In this document: piece by piece, positions 1 to 31,564 of the stretch | Numbering within the stretch: the stretch's first letter is position 1 | Layout of the letters: each line of letters begins with the position of its first letter | IMG/VR virus record: IMGVR_UViG_2802429242_000004 | Length of the DNA stretch: 31,564 bases | Direction: 5' to 3' (one strand) | Source: a virus | Lineage: Duplodnaviria; Heunggongvirae; Uroviricota; Caudoviricetes | The notes under the pieces: model-generated | Told to the model about the DNA's origin: nothing | The model's input: the letters and a program-made list of their open reading frames with translations, nothing else | Databases searched by the model: none | Position numbers and translations under genes: made by a program

Positions 1-1014
1 TTACTCTACTGTGGACACTGTGTGGACACTCTCGACCTCAGTACCACCTCTTAGCGGATTAAGAGAAATGGCGTCCTGAAGGTACTCTGGCGCAAAATGA
101 GCGTAAACCATAGTTTGCTCAATCCGCGTGTGACCTAGTATCCGTTGTAGCGTGATAATACTTCCTCCATTAATCATGAAATGAGTGGCAAAGCTGTGCC
201 TTAGTGCATGTGTAGCTTGCCCCATTGGCAAATCCGGTTTTATTGCTTTCATTGTTCGTCTGAAGCGAGGGTAATCAGCATCAGGGAATAAAAAACCTCG
301 TTTGTTATCCGCGATCATTTTGGCAACAGCCTCTGAGATCGGGACGGTGCGTGGTTTGTTTGTTTTCGTTTTAACAAACGTGACGCGGTTATGGATGATA
401 TTTTCTGCTTTCAAACGAGCTGCTTCTCCCCAACGTGCTCCAGTACTCAGGCAAAGAATCGCAATCTTTTTGTTGTCGCCGTCAAGAGCAGCAAGCAGTA
501 AGGCAATTTCTTCCTGCGTGAGATAGCCTGTGTCTGGTTTTTCCTCCTTAAGCCTTTTTGTCCCTCTGATAGGGTGCTCACCAAAGAATAACTCCGCTTC
601 AATCAGGGCTGTAAACATGCCGCTAATACATGTTAAATCACGATTGATACTCGAAGGTTTAATACCCTGACTTCTTCGGGTGGCGCAGTACTGGCTGATA
701 AGCGATTTCGTAATTTGAAATGCGCATGGGTCATTCGTTATTTTTGTGAAGATTTCAATTTTTCCAAGACTAGATTTCCCATGCTCTTCGTGTTTACCCT
801 TTAAATCCCACCAGATCTGTGTCAGCTCCGACAGAAGTCGCTTGTCTGTTGGTTTTGATAGCCATTCTTTATTGTGGTGGTTGTACAACGTGTATTTCTC
901 GAAAGCGACAGCTTCGCTTTTCTTATCAAACTTCCTACGGATGCGTTTTCCATTACGTCCAGTAGGGCGGATGTCCACTTCATATCGACCATCATCGAGT
1001 TTTTTGATTGCCAT
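1..1014 (-). CDS. int: P2-type tyrosine integrase
   Basis: 337-aa ORF with tyrosine-recombinase C-terminal region (..HALRHSFATHF.. / ..LGHTRIEQTMVYAHF..); N-terminus MAIKKLDDGRYEVD as recalled for P2 Int; first gene inside the prophage end. Confidence 0.93.
   Translation of the reverse strand: MAIKKLDDGRYEVDIRPTGRNGKRIRRKFDKKSEAVAFEKYTLYNHHNKEWLSKPTDKRLLSELTQIWWDLKGKHEEHGKSSLGKIEIFTKITNDPCAFQITKSLISQYCATRRSQGIKPSSINRDLTCISGMFTALIEAELFFGEHPIRGTKRLKEEKPDTGYLTQEEIALLLAALDGDNKKIAILCLSTGARWGEAARLKAENIIHNRVTFVKTKTNKPRTVPISEAVAKMIADNKRGFLFPDADYPRFRRTMKAIKPDLPMGQATHALRHSFATHFMINGGSIITLQRILGHTRIEQTMVYAHFAPEYLQDAISLNPLRGGTEVESVHTVSTVE
10..30. repeat. Tandem direct repeat tgtggacact x2, candidate Int arm-type binding sites (overlaps int 3' end)
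   Basis: tgtggacact at 10-19 and 21-30; related tgtggtca / tgtgtggac copies at about 29975-29995 on the other arm. Confidence 0.4.
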
Positions 1015-1129
1015 CAGAAAACCCTCCGAGTGGTGTGTTTTTTTGCGACTACTAATCGCTTTTTTCGTGGTGGCTGAAATTTAGCCACCAATAGTAGGCA
1101 CTTGTGATGAATATATTCACGATGAATTG

Positions 1130-1429
1130 TTAACCAGTCTTTTGACCGGAGTGGGGCGACGTTGTTTCGTTTTGCCCAAAGTGTGCGAGAGCGGGCGCAA
1201 TTTGCCCGGACTCAGGAGCGATCTGATTGGTCATGAACCATAAAGTGTATTTGGTGAATTGTGGGGTCTGCAGGATGTTCATCATGACATCTGTTGGAGG
1301 TGTTGAACGACCACTTTCATAGTAACTCAGCGTGCCATACGGAACCCCTGTTAAATCAGCAAGTTGTTGTCTGCTCAAATACTCTGATTTTCGCATTAAG
1401 ACTATCTTCTCGCTTATCGTGTTTGACAT
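1130..1429 (-). CDS. C: Immunity repressor C (HTH)
   Basis: 99-aa ORF, same length as P2 C; HTH-like segment LSRQQLADLTGVPYGTLSYYE; divergent from cox. Confidence 0.9.
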   Translation of the reverse strand: MSNTISEKIVLMRKSEYLSRQQLADLTGVPYGTLSYYESGRSTPPTDVMMNILQTPQFTKYTLWFMTNQIAPESGQIAPALAHFGQNETTSPHSGQKTG

Positions 1430-1543
1430 GGTGTTTAGATCTCAATAGTATTTAGTTTAGATGTAGATTGTTTAGTGCTTGGATGTGGGCACTAAAAGGC
1501 ATTATAAGACATTAAACGCAATTCATGAGGGCTAGAGGACGAC
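1430..1543. promoter_or_regulatory. Immunity switch region: divergent Pc/Pe promoters and operator repeats
   Basis: 114-bp AT-rich gap between divergent C and cox; repeated TTTAG(A/T) motifs at about 1451-1476; candidate rightward promoter -35 ttggat (1479-1484), 17-bp spacer, -10 ttataa (1502-1507). Confidence 0.5.
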
Positions 1544-1819
1544 ATGAGCAAGCAAGTAACACTCATGACTGATGCGATTCCTTATCAGGAGTTCGCAAAA
1601 CTAATAGGAAAATCGACAGGAGCGGTTCGTCGGATGATCGATAAAGGAAAGCTGCCTGTAATTGATATGACCGATCCACAATCAGCTTCAGGTCGTGCAG
1701 GTGAATATTGGGTATACCTTCCGGCATGGAATAACGGACTAAAACTGGCTTATGAAAGCCGCCCTAAAGAGATTCGTGACGGCTGGTTGATGTGGTTAGG
1801 TCTCGGTGAACCACGTTAA
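1544..1819 (+). CDS. cox: Cox (excisionase / Pc repressor)
   Basis: 91-aa ORF (P2 Cox is 91 aa), first gene of the rightward early operon; RBS gagga upstream. Confidence 0.88.
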   Translation: MSKQVTLMTDAIPYQEFAKLIGKSTGAVRRMIDKGKLPVIDMTDPQSASGRAGEYWVYLPAWNNGLKLAYESRPKEIRDGWLMWLGLGEPR

Positions 1820-1829
1820 GGAGAACCGT

Positions 1830-2000
1830 ATGAATGAGCCTCGTTGTATTGCTCAGTTACTGCGTAACGAAAGCCCCAGGGCGATTGACTTCACCATCAC
1901 CCACGGTAAGGGGCGTAAGGGAATCATTATCCGCACCAAAAAACAGAGTCCGTTAAAAAAGGCTCTGACCTTTCTGAAAAGCCGGAGGGTCTGGAAATGA
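1830..2000 (+). CDS. Small early protein (P2 orf78 position)
   Basis: ORF in the slot between cox and B; start moved to the ATG at 1830, preceded by aaggag at 1818-1823. Confidence 0.6.
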   Translation: MNEPRCIAQLLRNESPRAIDFTITHGKGRKGIIIRTKKQSPLKKALTFLKSRRVWK

Positions 2001-2497
2001 CAGTGATGACGCTCAATCTCGTTGAAAAACAGCCAGCAGCTATGCGCCGGATAATTGGTAAGCATTTGGCCGTCCCTCGCTGGCAGGAGACATGCGATTA
2101 TTATAATCAGATGATGGAACGCGAACGGCTAACGGTTTGCTTTCATGCGCAGTTAAAACAACGTCACGCAACGATGCGTTTTGAAGAAATGAACGACGTC
2201 GAACGTGAACGGCTGGTTTGTGCAATTGATGAATTGCGTGGGGCATTCTCAAAACGCCGTCAGGTTGGCGCAAGTGAGTATGCATATATTAGTTTTTTAA
2301 CAGTCAGTCAGCGTCGCACTTTATTTATGCACGCACGACTGACAGAAAAAGAATTTAACCAGCCATACTGGCGAATTAATGAAGAATCATGTTACTGGCG
2401 TGATACTTTATTCCGTGCATTACGTGAATTATTCAGCCTGTTTGAGTATGCACCGACAATTCTGACGTCGGTAAAACCAGAGCAATATCTGCATTAA
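1997..2497 (+). CDS. B: Replication protein B
   Basis: 166-aa ORF, same length and position as P2 B; start overlaps the upstream stop (ATGA). Confidence 0.88.
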   Translation: MTVMTLNLVEKQPAAMRRIIGKHLAVPRWQETCDYYNQMMERERLTVCFHAQLKQRHATMRFEEMNDVERERLVCAIDELRGAFSKRRQVGASEYAYISFLTVSQRRTLFMHARLTEKEFNQPYWRINEESCYWRDTLFRALRELFSLFEYAPTILTSVKPEQYLH

Positions 2498-2560
2498 GTA
2501 ATTAACCAGAGTTTTTAACGCACTTAATCGTGCGGGGCTTCTTTTTGCCTGGAGAAAGTC

Positions 2561-2785
2561 ATGCATACAGTTTCTGAAAATCAGTGCGGTAAATTCGCAT
2601 TACTGCTGCAACAGGCCAGAACCGAAGCACAGGCCGACGCTGCGACGCGCTTTTCTTCTCATCTTGACGCCATGATTCGCCACATCACAAAGGCGGAGTT
2701 ATCCCGAGTGGAGATAGTCGAGCTGCTCAGTCAGGAGTCGGAAAAATTTCACAATATCGGATTGTCTCGCGGGGAGGTGCTTTGA
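2561..2785 (+). CDS. Early protein (P2 orf80 position)
   Basis: 74-aa ORF in the early operon between B and A. Confidence 0.6.
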
Positions 2786-3087
2786 TGTCCTGTTCTCGTT
2801 CAATTGTATTACTGAATAACGCCTTAAAAATCGCCGTTATGGAAAATGGCGATTTGTCTCTTATTCAACTTGGTCTTGATAAAGAAAAGCGCGACATAAC
2901 TGAATCTGTTATCGCGATTTATCAGAGCGAATTAAACCTCCTGTCTGATGTGATCAATTTACTTGTGAAACGCGCTGTATTTCACAAGCAAATTTCCTCA
3001 GTGGATGAACTGACAAAATTAACGACAGAACTCGCCAGCTATTGCGCTGATGAATTTAAGAAACTGAACGACAAAAGGAACTGGTAA
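2782..3087 (+). CDS. Early protein (P2 orf81 position)
   Basis: 101-aa ORF, start overlaps upstream stop. Confidence 0.6.
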
Positions 3088-3311
3088 TGCCGGACAACGT
3101 AGATTTCATTCAGGAACAACAGGCTGAATTACTGGAGCGCCAGATTAACGCGGCAAGGGTAAAACATTGCTGTGCTTCTGCGCTGGTTTGCGAAGAGTGT
3201 GATGCGCCAATACCTGCTGCCCGTCGTGCGGCTTATCCGTCAGCCACGCGTTGTGTTTCCTGCCAGTCAGTCTTTGAAGCAAAAAACAAGCATTACCGGA
3301 GAATGGCATGA
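3087..3311 (+). CDS. TraR/DksA-like C4 zinc-finger protein (P2 orf82 position)
   Basis: 74-aa ORF with CxxC-x17-CxxC (CEECDAPIPAARRAAYPSATRCVSCQ). Confidence 0.65.
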   Translation: MPDNVDFIQEQQAELLERQINAARVKHCCASALVCEECDAPIPAARRAAYPSATRCVSCQSVFEAKNKHYRRMA

Positions 3312-3583
3312 GTATTCGTATCGAAATTGGCGAACGTTATGTCGTTACCAGTGACAGCTTTCAGTTTATTCTCCACGAGAAAAAGAGAGCGGAAAGCGGT
3401 AAAAACGCCGGTCAGGAATGGCTGTCGGTGGTTGGTTATTATCCGAAATTAAGCCAGCTCGTTTCCGGCCTGATGCATCACGATATTCTGACCGGAAGCG
3501 CAAAGTCTTTTGCTGATTTAAACGCGCAGGTTGAGCAACTCAGCAAGCGTTGTTCAGAGGCTTTTGGCTCATATGGCCGTTAA
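3308..3583 (+). CDS. Early protein (P2 orf83 position)
   Basis: 91-aa ORF, start overlaps upstream stop and 3' end overlaps the start of A. Confidence 0.6.
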   Translation: MSIRIEIGERYVVTSDSFQFILHEKKRAESGKNAGQEWLSVVGYYPKLSQLVSGLMHHDILTGSAKSFADLNAQVEQLSKRCSEAFGSYGR

Positions 3584-5846
3584 AGCCTCCGGGCGTTTTG
3601 TCCCTCCGTCAGCATTTGCCGCAGACACCGGTAAGACGTTTACCGGTGCTTATGCATGGAACGCGCCACGCGAGGCTGTCGGGCGCGAAAGACCCCTTAC
3701 ACGTGACGAGATGCGTCAGGTGCAAGGTGTTTTATCCACGATTAACCGCCTGCCTTACTTTTTGCGCTCGCTGTTTACGTCACGCTATGACTACATCCGG
3801 CGCAATAAAAGCCCGGTGCACGGGTTTTATTTCCTCACATCCACTTTTCAGCGTCGTTTATGGCCGCGCATTGAGCGTGTGAATCAGCGCCATGAAATGA
3901 ACACCGACGCGTCGATGCTGTTTCTGGCTGAGCGTGACCACTATGCGCGCCTGCCGGGGATGAATGACAAGGAGCTGAAAAAGTTTGCCGCCCGTATCTC
4001 ATCGCAGCTTTTCATGATGTATGAGGAACTCTGCGATGCATGGGTTGATGCACATGGCGAGAAAGAATCGCTGTTTACGGATGAGGCGCAGGCGCATCTG
4101 TATGGTCATGTTGCTGGCGCTGCACGTGCTTTCAATATTTCCCCGCTCTACTGGAAAAAATACCGTAAAGGACAGATGACCACGAGGCAGGCATATTCTG
4201 CCATTGCCCGCCTGTTTAACGATGAGTGGTGGACTCATCAGCTTAAAGGCCAGCGTATGCGCTGGCATGAGGCGTTACTGATTGCTGTCGGGGAGGTCAA
4301 TAAAGACCGTTCTCCTTATGCCAGTAAACATGCCATTCGTGATGTGCGTGCGCGCCGCCAGGCAAATCTGGAATTTCTTAAATCGTGTGACCTTGAAAAC
4401 AAGGAAACCGGCGAGCGCATCGACCTTATCAGTAAGGTGATGGGCAGTATTTCTAATCCAGAAATTCGCCGGATGGAGCTGATGAACACCATCGCCGGTA
4501 TTGAGCGTTACGCCGCCGCAGAGGGTGATGTGGGGATGTTTATCACGCTGACCGCGCCGTCAAAGTATCACCCGACACGTCAGGTCAGAAAAGGCGAAAG
4601 TAAAACCGTCCAGCTAAATCACGGCTGGAACGATGAGGCATTTAATCCAAAGGATGCGCAGCGTTATCTCTGCCGTATCTGGAGCCTGATGCGCACGGCA
4701 TTCAAGGATAATGATTTACAGGCCTACGGTTTGCGTGTTGTTGAACCACACCACGACGGAACGCCGCACTGGCATATGATGCTTTTTTGTAATCCACGCC
4801 AGCGTAACCAGATTATTGAAATCATGCGTCGCTATGCGCTCAAAGAGGATGGCGACGAAAGAGGAGCCGCGCGAAACCGTTTTCAGGCAAAACATCTTAA
4901 CCGGGGCGGTGCTGCGGGGTATATCGCAAAATACATCTCAAAAAACATCGATGGCTATGCACTGGATGGTCAGCTCGATAATGATACCGGCAGGCCGCTG
5001 AAAGATACTGCTGCGGCTGTTACCGCATGGGCGTCAACGTGGCGAATTCCGCAATTTAAAACGATTGGCCTGCCGACAATGGGGGCTTACCGTGAACTAC
5101 GCAAATTGCCTCGCGGCGTCAGTATTGCTGATGAGTTTGACGAACGCGTCGAGGCTGCTCGCGCTGCCGCAGACAGTGGTGATTTTGCGTTGTATATCAG
5201 CGCGCAGGGTGGGGCAAATGTCCCGCGCGATTGTCAGACTGTCAGGGTTGCCCGTAGCCCGTCGGATGACGTTAACGAGTACGAGGAAGAAGTCGAGAGA
5301 GTGGTCGGCATTTACGCGCCGCATCTCGGCGCGCGTCATATTCATATCACCAGAACGACGGACTGGCGCATTGTGCCGAAAGTTCCGGTCGTTGAGCCTT
5401 TGACTTTAAAAAGCGGCATCGCCGCGCCTCGGAGTCCTGTCAATAACTGTGGAAAGCTCACCAGTGGTGATACTTCGTTACCGGCTCCCACACCTTCTGA
5501 GCACGTCGCAGCAGTGCTTAATCTGGTTGATGACGGTGTTATCGAATGGAATGACCCGGAGGTCGTGAGGGCGCTCAGGGGCGCATTAAAACACGGACGC
5601 ACCGCAAAGATTTCTGCCGTCTGTTGGTTGAATAATTCGAGATTTTTGGACATGCATAGTTCCCTTTCATCAATTAAAGACCCTTATGCCGACTGGGCAA
5701 AGAGGCTAACTGTAATGGCCTCAAATAACGACCTGAGCTCACGCGAGGTGGACAGTTACACTGAAAAAATGGTTGAACAAGCCAGTAAAGATGAGCTTAT
5801 GGTCGTTATAAAATACCTGTTAAATCACATCAGAATGAGTAAATAA
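3573..5846 (+). CDS. A: Rolling-circle replication initiator A (HUH endonuclease)
   Basis: Large ORF; start trimmed to MAVKASGRF at 3573; HUH motif TPHWHMMLF and tyrosine motif GYIAKYISKN. Confidence 0.92.
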   Translation: MAVKASGRFVPPSAFAADTGKTFTGAYAWNAPREAVGRERPLTRDEMRQVQGVLSTINRLPYFLRSLFTSRYDYIRRNKSPVHGFYFLTSTFQRRLWPRIERVNQRHEMNTDASMLFLAERDHYARLPGMNDKELKKFAARISSQLFMMYEELCDAWVDAHGEKESLFTDEAQAHLYGHVAGAARAFNISPLYWKKYRKGQMTTRQAYSAIARLFNDEWWTHQLKGQRMRWHEALLIAVGEVNKDRSPYASKHAIRDVRARRQANLEFLKSCDLENKETGERIDLISKVMGSISNPEIRRMELMNTIAGIERYAAAEGDVGMFITLTAPSKYHPTRQVRKGESKTVQLNHGWNDEAFNPKDAQRYLCRIWSLMRTAFKDNDLQAYGLRVVEPHHDGTPHWHMMLFCNPRQRNQIIEIMRRYALKEDGDERGAARNRFQAKHLNRGGAAGYIAKYISKNIDGYALDGQLDNDTGRPLKDTAAAVTAWASTWRIPQFKTIGLPTMGAYRELRKLPRGVSIADEFDERVEAARAAADSGDFALYISAQGGANVPRDCQTVRVARSPSDDVNEYEEEVERVVGIYAPHLGARHIHITRTTDWRIVPKVPVVEPLTLKSGIAAPRSPVNNCGKLTSGDTSLPAPTPSEHVAAVLNLVDDGVIEWNDPEVVRALRGALKHGRTAKISAVCWLNNSRFLDMHSSLSSIKDPYADWAKRLTVMASNNDLSSREVDSYTEKMVEQASKDELMVVIKYLLNHIRMSK

Positions 5847-5985
5847 AATGATCTATATCAAGATGTTATCTCACATTTATGAAAGTCCGTGGACAACGAT
5901 TTTTCTGCTAATTGTTGTCAGTACGTGCCTCAACAGTGTGATTGGTGCATTGCGCGGCCAGTGACAACTATAAAAATTGATCAGA

Positions 5986-6012
5986 ACCGGCACCATGAAT
6001 GCCGGTTTTTTT
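5986..6012 (+). terminator. Rho-independent terminator downstream of A
   Basis: Stem accggca (5986-5992) / tgccggt (6000-6006) with 7-nt loop, followed by a T7 run. Confidence 0.6.
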
Positions 6013-6157
6013 GTGCTTTTTCTGTGATATCCCCGTTTTTATCTGTGCATGGTTTTGCATGTGCCGGAGTTACATGTTCTGGCTGTGCGTCCGCCAGGAC
6101 TGGCGTGGCTCAAAAGCGGTATTGCAACTGCATTAAAACCGCCCCATGAAGCGGGCG

Positions 6158-6176
6158 GGCGAGGCGGGGAAAGCAC
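6158..6176. other. cos: cos cohesive-end 19-mer (ggcgaggcggggaaagcac)
   Basis: Exact match to the P2/P4 cohesive-end sequence as I recall it; lies between A and Q as expected for a P2-like genome. Confidence 0.55.
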
Positions 6177-6212
6177 CGCGCGTAAGATAAACAGAAGAGC
6201 GAAGGATTATGG

Positions 6213-6241
6213 TTGAGTATTTGTGTTTTTGTACATATGAT
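6213..6241 (+). promoter_or_regulatory. Predicted sigma70 promoter for the cargo operon
   Basis: -35 ttgagt (6213-6218), 17-bp spacer, -10 tatgat (6236-6241); RBS aaaggag before the ATG at 6283. Confidence 0.4.
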
Positions 6242-6282
6242 AAAAAGGTGTTTACGCTTAAAAACACATCAAAGGAGATGAT

Positions 6283-7584
6283 ATGGAAAATATAAAGATT
6301 GATAAGTTTCTCACTATTCAAAAAGTTGATATTCCTCTTAAGAAAGTGAATATATTTATTGGGCCTCAGGCACAGGGGAAAAGTGTCATTGCAAAGCTAA
6401 TAAAATATTTTAAAGATTACCCTATGGATATACTACGAGCTTCAACAGAGGGTAAAACTAAAAGAGATATATTGAAGGAGCAAAAGAATAAGTTTAGTAA
6501 AATTTTCCCTCAGCAGTATTGGGCTGATGATGAGTTTTTTATTGAGTATAGTAATAAGCACTATTGGGTGCGGATTACTAATCGAAAAGATAGCAAAGGG
6601 TCATTGAAAATAACCCTTTCTGAGAATTTAACGAAGACGATTGCTAAACTTCGTTTGATTGTACGAAAGGATTTAGATGAAAATATTGAGAATTCACTTG
6701 CAGAAAGCGTTACGAGAAGACGTAAACGCGGAATTGAACATGAATTGCGAGTATGTCTTTCTCTAGGATTGTTTTCAGAACCAGAAACAAAGCTTGAAAG
6801 TGTTTTTTATATCCCCGCAGGGCGCTCTTTTTTTGCTAACTTGCAAAAAAATGTGTTTTCATTTTTATCCAGTAGTATAGAAATTGACTACTTTTTGACA
6901 GAGTTTGGTTCTCTGTATGAACAAACAAAAAAATTATTTAGCCAAGATTACATGATTAGGATGCTTAGGGGGGCTGTGCCTCAACATGTTAATAAGCTTG
7001 TGGAGGAGTTGATTTGCGGAAAATATATAACAGAAAAGGGTGAGGATTTTATTCGTCATGCTGCTAAAAAGACGAATCTTAACAACTCGAGCTCAGGGCA
7101 GCAAGAAGCGTTACCAATGGCTTTAATGTTATCCTCATGGCCGTATTTACAGTCTATGACTAGTAAGAGTTTTATTATTGAGGAGCCGGAGGCTCATCTG
7201 TTTCCTTCTGCCCAAGCAAAAGTTGTATCTTTAATAGCCTCAGCGTATAACCAAGCAGAAAGCTATTGTAGCTATACAATAACAACACATAGCCCATATA
7301 TTCTAAGTGCCTTCAATAATTTGATTCAAGCAGGTAATGCATTGAAGTGTATTAAGGGCAAGAATAATGCCGATATCGAACGCTTATATAAGCTTGTTCC
7401 AGAGTCTCAAATTATTGATTTTGATGATGTGACAGCTTATATGGTTAATGCTGGGAAAGTGACGGAAATACTGGATTCCGAACTAAATATATTAGATGCG
7501 AATGAAATAGATAGGATTTCCTCTATTTTTTCAGAGACTTTTGATGCATTGATTGATATCGAATATTCGGCTACTGTGAATTAG
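6283..7584 (+). CDS. ABC-type (AAA_21/OLD-like) ATPase without a nuclease domain; candidate defence component
   Basis: 433 aa; Walker A GPQAQGKS (K33), ABC signature-like SSGQQEAL, Walker B FIIEEPE, H-loop TTHS; region is strongly AT-rich compared with the flanking phage genes. Confidence 0.75.
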   Translation: MENIKIDKFLTIQKVDIPLKKVNIFIGPQAQGKSVIAKLIKYFKDYPMDILRASTEGKTKRDILKEQKNKFSKIFPQQYWADDEFFIEYSNKHYWVRITNRKDSKGSLKITLSENLTKTIAKLRLIVRKDLDENIENSLAESVTRRRKRGIEHELRVCLSLGLFSEPETKLESVFYIPAGRSFFANLQKNVFSFLSSSIEIDYFLTEFGSLYEQTKKLFSQDYMIRMLRGAVPQHVNKLVEELICGKYITEKGEDFIRHAAKKTNLNNSSSGQQEALPMALMLSSWPYLQSMTSKSFIIEEPEAHLFPSAQAKVVSLIASAYNQAESYCSYTITTHSPYILSAFNNLIQAGNALKCIKGKNNADIERLYKLVPESQIIDFDDVTAYMVNAGKVTEILDSELNILDANEIDRISSIFSETFDALIDIEYSATVN

Positions 7585-7592
7585 GTGATTGA

Positions 7593-8030
7593 ATGTGTAA
7601 AAATTGCAAAGGAAAAACAAAAAATAAAATCATTGTGCTATCTGATAAAGGAACGTCAACGCAATTGTCAGTCATAAATGATAATGAGTTGGAGGTTGAG
7701 CATAAGTTAATAGATGGTTGCGCTATTGTTGTTGGGGAGCGGTGTGATCATTATTTGAAGATTTATAACAATCAGGATGTTTCACATCTTTTTGTTGAAC
7801 TTAAAGGAAGTGATGTTGAAAAAGCTGTTAAACAGATAGTGACAACTTTAAAGTCAGGTGTGATTAATGTAGGTGCTAAAGAAAAAAAACATGGTGCTAT
7901 TGTTAGCACTAGGAATCCGCTAAACTCAACAGAAACCAATAAGTTAAAGAAGAAAATTCTTTTGAGTGACGGAGTGAATTTGCATTTCTATAAAATGAAG
8001 GCGCAGCAAAAAATAACTTCTTTTACATGA
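7593..8030 (+). CDS. Small protein with PD-(D/E)xK-like motif; candidate nuclease effector
   Basis: 145 aa; 8 bp after the ATPase stop with its own RBS aggtga; N-terminal CxxC, then D41/D52 ... E69-L-K71 (HLFVELKGSD); lysine-rich C-terminus. Confidence 0.5.
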   Translation: MCKNCKGKTKNKIIVLSDKGTSTQLSVINDNELEVEHKLIDGCAIVVGERCDHYLKIYNNQDVSHLFVELKGSDVEKAVKQIVTTLKSGVINVGAKEKKHGAIVSTRNPLNSTETNKLKKKILLSDGVNLHFYKMKAQQKITSFT

Positions 8031-8043
8031 AGTGTTCTCTTGT

Positions 8044-8067
8044 ACAGGCATGCATTTGCATGCCTGT
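8044..8067. terminator. Hairpin between the convergent cargo operon and Q (probable bidirectional terminator)
   Basis: Perfect 10-bp stem acaggcatgc / gcatgcctgt with 4-nt loop, T-rich sequence after it. Confidence 0.5.
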
Positions 8068-8133
8068 CGTGTAATCTTTTACACTATATTTGTGTTGGTT
8101 CTAATCTTGTTATGTGTTTGTTTCGGTGATGGA

Positions 8134-9153
8134 TCATAATGAATAAGTTCGAAAGCGAAATACATCTTCGCCAACCCAACAGTTAATTTCTTTACATCGC
8201 TCTTGGAGGAACGTTAGCTCGTTGCGTACAAAGACTTGTGCTGCTTTTGTTACATCTCCAAATCCTCCTGTGTTGTTGGGCATCATTCCTATCATTTGGG
8301 GAGGCACGCGATGAGCACTCATTAGATCTTCAGCACTTGCTTTTTTGATATTAAAAAAATCGTCCTTCGTTGCCACTTCACTGAGCGGGATAATTTTAAT
8401 GCCGTCGGCTTTCCCCTGCGGGGCATAGAGAAACAGATTTTTAAAGTTATTGCGGCCTTTCGACTTAACCATGTTTTCGCGAAGCATTTCGATATCGTTG
8501 CGATCCTGCACGGCATCGGTGACGTACATGATGTATCCGGCATGTGCGCCATTTTCGTAATACTTGCGGCGGAACAGCGTGGCTGATTCATTCAGCCAGG
8601 CAGAGTTAAGGGCGCTGAGATACTCCGGCAGGCCGTACAGCTCCTGATTAATATCCGGCTCCAGCAGGTGAAACACGGAGCCGGGTGCGAAGGCTGTCGG
8701 CTCGTTGAAGGACGGCACCCACCAGTAAACATCCTCTTCCACACCACGGCGGGTATATTTTGCCGGTGAGGTTTCCAGTCTGATGACCTTACCGGTGGTG
8801 CTGTAGCGCTTTTCCAGAAACGCATTACCGAACACCAGAAAATCCAGCACAAAGCGACTGAAATCCTGCTGGGAAAGCCACGGGTGCGGGATAAACGTTG
8901 AGGCCAGAATATTACGTTTGACGTAAATCGGTGAGCTGTGATGCACGGCAGCACGCAGGCTTTTTGCCAGACCGGTAAAGCTGACCGGTGGCTCATACCA
9001 TCTGCCGTTACTGATGCACTCGACGTAATCCAGAATATCACGGCGGTCGAGTACCGGCACCGGCTCACCAAAGGTGAATGCCTCCATTTTCGGGGCGCTG
9101 GCAGTCATTGTTTTCACCGCTGGCTGCGGTGTTTTCCCTTTTTTCTTACTCAT
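8134..9153 (-). CDS. Q: Portal protein
   Basis: 339-aa ORF, P2 Q position; start overlaps the stop of P by 1 nt. Confidence 0.9.
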   Translation of the reverse strand: MSKKKGKTPQPAVKTMTASAPKMEAFTFGEPVPVLDRRDILDYVECISNGRWYEPPVSFTGLAKSLRAAVHHSSPIYVKRNILASTFIPHPWLSQQDFSRFVLDFLVFGNAFLEKRYSTTGKVIRLETSPAKYTRRGVEEDVYWWVPSFNEPTAFAPGSVFHLLEPDINQELYGLPEYLSALNSAWLNESATLFRRKYYENGAHAGYIMYVTDAVQDRNDIEMLRENMVKSKGRNNFKNLFLYAPQGKADGIKIIPLSEVATKDDFFNIKKASAEDLMSAHRVPPQMIGMMPNNTGGFGDVTKAAQVFVRNELTFLQERCKEINCWVGEDVFRFRTYSL

Positions 9154-10925
9154 CAGTAAAACTCCAGAATGGTGGATGTCAGCGGAGTGCTGATACCGGC
9201 GGTGAGTGGCTCATTTAACAGGGCGTGCATGGTCGCCCAGGCGAGGTCGGCGTGGCTGGCTTCCTCGCTGCGGCTGGCCTCATAGGTGGCGCTGCGTCCG
9301 CTGCTGGTCATGGTCTTGCGGATAGCCATGAACGAGCTGGTGATGTCGGTGGCGCTGACGTCATATTCCAGACAGCCACGGCGGATAACGTCTTTTGCCT
9401 TGAGCACCATTGCAGTTTTCATTTCCGGCGTGTAGCGGATATCGCGCGCGGCGGGATAGAACGAGCGCACGAGCTGGAACACGCCGACACCGAGGCCGGT
9501 GGCATCAATCCCGATGTATTCAACGTTATATTTTTCGGTGAGTTTGCGGATGGATTCCGCCTGGGTGGCAAAGTCCATGCCTTTCCACTGGTGACGCTCA
9601 AGTATTCTGAATTTGCCACCGGCCACCACCGGCGGTGCCAGTACCACGCATCCGGCGCTGTCGCCACGGTGTGACGGGTCGTAACCAATCCATACCGGAC
9701 GTGAGCCGAACGGATTGGTGGCAAACGGCGCATAGTCTTCCCATTCTTCCAGCGTGTCGACCATGCAGCGTTGCAGCTCCTCGAACGGGAACACCGATGC
9801 CTTGTCGTCAACAAATTCACACATGAACAGGTTTTTAAAATCGTCGGCGCTGTTTTCGCGTTTGAGCTGCTCAATGTCGAACAACGTGCAGCCACCTTTC
9901 AGGGCGTCCTCAATGGTGACAATCTGCCGCCACTGGCCGTCCGCACAGAGAAGACCACCGGCAAGGGCGTTATGACTGACGTCGATTTCCACGCGTTCGG
10001 CGGCGCTGGCGCGTCCCCGGTTAAACAGTTCACCCGACCAGAACGGGTAGGCGTCGTGCGCCAGCGTGGACGGGGTGGAGAAATAGGTCGAGCGCAGGTG
10101 ACTCTGTGAGGCCATACCTGATGCCACCTTACGCAGTACCTGAAAATTCGGGATCCAGAAAATCTCGTCGACGTACAGGTCGCCGTTATGGCTCTGCGCG
10201 GTGTTGGAGTTGGTGCCGAGAAAAATCAGTTTTGCGCCGTTATTGCCCAGGACAATCGGGTCACCGGTCAGGTCAACGTCAACCAGCCGGGCAAAGGCGA
10301 TGATGTATTCGCGGAACACATACGCCTGCGTTTTACTGGCCGACAGAAAAATCTGGTTATGGCCGGTTTTCAGGGCGCGCAGCAGCGCCTCGCGGGAAAA
10401 ATAAAACGTCGCGCCAATCTGGCGGGATTTCAGGATATCGCGGATGCGGTGCTCAAGCCCGGCGCGATACCAGTGCAACTGATATTCGAAAGACTGCTCA
10501 AAGAAAATCTGCTCCAGCTTTTCGATGGCCTCGTCACTGAAAAAATTCTTTTTCGGTTTGCGCCGTCCGCCTTTGTTGCGGTTAGCGACGTTCGGATTAA
10601 GGTCTGCCTCGTTGCCGGTCTGACTGTAACGGTTTACCCGTGCCAGTCGTTCAATCTGGCGTCCCAGCAGGTCAATTTCCTTGAAGTCACCGCCGGTTTT
10701 CTGCGGTTTGATGATGAGCTGGGTCAGCCGCGCTTCCAGACTCATTTCGACACGGCTGATGGGGGCAACGCTGTCCCAGCCGTCGCGCTGTTTCCAGCTC
10801 TGCACCGTCGGGCGTTTCATCTGCAACATGGCGGCAATCTGCGGCACGGAAAACCCCTGCCAGTACAGCAGCGCCGCCTGACGACGCGGGTCGTGCAAAA
10901 GAGTGGTGTCTGTGGTGATGGTCAT
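9153..10925 (-). CDS. P: Terminase large (ATPase) subunit
   Basis: 590 aa after trimming the start to MTITTDTTLLHDP (ATG at 10923-10925); P2 P position upstream of Q. Confidence 0.9.
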   Translation of the reverse strand: MTITTDTTLLHDPRRQAALLYWQGFSVPQIAAMLQMKRPTVQSWKQRDGWDSVAPISRVEMSLEARLTQLIIKPQKTGGDFKEIDLLGRQIERLARVNRYSQTGNEADLNPNVANRNKGGRRKPKKNFFSDEAIEKLEQIFFEQSFEYQLHWYRAGLEHRIRDILKSRQIGATFYFSREALLRALKTGHNQIFLSASKTQAYVFREYIIAFARLVDVDLTGDPIVLGNNGAKLIFLGTNSNTAQSHNGDLYVDEIFWIPNFQVLRKVASGMASQSHLRSTYFSTPSTLAHDAYPFWSGELFNRGRASAAERVEIDVSHNALAGGLLCADGQWRQIVTIEDALKGGCTLFDIEQLKRENSADDFKNLFMCEFVDDKASVFPFEELQRCMVDTLEEWEDYAPFATNPFGSRPVWIGYDPSHRGDSAGCVVLAPPVVAGGKFRILERHQWKGMDFATQAESIRKLTEKYNVEYIGIDATGLGVGVFQLVRSFYPAARDIRYTPEMKTAMVLKAKDVIRRGCLEYDVSATDITSSFMAIRKTMTSSGRSATYEASRSEEASHADLAWATMHALLNEPLTAGISTPLTSTILEFY

Positions 10926-11098
10926 GAATACCTCGCCGTGATGAATACACGGCAAGGCTACTGAGTCGCGCCCCGCGATTCGCTAAGGTGCTGTTGTGTC
11001 AGTGATAAGCCATCCGGGACTGATGGCGGAGGATGCGCATCGTCGGGAAACTGATGCCGACATGTGACTCCTCTAATCACTATTCAGGACTCCTGACA
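10926..11098. promoter_or_regulatory. Divergent late promoter region (P2 PP/PO position)
   Basis: Gap between divergent P and O; contains a TGT-N12-CAC element (tgtgactcctctaatcac) resembling Ogr-dependent late promoter dyads. Confidence 0.45.
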
Positions 11099-11953
11099 AT
11101 GGCAAAAAAAGTCTCAAAATTCTTTCGTATCGGCGTTGAGGGTGACACCTGTGACGGGCGTGTCATCAGTGCGCAGGATATTCAGGAAATGGCCGAAACC
11201 TTTGACCCGCGAGTCTATGGTTGCCGCATTAACCTGGAACATCTGCGCGGCATCCTGCCTGACGGTATTTTTAAGCGTTATGGCGATGTGGTCGAACTGA
11301 AGGCCGAAAAGATTGACGATGATTCGGCGCTGAAAGGCAAATGGGCGCTGTTTGCGAAAATCACCCCGACCGATGACCTTATCGCGATGAACAAGGCCGC
11401 GCAGAAGGTCTACACCTCAATGGAAATTCAGCCGAACTTTGCCAACACCGGCAAATGTTATCTGGTGGGGCTGGCCGTCACCGATGACCCGGCAAGCCTC
11501 GGCACGGAATACCTGGAATTCTGCCGCACGGCAAAACACAACCCCCTGAACCGCTTCAAATTAAGCCCTGAAAACCTGATTTCAGTGGCAACGCCTGTTG
11601 AGCTGGAATTTGAAGACCTGCCTGAAACCGTGTTCACCGCCCTGACCGAAAAGGTGAAATCCATTTTTGGCCGCAAACAGGCCAGCGATGACGCCCGTCT
11701 GAATGACGTGCATGAAGCGGTGACCGCTGTTGCTGAACATGTGCAGGAAAAACTGAGCGCCACTGAGCAGCGCCTCGCTGAGATGGAAAACGCCTTTTCC
11801 GCACTTAAGCAGGATGTGACTGACAGGGCGGATGAAACCAGCCAGGCATTCACCCGCCTGAAAAACAGTCTCGACCACACCGAAAGTCTGACCCAGCCGC
11901 GCCGCAGCAAGGCCACCGGCGGTGGCGGTGACGCCCTGATGACGAACTGCTGA
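11099..11953 (+). CDS. O: Capsid scaffolding protein
   Basis: 284 aa after trimming the start to MAKKVSKFFRIG (ATG at 11099). Confidence 0.88.
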   Translation: MAKKVSKFFRIGVEGDTCDGRVISAQDIQEMAETFDPRVYGCRINLEHLRGILPDGIFKRYGDVVELKAEKIDDDSALKGKWALFAKITPTDDLIAMNKAAQKVYTSMEIQPNFANTGKCYLVGLAVTDDPASLGTEYLEFCRTAKHNPLNRFKLSPENLISVATPVELEFEDLPETVFTALTEKVKSIFGRKQASDDARLNDVHEAVTAVAEHVQEKLSATEQRLAEMENAFSALKQDVTDRADETSQAFTRLKNSLDHTESLTQPRRSKATGGGGDALMTNC

Positions 11954-12011
11954 CCGGCGTCAGTCAGTCCGGGAAAACCTTCACGATTAACCCTTAATTT
12001 CAGGAAAAACT

Positions 12012-13085
12012 ATGCGCCAGGAAACCCGCTTTAAATTTAATGCCTACCTGTCCCGTGTTGCCGAACTGAACGGCATCGACGCCGGTGATGTGTCGAAAAA
12101 ATTCACCGTTGAACCGTCGGTCACCCAGACCCTGATGAACACCATGCAGGAGTCCTCTGATTTTCTGACCCGCATCAACATTGTGCCGGTCAGCGAAATG
12201 AAAGGGGAAAAAATTGGTATCGGTGTCACCGGCTCCATCGCCAGCACCACCGACACCGCCGGTGGCACCGAGCGTCAGCCGAAGGACTTCTCGAAGCTGG
12301 CGTCTAACAAGTACGAATGCGACCAGATTAACTTCGATTTTTATATCCGCTACAAAACGCTGGACCTGTGGGCGCGTTATCAGGATTTCCAGCTCCGTAT
12401 CCGTAACGCCATTATCAAACGCCAGTCCCTTGATTTCATCATGGCCGGTTTTAACGGCGTGAAGCGTGCAGAAACCTCTGACCGCAGCAGTAACCCGATG
12501 CTGCAGGATGTGGCGGTCGGCTGGCTGCAGAAATACCGCAATGAAGCCCCGGCGCGCGTGATGAGCAAGGTCACTGACGAGGAAGGTCGCACCACCTCTG
12601 AGGTCATCCGCGTGGGTAAGGGCGGTGATTATGCCAGCCTCGACGCACTGGTGATGGATGCGACCAACAACCTGATTGAGCCGTGGTATCAGGAAGACCC
12701 TGACCTTGTGGTGATTGTGGGGCGTCAGCTACTGGCGGACAAGTATTTCCCCATCGTCAACAAGGAGCAGGACAACAGCGAAATGCTGGCCGCTGACGTC
12801 ATCATCAGCCAGAAACGCATCGGTAACCTGCCGGCGGTACGCGTCCCGTACTTCCCGGCGGATGCGATGCTCATCACGAAGCTGGAAAACCTGTCCATCT
12901 ACTACATGGATGACAGCCATCGCCGCGTGATTGAGGAAAACCCGAAACTCGACCGCGTGGAGAACTACGAGTCAATGAACATTGATTACGTGGTGGAAGA
13001 CTACGCCGCCGGTTGTCTGGTGGAAAAAATTAAGGTCGGTGATTTCTCCACACCGGCTAAGGCGACCGCAGAGCCGGGAGCGTAA
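12012..13085 (+). CDS. N: Major capsid protein
   Basis: 357 aa, same length and position as P2 N. Confidence 0.92.
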   Translation: MRQETRFKFNAYLSRVAELNGIDAGDVSKKFTVEPSVTQTLMNTMQESSDFLTRINIVPVSEMKGEKIGIGVTGSIASTTDTAGGTERQPKDFSKLASNKYECDQINFDFYIRYKTLDLWARYQDFQLRIRNAIIKRQSLDFIMAGFNGVKRAETSDRSSNPMLQDVAVGWLQKYRNEAPARVMSKVTDEEGRTTSEVIRVGKGGDYASLDALVMDATNNLIEPWYQEDPDLVVIVGRQLLADKYFPIVNKEQDNSEMLAADVIISQKRIGNLPAVRVPYFPADAMLITKLENLSIYYMDDSHRRVIEENPKLDRVENYESMNIDYVVEDYAAGCLVEKIKVGDFSTPAKATAEPGA

Positions 13086-13088
13086 CCG

Positions 13089-13832
13089 ATGACGAGTCCC
13101 GCACAGCGCCACATGATGCGGGTCTCGGCAGCGATGACCGCGCAGCGGGAAGCCGCCCCGCTGCGACATGCAACTGTCTATGAGCAGATGCTGGTCAAGC
13201 TGGCCGCAGACCAGCGCACACTGAAAGCGATTTATTCAAAAGAGCTGAAGGCCGCGAAAAAACGCGAACTGCTGCCGTTCTGGTTGCCGTGGGTGAACGG
13301 CGTGCTGGAGCAGGGCAAAGGTGCACAGGATGACATTCTGATGACGGTCATGCTGTGGCGTCTGGATACCGGCGATATTGCCGGTGCGCTGGAGATTGCC
13401 CGTTATGCCCTGAAGTACGGTCTGACCATGCCGGGTAAACACCGCCGCACCCCGCCGTACATGTTCACCGAGGAGGTGGCGCTCGCGGCCATGCGCGCCC
13501 ACGCTGCCGGTGAGTCTGTGGATACCCGCCTGCTGACGGACACCCTTGAACTGACCGCCGCTGCTGATATGCCTGATGAAGTACGCGCAAAGCTGCACAA
13601 AATCACCGGTCTGTTTCTGCGTGACGCTGGTGATGCCGCAGGGGCGCTGGCGCACCTGCAACGCGCGACACAGCTCGACTGTCAGGCAGGCGTCAAAAAA
13701 GAGATTGAACGACTGGAGCGGGAACTGAAACCGAAGCCGGAGCCGCAGCCAAAAGCGGCCACCCGTACCCCGCGTAAGACCCGGAGCGTGACACCGGCAA
13801 AACGTGGACGCCCGAAAAAGAAAGCCAGTTAA
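13089..13832 (+). CDS. M: Terminase small subunit
   Basis: 247 aa, same length and position as P2 M; basic C-terminal tail. Confidence 0.9.
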   Translation: MTSPAQRHMMRVSAAMTAQREAAPLRHATVYEQMLVKLAADQRTLKAIYSKELKAAKKRELLPFWLPWVNGVLEQGKGAQDDILMTVMLWRLDTGDIAGALEIARYALKYGLTMPGKHRRTPPYMFTEEVALAAMRAHAAGESVDTRLLTDTLELTAAADMPDEVRAKLHKITGLFLRDAGDAAGALAHLQRATQLDCQAGVKKEIERLERELKPKPEPQPKAATRTPRKTRSVTPAKRGRPKKKAS

Positions 13833-13931
13833 CAACCGAATGCGCCCCGCGCCAGGGCGGCACGCCGGTCAGTGAGGGTGAATCACCTGACGCTGTACCG
13901 GCGTCCACCGCCCGACTTTTCAGAGGTAGTC

Positions 13932-14441
13932 ATGATGACGCTGATTATTCCGCGAAAGGAGGCTCCCGTGTCCGGTGAGGGTACGGTGGTCATCCCGCAA
14001 CCGGCAGGCGACGAGCCGGTGATTAAAAACACGTTCTTTTTTCCCGATATCGACCCGAAGCGCGTCCGGGAACGTATGCGCCTTGAGCAGACCGTCGCCC
14101 CCGCCCGTCTGCGTGAGGCCATCAAGTCAGGCATGGCGGAGACGAATGCGGAGCTGTACGAGTACCGCGAACAGAAAATTGCCGCCGGTTTTACGCGTCT
14201 GGCGGACGTTCCGGCGGACGACATCGACGGTGAAAGTATCAAAGTTTTTTACTACGAGCGCGCCGTGTGTGCGATGGCGACCGCGTCGCTTTATGAGCGT
14301 TATCGCGGCGTGGATGCCAGTGCGAAAGGCGACAAGAAGGCTGACAGCATTGACAGCACCATTGATGAACTGTGGCGGGATATGCGCTGGGCGGTGGCGC
14401 GTATCCAGGACAAGCCGCGCTGCATCGTGAGTCAAATCTGA
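13932..14441 (+). CDS. L: Head completion protein
   Basis: 169 aa after trimming the start to MMTLIIPRKEAP (ATG at 13932). Confidence 0.85.
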   Translation: MMTLIIPRKEAPVSGEGTVVIPQPAGDEPVIKNTFFFPDIDPKRVRERMRLEQTVAPARLREAIKSGMAETNAELYEYREQKIAAGFTRLADVPADDIDGESIKVFYYERAVCAMATASLYERYRGVDASAKGDKKADSIDSTIDELWRDMRWAVARIQDKPRCIVSQI

Positions 14442-14644
14442 TGAAGACCTTTGCGCTACAGGGCGACACGCTCGACGCCATTTGTGTCCGGTATTACGGG
14501 CGCACTGAGGGCGTGGTTGAGACCGTGCTCGCCGCAAATCCGGGACTGGCTGAACTGGGTGCGGTGCTGCCACACGGCACCGCCGTCGAACTGCCCGACG
14601 TTCAGACCGCGCCCGTGGCTGAAACTGTCAATCTGTGGGAGTAA
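14441..14644 (+). CDS. X: Tail protein X
   Basis: 67 aa starting MKTFALQGDTLDAIC; start overlaps the stop of L by 1 nt. Confidence 0.85.
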   Translation: MKTFALQGDTLDAICVRYYGRTEGVVETVLAANPGLAELGAVLPHGTAVELPDVQTAPVAETVNLWE

Positions 14645-14647
14645 CGC

Positions 14648-14929
14648 ATGACAGCAGAAGAAAAAAGCGTCCTGTCGCTTTTCATGATTGGGGTGCTGAT
14701 TGTTGTCGGCAAGGTGCTTGCCGGTGGTGAACCCATCACCCCGCGTCTGTTTATCGGGCGCATGTTGCTCGGTGGTTTTGTCTCGATGGTTGCCGGTGTT
14801 GTTCTGGTGCAGTTTCCTGACCTGTCACTGCCTGCGGTGTGCGGCATCGGCTCCATGCTGGGTATCGCCGGTTATCAGGTGATTGAGATTGCCATTCAGC
14901 GCCGCTTTAAGGGCAGGGGGAAACCGTAA
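14648..14929 (+). CDS. Y: Holin
   Basis: 93 aa with hydrophobic transmembrane segments and a charged C-terminus; first gene of the lysis cassette. Confidence 0.88.
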   Translation: MTAEEKSVLSLFMIGVLIVVGKVLAGGEPITPRLFIGRMLLGGFVSMVAGVVLVQFPDLSLPAVCGIGSMLGIAGYQVIEIAIQRRFKGRGKP

Positions 14930-15426
14930 TGCCGGTAATTAACACGCATCAGAATATCGCCGCCTTTCTCGACATGCTGGCAGTGTCCGAAGGGACGGCG
15001 AATCATCCGCTGACGAAAAACCGTGGCTATGACGTGATAGTCACCGGACTGGACGGGAAGCCGGAAATCTTCACCGACTACAGTGACCACCCGTTCGCAC
15101 ATGGCCGACCGGCGAAGGTGTTTAACCGTCGCGGTGAAAAATCCACGGCCTCCGGTCGCTATCAGCAGCTTTACCTGTTCTGGCCGCACTACCGCAAACA
15201 GCTTGCCCTGCCGGATTTCAGTCCGTTGTCACAGGACAGGCTCGCCATTCAGTTGATCCGCGAACGCGGTGCACTGGATGACATCCGGGCGGGACGCATT
15301 GAGCGCGCCATTTCACGCTGTCGCAATATCTGGGCGTCCCTGCCTGGTGCCGGTTACGGTCAGCGTGAGCATTCACTGGAAAAACTGGTCACCGTCTGGC
15401 GTACCGCTGGCGGCGTACCGGCCTAA
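14929..15426 (+). CDS. K: Endolysin
   Basis: 165 aa, same length and position as P2 K; start overlaps the stop of Y. Confidence 0.88.
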   Translation: MPVINTHQNIAAFLDMLAVSEGTANHPLTKNRGYDVIVTGLDGKPEIFTDYSDHPFAHGRPAKVFNRRGEKSTASGRYQQLYLFWPHYRKQLALPDFSPLSQDRLAIQLIRERGALDDIRAGRIERAISRCRNIWASLPGAGYGQREHSLEKLVTVWRTAGGVPA

Positions 15427-15440
15427 ACGGAGTAAACACC

Positions 15441-15866
15441 ATGAAGAAATTATCCCTTTCACTGATGCTGAACGTGTCGCTGGCGCTGATGCTGGCACTG
15501 TCCCTGATTTACCCGCAGAGCGTGGCCGTCAGTTTTGTCGCCGCCTGGGCGATTCTGGCGACGGTTATCTGTGTGGTTGCCGGCGGTGTCGGCGTGTATG
15601 CCACTGAGTATGTGCTGGAACGCTACGGGCGGGAGCTGCCGCCGGAATCGCTGGCCGTGAAGATTGTCACGTCGCTGTTTTTACAGCCGGTGCCGTGGCG
15701 CAGACGGGCGGCGGCTCTGGTGGTGATGGTGGTGACGTTTATCTCGCTGGTCGCTGCCGGGTGGATTTTTACCGCGCTGATTTATCTTGTGGCGTCGCTG
15801 TTTTTCCGGCTGATACGTAAAGCCTGTCGTCAGCGTCTTGAGGGGCGGGAATTATGTCAAAGCTGA
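15441..15866 (+). CDS. lysA: Lysis regulator LysA (membrane protein)
   Basis: 141 aa, several hydrophobic helices, downstream of K. Confidence 0.8.
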   Translation: MKKLSLSLMLNVSLALMLALSLIYPQSVAVSFVAAWAILATVICVVAGGVGVYATEYVLERYGRELPPESLAVKIVTSLFLQPVPWRRRAAALVVMVVTFISLVAAGWIFTALIYLVASLFFRLIRKACRQRLEGRELCQS

Positions 15867-16279
15867 TGATTGTGCTGGTCGTGTTGTTATCGCTGGCGGT
15901 GGCGGGGCTGTATCTGGTGAAACACAAAAATGCCAGCCTGCGCGCCTCGCTGGACAGGGTGAACAACGTCGCCAGTGAACAGCAGACGACCATCACCATG
16001 CTGAAAAATCAGCTTCATGTTGCCCTCACCAGGGCAGACAAAAACGAGCTGGCGCAGGTGGCACTGCGTCAGGAACTGGAGAACGCCGCGAAGCGTGAAG
16101 CACAGCGCGAGAAAGCCATCACGAGGTTACTCAATGAAAACGAAGATTTTCGCCGCTGGTACGGTGCTGACCTGCCTGATGCTGTGCGCCGGTTGCACCA
16201 GCGCCCGGCCTGCACCGACGCCAGTGATTGTCGCCAACGCCTGCCCGAAAGTGAGCCTTTGCCCGATGCCGGGCAGTGA
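15854..16279 (+). CDS. lysB: LysB, Rz-like inner-membrane spanin
   Basis: 141 aa with N-terminal TM helix and coiled-coil-like body. Confidence 0.8.
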   Translation: MSKLMIVLVVLLSLAVAGLYLVKHKNASLRASLDRVNNVASEQQTTITMLKNQLHVALTRADKNELAQVALRQELENAAKREAQREKAITRLLNENEDFRRWYGADLPDAVRRLHQRPACTDASDCRQRLPESEPLPDAGQ

Positions 16280-16424
16280 CCCGCAGACGAACGGCGATTT
16301 AAGTGCTGATATCCGGCAGCTTGAGAACGCGCTGGCACGCTGTGCCAGCCAGGTAAAAATGATTAAACACTGTCAGGACGAAAACGATGCTCAAACCCGA
16401 CAGCCTGCGCAGGGCGCTGACTGA
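16134..16424 (+). CDS. lysC: LysC, Rz1-like outer-membrane lipoprotein spanin (embedded in lysB in another frame)
   Basis: Start at the internal ATG giving MKTKIFAAGTVLTCLMLCAGC with lipobox LCAGC; proline-rich mature region; overlaps the 3' half of lysB. Confidence 0.75.
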   Translation: MKTKIFAAGTVLTCLMLCAGCTSARPAPTPVIVANACPKVSLCPMPGSDPQTNGDLSADIRQLENALARCASQVKMIKHCQDENDAQTRQPAQGAD

Positions 16425-16854
16425 TGCCGTCACGGTGCTGAAAACAAGCCCCGAGATGCTGCGGATATTCGTGGATAACGGGAGTATTGCCTCCACACTG
16501 GCTGCGTCGCTGTCATTCGAAAAGCGTTACACGCTCAATGTCATTGTGACCGACTTTACCGGTGATTTTGACCTGCTCATCGTGCCGGTGCTGGCGTGGC
16601 TGCGGGAAAATCAGCCCGACATCATGACCACCGACGAAGGCCAGAAAAAGGGCTTCACGTTTTATGCAGACATCAACAATGACAGCAGTTTTGATATCAG
16701 CATCAGCCTGATGCTGACCGAGCGCACGCTGGTCAGTGAGGTGGACGGCGCACTGCATGTGAAGAATATCCCGGAACCCACGCCGCCGGAGCCCGTCACC
16801 CGCCCGGTGGAGCTTTATATCAATGGCGAACTGGTGAGCAAGTGGGATGAATGA
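16387..16854 (+). CDS. R: Tail completion protein R
   Basis: 155 aa, same length and position as P2 R. Confidence 0.85.
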   Translation: MLKPDSLRRALTDAVTVLKTSPEMLRIFVDNGSIASTLAASLSFEKRYTLNVIVTDFTGDFDLLIVPVLAWLRENQPDIMTTDEGQKKGFTFYADINNDSSFDISISLMLTERTLVSEVDGALHVKNIPEPTPPEPVTRPVELYINGELVSKWDE

Positions 16855-17299
16855 GTTTAAGCGTTTTGAAGACCGGCTGACCGGACTGACTGAATCGCTG
16901 TCACCGTCAGGGCGTCGGCGACTGAGTGCCGAACTGGCGAAGCGCCTGCGGCAGAGTCAGCAGCGTCGGGTGATGGCACAGAAAGCCCCGGACGGCACAC
17001 CCTACGTGCCACGCCAGCAGCAGAGCGCCAGAAAAAAGACCGGTCGTGTTAAGCGAAAAATGTTTGCGAAACTTATCACCAGTCGTTTTTTGCATATCCG
17101 CGCCAGCCCGGAACAGGCATCAATGGAGTTTTACGGCGGGAAGTCACCGAAAATCGCCAGCGTGCATCAGTTCGGTCTGTCGGAAGAAACCCGGAAAGAC
17201 GGTAAGAAAATTGATTATCCGGCGCGTCCTCTGCTCGGCTTTACCGGTGAGGATGTGCAGATGATTGAAGAGATTATTCTGGCTCACCTCGACCGTTAG
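16847..17299 (+). CDS. S: Tail completion protein S
   Basis: 150 aa, same length and position as P2 S. Confidence 0.85.
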   Translation: MNEFKRFEDRLTGLTESLSPSGRRRLSAELAKRLRQSQQRRVMAQKAPDGTPYVPRQQQSARKKTGRVKRKMFAKLITSRFLHIRASPEQASMEFYGGKSPKIASVHQFGLSEETRKDGKKIDYPARPLLGFTGEDVQMIEEIILAHLDR

Positions 17300-17365
17300 T
17301 TGTGCCATTCCTGACACCTCATCGTCACATTGCCGCCGGTATGACCCGGCGGCATCCTTCCCGTT

Positions 17366-18001
17366 ATGAACACTCTCGCAAATATTCAGGAACTCGCGCG
17401 CGCACTGCGCAACATGATTCGCACCGGCCTTGTCGTCGAAACCGACCTTAACGCCGGTCGCTGCCGTGTGCAGACCGGCGGCATGTGCACCGACTGGCTT
17501 CAGTGGCTGACCCATCGCGCAGGACGTTCGCGCACGTGGTGGGCACCTTCCGTGGGGGAACAGGTGCTGATTCTGGCCGTGGGCGGTGAACTCGACACGG
17601 CGTTCGTTCTGCCGGGGATTTATTCCGGCGATAACCCCGCGCCGTCTGCGTCGGCGGATGCCCTGCATATCCGTTTCCCTGACGGGGCGGTGATTGAGTA
17701 TGAACCTGAAACCAGTGCACTCACGGTAAGCGGAATTAAAACGGCCAGCGTGACGGCTTCTGATTCTGTTACTGCCACGGTGCCCGTGGTCACGGTGAAA
17801 GCATCAACCCGTGTCACTCTGGACACGCCGGAGGTGGTCTGCACAAACAGGCTGATTACCGGCACGCTGGAAGTGCAGAAGGGCGGGACGATGCGCGGCA
17901 ACATTGAACACACCGGCGGTGAACTCTCATCAAACGGTAAGGTACTGCATACCCATAAACACCCCGGCGACAGCGGCGGCACAACCGGGAGTCCTCTATG
18001 A
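17366..18001 (+). CDS. V: Baseplate spike protein V
   Basis: 211 aa, same length and position as P2 V. Confidence 0.88.
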   Translation: MNTLANIQELARALRNMIRTGLVVETDLNAGRCRVQTGGMCTDWLQWLTHRAGRSRTWWAPSVGEQVLILAVGGELDTAFVLPGIYSGDNPAPSASADALHIRFPDGAVIEYEPETSALTVSGIKTASVTASDSVTATVPVVTVKASTRVTLDTPEVVCTNRLITGTLEVQKGGTMRGNIEHTGGELSSNGKVLHTHKHPGDSGGTTGSPL

Positions 18002-18345
18002 CAGCGCGTTATCTCGGAATGAATCGCAGTGATGGCCTGACTGTCACTGACCTTGAGCATATCAGCCAGAGTATCGGCGATATCCTGCGCACACCGGTCG
18101 GCTCACGGGTGATGCGTCGTGATTACGGCTCGTTGCTGGCGTCAATGATTGACCAGCCGCAGACTCCGGCGCTTGAGTTGCAGATTAAGGTCGCCTGTTA
18201 CATGGCGGTGCTGAAATGGGAACCCCGCGTCACCCTGTCATCTGTCACCACGGCGCGCAGCTTTGACGGGCGAATGACAGTTACGTTAACCGGCCAGCAC
18301 AACGACACCGGCCAGCCACTTTCGTTAACCATCCCTGTGAGTTGA
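17998..18345 (+). CDS. W: Baseplate wedge protein W (gp25-like)
   Basis: 115 aa, start overlaps the stop of V. Confidence 0.88.
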   Translation: MTARYLGMNRSDGLTVTDLEHISQSIGDILRTPVGSRVMRRDYGSLLASMIDQPQTPALELQIKVACYMAVLKWEPRVTLSSVTTARSFDGRMTVTLTGQHNDTGQPLSLTIPVS

Positions 18346-18349
18346 AACC

Positions 18350-19258
18350 ATGCCGATTATCGACCTGAACCAGCTACCCGCACCGGATGTGGTCGAGGAG
18401 CTGGATTTTGAAACCATTCTTGCTGAACGCAAGGCGACACTGATTTCCCTTTACCCGGAAGACCAGCAGGAGGCGGTCGCCCGTACCCTGACGCTGGAAT
18501 CTGAGCCTCTCGTCAAACTGCTGGAGGAAAATGCTTATCGTGAGCTTATCTGGCGTCAGCGTGTGAATGAGGCCGCACGGGCGGTGATGCTGGCCTGTGC
18601 CGCCGGTAATGACCTTGATGTGATTGGTGCCAATTACAACACCACGCGCCTGATTATCACTCCGGCAGATGATTCGACCCTCCCGCCGACACCGGCCGTG
18701 ATGGAATCTGACACCGATTATCGTCTGCGTATTCAGCAGGCCTTTGAAGGTTTAAGCGTCGCCGGGTCGGTGGGTGCCTATCAGTATCATGGTCGCAGTG
18801 CTGACGGGCGTGTCGCGGATATCTCTGTTACCAGTCCGTCTCCTGCCTGCGTCACCATCTCCGTGCTGTCACGTGAAAATAACGGTGTCGCATCCGAAGA
18901 CCTGCTGGCTGTGGTGCGTAACGCCCTTAATGGTGAGGACGTCAGGCCGGTGGCTGACCGTGTGACCGTGCAGTCTGCCGCCATTGTTGAATACCAGATA
19001 AACGCCACGCTTTACCTTTACCCTGGCCCCGAAAGCGAACCCATCCGCGCTGCCGCCGTGAAAAAACTGGAAGCGTATATCACAGCACAGCACCGGCTGG
19101 GGCGTGACATCCGTCTGTCTGCCATTTATGCCGCTTTGCATGTGGAAGGTGTGCAGCGTGTCGAACTGGCTGCACCACTGGCCGACATCGTGCTCAACAG
19201 TACGCAGGCGTCTTTCTGTACCGAATACCGCGTCGTGACCGGAGGCTCGGATGAGTGA
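18350..19258 (+). CDS. J: Baseplate protein J
   Basis: 302 aa, same length and position as P2 J. Confidence 0.9.
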   Translation: MPIIDLNQLPAPDVVEELDFETILAERKATLISLYPEDQQEAVARTLTLESEPLVKLLEENAYRELIWRQRVNEAARAVMLACAAGNDLDVIGANYNTTRLIITPADDSTLPPTPAVMESDTDYRLRIQQAFEGLSVAGSVGAYQYHGRSADGRVADISVTSPSPACVTISVLSRENNGVASEDLLAVVRNALNGEDVRPVADRVTVQSAAIVEYQINATLYLYPGPESEPIRAAAVKKLEAYITAQHRLGRDIRLSAIYAALHVEGVQRVELAAPLADIVLNSTQASFCTEYRVVTGGSDE

Positions 19259-19862
19259 TTCGCGACTGCTGCCGACCGGCTCATCACCGCTTGAAGTTGC
19301 CGCCGCAAAAGCCTGTGCGGAAATTGAAAAAACGCCGGTCAGTATTCGTGAGCTGTGGAACCCGGACACCTGCCCGGCAAATCTGCTGCCGTGGCTGGCG
19401 TGGTCATTTTCGGTTGACCGCTGGGATGATAAGTGGCCGGAAGCGACAAAACGCGCTGTTATCCGCGATGCGTATTTCATTCACTGCCATAAGGGCACTA
19501 TAGGCGCAATCCGGCGCGTGGTGGAGCCGCTCGGCTATCTGATTGAGGTGAGGGAGTGGTGGCAGCTCAACGAGGAGCCGGGGACGTTCCGCATCGTTGT
19601 TGGCGTGCTTGAGCAGGGTATTACCGAGGAAATGTATCAGGAGCTGGAGCGCCTCGTTGCTGATGCAAAACCGGCAAGCCGCCATCTGACGGGACTGGCT
19701 ATCAGTTTAAGTACAACCGGCAACATTTTTGCCGGTGCGGGATGCTATCACGGTGACGCCCTGACGGTTTATCCCTACACCCCGGAGGCCATTATTGTCG
19801 GAGGGGATTATTTCCCGGCCTCGGCCATTCATTTAATTGATAACCTGAGAGTAAACGCATGA
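19251..19862 (+). CDS. I: Baseplate protein I
   Basis: 203-aa ORF overlapping J upstream and H downstream. Confidence 0.85.
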   Translation: MSDSRLLPTGSSPLEVAAAKACAEIEKTPVSIRELWNPDTCPANLLPWLAWSFSVDRWDDKWPEATKRAVIRDAYFIHCHKGTIGAIRRVVEPLGYLIEVREWWQLNEEPGTFRIVVGVLEQGITEEMYQELERLVADAKPASRHLTGLAISLSTTGNIFAGAGCYHGDALTVYPYTPEAIIVGGDYFPASAIHLIDNLRVNA

Positions 19863-21076
19863 CAGTGAAATACTACGCCATTCTGACTAATCAGGGCGCA
19901 GCACGGCTGGCTAACGCGACGATGCTCGGCAGTAAGCTGAATCTGACGCAAATGGCCGTTGGTGATGCGAATGGTGTCTTGCCGACACCAGATCCGGCAC
20001 AGACAAAACTGATTAACCAGAAACGCATCGCGCCGCTGAATCTTCTGAGTGTTGACCCGAACAACCAGAGCCAGATTATTGCGGAGCAAATCATCCCTGA
20101 GAACGAGGGCGGATTCTGGATCCGTGAGATTGGGCTTTATGATGATGAAGGCGTACTCATTGCGGTGGCGAACTGCCCGGAAACGTACAAACCGCAGTTG
20201 CAGGAAGGCAGTGGTCGTACCCAGACTATCCGCATGATTCTGGTTGTCACGAATACCGAAGCTATTACGCTGAAAATCGACCCGTCGGTGGTACTGGCGA
20301 CCCGTAAATACGTGGATGATGAAGTCCTGGAATTAAGGCTGTATGTGGATGACCAGATGAGAAACCACATTGCCGCACAGGATCCTCATACCCAGTATGC
20401 ACAGAAACATAATCCGACATTTACCGGAGAACCAAAAGCGCCGACGCCTGCCGCAGGAAATAACACCACGCGGATTGCGACCACTGAGTTTGTTCAGGCC
20501 GCTATTACCGCTCTGATTAACGGTGCGCCAGCCACGCTGGACACACTGAAAGAAATTGCCGCAGCCATTAACAATGACCCGAAATTCAGTACCACCATTA
20601 ACAATGCGCTGTCAGGTAAGCAGCCACTGGATGAGACGCTGACTCATTTGAGTGGAAAGGATGTTGCCGGTCTTCTCGCATACCTTGGTTTGGGAGAAGC
20701 GGCAACGAGGAACGTCGGAACGGATACCGGGCAAGTACCAGATATGAGTAGTTTTACAACGGGGCACTCTGGAGCAGCAGACTGGCCGAATCCTAAATCT
20801 GGATGGAGTAAGGGGCCGGATGGGGTAATTACACAATGGGGTATTTTCGGTTTCCCCGTTGGACAGACAGGGACGAATGTTGTTTTCCCGCTACCTTTCC
20901 CCGCGCGGGTCGAATCAATTACACTGACAATGGCAGATATCCAGGAGTCTCTGCTTTCTCCAGCAACCATGCCTGCTTATGGAGTTAACTCAACTGGTAC
21001 TTCAAGAACGGGTTTTACAGCCCGTATGTCAGGCGCCGGTGGGTTTAATCTTTGCTATATAGCGAAAGGGAGATAA
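19859..21076 (+). CDS. H: Tail fibre protein H (constant N-terminus fused to currently expressed variable C-terminus)
   Basis: 405 aa; constant part to about residue 275 (..AGLLAYLGLGE), then the recombination site; the C-terminal ~130 aa lie inside the invertible segment. Confidence 0.85.
   Translation: MTVKYYAILTNQGAARLANATMLGSKLNLTQMAVGDANGVLPTPDPAQTKLINQKRIAPLNLLSVDPNNQSQIIAEQIIPENEGGFWIREIGLYDDEGVLIAVANCPETYKPQLQEGSGRTQTIRMILVVTNTEAITLKIDPSVVLATRKYVDDEVLELRLYVDDQMRNHIAAQDPHTQYAQKHNPTFTGEPKAPTPAAGNNTTRIATTEFVQAAITALINGAPATLDTLKEIAAAINNDPKFSTTINNALSGKQPLDETLTHLSGKDVAGLLAYLGLGEAATRNVGTDTGQVPDMSSFTTGHSGAADWPNPKSGWSKGPDGVITQWGIFGFPVGQTGTNVVFPLPFPARVESITLTMADIQESLLSPATMPAYGVNSTGTSRTGFTARMSGAGGFNLCYIAKGR
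20673..20698. repeat. Left invertase crossover site (hix/gix-like 26-bp site inside H)
   Basis: ttctcgcatacc-tt-ggtttgggagaa: two imperfect inverted 12-bp half-sites around a central dinucleotide; the 15-bp core ttggtttgggagaag is perfectly inverted at 22592-22606. Confidence 0.65.
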
Positions 21077-21080
21077 CAGA

Positions 21081-21524
21081 ATGAATAAAGTTAAAAGTGT
21101 TTACAGCCCGTCCGAAAATGCAATCTACAACGCAGCGCTATATGAAAGTTATATCAAGGAGGGGACATGGCCGCAGGATGGTATTGAAATCAGCGATGAG
21201 GATGCTGTCAGATTTAATGGGGGAAATAAGCCAACAGGAAAAATGCTGGGAATGGTTTCAGGGACCCTTGCATGGGTTGATGAGCCGCCGCTTTCACCAG
21301 AACAGAAAATATCAGATGCAGAAAACATGAAAGCCACATTTCGTGCAAAAGCTGACAGTGAAATATCCTGGCGTCAGGATGCTGTTGATGCTGGTATCGC
21401 AACTGATGAAGAAACTTCAACTCTCACCCAATGGAAGAAATACCGTGTGCTGCTGATGCGTGTTGATACATCAACAGCCCCCGATATTGAATGGCCTACA
21501 CCTCCGGCAGTTCAGGCCAGATGA
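21081..21524 (+). CDS. G: Tail fibre assembly chaperone G (for the current H C-terminus)
   Basis: 147 aa; C-terminal motif TSTAPDIEWP typical of tail-fibre assembly proteins. Confidence 0.82.
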   Translation: MNKVKSVYSPSENAIYNAALYESYIKEGTWPQDGIEISDEDAVRFNGGNKPTGKMLGMVSGTLAWVDEPPLSPEQKISDAENMKATFRAKADSEISWRQDAVDAGIATDEETSTLTQWKKYRVLLMRVDTSTAPDIEWPTPPAVQAR

Positions 21525-22098
21525 CATCCGGCGCGGTGCTGGTATCTGTTGCCGTCACCGCGTCAATGTAATCCAGCACGGCGTTAAGGCGGGTGGTTTC
21601 TGCCTGCGTCAGCCTCCGCCCGGCCTGTAATTTCAGCTGAATCAGACTGATGGAAGCCATTGCAGCATCAATCAGTGACTGGCGCTGTGCTTCTGCCGCG
21701 TCTACTGCGGCGCAATGCTGTGCCTCAGTATCGGTCACCCATTTCTCACCATCCCATTTATCGTATGGCGTTAACGGGGCGATAGTGGTTGTATTTTCGG
21801 GGTAATCACCCGGAGTTGTGATTTCTTTGGCGTCTCCCGTTTCGGTGTTATAGACGATTTCTCCGCGATGGTCTGGCACATATTCCCATGAGTTTAAATC
21901 CGCAGAGCGGCAGATGGCATAACCAGCTTTATATGTTCCTGGTGCATCTAAACAGGAACATGCCGGAATACCGACACCAACAGCAAGATATTCAGTTGAT
22001 GTGGAAATATATTCTCGTGTTTCACCATTATAATTATAGACAGTAATATCCCCCGCCTTCGTGGCAATAAGCTCGCTATTTAATACGGCATTATCCAT
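21496..22098 (-). CDS. Alternative tail fibre assembly chaperone (G')
   Basis: 200 aa on the opposite strand inside the invertible segment; same C-terminal motif (TSTAPDVIWPELP); its 3' end overlaps G convergently. Confidence 0.8.
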   Translation of the reverse strand: MDNAVLNSELIATKAGDITVYNYNGETREYISTSTEYLAVGVGIPACSCLDAPGTYKAGYAICRSADLNSWEYVPDHRGEIVYNTETGDAKEITTPGDYPENTTTIAPLTPYDKWDGEKWVTDTEAQHCAAVDAAEAQRQSLIDAAMASISLIQLKLQAGRRLTQAETTRLNAVLDYIDAVTATDTSTAPDVIWPELPEV

Positions 22099-22606
22099 TA
22101 TGCAGCCCTCACGATGTAATTAAATGAAAGGTTACGAGGGCGCATTGATATCCATGCCCCGGTAAAATTATCCTCCGCTGTCCTTTGAGTACCCGTTATG
22201 GAGTTATCTGCTGATGCAGGAACATAATCGCTATTATTTCCTGCTTTAGGATTAGCTGGGTTTCCAACAGTTATAACAGAATCAGCAGTAGCAAAAGCGA
22301 TACCTACTTTGACATTAGTATTCAGATCGTAACCGTAATAATCCTGCAAAGCTGTACGAATAAATGTTGCAGCCTGACCACTTAGCAATGAACGCCCCGT
22401 ATCAATCCCTCTAGAATCATCCCAGCCACGAATAAACTCACCACGTAAATCAGGCAATTTATTTGTCGGGTAAGCCTTTGCCAGTTCCGGGTATTCTTCA
22501 GCAGAAAAAGCTGCTCCGTTGCATTTCAGCCAGCCTGTTGGAGGTGTCTCTGAAGGCCACGGAACAGGTGCACCAACAGGTAATGCTGAACCTTCTCCCA
22601 AACCAA
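22098..22606 (-). CDS. Alternative (silent) tail fibre C-terminal segment H'
   Basis: Minus-strand reading frame continuous from the right crossover site (encodes ..LGLGEGSALPVGAPVPWP..); no own promoter or N-terminus, so expressed only after inversion. Confidence 0.75.
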
Positions 22607-22618
22607 CGTTTATGAAAA
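22593..22618. repeat. Right invertase crossover site (hix/gix-like)
   Basis: ttctcccaaacc-aa-cgtttatgaaaa; half-site TTCTCCCAAACC resembles the Gin/Hin half-site pattern (recalled), central AA. Confidence 0.65.
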
Positions 22619-22673
22619 TGCAGAGATAATGGCTAACTGGCATCATCCCCGGTTTTTATTCAGGGGATTGATC

Positions 22674-23267
22674 ATGCTTATTGGCTATATACGCGTGTCA
22701 ACAAATGACCAGAACACGGAATTGCAGCGTAACGCGCTGGAGTGCGCAGGATGCGAGCGGATTTTTGAGGATAAAATCAGTGGCACGAAGTCCGACCGAC
22801 CGGGACTGAAAAAACTGCTCAGAACATTATCAGCAGGTGACACTCTGGTAGTCTGGAAGCTGGACCGGCTGGGGCGTAGTATGCGGCATCTGGTCATTCT
22901 GGTTGAGGAGCTGCGCGAACGCGGCGTTAATTTTCGCAGCCTGACAGATGCTATTGATACCAGCACGCCGATGGGGCGTTTTTTCTTTCATGTGATGGGT
23001 GCCCTGGCTGAAATGGAGCGAGAACTCATTGTCGAGCGGACACGCGCCGGACTGGAAGCGGCCAGAGCCAAAGGGCGTATTGGTGGCAGACGTCCGAAGC
23101 TCACCGCGAGTGAGTGGGAACAGGCAGGACGGTTGCTGGCTGCGGGTGAATCACGTCAACGCGTGGCGCTGATTTTTGATATTGGCCTGTCCACGCTCTA
23201 TAAAAAATTCCCCTCATCAGCGGCAAAGAATAAATTGTGTCATCCCTTAGCCAACCGGGACAAATAG
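22674..23267 (+). CDS. Site-specific DNA invertase, serine recombinase (Hin/Gin/Cin/Pin family)
   Basis: N-terminus MLIGYIRVSTNDQ with the catalytic serine; resolvase/invertase catalytic domain plus C-terminal HTH; immediately next to the right crossover site. Start trimmed from the track's 22629. Confidence 0.9.
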   Translation: MLIGYIRVSTNDQNTELQRNALECAGCERIFEDKISGTKSDRPGLKKLLRTLSAGDTLVVWKLDRLGRSMRHLVILVEELRERGVNFRSLTDAIDTSTPMGRFFFHVMGALAEMERELIVERTRAGLEAARAKGRIGGRRPKLTASEWEQAGRLLAAGESRQRVALIFDIGLSTLYKKFPSSAAKNKLCHPLANRDK

Positions 23268-23326
23268 CCTGACATCTCCGGCACAACTGAAAATAACACT
23301 CACCCATTAACCACGGAGTTAAACGG

Positions 23327-24517
23327 ATGAGTGACTATCATCACGGCGTGCAGGTGCTGGAGATTAACGACGGCACCCGCGTCATTTCCACCGTATCCAC
23401 CGCCATTGTTGGCATGGTCTGCACGGCCAGCGATGCGGATGCGGAAACCTTCCCCGTCAATAAACCGGTGCTGATCACCAATGTGCAGAGCGCGATTGCA
23501 AAGGCCGGTAAAAAAGGCACGCTGGCGGCATCGTTGCAGGCCATCGCTGACCAGTCAAAACCGGTCACCGTTGTCGTGCGCGTGGAAGACGGCACCGGCG
23601 ACGACGAAGAAACGAAACTCGCGCAGACCGTTTCCAATATCATCGGCACCACCGACGAAAACGGTCAGTACACCGGGCTGAAAGCCCTGCTGGCGGCGGA
23701 GTCGGTAACCGGTGTTAAACCGCGTATTCTCGGCGTGCCGGGACTGGATACCAAAGAGGTGGCTGTTGCACTGGCATCAGTCTGTCAGAAGCTGCGCGCT
23801 TTCGGGTATATCAGCGCATGGGGCTGTAAAACTATTTCCGAGGTGAAAGCCTACCGCCAGAATTTCAGCCAGCGTGAGCTGATGGTCATCTGGCCGGATT
23901 TCCTCGCATGGGATACGGTCACCAGTACCACCGCCACCGCGTATGCCACCGCCCGTGCGCTGGGTCTGCGCGCTAAAATCGACCAGGAGCAGGGCTGGCA
24001 TAAAACGCTGTCCAACGTCGGGGTAAACGGTGTTACCGGCATCAGCGCCTCTGTATTCTGGGATTTGCAGGAGTCCGGCACCGATGCTGACCTGCTTAAC
24101 GAGTCAGGCGTCACTACGCTGATTCGCCGTGACGGTTTCCGATTCTGGGGTAACCGTACCTGCTCTGATGACCCGCTGTTCCTCTTTGAAAACTACACCC
24201 GCACCGCGCAGGTGCTGGCCGACACGATGGCTGAGGCGCACATGTGGGCGGTGGACAAGCCCATCACCGCAACGCTGATTCGCGACATCGTTGACGGCAT
24301 CAATGCCAAATTCCGTGAGCTGAAAACAAACGGCTATATCGTGGATGCGACCTGCTGGTTCAGCGAAGAATCCAACGATGCGGAAACCCTCAAGGCCGGA
24401 AAACTGTATATCGACTACGACTATACCCCGGTGCCTCCTCTTGAAAACCTGACCCTGCGCCAGCGTATTACCGATAAATACCTGGCAAATCTGGTCACCT
24501 CGGTTAACAGCAATTAA
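23327..24517 (+). CDS. FI: Tail sheath protein
   Basis: 396 aa, same length and position as P2 FI. Confidence 0.92.
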   Translation: MSDYHHGVQVLEINDGTRVISTVSTAIVGMVCTASDADAETFPVNKPVLITNVQSAIAKAGKKGTLAASLQAIADQSKPVTVVVRVEDGTGDDEETKLAQTVSNIIGTTDENGQYTGLKALLAAESVTGVKPRILGVPGLDTKEVAVALASVCQKLRAFGYISAWGCKTISEVKAYRQNFSQRELMVIWPDFLAWDTVTSTTATAYATARALGLRAKIDQEQGWHKTLSNVGVNGVTGISASVFWDLQESGTDADLLNESGVTTLIRRDGFRFWGNRTCSDDPLFLFENYTRTAQVLADTMAEAHMWAVDKPITATLIRDIVDGINAKFRELKTNGYIVDATCWFSEESNDAETLKAGKLYIDYDYTPVPPLENLTLRQRITDKYLANLVTSVNSN

Positions 24518-24529
24518 GGAGCCTGACCG

Positions 24530-25048
24530 ATGGCAATGCCGCGCAAACTCAAGTTAATGAACGTCTTTCTGAACGGCTACAGCTATCAGGGCGTCGCGAA
24601 GTCCGTCACGCTACCAAAACTGACCCGTAAGCTCGAAAACTATCGCGGTGCGGGAATGAACGGCAGCGCACCGGTAGACCTCGGCCTTGATGACGATGCG
24701 CTGTCAATGGAGTGGTCGCTCGGTGGCTTCCCGGATTCGGTTATCTGGGAGCTTTACGCCGCAACCGGTGTGGATGCCGTGCCGATTCGTTTTGCAGGCT
24801 CTTACCAGCGCGACGATACCGGCGAAACGGTGGCCGTCGAAGTGGTCATGCGTGGACGTCAGAAAGAAATCGACACCGGCGAGGGTAAACAGGGAGAAGA
24901 CACTGAGTCGAAAATCTCCGTGGTCTGCACCTATTTCCGGCTGACGATGGACGGTAAGGAGCTGGTCGAAATCGACACCATCAACATGATTGAGAAGGTG
25001 AACGGCGTCGACCGGCTGGAGCAACACCGCCGCAATATCGGCCTGTGA
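24530..25048 (+). CDS. FII: Tail tube protein
   Basis: 172 aa, same length and position as P2 FII. Confidence 0.92.
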   Translation: MAMPRKLKLMNVFLNGYSYQGVAKSVTLPKLTRKLENYRGAGMNGSAPVDLGLDDDALSMEWSLGGFPDSVIWELYAATGVDAVPIRFAGSYQRDDTGETVAVEVVMRGRQKEIDTGEGKQGEDTESKISVVCTYFRLTMDGKELVEIDTINMIEKVNGVDRLEQHRRNIGL

Positions 25049-25104
25049 TTCTCATCCGGTCAGCCTGGCTGACCGGTTAACCCCGATTCAGAAGTGAGAA
25101 AACC

Positions 25105-25380
25105 ATGAACAAAGAAAACGTCATTACCCTGGACAATCCGGTCAAACGTGGTGAGCAGGTTATCGAACAGGTCACGCTGATGAAACCTAACGCCGGGACG
25201 CTGCGCGGTGTCAGTCTGGCTGCGGTCGCGAACTCCGAAGTCGATGCACTGATTAAGGTGCTGCCGCGCATGACCGCACCGATGCTGACCGAGCAGGAAG
25301 TCGCCGCGCTGGAACTGCCTGACCTTGTGGCGCTGGCCGGTAAGGTGGTCGGTTTTTTGTCGCCGAACTCGGTGCAGTGA
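25105..25380 (+). CDS. E: Tail assembly chaperone E
   Basis: 91 aa; slippery T6G near its 3' end. Confidence 0.85.
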   Translation: MNKENVITLDNPVKRGEQVIEQVTLMKPNAGTLRGVSLAAVANSEVDALIKVLPRMTAPMLTEQEVAALELPDLVALAGKVVGFLSPNSVQ

Positions 25381-25531
25381 CGTTTCCGAAAAATCTCTCG
25401 GTCGATGACCTGATGGCGGATGTGGCTGTGATATTTCACTGGCCGCCATCAGAACTGTATCCCATGAGCCTGACCGAACTCATCACATGGCGCGAAAAGG
25501 CGCTCCGGCGAAGCGGAAACACGAATGAGTA
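25105..25531 (+). CDS. E+E' tail assembly chaperone made by programmed -1 frameshift (approximate 3' end)
   Basis: Slippery tttttt-g at 25353-25359; the -1 frame stays open for about 57 codons (..VAELGAVTFPKNLSVDDLMADVAVIFHWPPSELYPMSLTELITW..) up to the start of T. End coordinate is approximate. Confidence 0.55.
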
Positions 25532-27972
25532 ACAATGTAAAATTACAGGTATTGCTCAGGGCTGTTGACCAGGCATCCCGCCCGTTTAAATCCATCCGTA
25601 CAGCGAGCAGGTCGCTGTCGGGGGATATCCGGGAAACACAAAAATCACTGCGCGAGCTGAACGGTCACGCATCCCGTATTGAGGGATTCCGCAAGACCAG
25701 TGCACAGCTCGCCGTGACTGGTCATGCACTTGAAAAGGCACGGCAGGAGGCCGAAGCCCTTGCCACACAGTTTAAAAATACCGAACGTCCGACCCGTGCT
25801 CAGGCGAAAGTGCTGGAATCCGCAAAGCGTGCGGCGGAGGACTTACAGGCGAAATATAACCGCCTGACGGATTCCGTTAAACGCCAGCAGCGGGAACTGG
25901 CCGCTGTGGGAATTAATACCCGCAATCTTGCACATGATGAGCAGGGACTGAAAAACCGTATCAGTGAAACCACCGCACAGCTTAACCGTCAGCGCGACGC
26001 GCTGGCGCGTGTCAGTGCGCAACAGGCAAAACTTAACGCAGTCAAACAGCGTTATCAGGCCGGAAAGGAACTGGCCGGAAATATGGCCTCAGTGGGCGCT
26101 GCCGGTGTGGGGATTGCGGCGGCGGGAACGATGGCCGGAGTTAAGTTGCTGATGCCCGGTTATGAGTTTGCGCAGAAAAACTCAGAATTGCAGGCTGTGC
26201 TCGGTGTGGCAAAAGACTCCGCCGAAATGGCTGCACTACGCAAGCAGGCGCGCCAGCTCGGCGACAATACCGCCGCCTCGGCGGATGATGCAGCCGGTGC
26301 GCAGATTATTATCGCGAAAGCCGGTGGGGATGTTGATGCCATTCAGGCGGCAACGCCGGTCACGCTGAATATGGCGCTGGCGAACCGTCGCACGATGGAA
26401 GAAAATGCCGCCCTGCTGATGGGGATGAAATCCGCCTTTCAGCTTTCAAACGATAAGGTCGCTCATATCGGGGATGTTCTCTCCATGACGATGAACAAAA
26501 CCGCCGCCGATTTTGATGGCATGAGCGATGCGCTGACCTATGCCGCACCTGTGGCAAAAAATGCCGGTGTCAGCATTGAAGAAACCGCGGCAATGGTCGG
26601 GGCGCTGCATGATGCAAAAATCACAGGCTCAATGGCGGGGACGGGAAGCCGTGCCGTGTTAAGCCGCCTGCAGGCACCGACGGGAAAAGCATGGGATGCA
26701 CTGAAAGAGCTTGGTGTGAAAACCTCAGACAGCAAGGGGAATACCCGACCAGTATTTACCATTCTGAAAGAAATGCAGGCCAGTTTTGAGAAAAACCGGC
26801 TCGGTACTGCCCAGCAGGCTGAATACATGAAAACCATTTTCGGGGAGGAGGCCAGTTCAGCCGCCGCCGTGCTGATGACTGCCGCCTCAACCGGAAAGCT
26901 GGACAAACTGACCGCTGCGTTTAAAGCCTCAGACGGGAAGACCGCCGAGCTGGTAAATATCATGCAGGACAACCTAGGCGGTGACTTTAAAGAGTTTCAG
27001 TCCGCTTATGAGGCAGTGGGGACTGACCTGTTTGACCAGCAGGAAGGCGCGCTGCGTAAGCTCACGCAGACGGCCACAAAGTATGTGTTAAAACTCGACG
27101 GCTGGATCCAGAAAAACAAATCACTGGCGTCAACCATCGGCATCATTGTCGGTGGTGCACTGGCGCTGACTGGTGTCATCGGTGCCATTGGCCTCGTAGC
27201 CTGGCCGGTTATCACCGGCATCAATGCCATCATCGCGGCAGCAGGCGCAATGGGGACAATCCTCACGACGGTTGGCAGTGCTGTTATGACCGCTATTGGG
27301 GCGATTAGCTGGCCGGTTGTGGCTGTGGTGGCCGCCATTGTCGCCGGGGCGTTGCTTATCCGTAAATACTGGGATCCTGTCAGCGCATTCTTTGGCGGTG
27401 TGGTGGAAGGGCTGAAAGCGGCATTTGCGCCGGTGGAGGAACTGTTCACGCCACTTAAGCCGGTGTTTGACTGGCTGGGCGAAAAGTTACAGGCCGCGTG
27501 GCAGTGGTTTAAAAATCTGATTGCCCCGGTTAAAGCCACACAGGACACCCTGAACCGTTGCCGTGACACGGGCGTCATATTCGGGCAGGCACTGGCTGAC
27601 GCGTTGATGCTGCCGCTTAATGCGTTCAACAAACTGCGCAGTGGTATTGACTGGGTACTGGAAAAACTCGGTGTTATCAACAAAGAGTCAGACACACTTG
27701 ACCAGACCGCCGCAAGGACTCATGCCGCCACGTATGGCACCGGTGGGTATATTCCGGCGACCAGCTCTTATGCAGGCTATCGGGCTTATCAGCCGGTCAC
27801 GGCACAGGCTGGCCGCTCTTATGTGGACCAGAGTAAAAACGAATATCATATCAACCTGACGGGCGGTACTGCGCCGGGGACACAGCTTGACCGCCAGTTA
27901 CAGGATGCGCTCGAAAAATACGAGCGGGATAAACGTGCGCGCGCCCGTGCCAGCATGATGCATGACGGTTAA
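25525..27972 (+). CDS. T: Tail tape measure protein
   Basis: 815 aa; coiled-coil-rich N-terminal half and Gly/Ala-rich hydrophobic segment; P2 T position. Confidence 0.92.
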   Translation: MSNNVKLQVLLRAVDQASRPFKSIRTASRSLSGDIRETQKSLRELNGHASRIEGFRKTSAQLAVTGHALEKARQEAEALATQFKNTERPTRAQAKVLESAKRAAEDLQAKYNRLTDSVKRQQRELAAVGINTRNLAHDEQGLKNRISETTAQLNRQRDALARVSAQQAKLNAVKQRYQAGKELAGNMASVGAAGVGIAAAGTMAGVKLLMPGYEFAQKNSELQAVLGVAKDSAEMAALRKQARQLGDNTAASADDAAGAQIIIAKAGGDVDAIQAATPVTLNMALANRRTMEENAALLMGMKSAFQLSNDKVAHIGDVLSMTMNKTAADFDGMSDALTYAAPVAKNAGVSIEETAAMVGALHDAKITGSMAGTGSRAVLSRLQAPTGKAWDALKELGVKTSDSKGNTRPVFTILKEMQASFEKNRLGTAQQAEYMKTIFGEEASSAAAVLMTAASTGKLDKLTAAFKASDGKTAELVNIMQDNLGGDFKEFQSAYEAVGTDLFDQQEGALRKLTQTATKYVLKLDGWIQKNKSLASTIGIIVGGALALTGVIGAIGLVAWPVITGINAIIAAAGAMGTILTTVGSAVMTAIGAISWPVVAVVAAIVAGALLIRKYWDPVSAFFGGVVEGLKAAFAPVEELFTPLKPVFDWLGEKLQAAWQWFKNLIAPVKATQDTLNRCRDTGVIFGQALADALMLPLNAFNKLRSGIDWVLEKLGVINKESDTLDQTAARTHAATYGTGGYIPATSSYAGYRAYQPVTAQAGRSYVDQSKNEYHINLTGGTAPGTQLDRQLQDALEKYERDKRARARASMMHDG

Positions 27973-27986
27973 GGAGGTGACGAAAA

Positions 27987-28466
27987 ATGATGCTCGCGTT
28001 AGGTATGTTTGTTTTTATGCGCCAGACGCTGCCACACCAGACCATGCAGCGTGAATCAGATTATCTCTGGCCGTCAAATTCCCGTATAGGTAAACGGGAT
28101 GCCTACCAGTTTCTCGGTGTGGGTGAGGAAAACATCACGCTTGCCGGTGTGCTTTATCCCGAACTGACCGGCGGCAAGCTGACGATGACCACGCTCAGGC
28201 TGATGGCCGAGGAAGGCCGGGCGTGGCCGTTGCTGGATGGCACCGGCATGATTTACGGCATGTATGTCATCAGCAGGGTGAGTGAAACAGGGAGTATTTT
28301 CTTTGCAGACGGCACACCCCGGAAAATTGATTTTACGCTGTCGCTCACCCGCGTTGATGAATCACTGGCCGCGCTTTATGGCGATATCGGTAAACAGGCG
28401 GAATCGCTCATCGGTAAGGCTGGCAGTATGGCGACTAAATTCACGGGTATGACGGGGGCGGGATAA
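27987..28466 (+). CDS. U: Tail protein U
   Basis: 159 aa, same length and position as P2 U. Confidence 0.88.
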   Translation: MMLALGMFVFMRQTLPHQTMQRESDYLWPSNSRIGKRDAYQFLGVGEENITLAGVLYPELTGGKLTMTTLRLMAEEGRAWPLLDGTGMIYGMYVISRVSETGSIFFADGTPRKIDFTLSLTRVDESLAALYGDIGKQAESLIGKAGSMATKFTGMTGAG

Positions 28467-29629
28467 TGCTGGATGCACTGACATTTGATGCAGGCAGTAC
28501 GCTGACGCCGGATTACATGCTGATGCTCGACAGCAGGGATATTACCGGCAATATCAGCGACCGTCTGATGAGCATGACCCTGACGGATAACCGGGGCTTT
28601 GAGGCTGACCAGCTTGATATTGAACTGGACGATGCCGACGGGCAGGTCGGGCTGCCGGTTCGTGGCGCTGTCCTGACGGTGTATATCGGCTGGAAAGGTT
28701 TTGCCCTGGTATGCAAAGGGAAATTTACCGTTGATGAGGTTGAACACCGGGGCGCACCGGATGTGGTCACCATCCGCGCCCGGAGTGCAGATTTTCGCGG
28801 GACGCTCAATTCCCGCCGGGAAGGCTCATGGCATGACACCACGCTCGGTGCGATTGTTGAGGCGATAGCCTCCCGTAACAGGCTGGAAGCCAGTGTCGCT
28901 CCGTCACTGGCCAGAATTAAAATTCCGCACATCGACCAGTCGCAGGAGTCTGATGCAAAATTCCTGACCCGCCTTGCAGAACGCAACGGCGGTGAGGTGT
29001 CGGTAAAAATGGGAAAACTGTTGTTTCTCAAAGCGGGGCAGGGGGTGACGGCCAGCGGTAAAAAAATCCCGCAGATTACCATCACCCGCAGTGACGGCGA
29101 CCGCCATCATTTTGCGATTGCTGACCGTGGAGCCTATACCGGCGTAACGGCAAAGTGGCTTCACACCAAAGACCCGAAGCCGCAAAAGCAGAAGGTAAAA
29201 CTGAAACGCAAAAAGAAAGAGAAACACCTGCGCGCACTGGAGCACCCGAAAGCGAAACCGGTCACGCAGAAGAAAGCGCCAAAAGTACCGGAAGCGCGCG
29301 AAGGTGAATACATGGCCGGTGAGGCTGACAACGTTTTTGCCCTGACCACGGTATATGCCACGAAAGCGCAGGCCATGCGCGCCGCTCAGGCGAAGTGGGA
29401 TAAGCTGCAACGGGGCGTGGCGGAGTTCTCCATCAGCCTGGCTACCGGTCGGGCAGATATTTACACGGAAACGCCAGCCAGAGTGTCTGGCTTTAAGCGC
29501 GTCATAGACGAGCAGGACTGGACAATCACTAAGGTGACACATTTTCTGAATAATAGCGGCTTCACGACGTCCCTGGAGCTTGAGGTCAGGCTTTCTGATG
29601 TGGAGTACGAAACAGAAGGTAATGAGTGA
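28466..29629 (+). CDS. D: Tail protein D (late gene D)
   Basis: 387 aa, same length and position as P2 D; lysine-rich internal segment. Confidence 0.9.
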   Translation: MLDALTFDAGSTLTPDYMLMLDSRDITGNISDRLMSMTLTDNRGFEADQLDIELDDADGQVGLPVRGAVLTVYIGWKGFALVCKGKFTVDEVEHRGAPDVVTIRARSADFRGTLNSRREGSWHDTTLGAIVEAIASRNRLEASVAPSLARIKIPHIDQSQESDAKFLTRLAERNGGEVSVKMGKLLFLKAGQGVTASGKKIPQITITRSDGDRHHFAIADRGAYTGVTAKWLHTKDPKPQKQKVKLKRKKKEKHLRALEHPKAKPVTQKKAPKVPEAREGEYMAGEADNVFALTTVYATKAQAMRAAQAKWDKLQRGVAEFSISLATGRADIYTETPARVSGFKRVIDEQDWTITKVTHFLNNSGFTTSLELEVRLSDVEYETEGNE

Positions 29630-29710
29630 CGTGTTTTATTTATCTGTTTGTTTTATAAGGATAAATTAACTAAAATGGCACCATCAACAAAACCGGAAGA
29701 GGTGCTCGCG

Positions 29711-29929
29711 ATGTTTCATTGTCCTTTATGCCAGCATGCCGCACATGCGCGTACAAGCCGCTATATCACTGACACGACAAAAGAGCGTTATCACCAGTGT
29801 CAGAACGTGAATTGCAGCGCCACGTTCATCACTTATGAGTCTGTACAGCGATACATTGTGAAGCCGGGAGAAGTCCACGCCGTGAGGCCGCACCCGTTGC
29901 CGTCAGGGCAGCAAATTATGTGGATGTAA
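29711..29929 (+). CDS. ogr: Ogr late-gene transcription activator (C4 zinc finger)
   Basis: 72 aa after trimming to MFHCPLCQHAAHAR; CxxC-x22-CxxC zinc finger; matches P2 Ogr as recalled. Confidence 0.9.
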   Translation: MFHCPLCQHAAHARTSRYITDTTKERYHQCQNVNCSATFITYESVQRYIVKPGEVHAVRPHPLPSGQQIMWM

Positions 29930-29939
29930 TTACAAACAG

Positions 29940-29969
29940 AAAGCCCCTCAGTCGAGGGGCTTTTTTTGT
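29940..29969 (+). terminator. Rho-independent terminator after ogr
   Basis: Stem agcccctc (29942-29949) / gaggggct (29954-29961), 4-nt loop, T7 run. Confidence 0.8.
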
Positions 29970-29970
29970 C

Positions 29971-29996
29971 GATGTGGTCAATGTGTGGACGTGACC
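29971..29996. repeat. Candidate Int arm-type sites on the ogr-side arm
   Basis: tgtggtca ... tgtgtggac direct repeats related to the tgtggacact repeats at 10-30. Confidence 0.35.
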
Positions 29997-30031
29997 AGAA
30001 ATAAATCCTTTTATTTCAATTTGTTGTACGT

Positions 30032-30058
30032 AAAAAATAAGCCCGTGTAAGGGAGATT
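30032..30058. other. attR: attR core (P2-type 27-bp core aaaaaataagcccgtgtaagggagatt)
   Basis: Matches the P2 attP/attB core as I recall it; lies at the phage/host junction and coincides with the cyaR terminator. Confidence 0.7.
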
Positions 30059-30118
30059 ACACAGGCTAAGGAGGTGGTTCCTGGTACAGCTAGCATTTTA
30101 TGGGTTATGTTTTTCAGC
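30032..30118 (-). ncRNA. cyaR: CyaR (RyeE) Hfq-dependent sRNA
   Basis: Minus strand reads gctgaaaaacataacccataaaatgctagctgtaccaggaaccacctccttagcctgtgtaatctcccttacacgggcttatttttt (87 nt), matching CyaR as recalled, including the anti-SD-like CCACCUCCUUA and a terminator hairpin plus U-run. Confidence 0.8.
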
Positions 30119-30139
30119 GAAACAGATAATAACCTTAAT

Positions 30140-30159
30140 AAATGCAGCCGTATGTGATC
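30140..30159 (-). promoter_or_regulatory. Candidate CRP site and promoter of cyaR
   Basis: atgca-N6-tgtga upstream of cyaR and a tattat -10 about 7 bp before the cyaR 5' end; CyaR is known to be CRP-activated. Confidence 0.45.
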
Positions 30160-30202
30160 GGTTTCTAAGAATTTTCTATCCGGGAAAAATAATCGAAATG
30201 AA

Positions 30203-31564
30203 TCACTTACCGTGCGGGTTACGCGTGGTTTCCCCGGAGAAATTACGCATCAGCAGTGCGTAATTCAGCTCGAGATCCTGCGGAACCGGGAGCCACACGG
30301 TATAGCCATCGCCAGGCGCGACCGGCATCGCTTCACCTTTGGCGTTTTCCATGTGCTCAAGGGTAAAGTTGATATTGCCCTGTGGCGTCATCAGTTCCAG
30401 GCTGTCGCCAACGGAGAATTTATTTTTCACCGCTACGGCTGCCAGAGAGCCTTTACGCTCACCGGTAAACTCTCCAACAAACTGCTGGCGGTCAGAAACG
30501 GAATAACCGTATTCGTAGTTCTGGTAATCGTCGTGAGTATGACGACGCAGGAAACCTTCGGTGTAACCACGATGCGCCAGGCCTTCCAGTGTTTCCAGCA
30601 GGCTGGTGTCGAACGGTTTGCCCGCAGCGGCGTCATCGATAGCTTTACGATAAACCTGCGCGGTACGTGCACAATAGTAGAAAGATTTAGTGCGGCCTTC
30701 GATTTTCAGCGAATGCACGCCCATTTTGGTCAGGCGTTCAACGTGGGCGATGGCGCGCAGATCTTTCGAGTTCATGATGTAAGTGCCGTGCTCATCTTCA
30801 AACGCGGTCATATACTCGCCCGGGCGCTGGGCTTCTTCGATCATAAACACTTTGTCGGTTGGCGCACCGATACCCAGCGTCGGCTCGACGTTTTGCACCG
30901 GAATCGGCTCGTATTTGTGTACGATGTTGCCAACGTCATCTTCTTTCCCTTCCTGCACGTTGTACTCCCAACGGCAGGCGTTGGTGCAGGTGCCCTGGTT
31001 TGGATCGCGTTTGTTGATGTAGCCAGAGAGCAGGCAGCGGCCGGAGTAGGCCATGCACAGCGCGCCGTGAACGAAGATTTCAAGCTCCATATCCGGAACC
31101 TGATTGCGGATCTCTTCAATCTCTTCCAGCGACAGCTCGCGGGAGAGGATCACGCGGGTCAACCCCATTTGCTGCCAGAATTTCACCGTCGCCCAGTTTA
31201 CGGCGTTGGCCTGCACGGAAAGGTGGATCGGCATTTCAGGGAAGTGTTCACGCACCAGCATAATCAGCCCCGGATCGGACATAATCAGTGCGTCCGGCCC
31301 CATTTCCACCACCGGTTTCAGATCACGGATAAAGGTTTTTAGCTTGGCATTGTGTGGCGCAATGTTGACCACGACATAAAACTTTTTCCCCAGCGCGTGG
31401 GCTTCATTGATGCCGAGCTGGAGATTTTCGTGGTTAAATTCGTTGTTGCGCACACGCAGGGAGTAACGCGGTTGCCCCGCATAAACAGCATCTGCGCCAT
31501 AAGCGAAAGCGTAACGCATATTTTTCAGCGTTCCCGCCGGGGAAAGGAGTTCCGGTTTAAACAT
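30203..31564 (-). CDS. yegQ: Host U32-family peptidase-like protein YegQ (RlhA)
   Basis: 453-aa ORF starting MFKPELLSPAGTLKNMRYAFAYGADAVYAG, recognised as E. coli YegQ; codon usage and GC differ from the cargo; convergent with ogr as in the K-12 yegQ-ogrK locus. Confidence 0.85.
   Translation of the reverse strand: MFKPELLSPAGTLKNMRYAFAYGADAVYAGQPRYSLRVRNNEFNHENLQLGINEAHALGKKFYVVVNIAPHNAKLKTFIRDLKPVVEMGPDALIMSDPGLIMLVREHFPEMPIHLSVQANAVNWATVKFWQQMGLTRVILSRELSLEEIEEIRNQVPDMELEIFVHGALCMAYSGRCLLSGYINKRDPNQGTCTNACRWEYNVQEGKEDDVGNIVHKYEPIPVQNVEPTLGIGAPTDKVFMIEEAQRPGEYMTAFEDEHGTYIMNSKDLRAIAHVERLTKMGVHSLKIEGRTKSFYYCARTAQVYRKAIDDAAAGKPFDTSLLETLEGLAHRGYTEGFLRRHTHDDYQNYEYGYSVSDRQQFVGEFTGERKGSLAAVAVKNKFSVGDSLELMTPQGNINFTLEHMENAKGEAMPVAPGDGYTVWLPVPQDLELNYALLMRNFSGETTRNPHGK

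Follow-up and report, generated by a model that had tools for sequence, protein, structure and literature searches.

Genes and boundaries of the prophage

The window, by which we mean the whole stretch of 31,564 nucleotides that was analysed, contains a prophage of E. coli very close to P2, in which a 19-nt cohesive end is flanked by replication gene A on one side and portal gene Q on the other, with an accessory (cargo) operon between this cohesive end and Q. Gene A (3573..5846, + strand, with the P2-aligned start; the mechanical open reading frame begins at 3531) matched Pfam Phage_GPA (E = 2.4e-122), and its product was 97.5% identical to P2 A over residues 1–674 and divergent thereafter. 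Portal gene Q (8134..9153, − strand; Pfam Phage_portal) differs from P2 at its C-terminus and is followed by large terminase gene P (9153..10925, − strand; Pfam Terminase_6N, 6C and Terminase_5). Small terminase gene M was located at 13089..13832 on the + strand (Pfam Phage_term_smal, E = 5e-48). The cognate terminase, gpM and gpP, is encoded full-length in the same element as cos.

A tblastn search of the window was conducted with every P2 protein. The identities were 99.7% for gpP, 98.0% for gpM, 100% for gpN, 100% for repressor C, Cox and Ogr, 98.8% for Int and 90.9% for gpQ. All P2 essential genes are present as full-length matches with 82–100% identity, save tail-fibre genes H and G, which are other alleles (40–42% identical). 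No tblastn match in the window was obtained for orf30, fun(Z), orf91, tin or old, the accessory genes of P2. A resolvase-family invertase gene (22629–23267, + strand) was observed at the position of P2 Z/fun, with a tail-fibre collar fragment (22098–22646) and a tail-fibre assembly gene (21496–22098) beside it on the − strand; the segment 21496–23267 looks like an invertible tail-fibre segment of the Mu/P1 style. No tum-like antirepressor gene was found between A and cos. Given a repressor C identical to that of P2 and the lack of a tum-like gene, the prophage would not be SOS-inducible and would seldom be released.

The right end of the prophage is marked by the attR core at 30031..30057 (+ strand), corresponding to the P2 attP core AAAAAATAAGCCCGTGTAAGGGAGATT. 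Window positions 29930–30058 were 98.5% identical to P2 24255–24382, and the homology ends with the annotated attP core. The host sRNA gene cyaR (30035–30120, − strand, 100.7 bits) runs into this core with its 3′ end, and a U32 peptidase gene follows in 30203–31564. By analogy with P2, attL would lie approximately 79–105 bp beyond the left end of the window; the length of the excised genome, counted to the attR core with approximately 79 bp added for the part outside, is therefore an estimate, approximately 30.1 kb, which falls inside the 28.9–33.8 kb span of related phage records.

The cargo operon comprises two genes on the + strand. The first (6283..7584) encodes an AAA_15-type ATPase of 433 aa (Pfam AAA_15, E = 8e-21) with PADLOC matches to PDC-M29A (E = 2e-31) and AriA (E = 1.7e-25). 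The second (7593..8030) encodes a 145-aa partner with a weak PADLOC match to PDC-M29B (E = 2.8e-4). The GC content of the cargo is 0.33–0.39, versus 0.50–0.59 in A, Q and P. Of 27 related loci, drawn from many phyla, 21 have the partner gene directly downstream of the ATPase gene, and the two genes form a portable cassette. None of the 27 related loci from other bacteria had cos, gpA or gpQ beside the cargo relatives. In a collection of 50,697 records, the cargo was absent from isolated phages, and only two weak matches (27–34% identity) were obtained, both in unannotated faecal phage contigs. By sequence, the pair seems to resemble candidate defence systems, and it consists of variable, non-core genes absent from P2, as in the definition of the gpA–gpQ accessory-gene hotspot.

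A promoter candidate for the cargo, TTGAGT-17-TATGAT, was observed at 6213–6241; promoter-like sites in this region were no more numerous than in shuffled sequences. A hairpin with a perfect 10-bp stem is located at 8042..8065, between the convergent cargo operon and Q, and the fold of 8025–8140 on the − strand gave −23.7 kcal/mol (z = −4.3). This hairpin lacks a clear T run and received no call in the terminator scan; it is possibly a two-way terminator that stands in for P2 tQ. The scan did detect an intrinsic terminator after gene A (5983..6009, + strand), with a 10-pair stem and a T run. It occupies the position of 186 t95b (186 30436–30463); homology to 186 starts at window position 5986, equivalent to 186 30437. 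The two mechanical open reading frames spanning the cos region, 5889–6149 (+ strand) and 6133–6321 (− strand), gave no family match and are probably not genes.

The cohesive end and its conserved core

The sequence GGCGAGGCGGGGAAAGCAC occupies 6158..6176 on the + strand and is present as a single copy in the window, even when up to three mismatches are allowed. None of 100 dinucleotide-preserving shuffles of the window contained a match, and no match is expected by chance. In the P2 record (NC_001895), positions 1–19 are annotated as 'cosL; left cohesive end' and positions 33575–33593 as 'cosR', and both are identical to the window 19-mer. The first 19 nt of the P4 record (NC_001609) are likewise GGCGAGGCGGGGAAAGCAC. 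The annotated cos of 186, GGCGTGGCGGGGAAAGCAT, differs from the window sequence at two positions (17/19). An initial annotation had recognised the P2/P4 cohesive end in this 19-mer, in the orientation expected for P2, and alignment to the two reference records (19/19) bore out the identification. The orientation was confirmed by gene order and strand: A (+) lies upstream of cos, and Q and P (−) lie downstream, as in P2. The distance of approximately 310 bp from gene A to the genome end, also proposed there, was found to be 311 bp from the A stop codon (5846) to the 19-mer.

The position of the cut was derived from reference records. The 186 record describes its cos with the wording 'top strand cut at 5' end and bottom strand cut at 3' end', and the linear records of 186, SEN1 and EtG terminate within one base of window position 6157, the base preceding the 19-mer, which is where the top-strand cut is expected. 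We infer staggered cuts at 6157/6158 on the top strand and at 6176/6177 on the bottom strand, which would leave 5′ overhangs. Under the convention of the P2 map, position 6158 would be the first base of the packaged genome, and the cargo start codon would lie 126 nt in from that end; the proposal that the packaged genome begins with the cargo operon is thereby supported, and the record ends of 186, SEN1 and EtG agree with it.

The 19-mer lies in a conserved core at 6122..6183, which also takes in 36 bp to its A side and 6–7 bp to its Q side. Among 77 distinct sequences, most core columns were conserved at a level of at least 0.9, with a few dips to approximately 0.65, and conservation collapsed to the left of 6122. 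When the window was compared with the end-to-end junctions of P2, P4 and 186, 31–32 of 36 bases were shared on the left, 17–19 of 19 in the 19-mer and 5–6 of 7 on the right. Little similarity among these four sequences was observed beyond the core, and all four differ to the right of it. Window positions 6129–6182 matched P2 at 52 of 54 bases (96.3% identity). Homology to P2 and to three related loci (L008, L033 and L014) stops at 6182, and its onset in relatives with unrelated flanks falls at 6123–6129. A 55-bp P2/P4 cos core, attributed to Ziermann & Calendar 1990, is described in passages of two later papers (PMC9594776, PMC5694545); the core at 6122..6183 agrees with it and is its counterpart.

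A GC-rich inverted repeat, CCGCCC-N8-GGGCGG (6139..6158), adjoins the top-strand cut and was called on the − strand by the terminator scan. Its right arm is almost invariant, and its left arm is variable: at least one pair was lost in 21 of 30 distinct variants, and no compensatory changes were found among the 30. A hairpin or terminator role for this repeat was rejected, given that the left arm varies without compensation and the right arm is kept as sequence.

The A-side motif and cargo on the two sides of cos

A second element is located on the A side of the core. The distal motif TGCATGGTTTTGCAT (6046..6060, + strand), with the consensus TGCAT-N4/5-TTGCAT, starts at −112, approximately 111 bp from the cut. 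The consensus was detected with a start between −122 and −95 in 79 of 83 sequences; of 63 distinct spacer classes, 55 had it between −114 and −108. Elsewhere it occurred at a control rate of 1.3e-4 per position. P2, P4 and 186 all carry it at −111. The sequences to the left of the core fall into approximately 60 unrelated classes, with a mean identity of 34% between −96 and −37. The distal motif is a candidate terminase-recognition element or contact. A CAG-N-CTGG palindrome at approximately 6093–6103 was also seen by eye in many flanks and is absent from P2.

On the Q side, five independent cargo modules (those of the window and L005, of L006 and L007, of L027, of L065 and of L069), together with P4, depart from the P2-type flank 24–27 bases from the top-strand cut. 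On these comparisons, approximately 125 bp on the A side look constrained, versus only 6–7 bp beyond the 19-mer on the Q side. The minimal cos fragment is reported to be approximately 125 bp. Longer cos flanks raised cosmid transduction by orders of magnitude according to PMC9594776, in a passage that does not state which side matters; this effect is consistent with a one-sided signal. The claim that the cargo has not disrupted the packaging signals finds support in these comparisons: the core is intact, the distal motif lies at its usual distance, the terminase is 98–99.7% identical to that of P2, and foreign DNA starts from the same point in P4, phiCTX and five other P2-like loci.

The distribution of cargo was examined in 80 loci collected by portal protein, in which the 19-mer was scored at no more than one mismatch. 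All but one (79 of 80) contained it, with Q and A on either side and in the window orientation in every case. The cos–Q side lacked cargo in 73 of these 79 loci, and the remaining six carried 1.4–2.1 kb between cos and Q. Layouts were counted in the 71 sampled loci with A, cos and Q all present. Cargo on the A side alone (the P2 type) was found in 61 loci, cargo on both sides of cos in five and no cargo in four; cargo on the Q side alone was found in one locus, L005, which is the same element as the window. The A-side bay is occupied in 66/71 loci, versus 6/79 for the Q-side bay. L005 is also the one other contig that combines Q-side-only cargo with a 311-bp A–cos spacer. In the other cos-to-Q bays, every gene points away from cos. 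L006 (11018–13084) encodes a 442-aa ATPase and a 205-aa protein, L027 (6503–8608) proteins of 360 and 229 aa, L065 (11018–12474) a single 333-aa protein, and L069 (8171–10063) proteins of 204 and 353 aa.

Eight complete E. coli genomes contain a stretch 100% identical to window 5850–8140. These genomes, with the same cos and cargo, have an extra block of approximately 1.2 kb separating A from the cos flank, made up of a GNAT acetyltransferase gene and two hypothetical ones, and hence cargo on both sides. In E. coli strain 2452 (NZ_CP031833), the extra GNAT block lies at 18827–19997 of locus L085, and the prophage is located beside pflA, an integration site unlike that of the window. No complete E. 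coli genome among 5,426 contained the A–cos–cargo–Q stretch of the window in contiguous form. The cargo adjoins the portal gene in all 10 complete E. coli genomes that have it.

The block replaced relative to P2-type alleles extends from 6183 to approximately 8332 and includes the divergent 3′ end of Q. The last approximately 66 codons of Q (8134–8332) are a divergent allele of lower GC content, and identity to P2-type alleles is 95–97% from 8333. The window Q product has 339 aa and ends in FRTYSL, versus 344 aa and DTDND in P2. This C-terminal allele is inherited together with the cargo block; a related allele occurs in L006 and L007, whose Q-side cargo is a different one. On the other side, the C-terminal approximately 85 residues of A (approximately 5595–5846) belong to a non-P2 allele common to L005, L014, L033, L053 and L059, loci with a short A–cos spacer of 311–325 bp, which places one mosaic junction inside gene A. 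Partial matches break at 6123 and 6182, indicating that the A-side and Q-side bays are swapped independently of each other and share the core as their boundary.

One base invites a more specific account of the exchange. At position 6177, directly after the 19-mer, only the window, L005 and P4 have C, and 79 of 80 others have T, which may hint at exchange with a P4-like satellite. The portal-side half of cos and the cargo would then derive from such a satellite by recombination inside the shared core, an account of origin only and one compatible with a working cos. The location of P4 cargo on the same side of cos, the mosaic junctions that hug the core at 6123 and 6182, and the cos-mediated exchange proposed in a passage of Rousset et al. 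(PMC9122126) all accord with this origin. It is nevertheless unlikely: the evidence amounts to a single nucleotide, the 10 complete E. coli genomes with the cargo all show a P2-like context, beside the portal gene, and cargo relatives in other bacteria are not beside cos. Another P2-like phage is the likelier donor, because the replaced block enters the 3′ end of Q and satellites have no Q.

A probable working cos and known systems

The 19-mer of the window very probably functions as cos in a P2-type prophage. Once the prophage has excised and replicated, its circular genome would be recognised by the terminase, with gpM as the small and gpP as the large subunit; the P2 terminase prefers circular monomers as substrate. 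The top strand would be nicked ahead of 6158 and the bottom strand 19 bp further on, past 6176. The expected product is a linear genome of approximately 30.1 kb with 5′ single-stranded ends of 19 nt, which would re-anneal after injection. The recognition signal would be lopsided, with approximately 125 bp on the gene-A side (the core from 6122 and the motif at 6046–6060) and 6–7 bp on the portal side, so that foreign DNA could abut the portal side, as in P4 and the window, without harm to packaging. Cutting at 6158 and 6176 in this prophage is itself inferred from sequence.

We tentatively propose a more general model, which we hold to be possible and not yet probable. The packaging signal of the P2 family may consist of two parts on one side, namely the core of approximately 60 bp and the TGCAT-N4/5-TTGCAT element approximately 111 bp (roughly 10.5 helical turns) towards A, where the small terminase would dock. 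The core may also serve as a 60-bp homology anchor for independent swaps of the cargo bays by phages and possibly by satellites. If true, this model would explain why accessory DNA is found as close as 6–7 bp past the portal side of cos (in the window, P4 and five other modules) and never between the motif and the cut.

It is quite improbable that the intact-looking cos belongs to a prophage that no longer makes particles and reflects recent descent rather than use. The P2-type immunity, which implies a prophage that is not SOS-inducible and is rarely released, and the rarity of the exact mosaic, which is common only to the window and L005, would suit such a relic. Against it, every P2 essential gene is full-length at 82–100% identity, H and G excepted as other alleles, and the core, distal motif and attR core are all intact, with no sign of decay. 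A chance match or another element, such as a terminator hairpin, can practically be dismissed: the adjoining inverted repeat does score as a terminator on the − strand, but its stem shows no compensatory changes, the 19-mer was found in 0/100 shuffles at up to three mismatches, and conservation extends over approximately 60 bp of flank with three reference phages.

For a working cos in the window, the ends of the mature genome are fixed, with 6158 on the left and 6157 plus the overhang on the right, and correct annotation is the main value of the result. The only accessory operon adjacent to cos lies at the left genome end, versus the right end for tin and old of P2. The gpA–gpQ hotspot can be described as two bays split by an invariant core of approximately 60 bp, and the sharp portal-side boundary is useful for the design of P2/P4 cosmids. 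Current understanding is unchanged by the finding.

Compared with the cos of P2, the 19-mer, its position between A and Q, its orientation and the near-identical terminase are the same. The flanks differ: P2 has orf91, tin and old (3.26 kb) between A and cos and only 167 bp between cos and Q, whereas in the window the A–cos spacer is 311 bp and cos is separated from Q by 1,957 bp of cargo. Outside the core, the window has an A-side flank of the 186 rather than the P2 type, with 74% identity to 186. P4 shares the 19-mer, the core, the C after the 19-mer and TGCAT-N5-TTGCAT at −111, and its accessory genes (gop, beta and cII) follow the core directly on the same side; however, P4 is an 11.6-kb satellite without terminase or structural genes, in which the cargo is followed by int and not by a portal gene. 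Lambda cos (cosQ–cosN–cosB) is alike in working, in that terminase makes staggered nicks at a defined site and the recognition region lies on one flank; the lambda overhang is 12 nt, versus 19 nt for P2-type cos, and its sequence and terminase are unrelated to those of P2.

The layout of the window has documented precedents. In phiCTX (NC_003278), cosL is followed by ctx (+ strand, with its own promoter), terminators and Q (− strand), and both cohesive ends are annotated; phiCTX differs in being a Citexvirus with a 21-nt cohesive end of another sequence and a toxin gene instead of an ATPase pair. In 186-related prophages, the retrons Ec67 and Ec86 are flanked by cos and the terminator of the portal gene (Dodd & Egan 1996, as cited in a passage of PMC5694545). 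As described there, foreign DNA replaces the interval from cos to the end of the portal operon in E. coli P2-family prophages, as in the window; the cargo is a retron, and the 186 19-mer differs at two bases. The same source, citing Nakayama 1999 and Dodd & Egan 1996, suggests the cosL-to-Q position as a hotspot. The defence hotspot of P2 is defined in the relevant passages as the gpA–gpQ interval 'adjacent to the cos site' (Rousset et al. 2022, PMC9122126; PMC13586616), and in P4 the hotspot lies directly beside cos, with cos-driven exchange offered as a speculation (Rousset et al. 2022, PMC9122126). The window cargo, an ATPase and partner pair, falls inside this interval; the definition as given in those passages spans gpA to gpQ without naming a side of cos, whereas the window cargo lies on the Q side alone, as in 1/71 loci. 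In light of phiCTX, PMC5694545 and Rousset et al., the window presents a known element in a known, less common layout.

Follow-up and report, generated by a model that had tools for sequence, protein, structure and literature searches.

Phage P2 carries the old/tin locus, for which work by Odegrip from 2006 is reportedly the reference. Several papers describe the cos-adjacent interval between gpA and gpQ as a hotspot of P2-like phages (PMC9122126, section 10; PMC9519451; PMC13586616), and two of the studies on it present this hotspot as a site of anti-phage defence genes (Rousset 2022; Vassallo 2022). According to Rousset et al. (PMC9122126), cargo without a defence role, including partition systems and the cdt toxin, also occupies the hotspot, so location alone is insufficient to prove a defence function. 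The exact gene pair that we describe here is catalogued as system 81, 'AAA_15/AAA_21', with 45 occurrences (Rousset et al. 2022, Table S5B), and WP_023486639 and WP_040030509 appear in Table S5A of the same study; the pair is absent from that study's lists of tested systems. The best match of both components is PDC-M29, a PADLOC candidate based on genes that lie inside BREX, DISARM and type I RM loci (Payne et al. 2024, preprint). A literature search for papers on the cassette or reports of reduced plaquing returned none.

The window, a viral DNA stretch of 31,564 nucleotides (IMG/VR record IMGVR_UViG_2802429242_000004), contains a complete P2-type prophage from int to ogr. We propose, with a probability of about 0.62, that positions 6183–8340 of the window are swappable hotspot cargo, a two-gene ATPase and nuclease operon that would most likely provide anti-phage defence from the lysogen.

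The composition of this segment agrees with the original prediction of AT-rich cargo with A/T-ending codons between GC-richer phage genes. Sliding GC calculations give 0.355 across 6183–8340 against about 0.55 for the remaining prophage; values run from 0.33 to 0.40 across 6001–8000 and from about 0.55 to 0.58 in the phage body, and the lowest value elsewhere in non-overlapping 2158-bp intervals is 0.443. GC3 is 0.31 for the 433-aa open reading frame and 0.29 for the 145-aa one, compared with 0.62 for the first 271 codons of Q and 0.71 for P.

The left edge of the module is the conserved cos core (6127–6182), which comprises the 19-nt cohesive end GGCGAGGCGGGGAAAGCAC (6158–6176), about 30 bp on the A side and CGCGCG on the Q side, and which we placed by aligning it to the two cos ends of P2 and to E24377A. 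Homology of the left flank, which is present in more than 2100 E. coli genomes, stops at 6182, six nucleotides beyond cos, and the phage pro147 has a junction at cos identical to that of the present prophage. The right edge had been placed at the stop codon of Q (8133), and this proved too early. The portal gene Q occupies 8134–9153 on the minus strand with its stop at 8134, and DNA alignment to P2 recovers homology only at about 8340, a recombination junction inside the gene. Residues 1–274 of the portal protein are identical to P2 gpQ at 272 of 274 positions, and residues 275–339 are about half identical and lack DTDND.

This replaced 3' end of Q (8134–8340, minus strand; the last 207 bp, some 65–68 codons) is AT-rich and co-inherited with the cargo. 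Its GC3 of 0.32 resembles the codon bias of the cargo and not that of the Q front, and at an identity of at least 99% it occurs only in the 10 cargo-bearing genomes. The Q tail is replaced in pro147 too, the other examined phage with cargo on the Q side, and a P2-type tail is found in three phages with A-side cargo. Our search for a donor of the tail returned as best phage matches Yersinia enterocolitica P2-like phages and Erwinia ENT90, at about 70% protein identity, and identified none of them as the donor. Judged from these alignments, the Q tail is part of the swapped module, and since the module's right junction lies inside the portal gene, the portal C-terminus is chimeric.

Sequence comparison supports the view that the swapped segment, lying between cos and Q, is cargo exchanged by horizontal transfer. 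In other P2-like phages with about 97% identity across A, Q and P, the A–Q interval is occupied by unrelated genes, including a retron, Fic, cdtABC, MORC with Dcm, and DUF4238. Direct or inverted repeats at the flanks would be the signature of transposition or site-specific insertion, and our search for them gave short chance matches only. The expected horizontal acquisition is seen in the exchange of unrelated genes between near-identical flanks, but its recency does not follow from GC content. In each of the 16 hosts examined, the cassette is richer in AT than its flanks, so low GC is by itself no proof of recent arrival. An Rfam scan of the island found no structured RNA such as a retron ncRNA, and no tRNA is present. 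The sole Rfam match in the window, CyaR, lies outside the prophage.

Within E. coli the cassette is rare, with copies in 10 of 5426 complete genomes (0.2%) that are 99–100% identical and occupy at least two backbones. The pair occurs in none of the 130 P2-like genomes of a phage collection, and deposited phage genomes yielded no close match to the cassette, only two distant metagenomic contigs. The two genes are adjacent in Pseudomonas, Serratia, Enterobacter, Kosakonia and cyanobacteria, and a scan of viral contigs with an alignment of the ATPase family as query found them as neighbours in 31 of 32 evaluable contigs. Other contexts include a Pseudomonas prophage, in which the cassette lies beside the repressor gene, and a stand-alone chromosomal insertion.

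On the A side of cos, the replication gene A (3531–5846) ends with its stop at 5846, 311 bp from cos. The short interval of roughly 310 bp noted earlier is therefore real, but it reflects a private 1.2-kb deletion that also took ~75 codons from the end of gpA; in the eight genomes whose cargo is identical, this interval still holds a GNAT gene and a hypothetical gene. Placement of the cargo on the Q side, also noted earlier, is likewise correct for this prophage but not unique to it, as pro147 carries retron Ec48 in that position. The lost gpA C-terminus, together with an E24377A copy whose prophage carries an IS insertion and a truncated portal gene, could suggest that the cassette no longer has a function and is merely carried along by a decaying prophage. 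We find this very improbable. Both open reading frames are intact and retain every catalytic residue, the near-identity of the copies extends over the 10 genomes and their different backbones, and purifying selection on the cassette family is clear across phyla.

Signals around the two genes give the cassette the look of a self-contained unit, with an upstream terminator, a Shine-Dalgarno sequence, 8-nt gene spacing and its own 3' hairpin. An intrinsic-terminator-like hairpin on the plus strand 3' of the replication gene (5983–6009; a 10-pair stem followed by TTTTTTTGTGC) would stop read-through from the early operon ahead of cos and the cargo. The sequence TTGAGT-17-TATGAT (6213–6241, plus strand), put forward at the outset as a sigma-70 promoter, is indeed present, matches at 9 of 12 positions, and is the sole plus-strand candidate in the 100 bp from cos to the start codon. 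Its position fits, but comparably good sites are no more frequent in the region than chance predicts (7, against 7.9 +/- 2.4 in shuffled sequence), and divergent cassettes do not conserve the site, their upstream sequences failing to align. By position alone, a promoter role for 6213–6241 is plausible. A Shine-Dalgarno sequence read from the DNA, AGGAG (6273–6277, plus strand), lies 5 nt 5' of the ATPase ATG.

At the 3' end, hairpins at 8044–8084 lie between the convergent cassette gene B and Q. The first is a perfect 10-bp hairpin, ACAGGCATGC-ATTT-GCATGCCTGT (8044–8067; stem 8044–8053 / 8058–8067, loop ATTT); the second has 6 bp (8069–8084) and is followed by a moderately U-rich stretch on the plus strand. 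The 70-nt hairpin context has a folding energy of -23.5 kcal/mol, with z = -4.6 on the plus strand and -5.7 on the minus strand. A T-tract after the 10-bp hairpin is absent on both strands, and a terminator scan made no call. The hairpin core recurs with compensatory changes in a cassette of 79% identity whose surroundings are unrelated. The perfect hairpin described at first is thus real, but it is a conserved part of the cassette without a U-tract and not a terminator shared with Q by design. We consider the hairpins a probable non-canonical terminator.

The first cassette gene, gene A (6283–7584, plus strand), encodes a PDC-M29A-like ABC-type ATPase of 433 aa (Pfam AAA_15/AAA_21), which matches AAA_15 at 8e-21, above the family cut-off. 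Among 32 sequences, the Walker A motif G27-x-Q-x-x-G-K33-S34, the signature SSGQQE (270–275), the Walker B/D-loop IIEEPE (298–303; E300, E303) and the H-loop T-H336-S are all invariant. In the AF2 model (pLDDT 85) the ATPase is followed by nothing but a helical tail, and the nearest solved folds are PtuA, Rad50 and SMC. A PDB sequence search with both cassette proteins gave a single useful match, a weak one to OLD-family 6p74 (E 0.0057).

The fold matches to Rad50 and SMC heads, along with a weak RecF/SMC_N signal in Pfam and NCBIfam, would also be expected if the pair served the phage's own DNA metabolism rather than immunity, acting like Rad50/Mre11 or SbcCD in recombination, repair or end processing. 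We regard such a role as highly unlikely given that the ATPase has no coiled-coil insertion typical of Rad50/SMC, that the cassette sits in an accessory hotspot and also in stand-alone chromosomal copies, and that its absence from the P2-like phage collection and rarity among E. coli genomes mark it as dispensable for the phage. Defence remains the preferred role for the ATPase and its partner.

The second gene, gene B (7593–8030, plus strand), begins 8 nt after gene A and encodes a PDC-M29B-like protein of 145 aa, a probable minimal PD-(D/E)xK nuclease. D52, E69-x-K71 and Q81 are invariant in 39 family members with an overall identity of ~30%. D52 stands before strand 53–59, E69-L-K71 ends strand 62–70 and Q81 lies in helix 75–88; on the predicted structure, this layout matches the PD-(D/E)xK pattern of a D and a (D/E)-x-K on consecutive strands and a helix with Q. 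Fold matches to nuclease families, which may point to a restriction-endonuclease-like predicted fold, agree between two methods, with moderate scores that are similar to those of generic alpha/beta folds. Protein B of the window has no Pfam family match, and its relatives show scattered weak Pfam matches, mostly to PD-(D/E)xK families. At 50% identity the family falls into more than 2000 clusters, and Pfam has no model for it.

The modest fold scores and the missing Pfam match are also what one would see if protein B were an inactive adaptor or sensor with a degenerate restriction-endonuclease fold, the effector being the ATPase alone or a host factor. Against this, which we deem unlikely, stands the invariance of D52, E69, K71 and Q81 in so divergent a family; inactivated enzyme folds do not usually show such residue invariance.

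Septu PtuA/PtuB, PARIS AriA/AriB and OLD/Gabija suggest, as analogues, how the two proteins could act together. The ATPase, as an oligomer, may hold the nuclease or license it; a cue from infection would then switch the nuclease on, and the active nuclease would cut nucleic acid and so abort the growth of a competing phage.

A nuclease under the control of an ATPase might instead be a toxin with its controller, in which case the pair would act selfishly, as an addiction or toxin-antitoxin-like module, or would be a general stress toxin, and would stabilise the prophage instead of defending it against other phages. The boundary between abortive-infection defence and toxin-antitoxin systems is blurred. 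In one source a close homologue carries the name 'putative AbiEii toxin, Type IV TA system', and in enterobacterial islands (Enterobacter, Kosakonia) the cassette adjoins SymE and HicB toxin-antitoxin genes, with T6SS genes also among its neighbours. The name, however, comes from the Pfam AAA_21 description and reflects a family label, not a tested function; no small antitoxin-like DNA-binding gene lies beside the pair; and both components have as best match a candidate embedded in BREX, DISARM and RM loci. An addiction role seems to us quite unlikely, and we retain anti-phage defence as the more probable function.

The locus type is well described and the cassette already catalogued, which makes this prophage an ordinary example of a known phenomenon and the value of the present analysis incremental. 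The analysis nominates a small (1.85 kb), widespread ATPase and nuclease pair, with named catalytic residues, as an anti-phage candidate. It also indicates that some swaps at the P2-like hotspot are bounded by the cos core and the portal interior and carry a diverged portal C-terminus, which bears on fast cargo exchange, and that low cargo GC is a property of the gene family and not an acquisition clock. A bolder reading, which we hold tentatively and at somewhat short of even odds, joins two propositions: that the pair represents a large immune class of an ABC ATPase and a minimal 140-aa PD-(D/E)xK nuclease with its own trigger and mechanism, and that Q-side cargo is exchanged by recombination between the cos core and the 3' part of the portal gene. 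If this were true, every Q-side swap would create a chimeric portal C-terminus, and there would be a concrete mechanism for hotspot turnover and possibly a constraint tying defence cargo to packaging proteins.

Compared with the gpA–gpQ hotspot of P2 (old/tin), for which Moura de Sousa 2026 is a further source, the present locus is alike in its site between A and Q, abutting cos, and in its conserved flanks and AT-rich unrelated cargo. The cargo of P2, STYP1, the cdt phage and PhiR44_1 is on the A side, whereas that of the present prophage is on the Q side of cos. The present swap also takes the last ~68 codons of Q, a feature that the available parts of the hotspot papers do not mention.

Several defence systems share features with the cassette, and we rejected membership in each because the defining partner domains are absent. 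Septu (PtuA ABC ATPase and PtuB HNH), also found as the PtuAB of retron type I-A, has the same two-gene ATPase and nuclease logic, and its PtuA is the closest solved fold to the cassette ATPase (Foldseek E ~4e-9, TM 0.4–0.5), at an identity of only 10–15%. Protein B, however, has no HNH match and differs in its PD-(D/E)xK-like motif and predicted fold, and there is no retron. PARIS (AriA with the DUF4435/TOPRIM protein AriB) is likewise a prophage- and satellite-borne, cos-adjacent pair of an AAA_15 ATPase and a nuclease. Its AriA model in PADLOC (length 373), which is probably the Pfam AAA_15 profile, matches the cassette ATPase at 1.7e-25, but the cassette ATPase is ~100 residues shorter than AriA (53–55 kDa), and protein B has a different predicted fold and no match to DUF4435 in Pfam or to AriB in PADLOC. 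P2 Old and Gabija GajA, in which the ATPase is fused to a TOPRIM nuclease, resemble the cassette as ATPase-controlled nucleases at the P2 hotspot; the putative cassette nuclease is a separate polypeptide from a different superfamily, and neither a TOPRIM domain nor a helicase gene (GajB) is present. Menshen (NsnABC) has three genes, including NsnA (ParB-DUF262) and NsnC (inPIN and nuclease) (PMC12065111), and the cassette, whose ATPase resembles NsnB (5e-16), has two genes only and neither NsnA nor NsnC. PD-T4-4_A matches at 1e-16, and protein B has no match to PD-T4-4_B.

PDC-M29 and the cassette both consist of two adjacent genes, and both cassette components have PDC-M29 as their best match. 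By HMM library scores only, the ATPase matches PDC-M29A at 2e-31, a partial match that is its best hit, and protein B matches PDC-M29B weakly at 2.8e-4 (19 bits). The same models match 32 of 32 ATPase relatives (best 2e-35) and 39 of 39 protein B relatives (best 1.3e-12). The defining copies of PDC-M29 lie in BREX, DISARM and type I RM loci and not in prophages, whereas the window pair is prophage-borne. Since the scores are moderate and the ATPase match is partial, we place the pair as a divergent branch of PDC-M29 rather than a core member. On these profile matches, the pair appears to belong to, or lie close to, the PDC-M29 candidate family.

The window holds a complete P2-type prophage that runs from an integrase gene (1-1014) and repressor gene C (1130-1429) through replication gene A (3531-5846), the cos 19-mer (6158-6176), portal gene Q (8134-9153, minus strand) and terminase gene P (9153-10955, minus strand) to head, lysis and tail genes and ogr (29648-29929). 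Just beyond the ogr end come a full-length CyaR/RyeE sRNA gene (30035-30120, minus strand; Rfam score 100.7 bits), which is probably at or beside the prophage attachment site, and then a peptidase U32 gene of the host. At 21081-23267, the position of the Z/fun locus in P2, the prophage carries other genes: one for tail-fibre assembly, an alternative to it in inverted orientation accompanied by a collar-domain fragment, and one for a serine invertase (Resolvase plus HTH_7). GC falls to 0.42-0.45 in this interval, which looks like an invertible host-range segment.

Between cos and Q lies a two-gene cassette, here called genes A and B, that stands out in composition. GC is 0.33-0.40 across 6001-8000 versus approximately 0.55-0.58 in the phage structural genes, and the segment 6183-8340 as a whole has a GC of 0.355, compared to 0.443 for the lowest equal-length window elsewhere. 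GC3 is 0.31 in gene A and 0.29 in gene B, versus 0.62 in most of Q and 0.71 in P. These values bear out the original prediction of an AT-rich island with A/T-ending codons between GC-rich flanks. The prediction further took AT-richness as a sign of recent acquisition. However, in all 16 contexts (host GC 0.27-0.69) the cassette is more AT-rich than the flanking DNA, and low GC is thus a trait of the gene family. Better evidence for recent exchange comes from the cassette's rarity and its 99-100% identity across different backbones.

We find that the exchanged module extends beyond the intergenic interval. On the left, homology common to more than 2100 E. coli genomes ends at 6182, after the cos 19-mer and CGCGCG. 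On the right, the island had been expected to end at the Q stop (8133), but DNA alignment with P2, the proposed means of mapping the breakpoints, reveals near-identity only from ~8340 onwards, within Q. Accordingly, gpQ residues 1-274 are identical to P2 at 272 of 274 positions, identity falls to about half across residues 275-339, and the terminal DTDND of P2 is missing. The 207-bp Q tail has a GC3 of 0.32, matching the cargo, and occurs at ≥99% identity in exactly 10 of 5426 genomes, the number that bear the cargo; the same region in all other P2-type portals is at most ~80% identical. Because the Q tail matches the cargo in both codon bias and distribution, the module runs from just past the cos core into Q. 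No flanking repeats that would point to transposition were found, and recombination between the cos core and the portal gene would thus be the simplest route for the swap.

A comparable arrangement is seen in pro147, the only other phage with Q-side cargo among those examined. Its cargo flanks cos (2838-6827 of its locus), with a reverse transcriptase on the A side and the retron Ec48 reverse transcriptase and effector on the Q side. The Q-side cargo starts at the same cos junction as the window's module, and the last ~22 residues of gpQ are likewise replaced, with the protein ending at residue 339 in both. P2, STYP1 and PhiR44_1 carry their whole cargo on the A side and have a P2-type Q tail, and the same side holds the cargo of a P2-like phage with cdt. 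Separately, a non-P2 viral contig (L024) with a divergent A+B pair (48% identity) bears, ~2 kb upstream of the pair, a short fragment (2054-2212) similar to the end of the portal protein (38% identity to gpQ residues 261-313). This fragment may be left over from a past association with a portal gene, or it may be a chance match.

The short gap between replication gene A and cos (~310 bp), noted in the original prediction, is present but reflects a private 1.2-kb deletion relative to strain 2452. In all eight genomes whose cargo is identical, this interval holds a GNAT gene and a hypothetical gene, and gpA is intact. The deletion took both genes and the native last ~75 codons of gpA, which continues after "...ALRGALKHG" (junction 5598/5599) into an unrelated 82-residue tail (5598-5846). 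The junction was found in 0 of 5426 complete E. coli genomes. Since gpA has lost its native C-terminus, the prophage may be replication-defective.

A strong terminator lies 3' of replication gene A (5983-6009), so transcription of the cargo probably depends on a separate promoter in the 100 bp that separate cos from the ATG. The predicted sigma70 promoter, TTGAGT-17-TATGAT (6213-6241), is the only plus-strand candidate there, but such matches are no commoner than in shuffled sequence and the region lacks conservation in divergent cassettes. An AGGAG lies 5 nt upstream of the gene A ATG. Downstream, the perfect 10-bp hairpin (8044-8067) is stable (z-scores of -4.6 and -5.7), though its proposed role as a terminator shared with convergent Q is unproven, as neither strand has a U-tract after it. 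The hairpin instead belongs to the cassette, since a 79% identical copy with no portal gene nearby (L013/L014) retains the GGCATGC...GCATGCC core, and the base of its stem differs by compensatory changes. Copies in Serratia and Enterobacter each have a hairpin of their own at the 3' end.

Gene A (6283-7584) encodes a 433-aa protein that matches Pfam AAA_15 and AAA_21. Its Walker A, ABC signature, Walker B/D-loop and H-loop are invariant in 32 homologues, at identities down to 39%. The folds nearest to its predicted structure (pLDDT 85, pTM 0.88) are PtuA, from Septu and retron-PtuAB complexes, followed by the heads of Rad50 and SMC; sequence identity to these is 10-15%.

Gene B (7593-8030) starts 8 nt past gene A and encodes a 145-aa protein that matched no Pfam family. 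A profile search recovered 2357 clusters of relatives (135-150 aa), and N29, D41, C51, D52, E69, L70, K71, Q81 and P109 are invariant in 39 diverse members. In the predicted structure (pLDDT 87.7), one strand starts with D52, its successor contains E69-x-K71, and the helix after that carries Q81; in the model this is a PD-(D/E)xK arrangement. The best Foldseek matches are BamHI, Mus81, FokI, PaqCI and Cap4, and individual family members have weak Pfam matches, mostly to PD-(D/E)xK families. On this evidence, B is a probable minimal PD-(D/E)xK nuclease.

A and B form a unit. B-family genes directly follow A-family genes in Nostocales, in a Pseudomonas prophage adjoining an S24 repressor and in 31 of 32 evaluable viral contigs. 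Adjacent pairs also occur as a stand-alone chromosomal insertion in Serratia, beside a gpS remnant on a metagenomic enterobacterial contig, and at a common chromosomal site beside SymE in Enterobacter and Kosakonia. The best matches of A and B are, respectively, the two proteins that make up the PADLOC candidate PDC-M29, one of 145 putative systems recovered from within BREX, DISARM or type I RM loci.

In Enterobacter hormaechei and Kosakonia sacchari (L008-L012), the cassette lies between a GH31/MFS_2 sugar-utilisation pair and the SymE toxin gene, near HicB, T6SS Hcp-Tlde1 or an IS element, an arrangement that points to a hotspot for this cassette in the chromosome. In one Nostocales locus (L006, 7846-8682), two further genes lie downstream of the pair in the same orientation, a 134-aa ORF and one for a 141-aa HNH-domain protein; they may be additional parts of the system or belong to another one beside it. 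E. coli E24377A (6012-9928 of its locus) retains an intact, 99.1% identical cassette in a decayed prophage, with the portal gene truncated and fused to tail genes and the tape-measure gene interrupted by an IS21-family element.

In P2-like phages, the cos-adjacent gpA-gpQ interval is a documented hotspot for accessory genes, anti-phage genes among them (Rousset et al., 2022, PMC9122126; Vassallo et al., 2022, PMC9519451; Moura de Sousa et al., 2026, PMC13586616), and it is close to certain that the stretch is hotspot cargo. The exact cargo proteins (WP_023486639 and WP_040030509) appear in Table S5A of Rousset et al., 2022 (PMC9122126), and Table S5B lists the pair as "System 81, AAA_15/AAA_21, 45 occurrences"; system 81 is absent from the systems cloned in that study. 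The locus is of an ordinary, well-understood kind and the cassette is already catalogued, though our literature search found no paper testing the pair.

We put at roughly 60% the probability that the cassette encodes an ATPase-controlled nuclease that aborts phage infection. Once oligomerised, the ATPase would bind or license the nuclease, which a signal from the infecting phage would then release or activate, aborting the infection. This reading draws on analogy with Septu, PARIS and OLD/Gabija, in which ABC ATPases are described as regulating an attached or partner nuclease.

Follow-up and report, generated by a model that had tools for sequence, protein, structure and literature searches.

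What do two adjacent genes, inserted beside the cos site of a P2-like prophage of E. coli, do for the element that carries them? In order to answer this question, we analysed the locus within the window, the whole stretch of 31,564 nucleotides of IMG/VR record IMGVR_UViG_2802429242_000004. A first-pass annotation, made from the letters alone, had described the pair as a candidate defence system outside any named family. On balance, and with confidence a little above even, we favour the view that these two genes form an anti-phage defence system, carried by the prophage, of the class in which an ABC ATPase works together with a trans-acting PD-(D/E)xK nuclease.

Results

Layout of the cassette

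The two genes lie on the same strand in an AT-rich insert that fills the interval between cos and Q (Table 1). GC content is 0.33-0.40 over positions 6001-8000, compared with roughly 0.55-0.60 for the late genes of the phage, and because of this composition the insert is counted as foreign to the phage backbone. The cos 19-mer gave one exact match, with none expected by chance, and is identical to the annotated cosL (positions 1-19) of P2 (NC_001895). From cosL to the Q stop codon we measured 1957 bp here versus 167 bp in P2. The pair had been assigned to the P2 slot of old and tin; it does occupy a P2 cargo hotspot, but the classic tin/old slot lies between A and cos, whereas the cassette lies between cos and Q.

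The genes are separated by only 8 nt (GTGATTGA), and the reading frames and Shine-Dalgarno-like sites confirmed a tightly linked module in which each gene has its own ribosome-binding site. Both frames have homologues ranging from Enterobacterales to Nostocales and are therefore taken to be real genes. Upstream of the cassette, a terminator-like hairpin follows replication gene A, and five terminator-like sites were observed in the region versus 1.3 expected; we infer that this hairpin shields the cassette from early transcription. A candidate sigma-70 promoter was placed ahead of the ATPase gene, at chance level, as such sites were no commoner in the scanned region than in shuffled sequences. 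Downstream, a perfect hairpin separates the partner gene from the convergent gene Q, and the fold of 8031-8090 reached -23.5 kcal/mol (z = -6.2 versus shuffles). The terminator scan missed this hairpin because no T-run directly follows its stem; it probably ends transcription or marks the border of the insertion.

Table 1. Features of the cassette and its borders (positions in the window)
Feature	Position	Strand	Basis or remark
P2 cos cohesive-end 19-mer (GGCGAGGCGGGGAAAGCAC), left edge of insertion slot	6158..6176	+	single exact match
Terminator-like hairpin after replication gene A	5983..6009	+	10-bp stem, then T-run
Candidate sigma-70 promoter TTGAGT-17-TATGAT for the cassette	6213..6241	+	9/12 consensus matches; position inferred
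Shine-Dalgarno-like AAGGAG for ATPase gene	6272..6277	+	sequence reading; ATG 5 nt further on
Gene A, ABC-type (AAA_15/AAA_21) ATPase, 433 aa	6283..7584	+	ORF, ATG start
Shine-Dalgarno-like AGGTGA for partner gene	7583..7588	+	sequence reading; overlaps ATPase stop TAG (7582-7584)
Gene B, predicted minimal PD-(D/E)xK-like nuclease partner, 145 aa	7593..8030	+	ORF, ATG start
Perfect 10-bp hairpin (ACAGGCATGC-ATTT-GCATGCCTGT)	8044..8067	.	between convergent partner gene and portal gene Q

The ATPase

Gene A encodes the full ABC/OLD-type motif set at the positions first reported for it: Walker A at G27-P-Q-A-Q-G-K33-S34 (residues 27-34), the signature at S270-S-G-Q-Q274, Walker B with the catalytic glutamate at F297-I-I-E-E-P-E303 (IIEEPE 298-303), and the H-loop at T334-T-H336-S337, with its histidine at 336. 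The core residues of these motifs are invariant across 42 homologues of 39-79% identity, and the pattern suggests that the ATPase is probably active. A Pfam search returned AAA_15 (8e-21), AAA_21 (4.5e-9) and nothing else; the absence of TOPRIM and HNH domains from this search agrees with the earlier statement that no nuclease is fused to the protein. The label 'AbiEii type IV TA toxin', which comes with AAA_21, was set aside as a Pfam naming artefact. Weak profile matches to RecF/SMC_N were also seen.

The protein contains a helical-hairpin insert (~114-164) and a family-specific C-terminal domain (~350-433). When its AF2 model (pLDDT 85.5) was searched with Foldseek, the best matches were PtuA chains of retron and Septu complexes (E 7e-10 to 1e-7), followed by Rad50 and SMC heads.

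The partner protein

Among 149 relatives of the partner (22-48% identity), residues D41, C51, E69, K71 and Q81 are invariant, and C5, N29, C43, D52, L70 and G72 are at least 90% conserved. As judged from this conservation, the candidate active site consists of D41/D52, E69-L-K71 and Q81; an invariant D...E-x-K...Q carried on a beta-hairpin and helix is a hallmark of PD-(D/E)xK active sites. The first-pass annotation had pointed to the D...E-x-K pattern, which holds throughout the family, and to an N-terminal CxxC, which does not: C2 is confined to the enterobacterial clade, and only C5 of the pair is found family-wide. A CxxC zinc finger was thus ruled out as a family feature. The conserved cysteines are those of a near-invariant C5/C43/C51 triad.

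In the AF2 model of the partner (pLDDT 87.6), D52 precedes strand 53-59, E69-L-K71 ends strand 62-70, and a helix with Q81 follows. The N-terminal part is all-beta, with strands in place of the canonical first helix of the PD-(D/E)xK core, and confidence is lowest in the C43-C51 loop (pLDDT 64 for residues 41-50). The top Foldseek matches were Mus81, BamHI, FokI and Cap4, none of which reached significance; every functionally coherent structural neighbour is a nuclease. A D...(D/E)xK on a beta-hairpin is also seen in the FokI cleavage domain, the nuclease domains of Can2/Card1, CdiA-CT EC869 and the C-terminal domain of NucS. FokI and other minimal restriction-endonuclease-fold domains share 6-19% identity with the partner, and unlike it they possess the usual first helix.

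Profile searches had been proposed for both proteins. They found AAA_15 and AAA_21 on the ATPase, but for the partner no Pfam family, DUF4276 included, and no match in NCBIfam or PHROGs. Weak single-member matches within the partner family were all to PD-(D/E)xK families (SduA_C, HSDR_N, RE_TdeIII, DUF2726 and Cas4). A TOPRIM/DUF4276/RloB identity was rejected, as the profiles gave no match and the structural neighbours included no TOPRIM protein. Taken together, the conserved pattern and the predicted fold are most compatible with a minimal PD-(D/E)xK nuclease, as initially suggested.

PDB sequence searches with three partner profiles (14, 49 and 149 sequences) yielded nothing significant. 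The best match was Rai1 (E 0.11-0.35), and a match to a PPR protein was discarded as chance. In the Rai1 alignment, the sole near-threshold match in the PDB, the partner's CD...VELK...Q falls on the catalytic motifs of Rai1, with 17 residues between C-D and E-L-K. It is conceivable, although we consider it very unlikely, that the partner is not a DNase but a new, very small Cys-triad branch of the PD-(D/E)xK superfamily that acts on RNA 5' ends, as do the DXO/Rai1 decapping nucleases. An analogy exists in PARIS, which was found to cleave tRNA and not DNA. Were this so, the system would be an ABC-ATPase-gated defence that surveys RNA ends or caps, and the C5/C43/C51 site could be a metal or redox switch.

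The cysteines also bear on a second alternative, in which the genes do form a defence or abortive-infection pair, yet the partner is a metal-binding adaptor, sensor or regulator rather than a nuclease, and toxicity comes from the ATPase, through ATP depletion or DNA clamping, or from a recruited host factor. The near-invariant triad points to a metal site with a structural or regulatory role, the loop between C43 and C51 is where the model is least confident, and the likeness to nuclease folds is weak, with no significant profile match. However, an invariant D...E-x-K...Q on a hairpin and helix is unexpected in a pure adaptor, the coherent structural neighbours are nucleases throughout, and the known ABC-ATPase defence systems work through a separate enzymatic effector (10.1101/2024.01.29.577857). 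We regard an adaptor role as unlikely, and prefer the nuclease reading.

Comparison with named systems

Septu provides the closest solved structures to the window ATPase, in the form of PtuA chains, which also occur in the PtuAB effectors of retrons Ec78, Ec83 and Eco7. Septu likewise has two genes, for an ATPase and a trans nuclease. In sequence, the likeness to PtuA is at motif level: PADLOC PtuA HMMs matched at about 1e-9 to 1e-11, and the NCBIfam PtuA equivalog gave 30.4 bits against a cutoff of 500. PtuB, in contrast, is an HNH protein, and the window proteins showed no HNH or PtuB match in Pfam and PADLOC.

PARIS resembles the window pair in its AAA_15/AAA_21 ATPase and in its occurrence in P2/P4 hotspots. 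The PADLOC AriA profiles, which are generic AAA_15/AAA_21 profiles, matched the ATPase at 1.7e-25 and 1.7e-11. AriB of PARIS is a DUF4435/TOPRIM nuclease of ~35 kDa, whereas the window partner has 145 aa, no DUF4435/TOPRIM signature and no AriB match. OLD and Gabija differ in that the window ATPase lacks a fused TOPRIM, and the GajA and OLD models match its ATPase motifs alone; furthermore, the neighbouring gene product is a small protein without GajB match and not a UvrD-like helicase as GajB is. The original view that the pair is none of PARIS, Septu, Gabija or OLD therefore stands, since the partner matches no AriB, PtuB or GajB model.

Menshen consists of a ParB-DUF262 protein (NsnA), an ABC ATPase (NsnB) and an inPIN-nuclease (NsnC) (PMC12065111). 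The NsnB model matched the window ATPase at 5.3e-16, but no NsnA- or NsnC-like gene is present at the cassette, which is flanked by cos and Q. HEC-02, a validated system, couples an ABC ATPase to a NERD-type PD-(D/E)xK nuclease (Payne et al. 2024, 10.1101/2024.01.29.577857), and thus shares with the window pair an ABC ATPase and a separate protein of the PD-(D/E)xK superfamily, of which the window partner is a predicted member. HEC-02A matched relatives of the window ATPase at 1e-11 to 1e-17 and was not among the best 25 of the 93 PADLOC matches of the window ATPase itself. In contrast to HEC-02B, the partner is much smaller and carries the conserved Cys triad, and its family has no NERD or HEC-02B match.

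A match to PDC-M29

To call the pair unassigned was too strong, since both proteins match components of PDC-M29 and the exact proteins are already listed in a published table. The PDC-M29A HMM was the top PADLOC match of the ATPase (E = 2e-31, 107.7 bits). This match falls in three stretches, the best covering residues 298-427, and mostly concerns the C-terminal third of that HMM; relatives of the window ATPase matched at 1e-25 to 1e-29. The only PADLOC match of the partner was PDC-M29B (E = 2.8e-4, 19.1 bits), which aligned partner residues 23-129 with model positions 40-154 of 164. The same model was matched by 47 of 49 diverse relatives of the partner, at best with 2.1e-13. Homology of the window partner to PDC-M29B is thus credible, while the E-value for the single protein is weak, and an automated PADLOC run may for that reason miss it. 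Because the scores are moderate and relatives score alike, the window clade is placed as a sister lineage of PDC-M29 and not as a core member. The gene order is the same in both, with the ABC ATPase first and the small partner second.

PDC-M29 corresponds to cassette CAS_00123 (FAM_00005>>FAM_02872), with 110 RefSeq occurrences; its proposal as a candidate goes back to genes lying inside BREX, DISARM or type I RM loci (Payne et al. 2024, 10.1101/2024.01.29.577857). PDCs are explicitly untested candidates, and no mechanism was proposed for PDC-M29 (10.1101/2024.01.29.577857); at least some PADLOC candidates were inactive when assayed. The exact window proteins, WP_023486639 and WP_040030509, appear among P2 loci as 'AAA_15/AAA_21 + hypothetical' in Table S5 of Rousset et al. 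2022 and are not in that paper's table of tested systems (PMC9122126). Our literature search found the accessions in no main text and only in that Table S5, the term 'PDC-M29' in 0 papers, and no paper testing this ATPase–partner family.

Distribution and genomic contexts

We then asked where the pair occurs. At all 29 loci with a family ATPase and available downstream DNA (27-100% ATPase identity), the partner follows the ATPase gene directly and in the same orientation, and in many cases the two genes overlap. Enterobacteria, Pseudomonas, cyanobacteria and several types of prophage are all represented among these loci, and the partner family comprises 2,357 cluster representatives at 50% identity. 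The cassette was present in 10 of 5,426 complete E. coli genomes and is missing from most P2-like prophages. Its homes include P2-, lambdoid-, P22- and Mu-like prophages and a slot beside a phage repressor; outside prophages it forms islets between housekeeping genes (Serratia) or sits within a his operon, and other neighbours are HigBA and VapC/PIN toxin-antitoxin genes. The distribution is mobile and patchy, and these contexts are typical of defence cargo. The hotspot beside cos in P2 has been characterised as a repository for antiviral systems (Rousset et al. 2022, PMC9122126; a 2026 preprint).

Proximity to portal genes recurs in P2-like (window), P22-like (L026) and Mu-like (L023) elements. 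Together with the Rad50/SMC-like head and the weak RecF/SMC_N matches, this would fit an SbcCD/Rad50-Mre11-like ATPase–nuclease of the phage's own, used in DNA-end processing, recombination or packaging, hence its site by cos and the portal gene. Nevertheless, at the DNA level the cassette was found in none of 50,697 deposited phage records, and P2 itself lacks it; its absence from P2 and most P2-like prophages indicates that it is dispensable for the phage. Its foreign GC content and its occurrence outside prophages also argue against such a role, as do the lack of a long coiled coil in the ATPase and of a Mre11-type phosphoesterase partner. We regard this explanation as very unlikely.

The cassette is intact in the degraded prophage of E24377A, where the portal gene is a pseudogene and an IS21 element interrupts the tape-measure gene; we count this retention in favour of the defence reading. 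The window and E24377A cassettes differ by 8 synonymous and 7 non-synonymous changes, too few to inform on selection. Persistence in a decaying prophage would also be expected of a toxin-antitoxin-like addiction module that stabilises mobile elements and excludes no phage, with the small nuclease as toxin and the ATPase as its neutraliser. The compact, often overlapping gene pair on mobile elements and the islets beside HigBA and VapC modules point the same way. However, a typical antitoxin is far smaller and simpler than this 433-aa ATPase, whose catalytic motifs are fully conserved, and the slot in the window is a place where antiviral systems are swapped in. In the related PARIS, moreover, deletion of either gene was non-toxic, and toxin-antitoxin logic is therefore excluded for that system (PMC9122126). 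An addiction module seems to us quite unlikely, somewhat more so than the adaptor role.

P4 satellites and P2-like phages are antagonists; as general context, the hotspots of the latter may also hold anti-satellite or anti-defence cargo. The pair could on these grounds be a counter-defence or inter-element competition module, directed for example against P4-like satellites or host immune systems. Yet neither protein resembles any known anti-defence protein, both genes match defence-system models in PADLOC, and the family occurs in chromosomal islets and in cyanobacteria, where the P2/P4 conflict is absent. Of all the explanations weighed here, we hold this one to be the least probable.

Discussion

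Our results favour a defence role for the pair, and an ATPase sensor with a nuclease effector supplied in trans, as first put forward, is the leading hypothesis for how it would work. PARIS, Septu, HEC-02/03 and Lamassu all belong to the class that pairs an ABC ATPase with a trans nuclease. Among them, PARIS offers the best-understood case of an ATPase scaffold that holds and then releases a nuclease effector.

The following course may be envisaged. In the lysogen, the cassette would be expressed from its own signals, with the upstream terminator insulating it from gene A. By analogy with AriA-AriB and PtuA-PtuB, the ATPase would oligomerise via its helical insert and C-terminal domain and bind the partner in an inactive state. 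Upon superinfection it would recognise a phage cue, which may for instance be a protein of the phage, a DNA end or some unusual structure in DNA, and ATP binding or hydrolysis would then release or license the partner. Like the FokI cleavage domain, the partner probably must pair up to cut. Cleavage of nucleic acid would finally stop the phage, either directly or by abortive infection.

On the best reading, the effector is a new variant within the established design of ABC ATPase and trans nuclease. The conceptual advance is thus incremental, since that design is known from PARIS, Septu, HEC-02/03 and Lamassu. Few known stand-alone nuclease-like partners are as small as this one, which has no Pfam family. 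If the cassette is active, it would move from candidate status in PADLOC and an entry in a supplementary table to a defined system, and a widespread, experimentally untouched family would join the ABC-ATPase class of bacterial immune systems. With two proteins encoded in ~1.8 kb, the cassette offers a compact model for how an ABC ATPase gates a trans-acting nuclease.

Cassette position in the prophage

A complete P2-like E. coli prophage occupies the window (see table). Both cassette genes lie on one strand with 8 nt between them, and a Shine-Dalgarno-like site stands ahead of each, exactly as given in the first-pass annotation, which had been made from the sequence alone. The cassette segment is AT-rich (GC 0.33-0.40 vs about 0.55-0.60 in the late genes), as is typical of acquired cargo. 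GC also falls to 0.44 over the last ~350 bp of gene A (5500-5846), and the Phage_GPA domain, at residues 147-476 of the A protein, does not extend into the C-terminal tail; the 3' end of gene A may belong within the cargo boundary.

Features of the window prophage and its cassette
Feature	Position	Strand	Remark
Integrase gene	1-1014	minus	
Replication gene A	3531-5846		Phage_GPA, 2e-122
A-to-cos slot	5846-6176		
Terminator-like hairpin	5983-6009		3' of gene A
cosL 19-mer	6158-6176		
ATPase gene	6283-7584	same as partner gene	433 aa
Walker B, E300-E303	7180-7191		
Partner gene	7593-8030	same as ATPase gene	145 aa
Very stable hairpin	8044-8067		between cassette and convergent Q gene; -23.5 kcal/mol, z = -6.2
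Portal gene Q	8134-9153	minus	
Terminase P, then head, tail and tail-fibre genes	after Q, up to ogr		
Tail-collar and tail-fibre-assembly genes	21496-22646	minus	
Serine invertase gene	22629-23267		Resolvase + HTH_7
ogr	29648-29929		
Host peptidase U32 gene	right edge		

The P2 cohesive-end 19-mer, GGCGAGGCGGGGAAAGCAC, occurs once in the window and matches the cosL annotated in P2 at every position. From cosL to the stop codon of Q the window measures 1,957 bp, compared with only 167 bp in P2, and because the cassette fills this interval, the cargo is located between cos and Q, at the very left end of the genome as packaged. That the cassette serves the DNA ends of the phage itself is nevertheless very unlikely. 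In P2, tin and old occupy the A-to-cos slot, which is empty in the window prophage. The P2 hotspot consists of two sub-slots, one on either side of cos, and both are occupied in strain 2452, where cos is preceded by genes for a GNAT protein and two hypothetical proteins (L002, the locus in this strain, 5877-7047) and followed by the same cassette. Hence the cassette does lie in the cargo hotspot between A and Q, as first proposed, with its position now narrowed to the cosL-Q interval rather than the tin/old slot.

Elsewhere in the prophage, the serine invertase gene, downstream of H and G, adjoins the oppositely oriented tail-collar and tail-fibre-assembly genes. The region 21496-23267 resembles an invertible host-range switch of the tail fibres, placed where P2 has its Z/fun cargo locus.

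Distribution and pairing of the cassette genes

Of 5,426 complete E. coli genomes, 10 carry the cassette; a DNA-level search of 50,697 deposited phage records did not find it. In E. coli E24377A (L001, 6012-10078) the prophage has degenerated, with pseudogenes for the portal and the tape measure, the latter carrying ISEc62, an IS21-family element. Both cassette genes are intact there (99.1% identity), which suggests that the host retains them. An addiction module is a quite improbable account of the cassette.

HMMs of both families were run on all collected loci. Wherever a family ATPase (27-100% identity) was followed by available DNA, at 29 of 29 loci, the partner gene lay directly downstream on the same strand, often overlapping, and an HMM search found it missing beside the next most distant ATPase (25% identity). 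The two genes form an obligate module. The module occurs in diverse surroundings of the kind usual for mobile cargo. In Enterobacter it lies in a lambdoid prophage, in P. aeruginosa beside HigBA and a filamentous prophage, in a Pseudomonas prophage next to a CI-like repressor, in Serratia as an islet on its own, and in Nostocales next to an HNH gene. It also occurs inside a his operon together with a PIN gene and, in viral contigs, next to portal genes of P22-like and Mu-like type.

Family cassettes stand directly beside the portal gene in three unrelated phage types: P2 Q (window 6283-9153), a P22-like element (L026 1471-5705) and a Mu-like element with Mu-F/PBECR2 (L023 3989-8856). This recurrence is striking, but may simply mean that the border of the packaging module is a common moron slot. 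Distant cassettes in three viral contigs (L027 290-3924, L030 287-3924, L028 116-3919) have contiguous same-strand genes upstream, two of ~600 aa or four of 179-489 aa, without a Pfam match; these could represent larger operons or neighbouring systems.

The ATPase and its partner

The ATPase matched AAA_15 (8e-21) and AAA_21 (4.5e-9) and nothing else in Pfam, and contains neither a TOPRIM nor an HNH domain. Alignment of 42 homologues at 39-79% identity showed Walker A G27, Q29, G32, K33 and S34, the signature S270-S-G-Q-Q274, E300-E-P-E303 and T335-H-S337 to be invariant. Pfam and this alignment thus bear out the motif set, and the lack of a fused nuclease, described in the first-pass annotation. 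The Walker B Asp is replaced by Glu (IIEEPE) in 42/42 aligned proteins, an unusual yet invariant swap. The AF2 model (pLDDT 85.5) combines an ABC head with two inserted helices (about 114-164) and a C-terminal domain of ~80 residues. Among solved structures it best matched PtuA chains from Septu and retron Ec78/Ec83/Eco7 complexes (E 7e-10 to 1e-7); Rad50 and SMC heads came next.

Pfam, NCBIfam and PHROG gave no family for the partner. A word-indexed search returned only 18 relatives, and an exhaustive profile search 2,357 cluster representatives (1,041 at E <=1e-10); the best 150 of these were almost all 130-170 aa, with no fusion-length proteins among them. Across 149 relatives from the profile search, D41, C51, E69, K71 and Q81 were invariant, and C5, N29, C43, D52, L70, G72, A78 and P109 at least 90% conserved. 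An N-terminal CxxC does not hold as a family feature, since C2 is clade-specific; the conserved cysteines are a near-universal triad, C5/C43/C51, with no fixed fourth ligand. This triad could bind a metal or work as a redox switch. The enterobacterial clade has C2 as a fourth cysteine, and roughly half of the other partners have C101 or C108.

The AF2 model of the partner is confident (pLDDT 87.6), least so in the C43-C51 loop, and shows a beta-hairpin with D52 at its start and E69-x-K71 at its end, followed by a helix with Q81. Foldseek returned nucleases (best Mus81, BamHI, FokI and Cap4), none significant. Single relatives weakly matched SduA_C, HSDR_N, RE_TdeIII, DUF2726 and Cas4, all PD-(D/E)xK families. 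The sole near-threshold PDB sequence match was the decapping nuclease Rai1 (E 0.11-0.35), aligned over the C-D...VELK...Q block; the 17-residue D-to-E spacing is the one seen in the DXO/Rai1 motifs. None of these lines is decisive singly, but together, conservation, model and weak family, structure and PDB matches favour a minimal PD-(D/E)xK nuclease over other readings. The D...E-x-K proposal stands as to conserved residues and a compatible model, without a significant profile or fold match, and a non-catalytic partner is unlikely.

Relation to known systems and proposed mechanism

In PADLOC-DB the ATPase best matched PDC-M29A (2e-31), and the only match of the partner was PDC-M29B (2.8e-4), a model matched by 47 of 49 diverse partner relatives. 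PDC-M29 is one of 145 PADLOC 'phage defence candidates', drawn from genes that lie within BREX, DISARM or type I RM loci, and its cassette FAM_00005>>FAM_02872 has 110 RefSeq occurrences (10.1101/2024.01.29.577857). PDC-M29 scores were moderate in every cassette lineage tried, so the window family is a sister clade in a larger superfamily rather than core PDC-M29. The same proteins are listed among P2-encoded loci as 'AAA_15/AAA_21 + hypothetical' (WP_023486639 + WP_040030509; WP_053274948 + WP_000335230) in Table S5 of Rousset et al. 2022 (PMC9122126), and both pairs are absent from the tested-systems table of that paper. The original observation was confirmed and its interpretation largely reasonable, but calling the pair unassigned was an overstatement. 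The cassette lacks the defining partners of PARIS (DUF4435/TOPRIM), Septu (HNH) and HEC-02 (NERD), the fused TOPRIM and the helicase of Gabija and OLD, and NsnA/NsnC of Menshen.

A PARIS/Septu-like model of cassette action is best supported by our analysis, and a counter-defence role appears remote. In the PARIS/Septu-like model, the ATPase would act as an oligomeric scaffold and sensor holding the small nuclease, which would be released or licensed by a cue from the phage plus the binding or hydrolysis of ATP. The FokI cleavage domain pairs up to cut, and the predicted nuclease probably must do likewise; cleavage of nucleic acid would then block the phage or kill the infected cell. The cassette follows a well-known design, of which it is an uncharacterised variant, and had already been flagged computationally.

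Follow-up and report, generated by a model that had tools for sequence, protein, structure and literature searches.

Invertible tail-fibre segments have been described in several phages and prophages. The G segment of phage Mu, with its invertase Gin, and the C segment of P1, with Cin, follow one logic, in which a constant fibre part (Sc) is combined with either of two tips (Sv/Sv') that have cognate chaperones (U/U'). In the e14 prophage of Escherichia coli K-12, inversion beside pinE was shown experimentally (PMC4272514), and in the P2-like prophages of EPEC E2348/69 coexisting orientations were demonstrated by sequencing and PCR, including an inversion of approximately 1.8 kb (Goldberg et al. 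2014, PMC4272514). Invertases in the Z/fun hotspot of P2-like phages were noted in a 2024 preprint (bioRxiv 10.1101/2024.10.15.618418), and Ein-mediated inversion is reported to alter the killing range of carotovoricin (Nguyen 2001, as cited in later work).

The DNA analysed here is a viral stretch of 31,564 nucleotides (the window). It holds a P2-like (Peduovirus) prophage whose tail fibre very probably has a working inversion switch of the Gin/Pin type (Din family). A preliminary description of this DNA implied that the arrangement was new, and this part is withdrawn: the switch is an ordinary and already known one, annotated with the same layout in Escherichia phage pro483 and in other records, common in E. 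coli, shown to flip in P2-like prophages, and located in the hotspot covered by the preprint.

P2 backbone and fibre cassettes

The prophage was approximately 97% identical to P2 over 75% of window positions 1-25000, and approximately 97% identical over positions 24000-30058, ending at the attP core. The annotation of P2 reads H, G, terminator, fun(Z), pF and FI and contains no invertase, in keeping with the earlier statement that P2 itself has a fixed fibre. The P2 gene order and a high identity were kept across the replication, head, lysis and tail modules, with H and G upstream and FI downstream of the Z/fun slot, and homology to P2 resumed at position 23247, inside the pF activator site; the extra genes therefore occupy the Z/fun slot. 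The silent cassette and the invertase fill the position of fun(Z), as had been proposed under the logic of the Mu G and P1 C segments. The features of the locus, in window coordinates, are as follows.

19859-21076, plus strand: tail fibre gene H as now expressed, 405 aa; Pfam Phage_tail_fib (residues 1-150) and Gp53-like_C (residues 320-404)
19859-20686, plus strand: constant part of H, codons 1-276
20673-20698: left 26-bp site, TTCTCGCATACC TT GGTTTGGGAGAA; predicted crossover dinucleotide at 20685-20686
20687-21076, plus strand: variable C-terminal tip of H
21081-21524, plus strand: tail fibre assembly chaperone of the expressed tip, 147 aa; Pfam Caudo_TAP (9.8e-33)
21496-22098, minus strand: second assembly chaperone, TfaE-like, of the silent tip, 200 aa; Pfam Caudo_TAP (3e-32)
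22098 to about 22604, minus strand: silent alternative C-terminal tip of H, about 168 codons; Collar domain
22593-22618: right 26-bp site, TTCTCCCAAACC AA CGTTTATGAAAA; predicted crossover dinucleotide at 22605-22606
22674-23267, plus strand: Gin/Pin/Cin/Hin-group serine DNA invertase, 197 aa; Pfam Resolvase (5.6e-53, residues 3-135) and HTH_7 (1.1e-12, residues 138-181)
22695-22758: candidate recombinational enhancer in the 5' end of the invertase gene, two G-N13-C 15-mers placed by alignment with Mu gin

One strand of the segment carries the 3' end of H and a chaperone gene, and the other carries the second chaperone gene and the silent fibre 3' end. The open reading frames and Pfam domains thus bear out the opposite-strand chaperone and alternative fibre C-terminus, followed by a serine invertase, of the preliminary description. 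The N-terminal part of H was collinear with that of relatives and 97-98% identical as far as 20699. The two chaperone genes run tail to tail with an overlap of 29 bp, and the second matches the tfaE region of the K-12 e14 prophage at 89% nucleotide identity. The two tips are dissimilar (45 identical residues of 129/168) and contain different Pfam domains. Searches of the fibre and chaperone proteins against NCBIfam gave no match.

The silent tip has no start of its own that is used by relatives, and is read only after inversion. When the segment was inverted in silico, codons 1-276 of H were joined in frame to the silent tip, giving a 444-aa ORF whose product was identical at 442/444 residues to the annotated tail protein WP_097397759.1 of E. 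coli CUPF09 (translated from CUPF09). Inversion would accordingly fuse the constant N-terminus, earlier put at about 275 aa, to the other tip and its chaperone, as had been claimed.

Recombination sites, invertase and candidate enhancer

The sequence TTGGTTTGGGAGAAG was found exactly twice in the window, at 20685-20699 on the plus strand and at 22592-22606 on the minus strand, as a perfect 15-bp inverted repeat; in shuffled sequence 0.04 matches were expected, and two copies arose in 0/100 shuffles. In the repeat search the pair grew to 27 nt at 81% identity (20673-20699 and 22592-22618), and the 15 bp form the inner portion of two sites of 26 bp, each matching the hix/gix pattern TTCTCNNAAACC-NN-GGTTTNNGAGAA. 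The repeat search and codon mapping upheld its position in frame at the LGLGE codons of H and at the 5' end of the silent segment. The perfect 15-bp core, taken in the preliminary description as the switch site, is real, but the functional unit is the 26-bp site and not the 15 bp alone.

The two sites are inverted relative to each other and enclose a segment of approximately 1.9 kb. On the top strand the core reads TT in the left site and AA in the right site, which gives the same asymmetric 2-bp core once inverted. The half-sites match TTnTCnnAAACC, as do the half-sites of Mu gix, and the outer half-sites are unlike each other (TTCTCGCATACC vs TTTTCATAAACG). The left site encodes residues L-A-Y-L-G-L-G-E of H, with the central TT inside codon 276, and was also present in 7/8 P2-like relatives scanned; the copy in GF8 has one base of the inner half changed. 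The right site is an exact match to the site beside pinE in e14 of E. coli K-12. Further sites were sought by allowing up to 3 mismatches to the 26-bp consensus and 1 mismatch to the central AAACC-NN-GGTTT, and no further hix/gix-type site was found in the 31.5-kb window (chance expectation 0.00). A third site, which would make a multi-state shufflon as in one EPEC P2-like locus, was rejected, the scan having returned only the two sites and a chance-level match at 105-116.

The invertase is full length and intact, with an N-terminal resolvase catalytic domain and a C-terminal helix-turn-helix, and its translation most likely begins at 22674, which gives the 197 aa annotated in relatives, rather than at the upstream ATG at 22629. 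It was 75.6% identical to Mu Gin, 85.9% identical to e14 PinE, and 99% identical to the invertase of the flipped relative L006. Comparison with PDB sequences using phmmer gave E=8.8e-95 over residues 1-184 for Gin (3UJ3) and only 9e-33 for gamma-delta resolvase, and NCBIfam returned below-cutoff matches only, to other serine recombinase families. The alignment asked for in the preliminary description thus agrees with its family assignment, and by sequence, domains and sites the protein belongs to the DNA invertase (Hin/Gin/Cin/Pin, 'Din') subgroup of small serine recombinases. Inactivating mutations were also looked for; the catalytic Ser9 and the conserved R7, D64, R65 and R68, aligned with Gin, were all present. 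Residues H106 and M114 are as in wild-type Mu Gin, whereas the crystallised Gin (3UJ3) has Val at 114.

Two candidate Fis 15-mers lie in the 5' end of the invertase gene, at 22695-22709 (GTGTCAACAAATGAC) and 22744-22758 (GCGCAGGATGCGAGC). Their counterparts in the alignment with Mu gin are GTATCAACAAATGAC and GTGCAGGATGTGAAC; the centre-to-centre spacing is 49 bp in both genes, and the second 15-mer of the window is G+C-rich in its centre. Placement of an enhancer at 22695-22758 is suggested by the alignment with gin and by where the enhancers of gin and hin are placed in the literature (references listed in PMC3798978).

Orientation in relatives and alternative explanations

The same element occurs in both orientations among public E. 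coli genomes, more than 3,000 of which share parts of the module. The junction obtained by inversion in silico was contiguous in E. coli CUPF09 at 99.3% identity, and HCM-28C-2 and TUM2330 have the entire two-cassette element flipped; strains 144 and 90-9281 have it in the orientation of the window. Where the element is flipped, the change of strand maps to 20682-20699 and 22592-22609. Between GF8 and GF75, and between 613 and 571, the locus differs only by a precise inversion of 1841 bp, the compared flanks (3.5 and 3.7 kb) being 99.97% identical; the sites of these strain pairs are those of the window apart from one SNP, and their invertase is 98% identical to that of the window. Between GF8 and GF75 this inner half-site SNP travelled with the segment and the outer halves stayed, so that the crossover is placed within a few bases of the site centre, the SNP being 6 bp inside it. 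The window itself is a single sequence in one orientation, and flipping was seen in its near-identical relatives. Some assemblies have frameshift-flagged genes at this locus.

Three alternatives were weighed against a working switch. Both orientations could be found among genomes without any action of the invertase, as products of general (RecA) recombination at the short repeats or of faulty assembly. Inversion can take place between inverted repeats whatever their origin, and the flagged genes would fit assembly errors, but this explanation is very hard to sustain. Perfect homology extends over just 15 bp (17/18), which is very short for RecA-dependent exchange; the crossover falls between the outer half-site and the SNP 6 bp inside the centre; the same event occurred independently in several lineages; and an intact dedicated invertase adjoins the segment. 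Inversion at the identical e14 site has, moreover, been experimentally assigned to Pin (PMC4272514). It is just as improbable that the silent tip is expressed alone from an ATG at 22646/22643 as a separate 182-aa protein, with both tips made at once and inversion unneeded. A mechanical ORF with an ATG does cross the right site (22098-22646, minus strand), and annotators of genomes often call such fragments genes; the extra 14 codons, however, come from the spacer that separates the site from the invertase gene, and this ATG beyond the right site is most likely spurious. The fragment also lacks the N-terminal Phage_tail_fib domain, which by homology attaches the fibre to the baseplate and is carried only by full-length H, and flipped relatives read the same sequence as the C-terminus of a full-length 444-aa fibre. 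A simple scan of 20600-23400 found no sigma-70-like promoter on the minus strand, which is weak evidence against separate expression; within the segment the scan gave one weak plus-strand match (22145-22174), fewer than in shuffled sequence, and was uninformative.

The module could also be a frozen remnant that is intact in sequence and no longer switches in this prophage, owing to a weak enhancer, lack of invertase expression, or slightly diverged outer half-sites. This is unlikely, although the single orientation visible in the window, the difference between the outer half-sites, the G+C-rich second Fis-like 15-mer, and the result of the simple scan, which found no promoter-like site upstream of the invertase, would all be compatible with it. 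Against it, relatives that have demonstrably flipped share both site sequences with the window and have an invertase 98-99% identical to its own, the conserved catalytic residues are all present, and the Mu sites likewise have unlike half-sites. A working Din-type switch is preferred to these alternatives because the sites and the repeat exceed chance, the gene content and domains fit and the invertase is full length; because the inverted fibre is in frame at 444 aa and both orientations occur in relatives; and because the right site is identical to the e14 pinE site and the EPEC P2-like prophages show coexisting orientations.

Proposed mechanism and comparison with known switches

By homology with Gin, Hin and Pin, invertase dimers would bind both 26-bp sites and then synapse them, probably assisted by host Fis bound to an enhancer within the 5' part of the invertase's own gene. 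Both sites would be cut at the central TT/AA dinucleotide, the strands would be rotated, and the segment of approximately 1.9 kb, from about 20687 to 22604, would flip. In the orientation seen, the late operon would read the constant codons 1-276 of H with the Gp53-like tip (405 aa), followed by its chaperone; in the inverted orientation it would read the same constant part with the Collar-domain tip (444 aa) and then the TfaE-like chaperone. From a lysogen population two kinds of virion would then emerge, with different receptor-binding tips. Switching activity in this particular prophage, its dependence on Fis, and a change of host range between orientations are presumed by analogy with the known systems. 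For annotation, H is best treated as a phase-variable fibre gene with two C-termini, and the minus-strand fragment as neither a separate gene nor a pseudogene; prediction of host range from the prophage sequence should weigh both tips.

More tentatively, the 26-bp site may also be a seam at which the module as a 2.4-kb whole (site, two cassettes, site, invertase) passes from one prophage type to another, unrelated one, although this is doubtful. The idea is raised because homology to an e14-type prophage with a Mu-like baseplate sets in at 20674, a single base into the left site, and because P2-like relatives have exchanged cassettes, the breakpoints lying at the sites. If it is true, the module would be more than a two-state switch, and prophages resident in the same cell could actively transfer tail-fibre genes through exchange mediated by the invertase. 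Even then it would extend a known proposal, which dates to Sandmeier's work of the 1990s as mentioned in PMC8986868.

The e14 P segment and PinE of K-12 are the nearest in sequence, with an identical right 26-bp site, an 85.9% identical invertase, and the TfaE-like chaperone region at 89%. The e14-type layout is the same as here, a tip and chaperone being followed by a second chaperone and tip on the other strand and then by the invertase, and in e14 the convergent chaperone genes overlap by 29 bp as in the window. An e14-type prophage (GPEC620-622) was 95.4% identical over window positions 20674-22142, from the first base of the left site or one base inside it. The e14-type module, however, follows Mu-like or YmfQ-type baseplate genes, whereas here it follows V-W-J-I-H of P2; the constant N-terminal fibre part of e14-type elements is unrelated to that of H in the window, and the K-12 copy has a different first cassette (StfP/TfaP).

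As in the Mu G, P1 C and e14 P segments, the constant 5' fibre part lies outside the segment, and two opposed 3' parts with their own chaperones lie inside it. The locus also shares with Mu G and Gin the 26-bp sites, the asymmetric 2-bp core, and the position of the invertase gene immediately beyond the right site; the enhancer region lies within that gene in Mu, as does the candidate enhancer here. The Mu segment is longer (approximately 3 kb, against approximately 1.9 kb here), the Mu sites have TC/GA in place of TT/AA at the core, the Mu fibre tips are unrelated to those of the window, and the carrier here is a P2-type prophage rather than a transposable phage.

Escherichia phage pro483 has the same genome type and the same slot, annotated as I, tail fiber, assembly, (assembly and fibre on the opposite strand), DNA invertase and sheath. 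Both of its 26-bp sites are identical to those of the window, its invertase is 95.9% and its backbone 96.7% identical, and its expressed tip cassette differs, with no nucleotide match over 20706-21461 and 320/405 identical residues in H; this difference is ordinary cassette mosaicism. DNA invertases are also annotated in other Peduovirus records, namely an 'Escherichia phage P2' record (O157:H43 T22), S164, 500465-2 and Klebsiella KP12. The EPEC E2348/69 P2-like loci are likened to the window by layout, an invertase and inverted repeats giving alternative C-termini of one tail fibre, but one of these loci has three repeats and four variants, compared with two sites and two variants here. The Ein switch of carotovoricin, a Pectobacterium tailocin whose gene cluster includes P2-family tail genes, is likewise compared by layout. 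The locus thus confirms that a Din-type fibre switch is often present in the P2-like Z/fun slot and is shared with prophages of the e14 type, as already documented.

Gene layout, recombination sites and invertase

The fibre segment is very probably part of a working Gin/Pin-type invertible tail-fibre switch in a P2-like prophage.

Features of the segment, in window coordinates
19859-21076, + strand: H tail fibre, 405 aa; Phage_tail_fib at the N-terminus, Gp53-like_C at the other end
20673-20698: left 26-bp site, TTCTCGCATACC-TT-GGTTTGGGAGAA, dyad form as in hix and gix sites
21081-21524, + strand: first chaperone, Caudo_TAP
21496-22098, - strand: second chaperone, Caudo_TAP, TfaE-like
22098 to about 22604, - strand: fibre C-terminus (silent tip), Collar domain
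22593-22618: right 26-bp site, TTCTCCCAAACC-AA-CGTTTATGAAAA, dyad form as in hix and gix sites
22674 (most likely start), + strand: invertase, Resolvase and HTH_7 domains
22695-22709 and 22744-22758: 15-mers with G and C at their ends, in the 5' end of the invertase gene, from alignment with gin

With its most likely start the invertase has 197 aa, as it does in the annotation of all relatives. The chaperone genes are convergent and overlap tail-to-tail by 29 bp (21496-21524), an overlap also present in pro483 (an annotated P2-like Escherichia phage), in prophage e14 of E. coli K-12, and in other annotated relatives with intact chaperone genes. Both chaperones end in a conserved DTSTAPD..WP motif. 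Within 19800-23000, the fibre tips and chaperones have a G+C of 0.41-0.47, compared with 0.55-0.59 in the P2 backbone, a difference in keeping with horizontal exchange of the cassettes. About 230 bp of the silent tip (22143-22373) was about 97.6% conserved in CUPF09, Ecol_656, and strain 1409, and gave no nucleotide match in pro483, strains 144, 90-9281, HCM-28C-2, and TUM2330, or e14; this points to mosaicism inside a tip, besides that between cassettes.

The preliminary description had reported a perfect 15-bp inverted repeat, in frame at the LGLGE codons of H, and an opposite-strand chaperone and silent fibre C-terminus followed by a serine invertase. These observations were confirmed. The window (31,564 bases) contains two exact copies of the repeat, TTGGTTTGGGAGAAG, and no more, at 20685-20699 (+) and 22592-22606 (-); a shuffle control gave 0.04 expected matches, with two copies in 0 of 100 shuffles. 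A repeat finder lengthened the pair to 27 nt at 81%, and the 15-mer forms the inner part of both 26-bp sites. The left site encodes H residues L-A-Y-L-G-L-G-E, its central TT falling within codon 276. Allowing up to three mismatches, a search with a degenerate 26-bp consensus matched only the left and right sites in the window (chance expectation 0.00), and a central-motif search of the window gave a single extra, chance-level match at 105-116; the number of sites is therefore two. The TT/AA core is non-palindromic, and in Hin- and Gin-type systems such a core fixes the alignment of the two sites.

Membership of the invertase in the Hin/Gin/Cin family, also proposed initially, was borne out by alignment. 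Residues 1-184 matched crystallised Mu Gin (3UJ3, 4M6F) with an E value of about 1e-94, compared with a weaker match of about 1e-32 to gamma-delta resolvase, and 75.6% of the sequence is identical to Mu Gin, against 85.9% for the PinE protein of e14. The enzyme is intact: R7, Ser9, D64, R65, and R68 are all present, H106 and M114 are those of wild-type Mu Gin, and no inactivating change was seen. Over its first 100 nt the gene aligns with gin and pinE. The gin counterparts of the two 15-mers are GTATCAACAAATGAC and GTGCAGGATGTGAAC, with an equal 49-bp spacing in both genes. As described in PMC3798978 and its references, the gin and hin enhancers lie within the invertase genes and each contain two 15-bp core Fis sites. 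On the basis of this location and the aligned 15-mers, a candidate recombinational enhancer with putative Fis sites is proposed at 22695-22758.

Inversion in silico and in natural relatives

In-silico inversion of 20700-22591 produced a 444-aa ORF from the H start codon, identical at 442 of 444 positions to the annotated tail protein of E. coli CUPF09, which supports the earlier interpretation that inversion fuses the constant part of H, in frame, to another tip. A 1.1-kb query spanning the inverted junction was contiguous in three E. coli chromosomes (99.3%, 98.6%, and 98.5%), in which the other cassette differs and homology breaks at 20699 and 22592. A 3.1-kb query of the whole region (at least 80% coverage) recovered seven records in the orientation of the window and five flipped. 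Strains 144 and 90-9281 are collinear with the window throughout, HCM-28C-2 and TUM2330 only in the flanks, with 20682-22609 on the opposite strand.

Two pairs of near-identical strains, E. coli GF8 and GF75 and strains 613 and 571, provide the sharpest evidence, a natural record of recent switching. The members of each pair come from one study, the same country, and the same or a similar source. Across the 9-kb loci compared, the members of a pair share flanks of 99.97% identity and differ only by inversion of the intervening 1841 bp. A SNP in the inner half-site (GGTTTTGGAGAA versus GGTTTGGGAGAA) is found at the other site in the partner strain and the outer half-sites have not moved, so that the crossover must lie in the short stretch, a few bases long, that separates the outer half-site from the SNP. 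This swap matches the outcome expected of a cut at the central dinucleotide.

Homology with Gin, Hin, and Pin suggests that dimers of the invertase on both sites would synapse, probably at a Fis-bound enhancer, and inversion would follow by cleavage at the TT/AA core, strand rotation, and religation. The late operon would then read H(1-276) with one of two ends: the Gp53-like tip, together with its chaperone, or the Collar tip, together with the TfaE-like chaperone. The comparisons show the gene and site layout, the preserved frame, an intact invertase, and inversion in close relatives. We infer that the window's lysogen switches, that switching depends on Fis, and that the two states differ in host range.

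It is unlikely that the module is a frozen remnant that no longer switches here, since relatives have flipped whose sites are those of the window apart from the SNP and whose invertase is 98-99% identical. Production of the inversions by RecA-mediated exchange or assembly artefacts is very improbable, given that perfect homology extends over just 15 bp, that the mapped crossover position is the site centre, and that inversion has recurred independently. Equally hard to credit is expression of the minus-strand ORF on its own from the ATG at 22646: a scan found no promoter-like site, the product would be a fragment without the N-terminal Phage_tail_fib domain, and in relatives the same sequence is read as the C-terminal part of a full-length fibre.

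The P2-like prophage and its probable host

The window represents an integrated prophage of the P2-like type. Identity to P2 was about 97% over 75% of the first 25 kb and about 97% across 24000-30058, where the match stops at the P2 attP core. The H region of P2 gave just two short, weak nucleotide matches, and the H proteins are about 42% identical. P2 is annotated as I-H-G-terminator-fun(Z)-pF-FI, with no invertase, and its homology restarts at 23247, within the pF activator site; the second cassette and invertase therefore occupy the fun(Z) position, as the preliminary description had placed them.

Host DNA beyond 30058 (30032-31564) encodes YegQ/TrhP (Peptidase_U32), and ogrK is annotated adjoining yegQ/trhP beneath the match in the best-matching E. 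coli genomes. Identity of this flank was 90-95% in nearly all of 5,424 matching E. coli genomes, 94.6% to one representative of E. ruysiae, and 92.5% to E. albertii, from which the host is probably a non-coli Escherichia lineage. Record CP169086.1, titled Enterobacter hormaechei B17-3, also reached 94.6%, the level of E. ruysiae, compared with about 82% in records of Enterobacter bugandensis and Enterobacter sp. EA-1, and may be mislabelled or carry Escherichia-like DNA. Between the replication and packaging genes, 6283-8030 encodes a 433-aa AAA_15/AAA_21 ATPase (best PADLOC matches PDC-M29A, 2e-31, and AriA, 2e-25) followed by a 145-aa protein with a weak PDC-M29B match, likely a two-gene anti-phage defence cargo; P2 has old and tin at this position.

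Relation to known invertible systems

The module is most closely related to the P segment of e14 with PinE, which shares the layout and has an identical site beside pinE corresponding to the right site. Experiments have established inversion at the e14 pin site, with both orientations present together in cultures (PMC4272514). In pro483, annotated with a tail fiber, assembly protein, reversed assembly protein and fibre, DNA invertase, and sheath, both sites are identical to those of the window and the invertase is 95.9% identical. Similar layouts are annotated in an 'Escherichia phage P2' record from O157:H43 T22, in S164 and 500465-2, and in Klebsiella phages, and 3,091 of 5,426 complete E. 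coli genomes match some part of the region. E. coli GPEC620-622 has an e14-type prophage, its baseplate genes Mu-like, that contains the same cassettes at 95.4% identity over 20674-22142 and 84.3% over 22417-23212. Because its homology begins at about the first base of the left site (20674), prophages of unrelated types share the module, and a breakpoint coincides with the recombination site. The 26-bp sites may also serve as joints at which cassettes, or the entire module, pass from one prophage to an unrelated one; if true, this would be a modest advance, the proposal itself being old.

For two invertible loci in the P2-like prophages of EPEC E2348/69, Goldberg et al. (2014) measured the coexistence of orientations and tied these to tail-fibre variation (PMC4272514), and a 2024 preprint states that the Z/fun hotspot of P2-like phages often encodes a DNA invertase with adjacent genes inverted (bioRxiv 10.1101/2024.10.15.618418). 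Carotovoricin, a tailocin with P2-family tail genes in its gene cluster, offers a further precedent in its Ein switch. The finding is thus not new; the present copy adds one further allele combination to those of a common module. As initially proposed, its logic is that of the Mu G and P1 C segments: a constant fibre part, two tips each with a chaperone, and an adjoining invertase.

Follow-up and report, generated by a model that had tools for sequence, protein, structure and literature searches.

Are two 26-bp sequences, one lying within a tail fiber gene and the other just upstream of a DNA invertase gene, the crossover sites of a genetic switch, and to which family of inversion systems do they belong? 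The window (the whole stretch of DNA analyzed here, 31,564 nucleotides) represents a single assembled orientation. It holds a complete P2-like prophage, with an integrase at 1-1014, structural genes, and host flank past ~30 kb. The first-pass annotation had proposed a left and a right crossover site with the architecture of the hix and gix sites, and both 26-mers were found in the window exactly as it had written them:

20673-20698, + strand: left crossover site (pixL-like), TTCTCGCATACC-TT-GGTTTGGGAGAA, with outer half TTCTCGCATACC, core at 20685-20686, and inner half GGTTTGGGAGAA
22593-22618, + strand: right crossover site, TTCTCCCAAACC-AA-CGTTTATGAAAA, with inner half TTCTCCCAAACC, core at 22605-22606, and outer half CGTTTATGAAAA

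We consider it very likely, with a probability of roughly 0.93, that these 26-mers are Din-family (Hin/Gin/Cin/Pin) sites of the Pin/e14 type and that they belong to a tail fiber switch in the prophage. This reading is directly supported by the site architecture, the identity to pix, the intact invertase, the in-frame fusion in both orientations, and the flips that occur naturally in other genomes. The 2-bp staggered cleavage, the dependence on Fis and an enhancer, and activity in the source strain are derived from the family and would be expected here by analogy.

Two inverted sites with a common core and inner half

The left and right sites together form the top-ranked inverted repeat (I1) of the 19-25 kb region. 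We searched all 31.5 kb of the window with the Din consensus, TTCTCNNAAACCWWGGTTTNNGAGAA, and the two sites are the sole matches with up to three mismatches, compared to 0.00 matches expected from 100 shuffles. Relaxing the search to four mismatches revealed no further Din-consensus site in the window. A single 12-nt half-site searched with two mismatches does not rise above chance (4 found versus 2.5 expected), indicating that the signal resides in the full 26-bp architecture. The internal dyad symmetry of the sites, which covers 10 of 12 positions on the left and 8 of 12 on the right, bears out the proposed hix/gix-type arrangement of a 2-bp core flanked by imperfect 12-bp half-sites.

When read in the same polarity, the two sites have 15 nt in common, consisting of the core, the inner half, and one additional base, such that 22592-22606 reads as the reverse complement of 20685-20699. 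The left and right sites differ in their outer halves. The central dinucleotides, TT in the left site and AA in the right site on the + strand, are identical in the same polarity, and the sites are inverted with respect to each other. The left site is part of the tail fiber gene H and encodes ..LLAYLGLGE.. in the H frame, while the distance from the right site to the start of the invertase gene is 55 bp.

Inversion would exchange the C terminus of H and its assembly gene

The sites enclose two oppositely oriented cassettes, each of which pairs a C-terminal part of H with a tail fiber assembly gene:

20687..22604, 1,918 bp: invertible segment, core to core; seen inverted in L003 and L148 and in the window's orientation in L002
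19859..20686, + strand: constant N-terminal part of H (P2 H-like, Phage_tail_fib N-terminal domain), which stays put and joins either cassette
20687..21076, + strand: cassette A, in the expressed position; H C terminus with a gp53-like C-terminal domain, giving a full H of 405 aa
21081..21524, + strand: tail fiber assembly gene of cassette A (Caudo_TAP)
21496..22098, - strand: tail fiber assembly gene of cassette B (tfaE-like, Caudo_TAP), with ~89% DNA identity to e14 tfaE
22098..22604, - strand: cassette B, in the silent position; alternative H C terminus with a tail-collar domain, which fuses in frame after inversion to give a 444-aa H

Gene H spans 19859-21076 in the window's orientation. 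We inverted the segment from core to core in silico, which keeps the reading frame and lengthens H from 405 to 444 aa; both versions of H are open, and each is then followed by an assembly gene. The 444-aa H is found as an annotated protein in locus L001. Because the left site lies in frame within H at ..YLGLGE.., inversion swaps the C terminus of H along with the assembly gene.

This arrangement bears on annotation. H is a two-state gene, and the silent cassette at 22098-22604 (- strand) should not be annotated as a separate or truncated tail protein. Furthermore, assemblies of this invertible region can rightly differ in orientation. The open reading frame of cassette B (22098-22646, - strand) continues through the right site to an ATG at 22646, producing a 182-aa open reading frame that overlaps the upstream region of the invertase gene and constitutes an annotation trap. 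Its relatives are annotated variously as "phage tail protein," as "gp53-like domain-containing protein," and as pseudogenes. The two assembly genes converge, and their 3' ends share 29 nt (21496-21524); tfaP and tfaE of e14 overlap by the same length (L004, 4518-4546).

The sites are closest to the pix sites of e14

We compared the two sites with published Din-family sites from PMC3241671 Table 3 (hixL, hixR, gix, cix, pix, mix, and others) and with the Mu, P1, and K-12 records. The sites read from the genome records are the following:

Mu gix (Mu genome record): TTATCCAAAACC-TC-GGTTTACAGGAA
P1 cixR (P1 genome record): TTCTCTTAAACC-AA-GGTATTGGATAA
e14 left (K-12 record): CTCTCGAAAACC-TT-GGTTTGGGAGAA
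e14 right (K-12 record): TTCTCCCAAACC-AA-CGTTTATGAAAA

The right site matches pixR (PMC3241671 Table 3) at all 26 positions and is also identical to the e14 DNA of K-12 (L004, 5606-5631), while the left site matches pixL from the same table at 23 of 26 positions. Identity is 19-20/26 to hixL, 17/26 to gix, and 18-21/26 to cix. Judged by sequence identity, both sites are most closely related to the pix sites of e14 (Pin) rather than to hix or gix. The earlier assignment to the Hin/Gin family thus holds, but the choice of hix and gix as the closest relatives does not. The half-sites that had been cited in its support are genuine: TTATCCAAAACC is a half-site of Mu gix (NC_000929), and TTCTTGAAAACC is one of hixL (PMC3241671 Table 3). 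The AA/TT core also agrees with hix as had been stated, and cix, pix, and mix have it too.

The similarity to the e14 Pin/pix system of E. coli K-12 (pinE, stfP/tfaP, tfaE/stfE) extends to the layout of the locus. The left site agrees fully with pixL in its inner half and core, and the spacer between site and invertase is 55 bp in the window compared to 54 bp in e14 and 54 bp in Mu. However, e14 is a defective lambdoid element, whereas the window holds an intact P2-like myovirus with the P2 H constant region. The left outer half of e14 (CTCTCGAAAACC) differs from that of the window (TTCTCGCATACC) at three positions, cassette A of the window, with its gp53-like C terminus, is unrelated at the DNA level to e14 stfP/tfaP, and the C terminus of the window invertase is 13 aa longer than that of e14. 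The e14 Pin/pix system is reportedly the subject of work by Plasterk and van de Putte in 1985.

The P2-type locus of enteropathogenic strain EPEC E2348/69 has the same inner half and core as the window, a right site identical at 25 of 26 positions, and the same cassette layout. It is nevertheless a remnant without the constant part of H and with a degenerate left outer half, and its invertase agrees with that of the window at 147 of 192 positions (~77%). The closest phage record is that of phage pro483, which has an annotated DNA invertase and matches the region with 95% identity at 79% coverage. Invertible tail fiber segments of this kind in P2-like prophages of E. coli are likewise present in many RefSeq genomes.

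Mu (Gin/gix) and P1 (Cin/cix) resemble the window in that their 26-bp sites lie in frame in a tail fiber gene, encode (Y/N)LGLxE, and flank an Sv-U / U'-Sv' layout; their invertases are 76-77% identical to that of the window, and their enhancer lies in the 5' end of the invertase gene. In contrast to the AA/TT core of the window, Mu gix has a GA/TC core, and in P1, cin is located on the opposite side, with cixL overlapping the 3' end of cin. The Salmonella Hin/hix system likewise has 26-bp sites with an AA core, and the window presumably has its Fis/enhancer control and subunit rotation mechanism in common with it (PMC3798978). The outcomes differ: Hin flips a promoter and thereby switches flagellin genes, whereas the window flips a coding segment and exchanges protein C termini. 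In addition, hin lies within its invertible segment, while the invertase gene of the window lies outside.

Both orientations occur in other genomes

We built the predicted postinversion junction and searched for it in complete E. coli genomes. The flipped junction is present as one continuous match, with at least 80% query coverage, in 391 E. coli genomes. The whole segment, also at a coverage of at least 80%, is flipped in 5 E. coli genomes and in the native orientation in 8. Locus L003 (strain HCM-28C-2) carries the window's segment inverted on the same P2 backbone, and locus L002 carries it in the window's orientation with frameshifted cassettes. A base-by-base reading of the L003 junctions confines the parent switch to the 15-nt common stretch, and the outer bases 20684 and 22607 remain with the flanks. 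In keeping with the inversion model, the common stretch starts right at the core, and in no case do the outer halves move with the segment.

The first-pass annotation had named junctions outside the 26-bp sites as the result that would speak against it, and in the comparative form of this analysis, every flipped junction falls inside the sites. It had also claimed that the sites fix the exchange point to single-nucleotide resolution within the H coding frame. The location within the H frame is upheld. The resolution is coarser than claimed, since the sites are identical over 15 nt and the junction sequences consequently place the exchange no finer than 20685-20699 / 22592-22606.

A census of viral contigs yielded at least 120 loci for each exact 26-mer. 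These loci were chosen for having one of the two 26-mers, so it is the partner sites that give the informative results. Every one of the 362 sites among the matches listed has an AA core, and the inner half hardly varies. Of the 126 pairs, 125 are in inverted orientation and turn the conserved half toward the segment, at a spacing of 1,021-2,827 bp. The 117 loci that could be oriented from the H side to the invertase side yielded 24 clusters of near-identical segments, half of which (12/24) contain both orientations. The inverted alignments of flipped pairs of near-identical segments (n = 20) reach both segment ends, leaving 0 unaligned bases. The identical site pair is found in 25 of the 117 oriented loci, all of which had been selected for one of the two 26-mers.

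Locus L148 (6472-8401) carries the window's segment flipped at 97.4% identity next to an H-side flank without a megablast match to the window, a sequence match indicating that the same cassette pair circulates among different phages. Viral contigs with both window cassettes are almost absent at a megablast coverage of at least 80% because cassette content is very diverse. Seven viral contigs (L009, L013, L044, L045, L057, L070, and L076) end exactly at a 26-bp site; these ends could be assembly breaks from mixed orientations or could merely reflect how the loci are stored.

An alternative explanation is that the repeat is a by-product of two cassettes that both start with GLGE and that the flips arise through general homologous recombination. 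The 15-nt common stretch is indeed coding in both cassettes, and the junctions compared place the exchange no more precisely than to these 15 nt. However, the outer half-sites lie outside the repeat and still fit the Din half-site pattern, which this explanation does not predict, and the right outer half, beyond the joint common to both cassettes, is nonetheless identical to pixR. A dedicated invertase gene is situated 55 bp away, and the AA core is invariant in the 362 related sites among the matches listed. RecA-dependent recombination requires far more than 15 nt, which further counts against this explanation. We therefore consider homologous recombination extremely improbable as the source of the flips and retain site-specific inversion at Pin-type sites.

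Three viral contigs (L026, L049, and L200) carry three to four Din-type sites each and could be shufflon-like, with more than two tail fiber variants possible by their sequence. The window itself could be such a multisite shufflon of the Min/p15B type, with extra cryptic crossover sites and more than two tail fiber variants. These related loci with three to four sites lend it some precedent, as does a three-repeat P2-type locus in EPEC that yields four variants (PMC4272514). In the window, by contrast, just two sites are detected at up to four mismatches to the consensus, and the segment has exactly two cassette pairs. We rejected the shufflon for the window, as a locus with two sites only makes it hardly credible, and a two-state switch of the Pin/e14 type remains our preferred reading.

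Inversion in relatives and the state of the switch in the window

Inversion has been observed experimentally at related loci. Goldberg et al. reported in 2014 that inversion takes place in clonal cultures, both at e14 and at P2-type prophage loci of EPEC E2348/69 (PMC4272514). The P2-type locus (NC_011601.1, 2977580-2979467; PMC4272514, Table S1) is biased in orientation, with ~93% in the forward state. We read its sites from NC_011601.1 as TTCTTCTTTCCC-TT-GGTTTGGGAGAA and TTCTCCCAAACC-AA-CGTTTAAGAAAA, and the reported bounds, 2977580 and 2979467, fall exactly on the two central dinucleotides. PacBio reads analyzed by Forde et al. (PMC4134206) reveal tail fiber inversions at 26-bp crossover sites in the prophages of EC958; the same paper tabulates the EC958 crossover sites against Sandmeier's 1994 consensus and discusses that Din invertases can work in trans on related sites.

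The window encodes its own invertase next to the right site:

22674..23267, + strand: serine DNA invertase, 197 aa, Resolvase (PF00239) and HTH_7 (PF02796) domains, open reading frame intact
22692..22763, + strand: putative recombinational enhancer, a gap-free 56/72 match to the annotated P1 Cin enhancer; also conserved coding DNA (protein N terminus)

The invertase is 85.9% identical to PinE, 77.4% identical to Cin, and 76.4% identical to Gin. The active-site serine region, GYIRVSTNDQ, is conserved, and the protein matches the solved Gin structures 3uj3/4m6f with E values of 1e-95 to 1e-93.

In the P1 record, the crossover is placed at the center of cix, and cin nt 19-90 are annotated as the enhancer. 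By sequence correspondence with this enhancer, 22692-22763 is presumed to be a Fis-dependent enhancer, although the same stretch also encodes the conserved N terminus and its conservation is therefore not independent evidence. Candidates for the G-N13-C pattern in the enhancer-equivalent stretch are located at gene nt 22-36 in the window, pinE, and gin, but not in cin, and at nt 71-85 in all four genes. The two candidates of the window are 49 bp apart, compared to a center-to-center spacing of 48 bp for Fis sites.

A simple scan found no sigma-70-like promoter for the invertase in 22400-23400. On the invertase strand, between the right site and the invertase start codon, a terminator-like hairpin with a T run behind it (22635-22654) might shield the invertase gene from read-through of the late operon.

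These features raise the possibility that the sites are genuine Pin-type sites that are frozen in the window, with the invertase silent, the enhancer impaired, or the left site too weak, and that only the relatives flip. The missing promoter-like site upstream of the invertase would agree with this, as would the left outer half-site, which departs from the AAACC motif (CATACC) and might bind less well as a result. The frameshifted cassettes of L002 indicate that such loci do decay, and the P2 locus of EPEC is strongly biased toward its ~93% forward state. On the other hand, the invertase open reading frame is intact and highly conserved, and neither the two cassettes nor the two assembly genes are interrupted. 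The identical site pair recurs in the 25 of 117 oriented loci described above, with both orientations present in half of the near-identical clusters, and Din invertases may act in trans on related sites (PMC4134206). We consider a frozen locus improbable, albeit less so than the two alternatives discussed above. A tail fiber switch of the Pin/e14 type that, from its sequence, is apparently intact in the window is the reading that we favor.

Proposed course of the inversion

The reaction of the Hin invertase proceeds through dimers, a Fis-bound enhancer, serine cleavage, subunit rotation, and religation (PMC3798978), and the switch in the window would be expected to follow a comparable course. 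A dimer of the adjoining invertase (22674-23267) would bind each site, and the two bound sites would meet on supercoiled DNA with the Fis-bound enhancer in the 5' end of the invertase gene. The catalytic serines would then cut all four strands, forming 5'-phosphoserine links, and the breaks would be staggered by 2 bp at the two cores (20685-20686 and 22605-22606); from Hin/Gin/Cin biochemistry and the curated P1 annotation, we infer that this staggered cut marks the exact point of exchange. One pair of subunits would turn by 180 degrees, after which the 2-nt 3' overhangs would pair owing to the matching cores, and the ends would be religated, leaving the 1,918 bp inverted. The receptor-binding C-terminal part of H would thereby be swapped, changing a 405-aa protein for one of 444 aa or the reverse, together with the matching assembly gene. 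The expected outcome is a mixture of phage particles with two host ranges, and we predict that the prophage releases such particles.

A relict site in P2 and a possible joint between tail fiber modules

The site occupies the same tail fiber reading frame in the window, classical P2, Mu, e14, and P1, where it encodes (Y/N)LGL(G/Q/R)E (P2 gene H, Mu S, e14 stfP, and P1 S). Classical P2 (NC_001895, gene H; L237, 2358-2383) contains a lone 26-mer, TTATCGAATATC-TC-GGTTTACAGGAA, which matches Mu gixL at 23 of 26 positions. It lies at the same codon position and in the same frame as the left site of the window (..EYLGLQE..), and classical P2 has no invertase. A second copy of the inner half-site was not found in the ~13.5 kb of P2 examined. 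The homology between the H proteins of P2 and the window stops at the site joint, and in the window, the core is the exact point at which the P2 H constant region gives way to an e14-type cassette set.

The relict site in P2 and the end of H homology at the joint fit a role of the sites as module boundaries in tail fiber evolution. A more ambitious proposal is that the 26-bp site is a portable in-frame joint for invertase-mediated exchange of cassettes between unrelated phage backbones; we put this forward tentatively and regard it as rather doubtful. If true, it would quantify an old idea, reportedly traceable to Sandmeier (1994), and not reveal a new one. Sandmeier is said to have reviewed these sites as module boundaries in tail fiber evolution in 1994, and Haggard-Ljungquist et al. 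reportedly described a vestigial crossover site in P2 gene H in 1992. Previous work already documents the sites, the family of enzymes, and the mechanism, as well as their presence in P2-like E. coli prophages, and the locus adds nothing to the understanding of DNA invertases.

Prophage setting and cargo genes

The gene for the CyaR/RyeE small RNA is located at 30035-30120 (- strand, 100.7 bits), just beyond the prophage end, which places the prophage at a cyaR-adjacent site. It is followed by a host U32 peptidase gene at 30203-31564. Two cargo genes lie between the replication and portal genes, at 6283-8030. The first encodes a 433-aa AAA_15/AAA_21 ATPase that matches PADLOC models PDC-M29A (2e-31) and AriA (2e-25), and the second encodes a 145-aa protein with a weak match to PDC-M29B (3e-4). 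Based on these matches, the two genes are a candidate antiphage defense pair in a P2 cargo hot spot.

Follow-up and report, generated by a model that had tools for sequence, protein, structure and literature searches.

How does the genome of a temperate phage come to end inside a regulatory RNA gene of its host, and what becomes of that gene? The question is posed by a stretch of 31,564 nucleotides (hereafter, the window), which runs from the stop codon of a phage integrase gene (position 1) to the start codon of the chromosomal gene yegQ, also known as trhP (31564). A sequence-only reading had recognized the small RNA (sRNA) gene cyaR on the minus strand at 30032-30118, complete with its anti-Shine-Dalgarno seed, and proposed that a prophage is integrated in the 3' end of this gene, with the attachment core doubling as the sRNA terminator. 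Having followed up this proposal computationally, we are highly confident that the right end of the phage DNA represents the attR of an intact P2-type prophage residing at the primary P2 site, the 3' end of the CRP-dependent gene cyaR, in an Escherichia marmotae chromosome. No observation contradicts this reading.

The identity of the sRNA gene was established by the two comparisons which the sequence-only reading had suggested. Searching the whole window against Rfam yielded a single match, to RF00112 (CyaR_RyeE) on the minus strand at 30120-30035, which spans the full model (positions 1-85 of 85) and scores 100.7 bits (E=3e-19), the gathering score being 47. The 87 nt on the minus strand between 30118 and 30032 are identical at all 87 positions to cyaR (b4438) of E. 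coli K-12 MG1655. As in K-12, the gene is located downstream of yegQ (30203-31564, minus strand) and on the same strand. Among the eight RefSeq E. coli records listed, none has a feature annotated beneath the cyaR match, so that the overlap of prophage and sRNA is invisible in their annotation; in K-12, the ncRNA is annotated.

Fold predictions and a terminator scan showed that the RNA encoded in the window presents the anti-Shine-Dalgarno seed (CCUCCU) in the loop of a hairpin and ends in a rho-independent terminator with its U-tail. The seed, CCACCUCCU, is displayed by a small hairpin, AGGAACCACCUCCU, which corresponds to CyaR nt 37-50 (window 30082-30069, minus strand) and is supported by the Rfam match, the fold, and the K-12 alignment alike. 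The full-length RNA folds with a minimum free energy of -19.8 kcal/mol (z = -3.0). Its terminator hairpin, with an 11-bp stem and a 6-nt loop, covers CyaR nt 52-79 (window 30067-30040) and is followed by the 3' tail UUAUUUUUU (30032-30039), in which six U residues precede an A contributed by the phage P arm. When folded in isolation, the terminator reaches a z-score of -4.75, with none of 200 shuffled sequences folding as well, and it is also detected by a simple terminator scan.

Upstream of the gene, a putative promoter could be delineated at 30126-30168 (minus strand) by direct reading and alignment to K-12, its function being extrapolated from the K-12 literature. It includes a -10 hexamer, TATTAT (30126-30131), and a CRP-type site, TGTGATCGGTTTCTAA, of the form TGTGA-N6-TCTAA (30153-30168), which is centered at approximately -42 and is identical to the CRP site of K-12. 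The K-12 counterpart of the hexamer is TATCAT, the change bringing the version in the window nearer to the consensus. Overall, the upstream region (30119-30208) is identical to K-12 at 85 of 90 positions, with 5/90 differences. A scan for consensus sigma-70 promoters upstream of cyaR found none, which, in our view, would fit a CRP-dependent promoter devoid of a good -35 element, without in itself speaking for one.

The phage side of the junction is equally well defined. In the P2 genome (AF063097), positions 24356-24382 are annotated as 'attP' and 'Int attP core' and read AAAAAATAAGCCCGTGTAAGGGAGATT. An exact copy (27/27) of this core occupies positions 30032-30058 of the window, where it constitutes the overlap in homology between phage and chromosome, and its reverse complement corresponds to CyaR nt 61-87, in agreement with the initial assignment of a 27-bp P2 core to the 3' end of cyaR. 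This is the only copy of the core in the window, no second copy having been found there with up to 3 mismatches, and none of 100 shuffled sequences contained a match even when 3 mismatches were allowed. The possibility that the resemblance to CyaR or to the P2 core arose by chance is refuted by the Rfam E value of 3e-19, the 87/87 identity to K-12 cyaR, and this shuffle test, and is further opposed by the exactness of the core and the synteny with yegQ and ogr; we consider its probability to be practically nil.

Comparison with phage genomes and with chromosomes confines the junction from both sides. In a megablast search against phage genomes, P2 and its relatives match the window at approximately 97% identity up to position 30058 and do not match beyond it. 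From the other side, unoccupied sites among 5426 complete E. coli genomes match from position 30031/30032 onward, and the chromosomal match begins at this same point in 5424 genomes. In a four-way alignment of the window, the P2 attP, an unoccupied E. coli site, and K-12, the window is composed of the P arm, the core, and the chromosomal B' side. Judging by these alignments, the right junction is attR, the same junction as in K-12, and the exact right boundary of the prophage is fixed at 30058. The P arm (29969-30033, plus strand) includes an Int arm-type site (29969-29996) and an IHF site (30000-30033), with coordinates carried over from the P2 annotation by alignment, and differs from that of P2 by one substitution. 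Next to it, on the plus strand, lie ogr and its rho-independent terminator (29711-29967): the gene itself (29711-29929) encodes a 72-aa protein that is 100% identical to P2 Ogr, whereas the terminator, a hairpin at 29940-29963 followed by a T-run, carries one extra T compared to that of P2.

Precise mapping of the core onto the RNA calls for a partial revision of the original proposal, in which the core was equated with the CyaR terminator stem and U-tract. The core does include the terminator loop, the 3' arm, the U-tail, and the last 2 nt of the 5' arm (30040-30058 for the hairpin portion), but the remainder of that arm (30059-30067) belongs to the chromosome. Since the duplicated segment covers only half of the terminator stem, the terminator is kept only at attR and not at attL. 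Consistently, when folds were compared with those of shuffled sequences, the terminator formed only in the attR and attB contexts, with no significant hairpin for the core in the attL and attP contexts (z = -0.8 and -1.4, respectively). For the same reason, namely that they fold no better than shuffles, the orphan core of attL and the core of attP were rejected as candidate terminators of the int transcript. It had also been suggested that integration regenerates an intact sRNA 3' end from phage-derived core sequence. The first part of this suggestion stands: the segment exchanged is the same on both sides, and cyaR at attR therefore has the sequence of the K-12 reference. As for the second part, the identity of the two cores makes the crossover point within the core impossible to locate and the phage-derived bases of cyaR indeterminable.

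Because the window begins at the int stop codon, attL necessarily lies outside of it, and we therefore turned to public contigs. A look-up with the exact Int protein sequence returned seven contigs, one of which (PTTC01000002.1 of assembly GCA_002966085.1; hereafter L012) aligns to window positions 1-7014 with 0 mismatches, including part of a strain-specific cargo gene. In L012, 79 bp separate window position 1 from an exact 27-bp core on its left, the P' arm between this core and int is identical to that of P2, and the sequence outside the core matches, without any difference, the left side of the unoccupied E. marmotae site in CP025979. The same attL arrangement is present in the other six contigs with an identical Int and in E. 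coli ARS-C301. Thus, the core copy anticipated at the left junction, outside the window, can be seen in a public contig that is identical to the window over positions 1-7014.

The chromosome hosting the prophage is, by an exact look-up of the YegQ protein, nucleotide identity, and gene order, of the Escherichia marmotae type rather than that of E. coli. To the right of the core, 1506 bp show 99.7% identity to CP025979, which belongs to E. marmotae HT073016 (PMC6650469), and 100% identity to several other assemblies, compared with approximately 94% identity to E. coli and E. ruysiae. On the far side, the gene order in L012 (yegS, a DeoC-family gene, a nucleoside symporter gene, and so on) is that of E. 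marmotae. When the site is unoccupied in this species, yegS, which has the same orientation as cyaR, starts approximately 70 nt past the core (L006 11522-11621). In the lysogen, yegS is located 191 bp downstream of int (L012 7015-7206), such that the lysogenic C-int transcript points at yegS.

Within the window, the P2-like (Peduovirus) prophage extends over positions 1-30058, from int through cos to ogr, and lacks only the leftmost 106 bp (the P' arm and the attL core), for a whole length of approximately 31.7 kb. Of the 42 annotated P2 proteins used as tblastn queries, 37 match the window without in-frame stops and nearly all in full length: int, C, cox, orf78, B, orf80-83, A, Q, P, O, N, M, L, X, Y, K, lysA, lysB, lysC, R, S, V, W, J, I, FI, FII, E, T, U, D, and ogr, plus partial and divergent matches to H and G. 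Most of these matches are full length with 93-100% identity, and C, Cox, and Ogr are each 100% identical to their P2 counterparts. The integrase gene (1-1014, minus strand) encodes a 337-aa protein identical to P2 Int at 333 of 337 positions (99%), and the 19-nt P2 cos, the cohesive end, is present in an exact copy at 6158-6176. The P2 genes orf30, fun(Z), orf91, tin, and old, all of them non-essential cargo, were missing or replaced in the window in this tblastn search.

These observations bear on the notion that the element is a decayed and immobile P2 remnant, akin to the K-12 cryptic prophage. Such remnants are indeed frequent at this site: K-12 retains only ogrK and a fragment of D, and across the 5426 complete E. 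coli genomes, the junction of P arm, core, and cyaR occurs in 1222 (~22%), compared with 764 genomes that carry this int. In the window, however, the matches to the essential genes Q, P, O, N, M, L, X, Y, K, R, S, V, W, J, FI, FII, E, T, U, D, ogr, int, C, cox, B, and I are essentially full length and free of stops (the Q match, at 91% identity, spans residues 1-339 of 344, and I, at 82% identity, is one residue short). The match to A ends at residue 674 of 761, but the open reading frame continues to 5846, and the H/G tail-fiber genes have been replaced by a different module. In addition, cos is exact, the core is intact, as are the IHF site and the P arm, and L012 has a P' arm with the very sequence of P2. 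We thus find the notion of a decayed remnant highly improbable, and the statement that a full prophage is present, with only non-essential cargo missing or replaced, is borne out: at the sequence level, the prophage is apparently intact and would presumably still be able to excise.

Several features of the prophage are worth recording in their own right. Between cos and gene Q, positions 6283-8030 hold an ATPase gene and a partner gene. The ATPase (433 aa) has AAA_15/AAA_21 domains and matches PADLOC PDC-M29A (2e-31) and AriA (1.7e-25), and the 145-aa partner protein matches PDC-M29B (2.8e-4); based on these profile matches, the pair is probably a candidate anti-phage system. The old and tin genes, which are absent from the window, are located in P2 on the other side of cos from this Q-side cargo. 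The tail-fiber region (19859-23267) looks invertible, judging from its gene layout. The plus strand carries H (405 aa) and an assembly protein gene, whereas the minus strand carries a second assembly protein gene (21496-22098) and a fiber C-terminal segment with a Collar domain (22098-22646), after which comes a serine invertase gene (Resolvase and HTH_7 domains; 22629-23267). The invertase and the inverted segment sit where P2 has fun(Z), and it is this module that takes the place of the P2 H and G genes. Finally, among 25 listed records of complete E. coli chromosomes, 6 (H66, H68, H77, H85, H86, and H90) end exactly 3571 bp past the equivalent of window position 1, meaning that these records start at the ATG of the P2 replication gene A (window 3573). 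This may be an artefact of genome-rotation software, which would have taken a prophage gene for the replication start gene.

Integration of P2 requires the tyrosine integrase Int together with IHF, excision additionally requires Cox, and the strands are exchanged within the core. Applied to the window, this scheme would have Int and IHF, the likely agents of recombination, join the 27-bp core of attP to the identical 27 bp of the cyaR terminator (the loop, 3' arm, and U-tail). At the resulting attR, made up of the P arm, the core, and the chromosomal B' side, the promoter, the seed, and the 5' arm of the terminator are supplied by the chromosome, and CyaR is presumably expressed and functional in the lysogen. 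The resulting attL consists of the chromosomal flank, the core, the P' arm, and int, leaving there an orphan 27-bp copy predicted to be unable to form a terminator on its own. With identical 27-bp cores at the two ends, the P and P' arms inside, and chromosomal flanks outside, the arrangement has the composition of a product of conservative site-specific recombination.

Would such an insertion be neutral for the host? An alternative to neutrality is that integration alters the 3' end of CyaR and its downstream context, whereby termination, Hfq binding, or the expression of neighboring genes would differ, amounting to lysogenic conversion through an sRNA. At the unoccupied E. marmotae site, the RNA ends with U7 followed by G, compared with U6 followed by A in the lysogen. 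According to PMC9765468, Hfq binding favors seven or more U residues, and the K-12 CyaR terminator was reported there to be read through at 41% in a double-terminator assay; both points would lend this alternative some substance. Furthermore, the prophage shifts yegS from its position approximately 70 nt downstream of the core by approximately 31.7 kb and places int upstream of it. Nevertheless, U6 also occurs at some sites without a P2-type P arm (ECMA0423 and the attL flank of ARS-C301), and the cyaR gene of K-12, the one used in functional work on CyaR, has the lysogen-type U6-A end, from which it is evident that U6 is sufficient. More broadly, the lysogen and K-12 share U6-A, unoccupied E. 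marmotae has U7, and E. coli varies, some having U7 and others U6. Given that both lengths occur at unoccupied sites, integration changes at most one terminal U, which is within the natural variation. The occurrence of U6 in K-12 and at sites without a P2-type P arm also weakens the specific idea that shortening of the U-tail renders the CyaR of lysogens defective. As for the neighboring gene, approximately 0.8 kb is inserted between cyaR and yegS in all E. coli examined, making yegS independent of cyaR read-through in that species. On balance, we regard conversion through the sRNA as unlikely. A milder version, restricted to E. marmotae, in which P2 lysogeny at cyaR would be slightly non-neutral owing to the change from U7 to U6, to phage DNA antisense to ogr being positioned past a leaky terminator, and to the uncoupling of yegS behind int, strikes us as similarly doubtful.

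The insertion in E. coli is of interest in itself. Compared with E. marmotae, the E. coli sites called 'empty' are in fact occupied by this segment of approximately 0.8 kb, which includes yegR and abuts the core precisely at its left edge (L002 2197-3000, E. coli MIN10). It was examined in nine E. coli-type loci (L002, L003, L004, L011, L014, L015, L017, L019, and L021). The right end of the insertion holds a relic of the P2 P arm, tcgatgtggtcaatg (15/15), and the left end holds a degenerate copy of the core, AAAAAGTCAGTTCAAGTATGGAGGATT (18/27), which is identical in 9/9 loci. YegR matches the phage protein family phrog_21109 (E=4e-71). The segment reads as an ancient P2-like remnant lodged between att sites.

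The overlap between the P2 attachment site and the 3' end of cyaR is not new; the arrangement is common, and the overlap has been in the literature under the name cyaR or ryeE since the early 2000s and can be read from the reference annotation of K-12. The Haggård-Ljungquist laboratory reportedly described both the 27-bp core and the remnant at locI in K-12 around 1989-1992. In the K-12 RefSeq record, the 'cryptic prophage PR-X' (2167183-2167811) covers the final 18 nt of cyaR, with ogrK and the D' pseudogene yegZ coming next, so the order yegQ(trhP)-cyaR-[PR-X: ogrK, yegZ]-yegR places a P2 remnant at the same position, as the sequence-only reading had stated. In the genome paper on E. coli W, 'cyaR RNA' is given as the site where the P2 prophage Wphi2 is inserted, and likewise for K-12 ogr-D' and P2*B of E. 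coli B (PMC3032704), and a passage in Bobay and colleagues describes ryeE in E. coli as 'previously known to be targeted by phages', with reference to Wassarman et al. 2001 (PMC3603311).

Against this background, the window shares with the P2 primary site (locI) and K-12 PR-X the 27-bp core, the P arm, the yegQ/trhP and cyaR neighbors, the orientation, and the cyaR sequence itself. It differs from PR-X, of which only approximately 0.6 kb is left (ogrK and a D fragment), in containing a whole prophage of approximately 31.7 kb, and its E. marmotae chromosome is without the island carrying yegR that lies beside the site in E. coli. The prophages Wphi2 (E. coli W) and P2*B (E. coli B) are likewise full or partial P2-type prophages in the same sRNA gene (PMC3032704), but reside in another host species, and the window differs from them in cargo, with the AAA_15/AAA_21 ATPase pair between cos and Q and the invertible fiber module in place of fun(Z). 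A wider parallel is offered by temperate phages and islands that insert at the 3' end of a gene for a tRNA, tmRNA, or another sRNA, such as ryeB/sdsR in Salmonella, where the core overlaps a 3' hairpin and the phage copy restores the gene (PMC3603311, PMC3333887). What differs here is that the target is an Hfq-dependent regulatory sRNA and that the duplicated part includes only half of the terminator stem.

The distribution of the site extends beyond these examples. A scan of GTDB with a 40-nt pattern composed of the core and cyaR sequence recovered 12 loci. Among loci L018-L029, exact conservation of the core together with the adjoining cyaR bases extends to Shigella, E. ruysiae, several members of Kluyvera, and two records of Enterobacter hormaechei. 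In K. intermedia (L029) and in 'E. coli ECDA1023' (L019), a second, diverged P2-like P arm adjoins the same core, suggesting that the site serves another phage lineage as well.

Collectively, these results indicate that an arrangement of phage, core, and sRNA familiar from E. coli extends unchanged to Escherichia marmotae. Should lysogeny at cyaR prove to be slightly non-neutral in this species, lysogens and non-lysogens would differ in CyaR dosage or in the expression of yegS.
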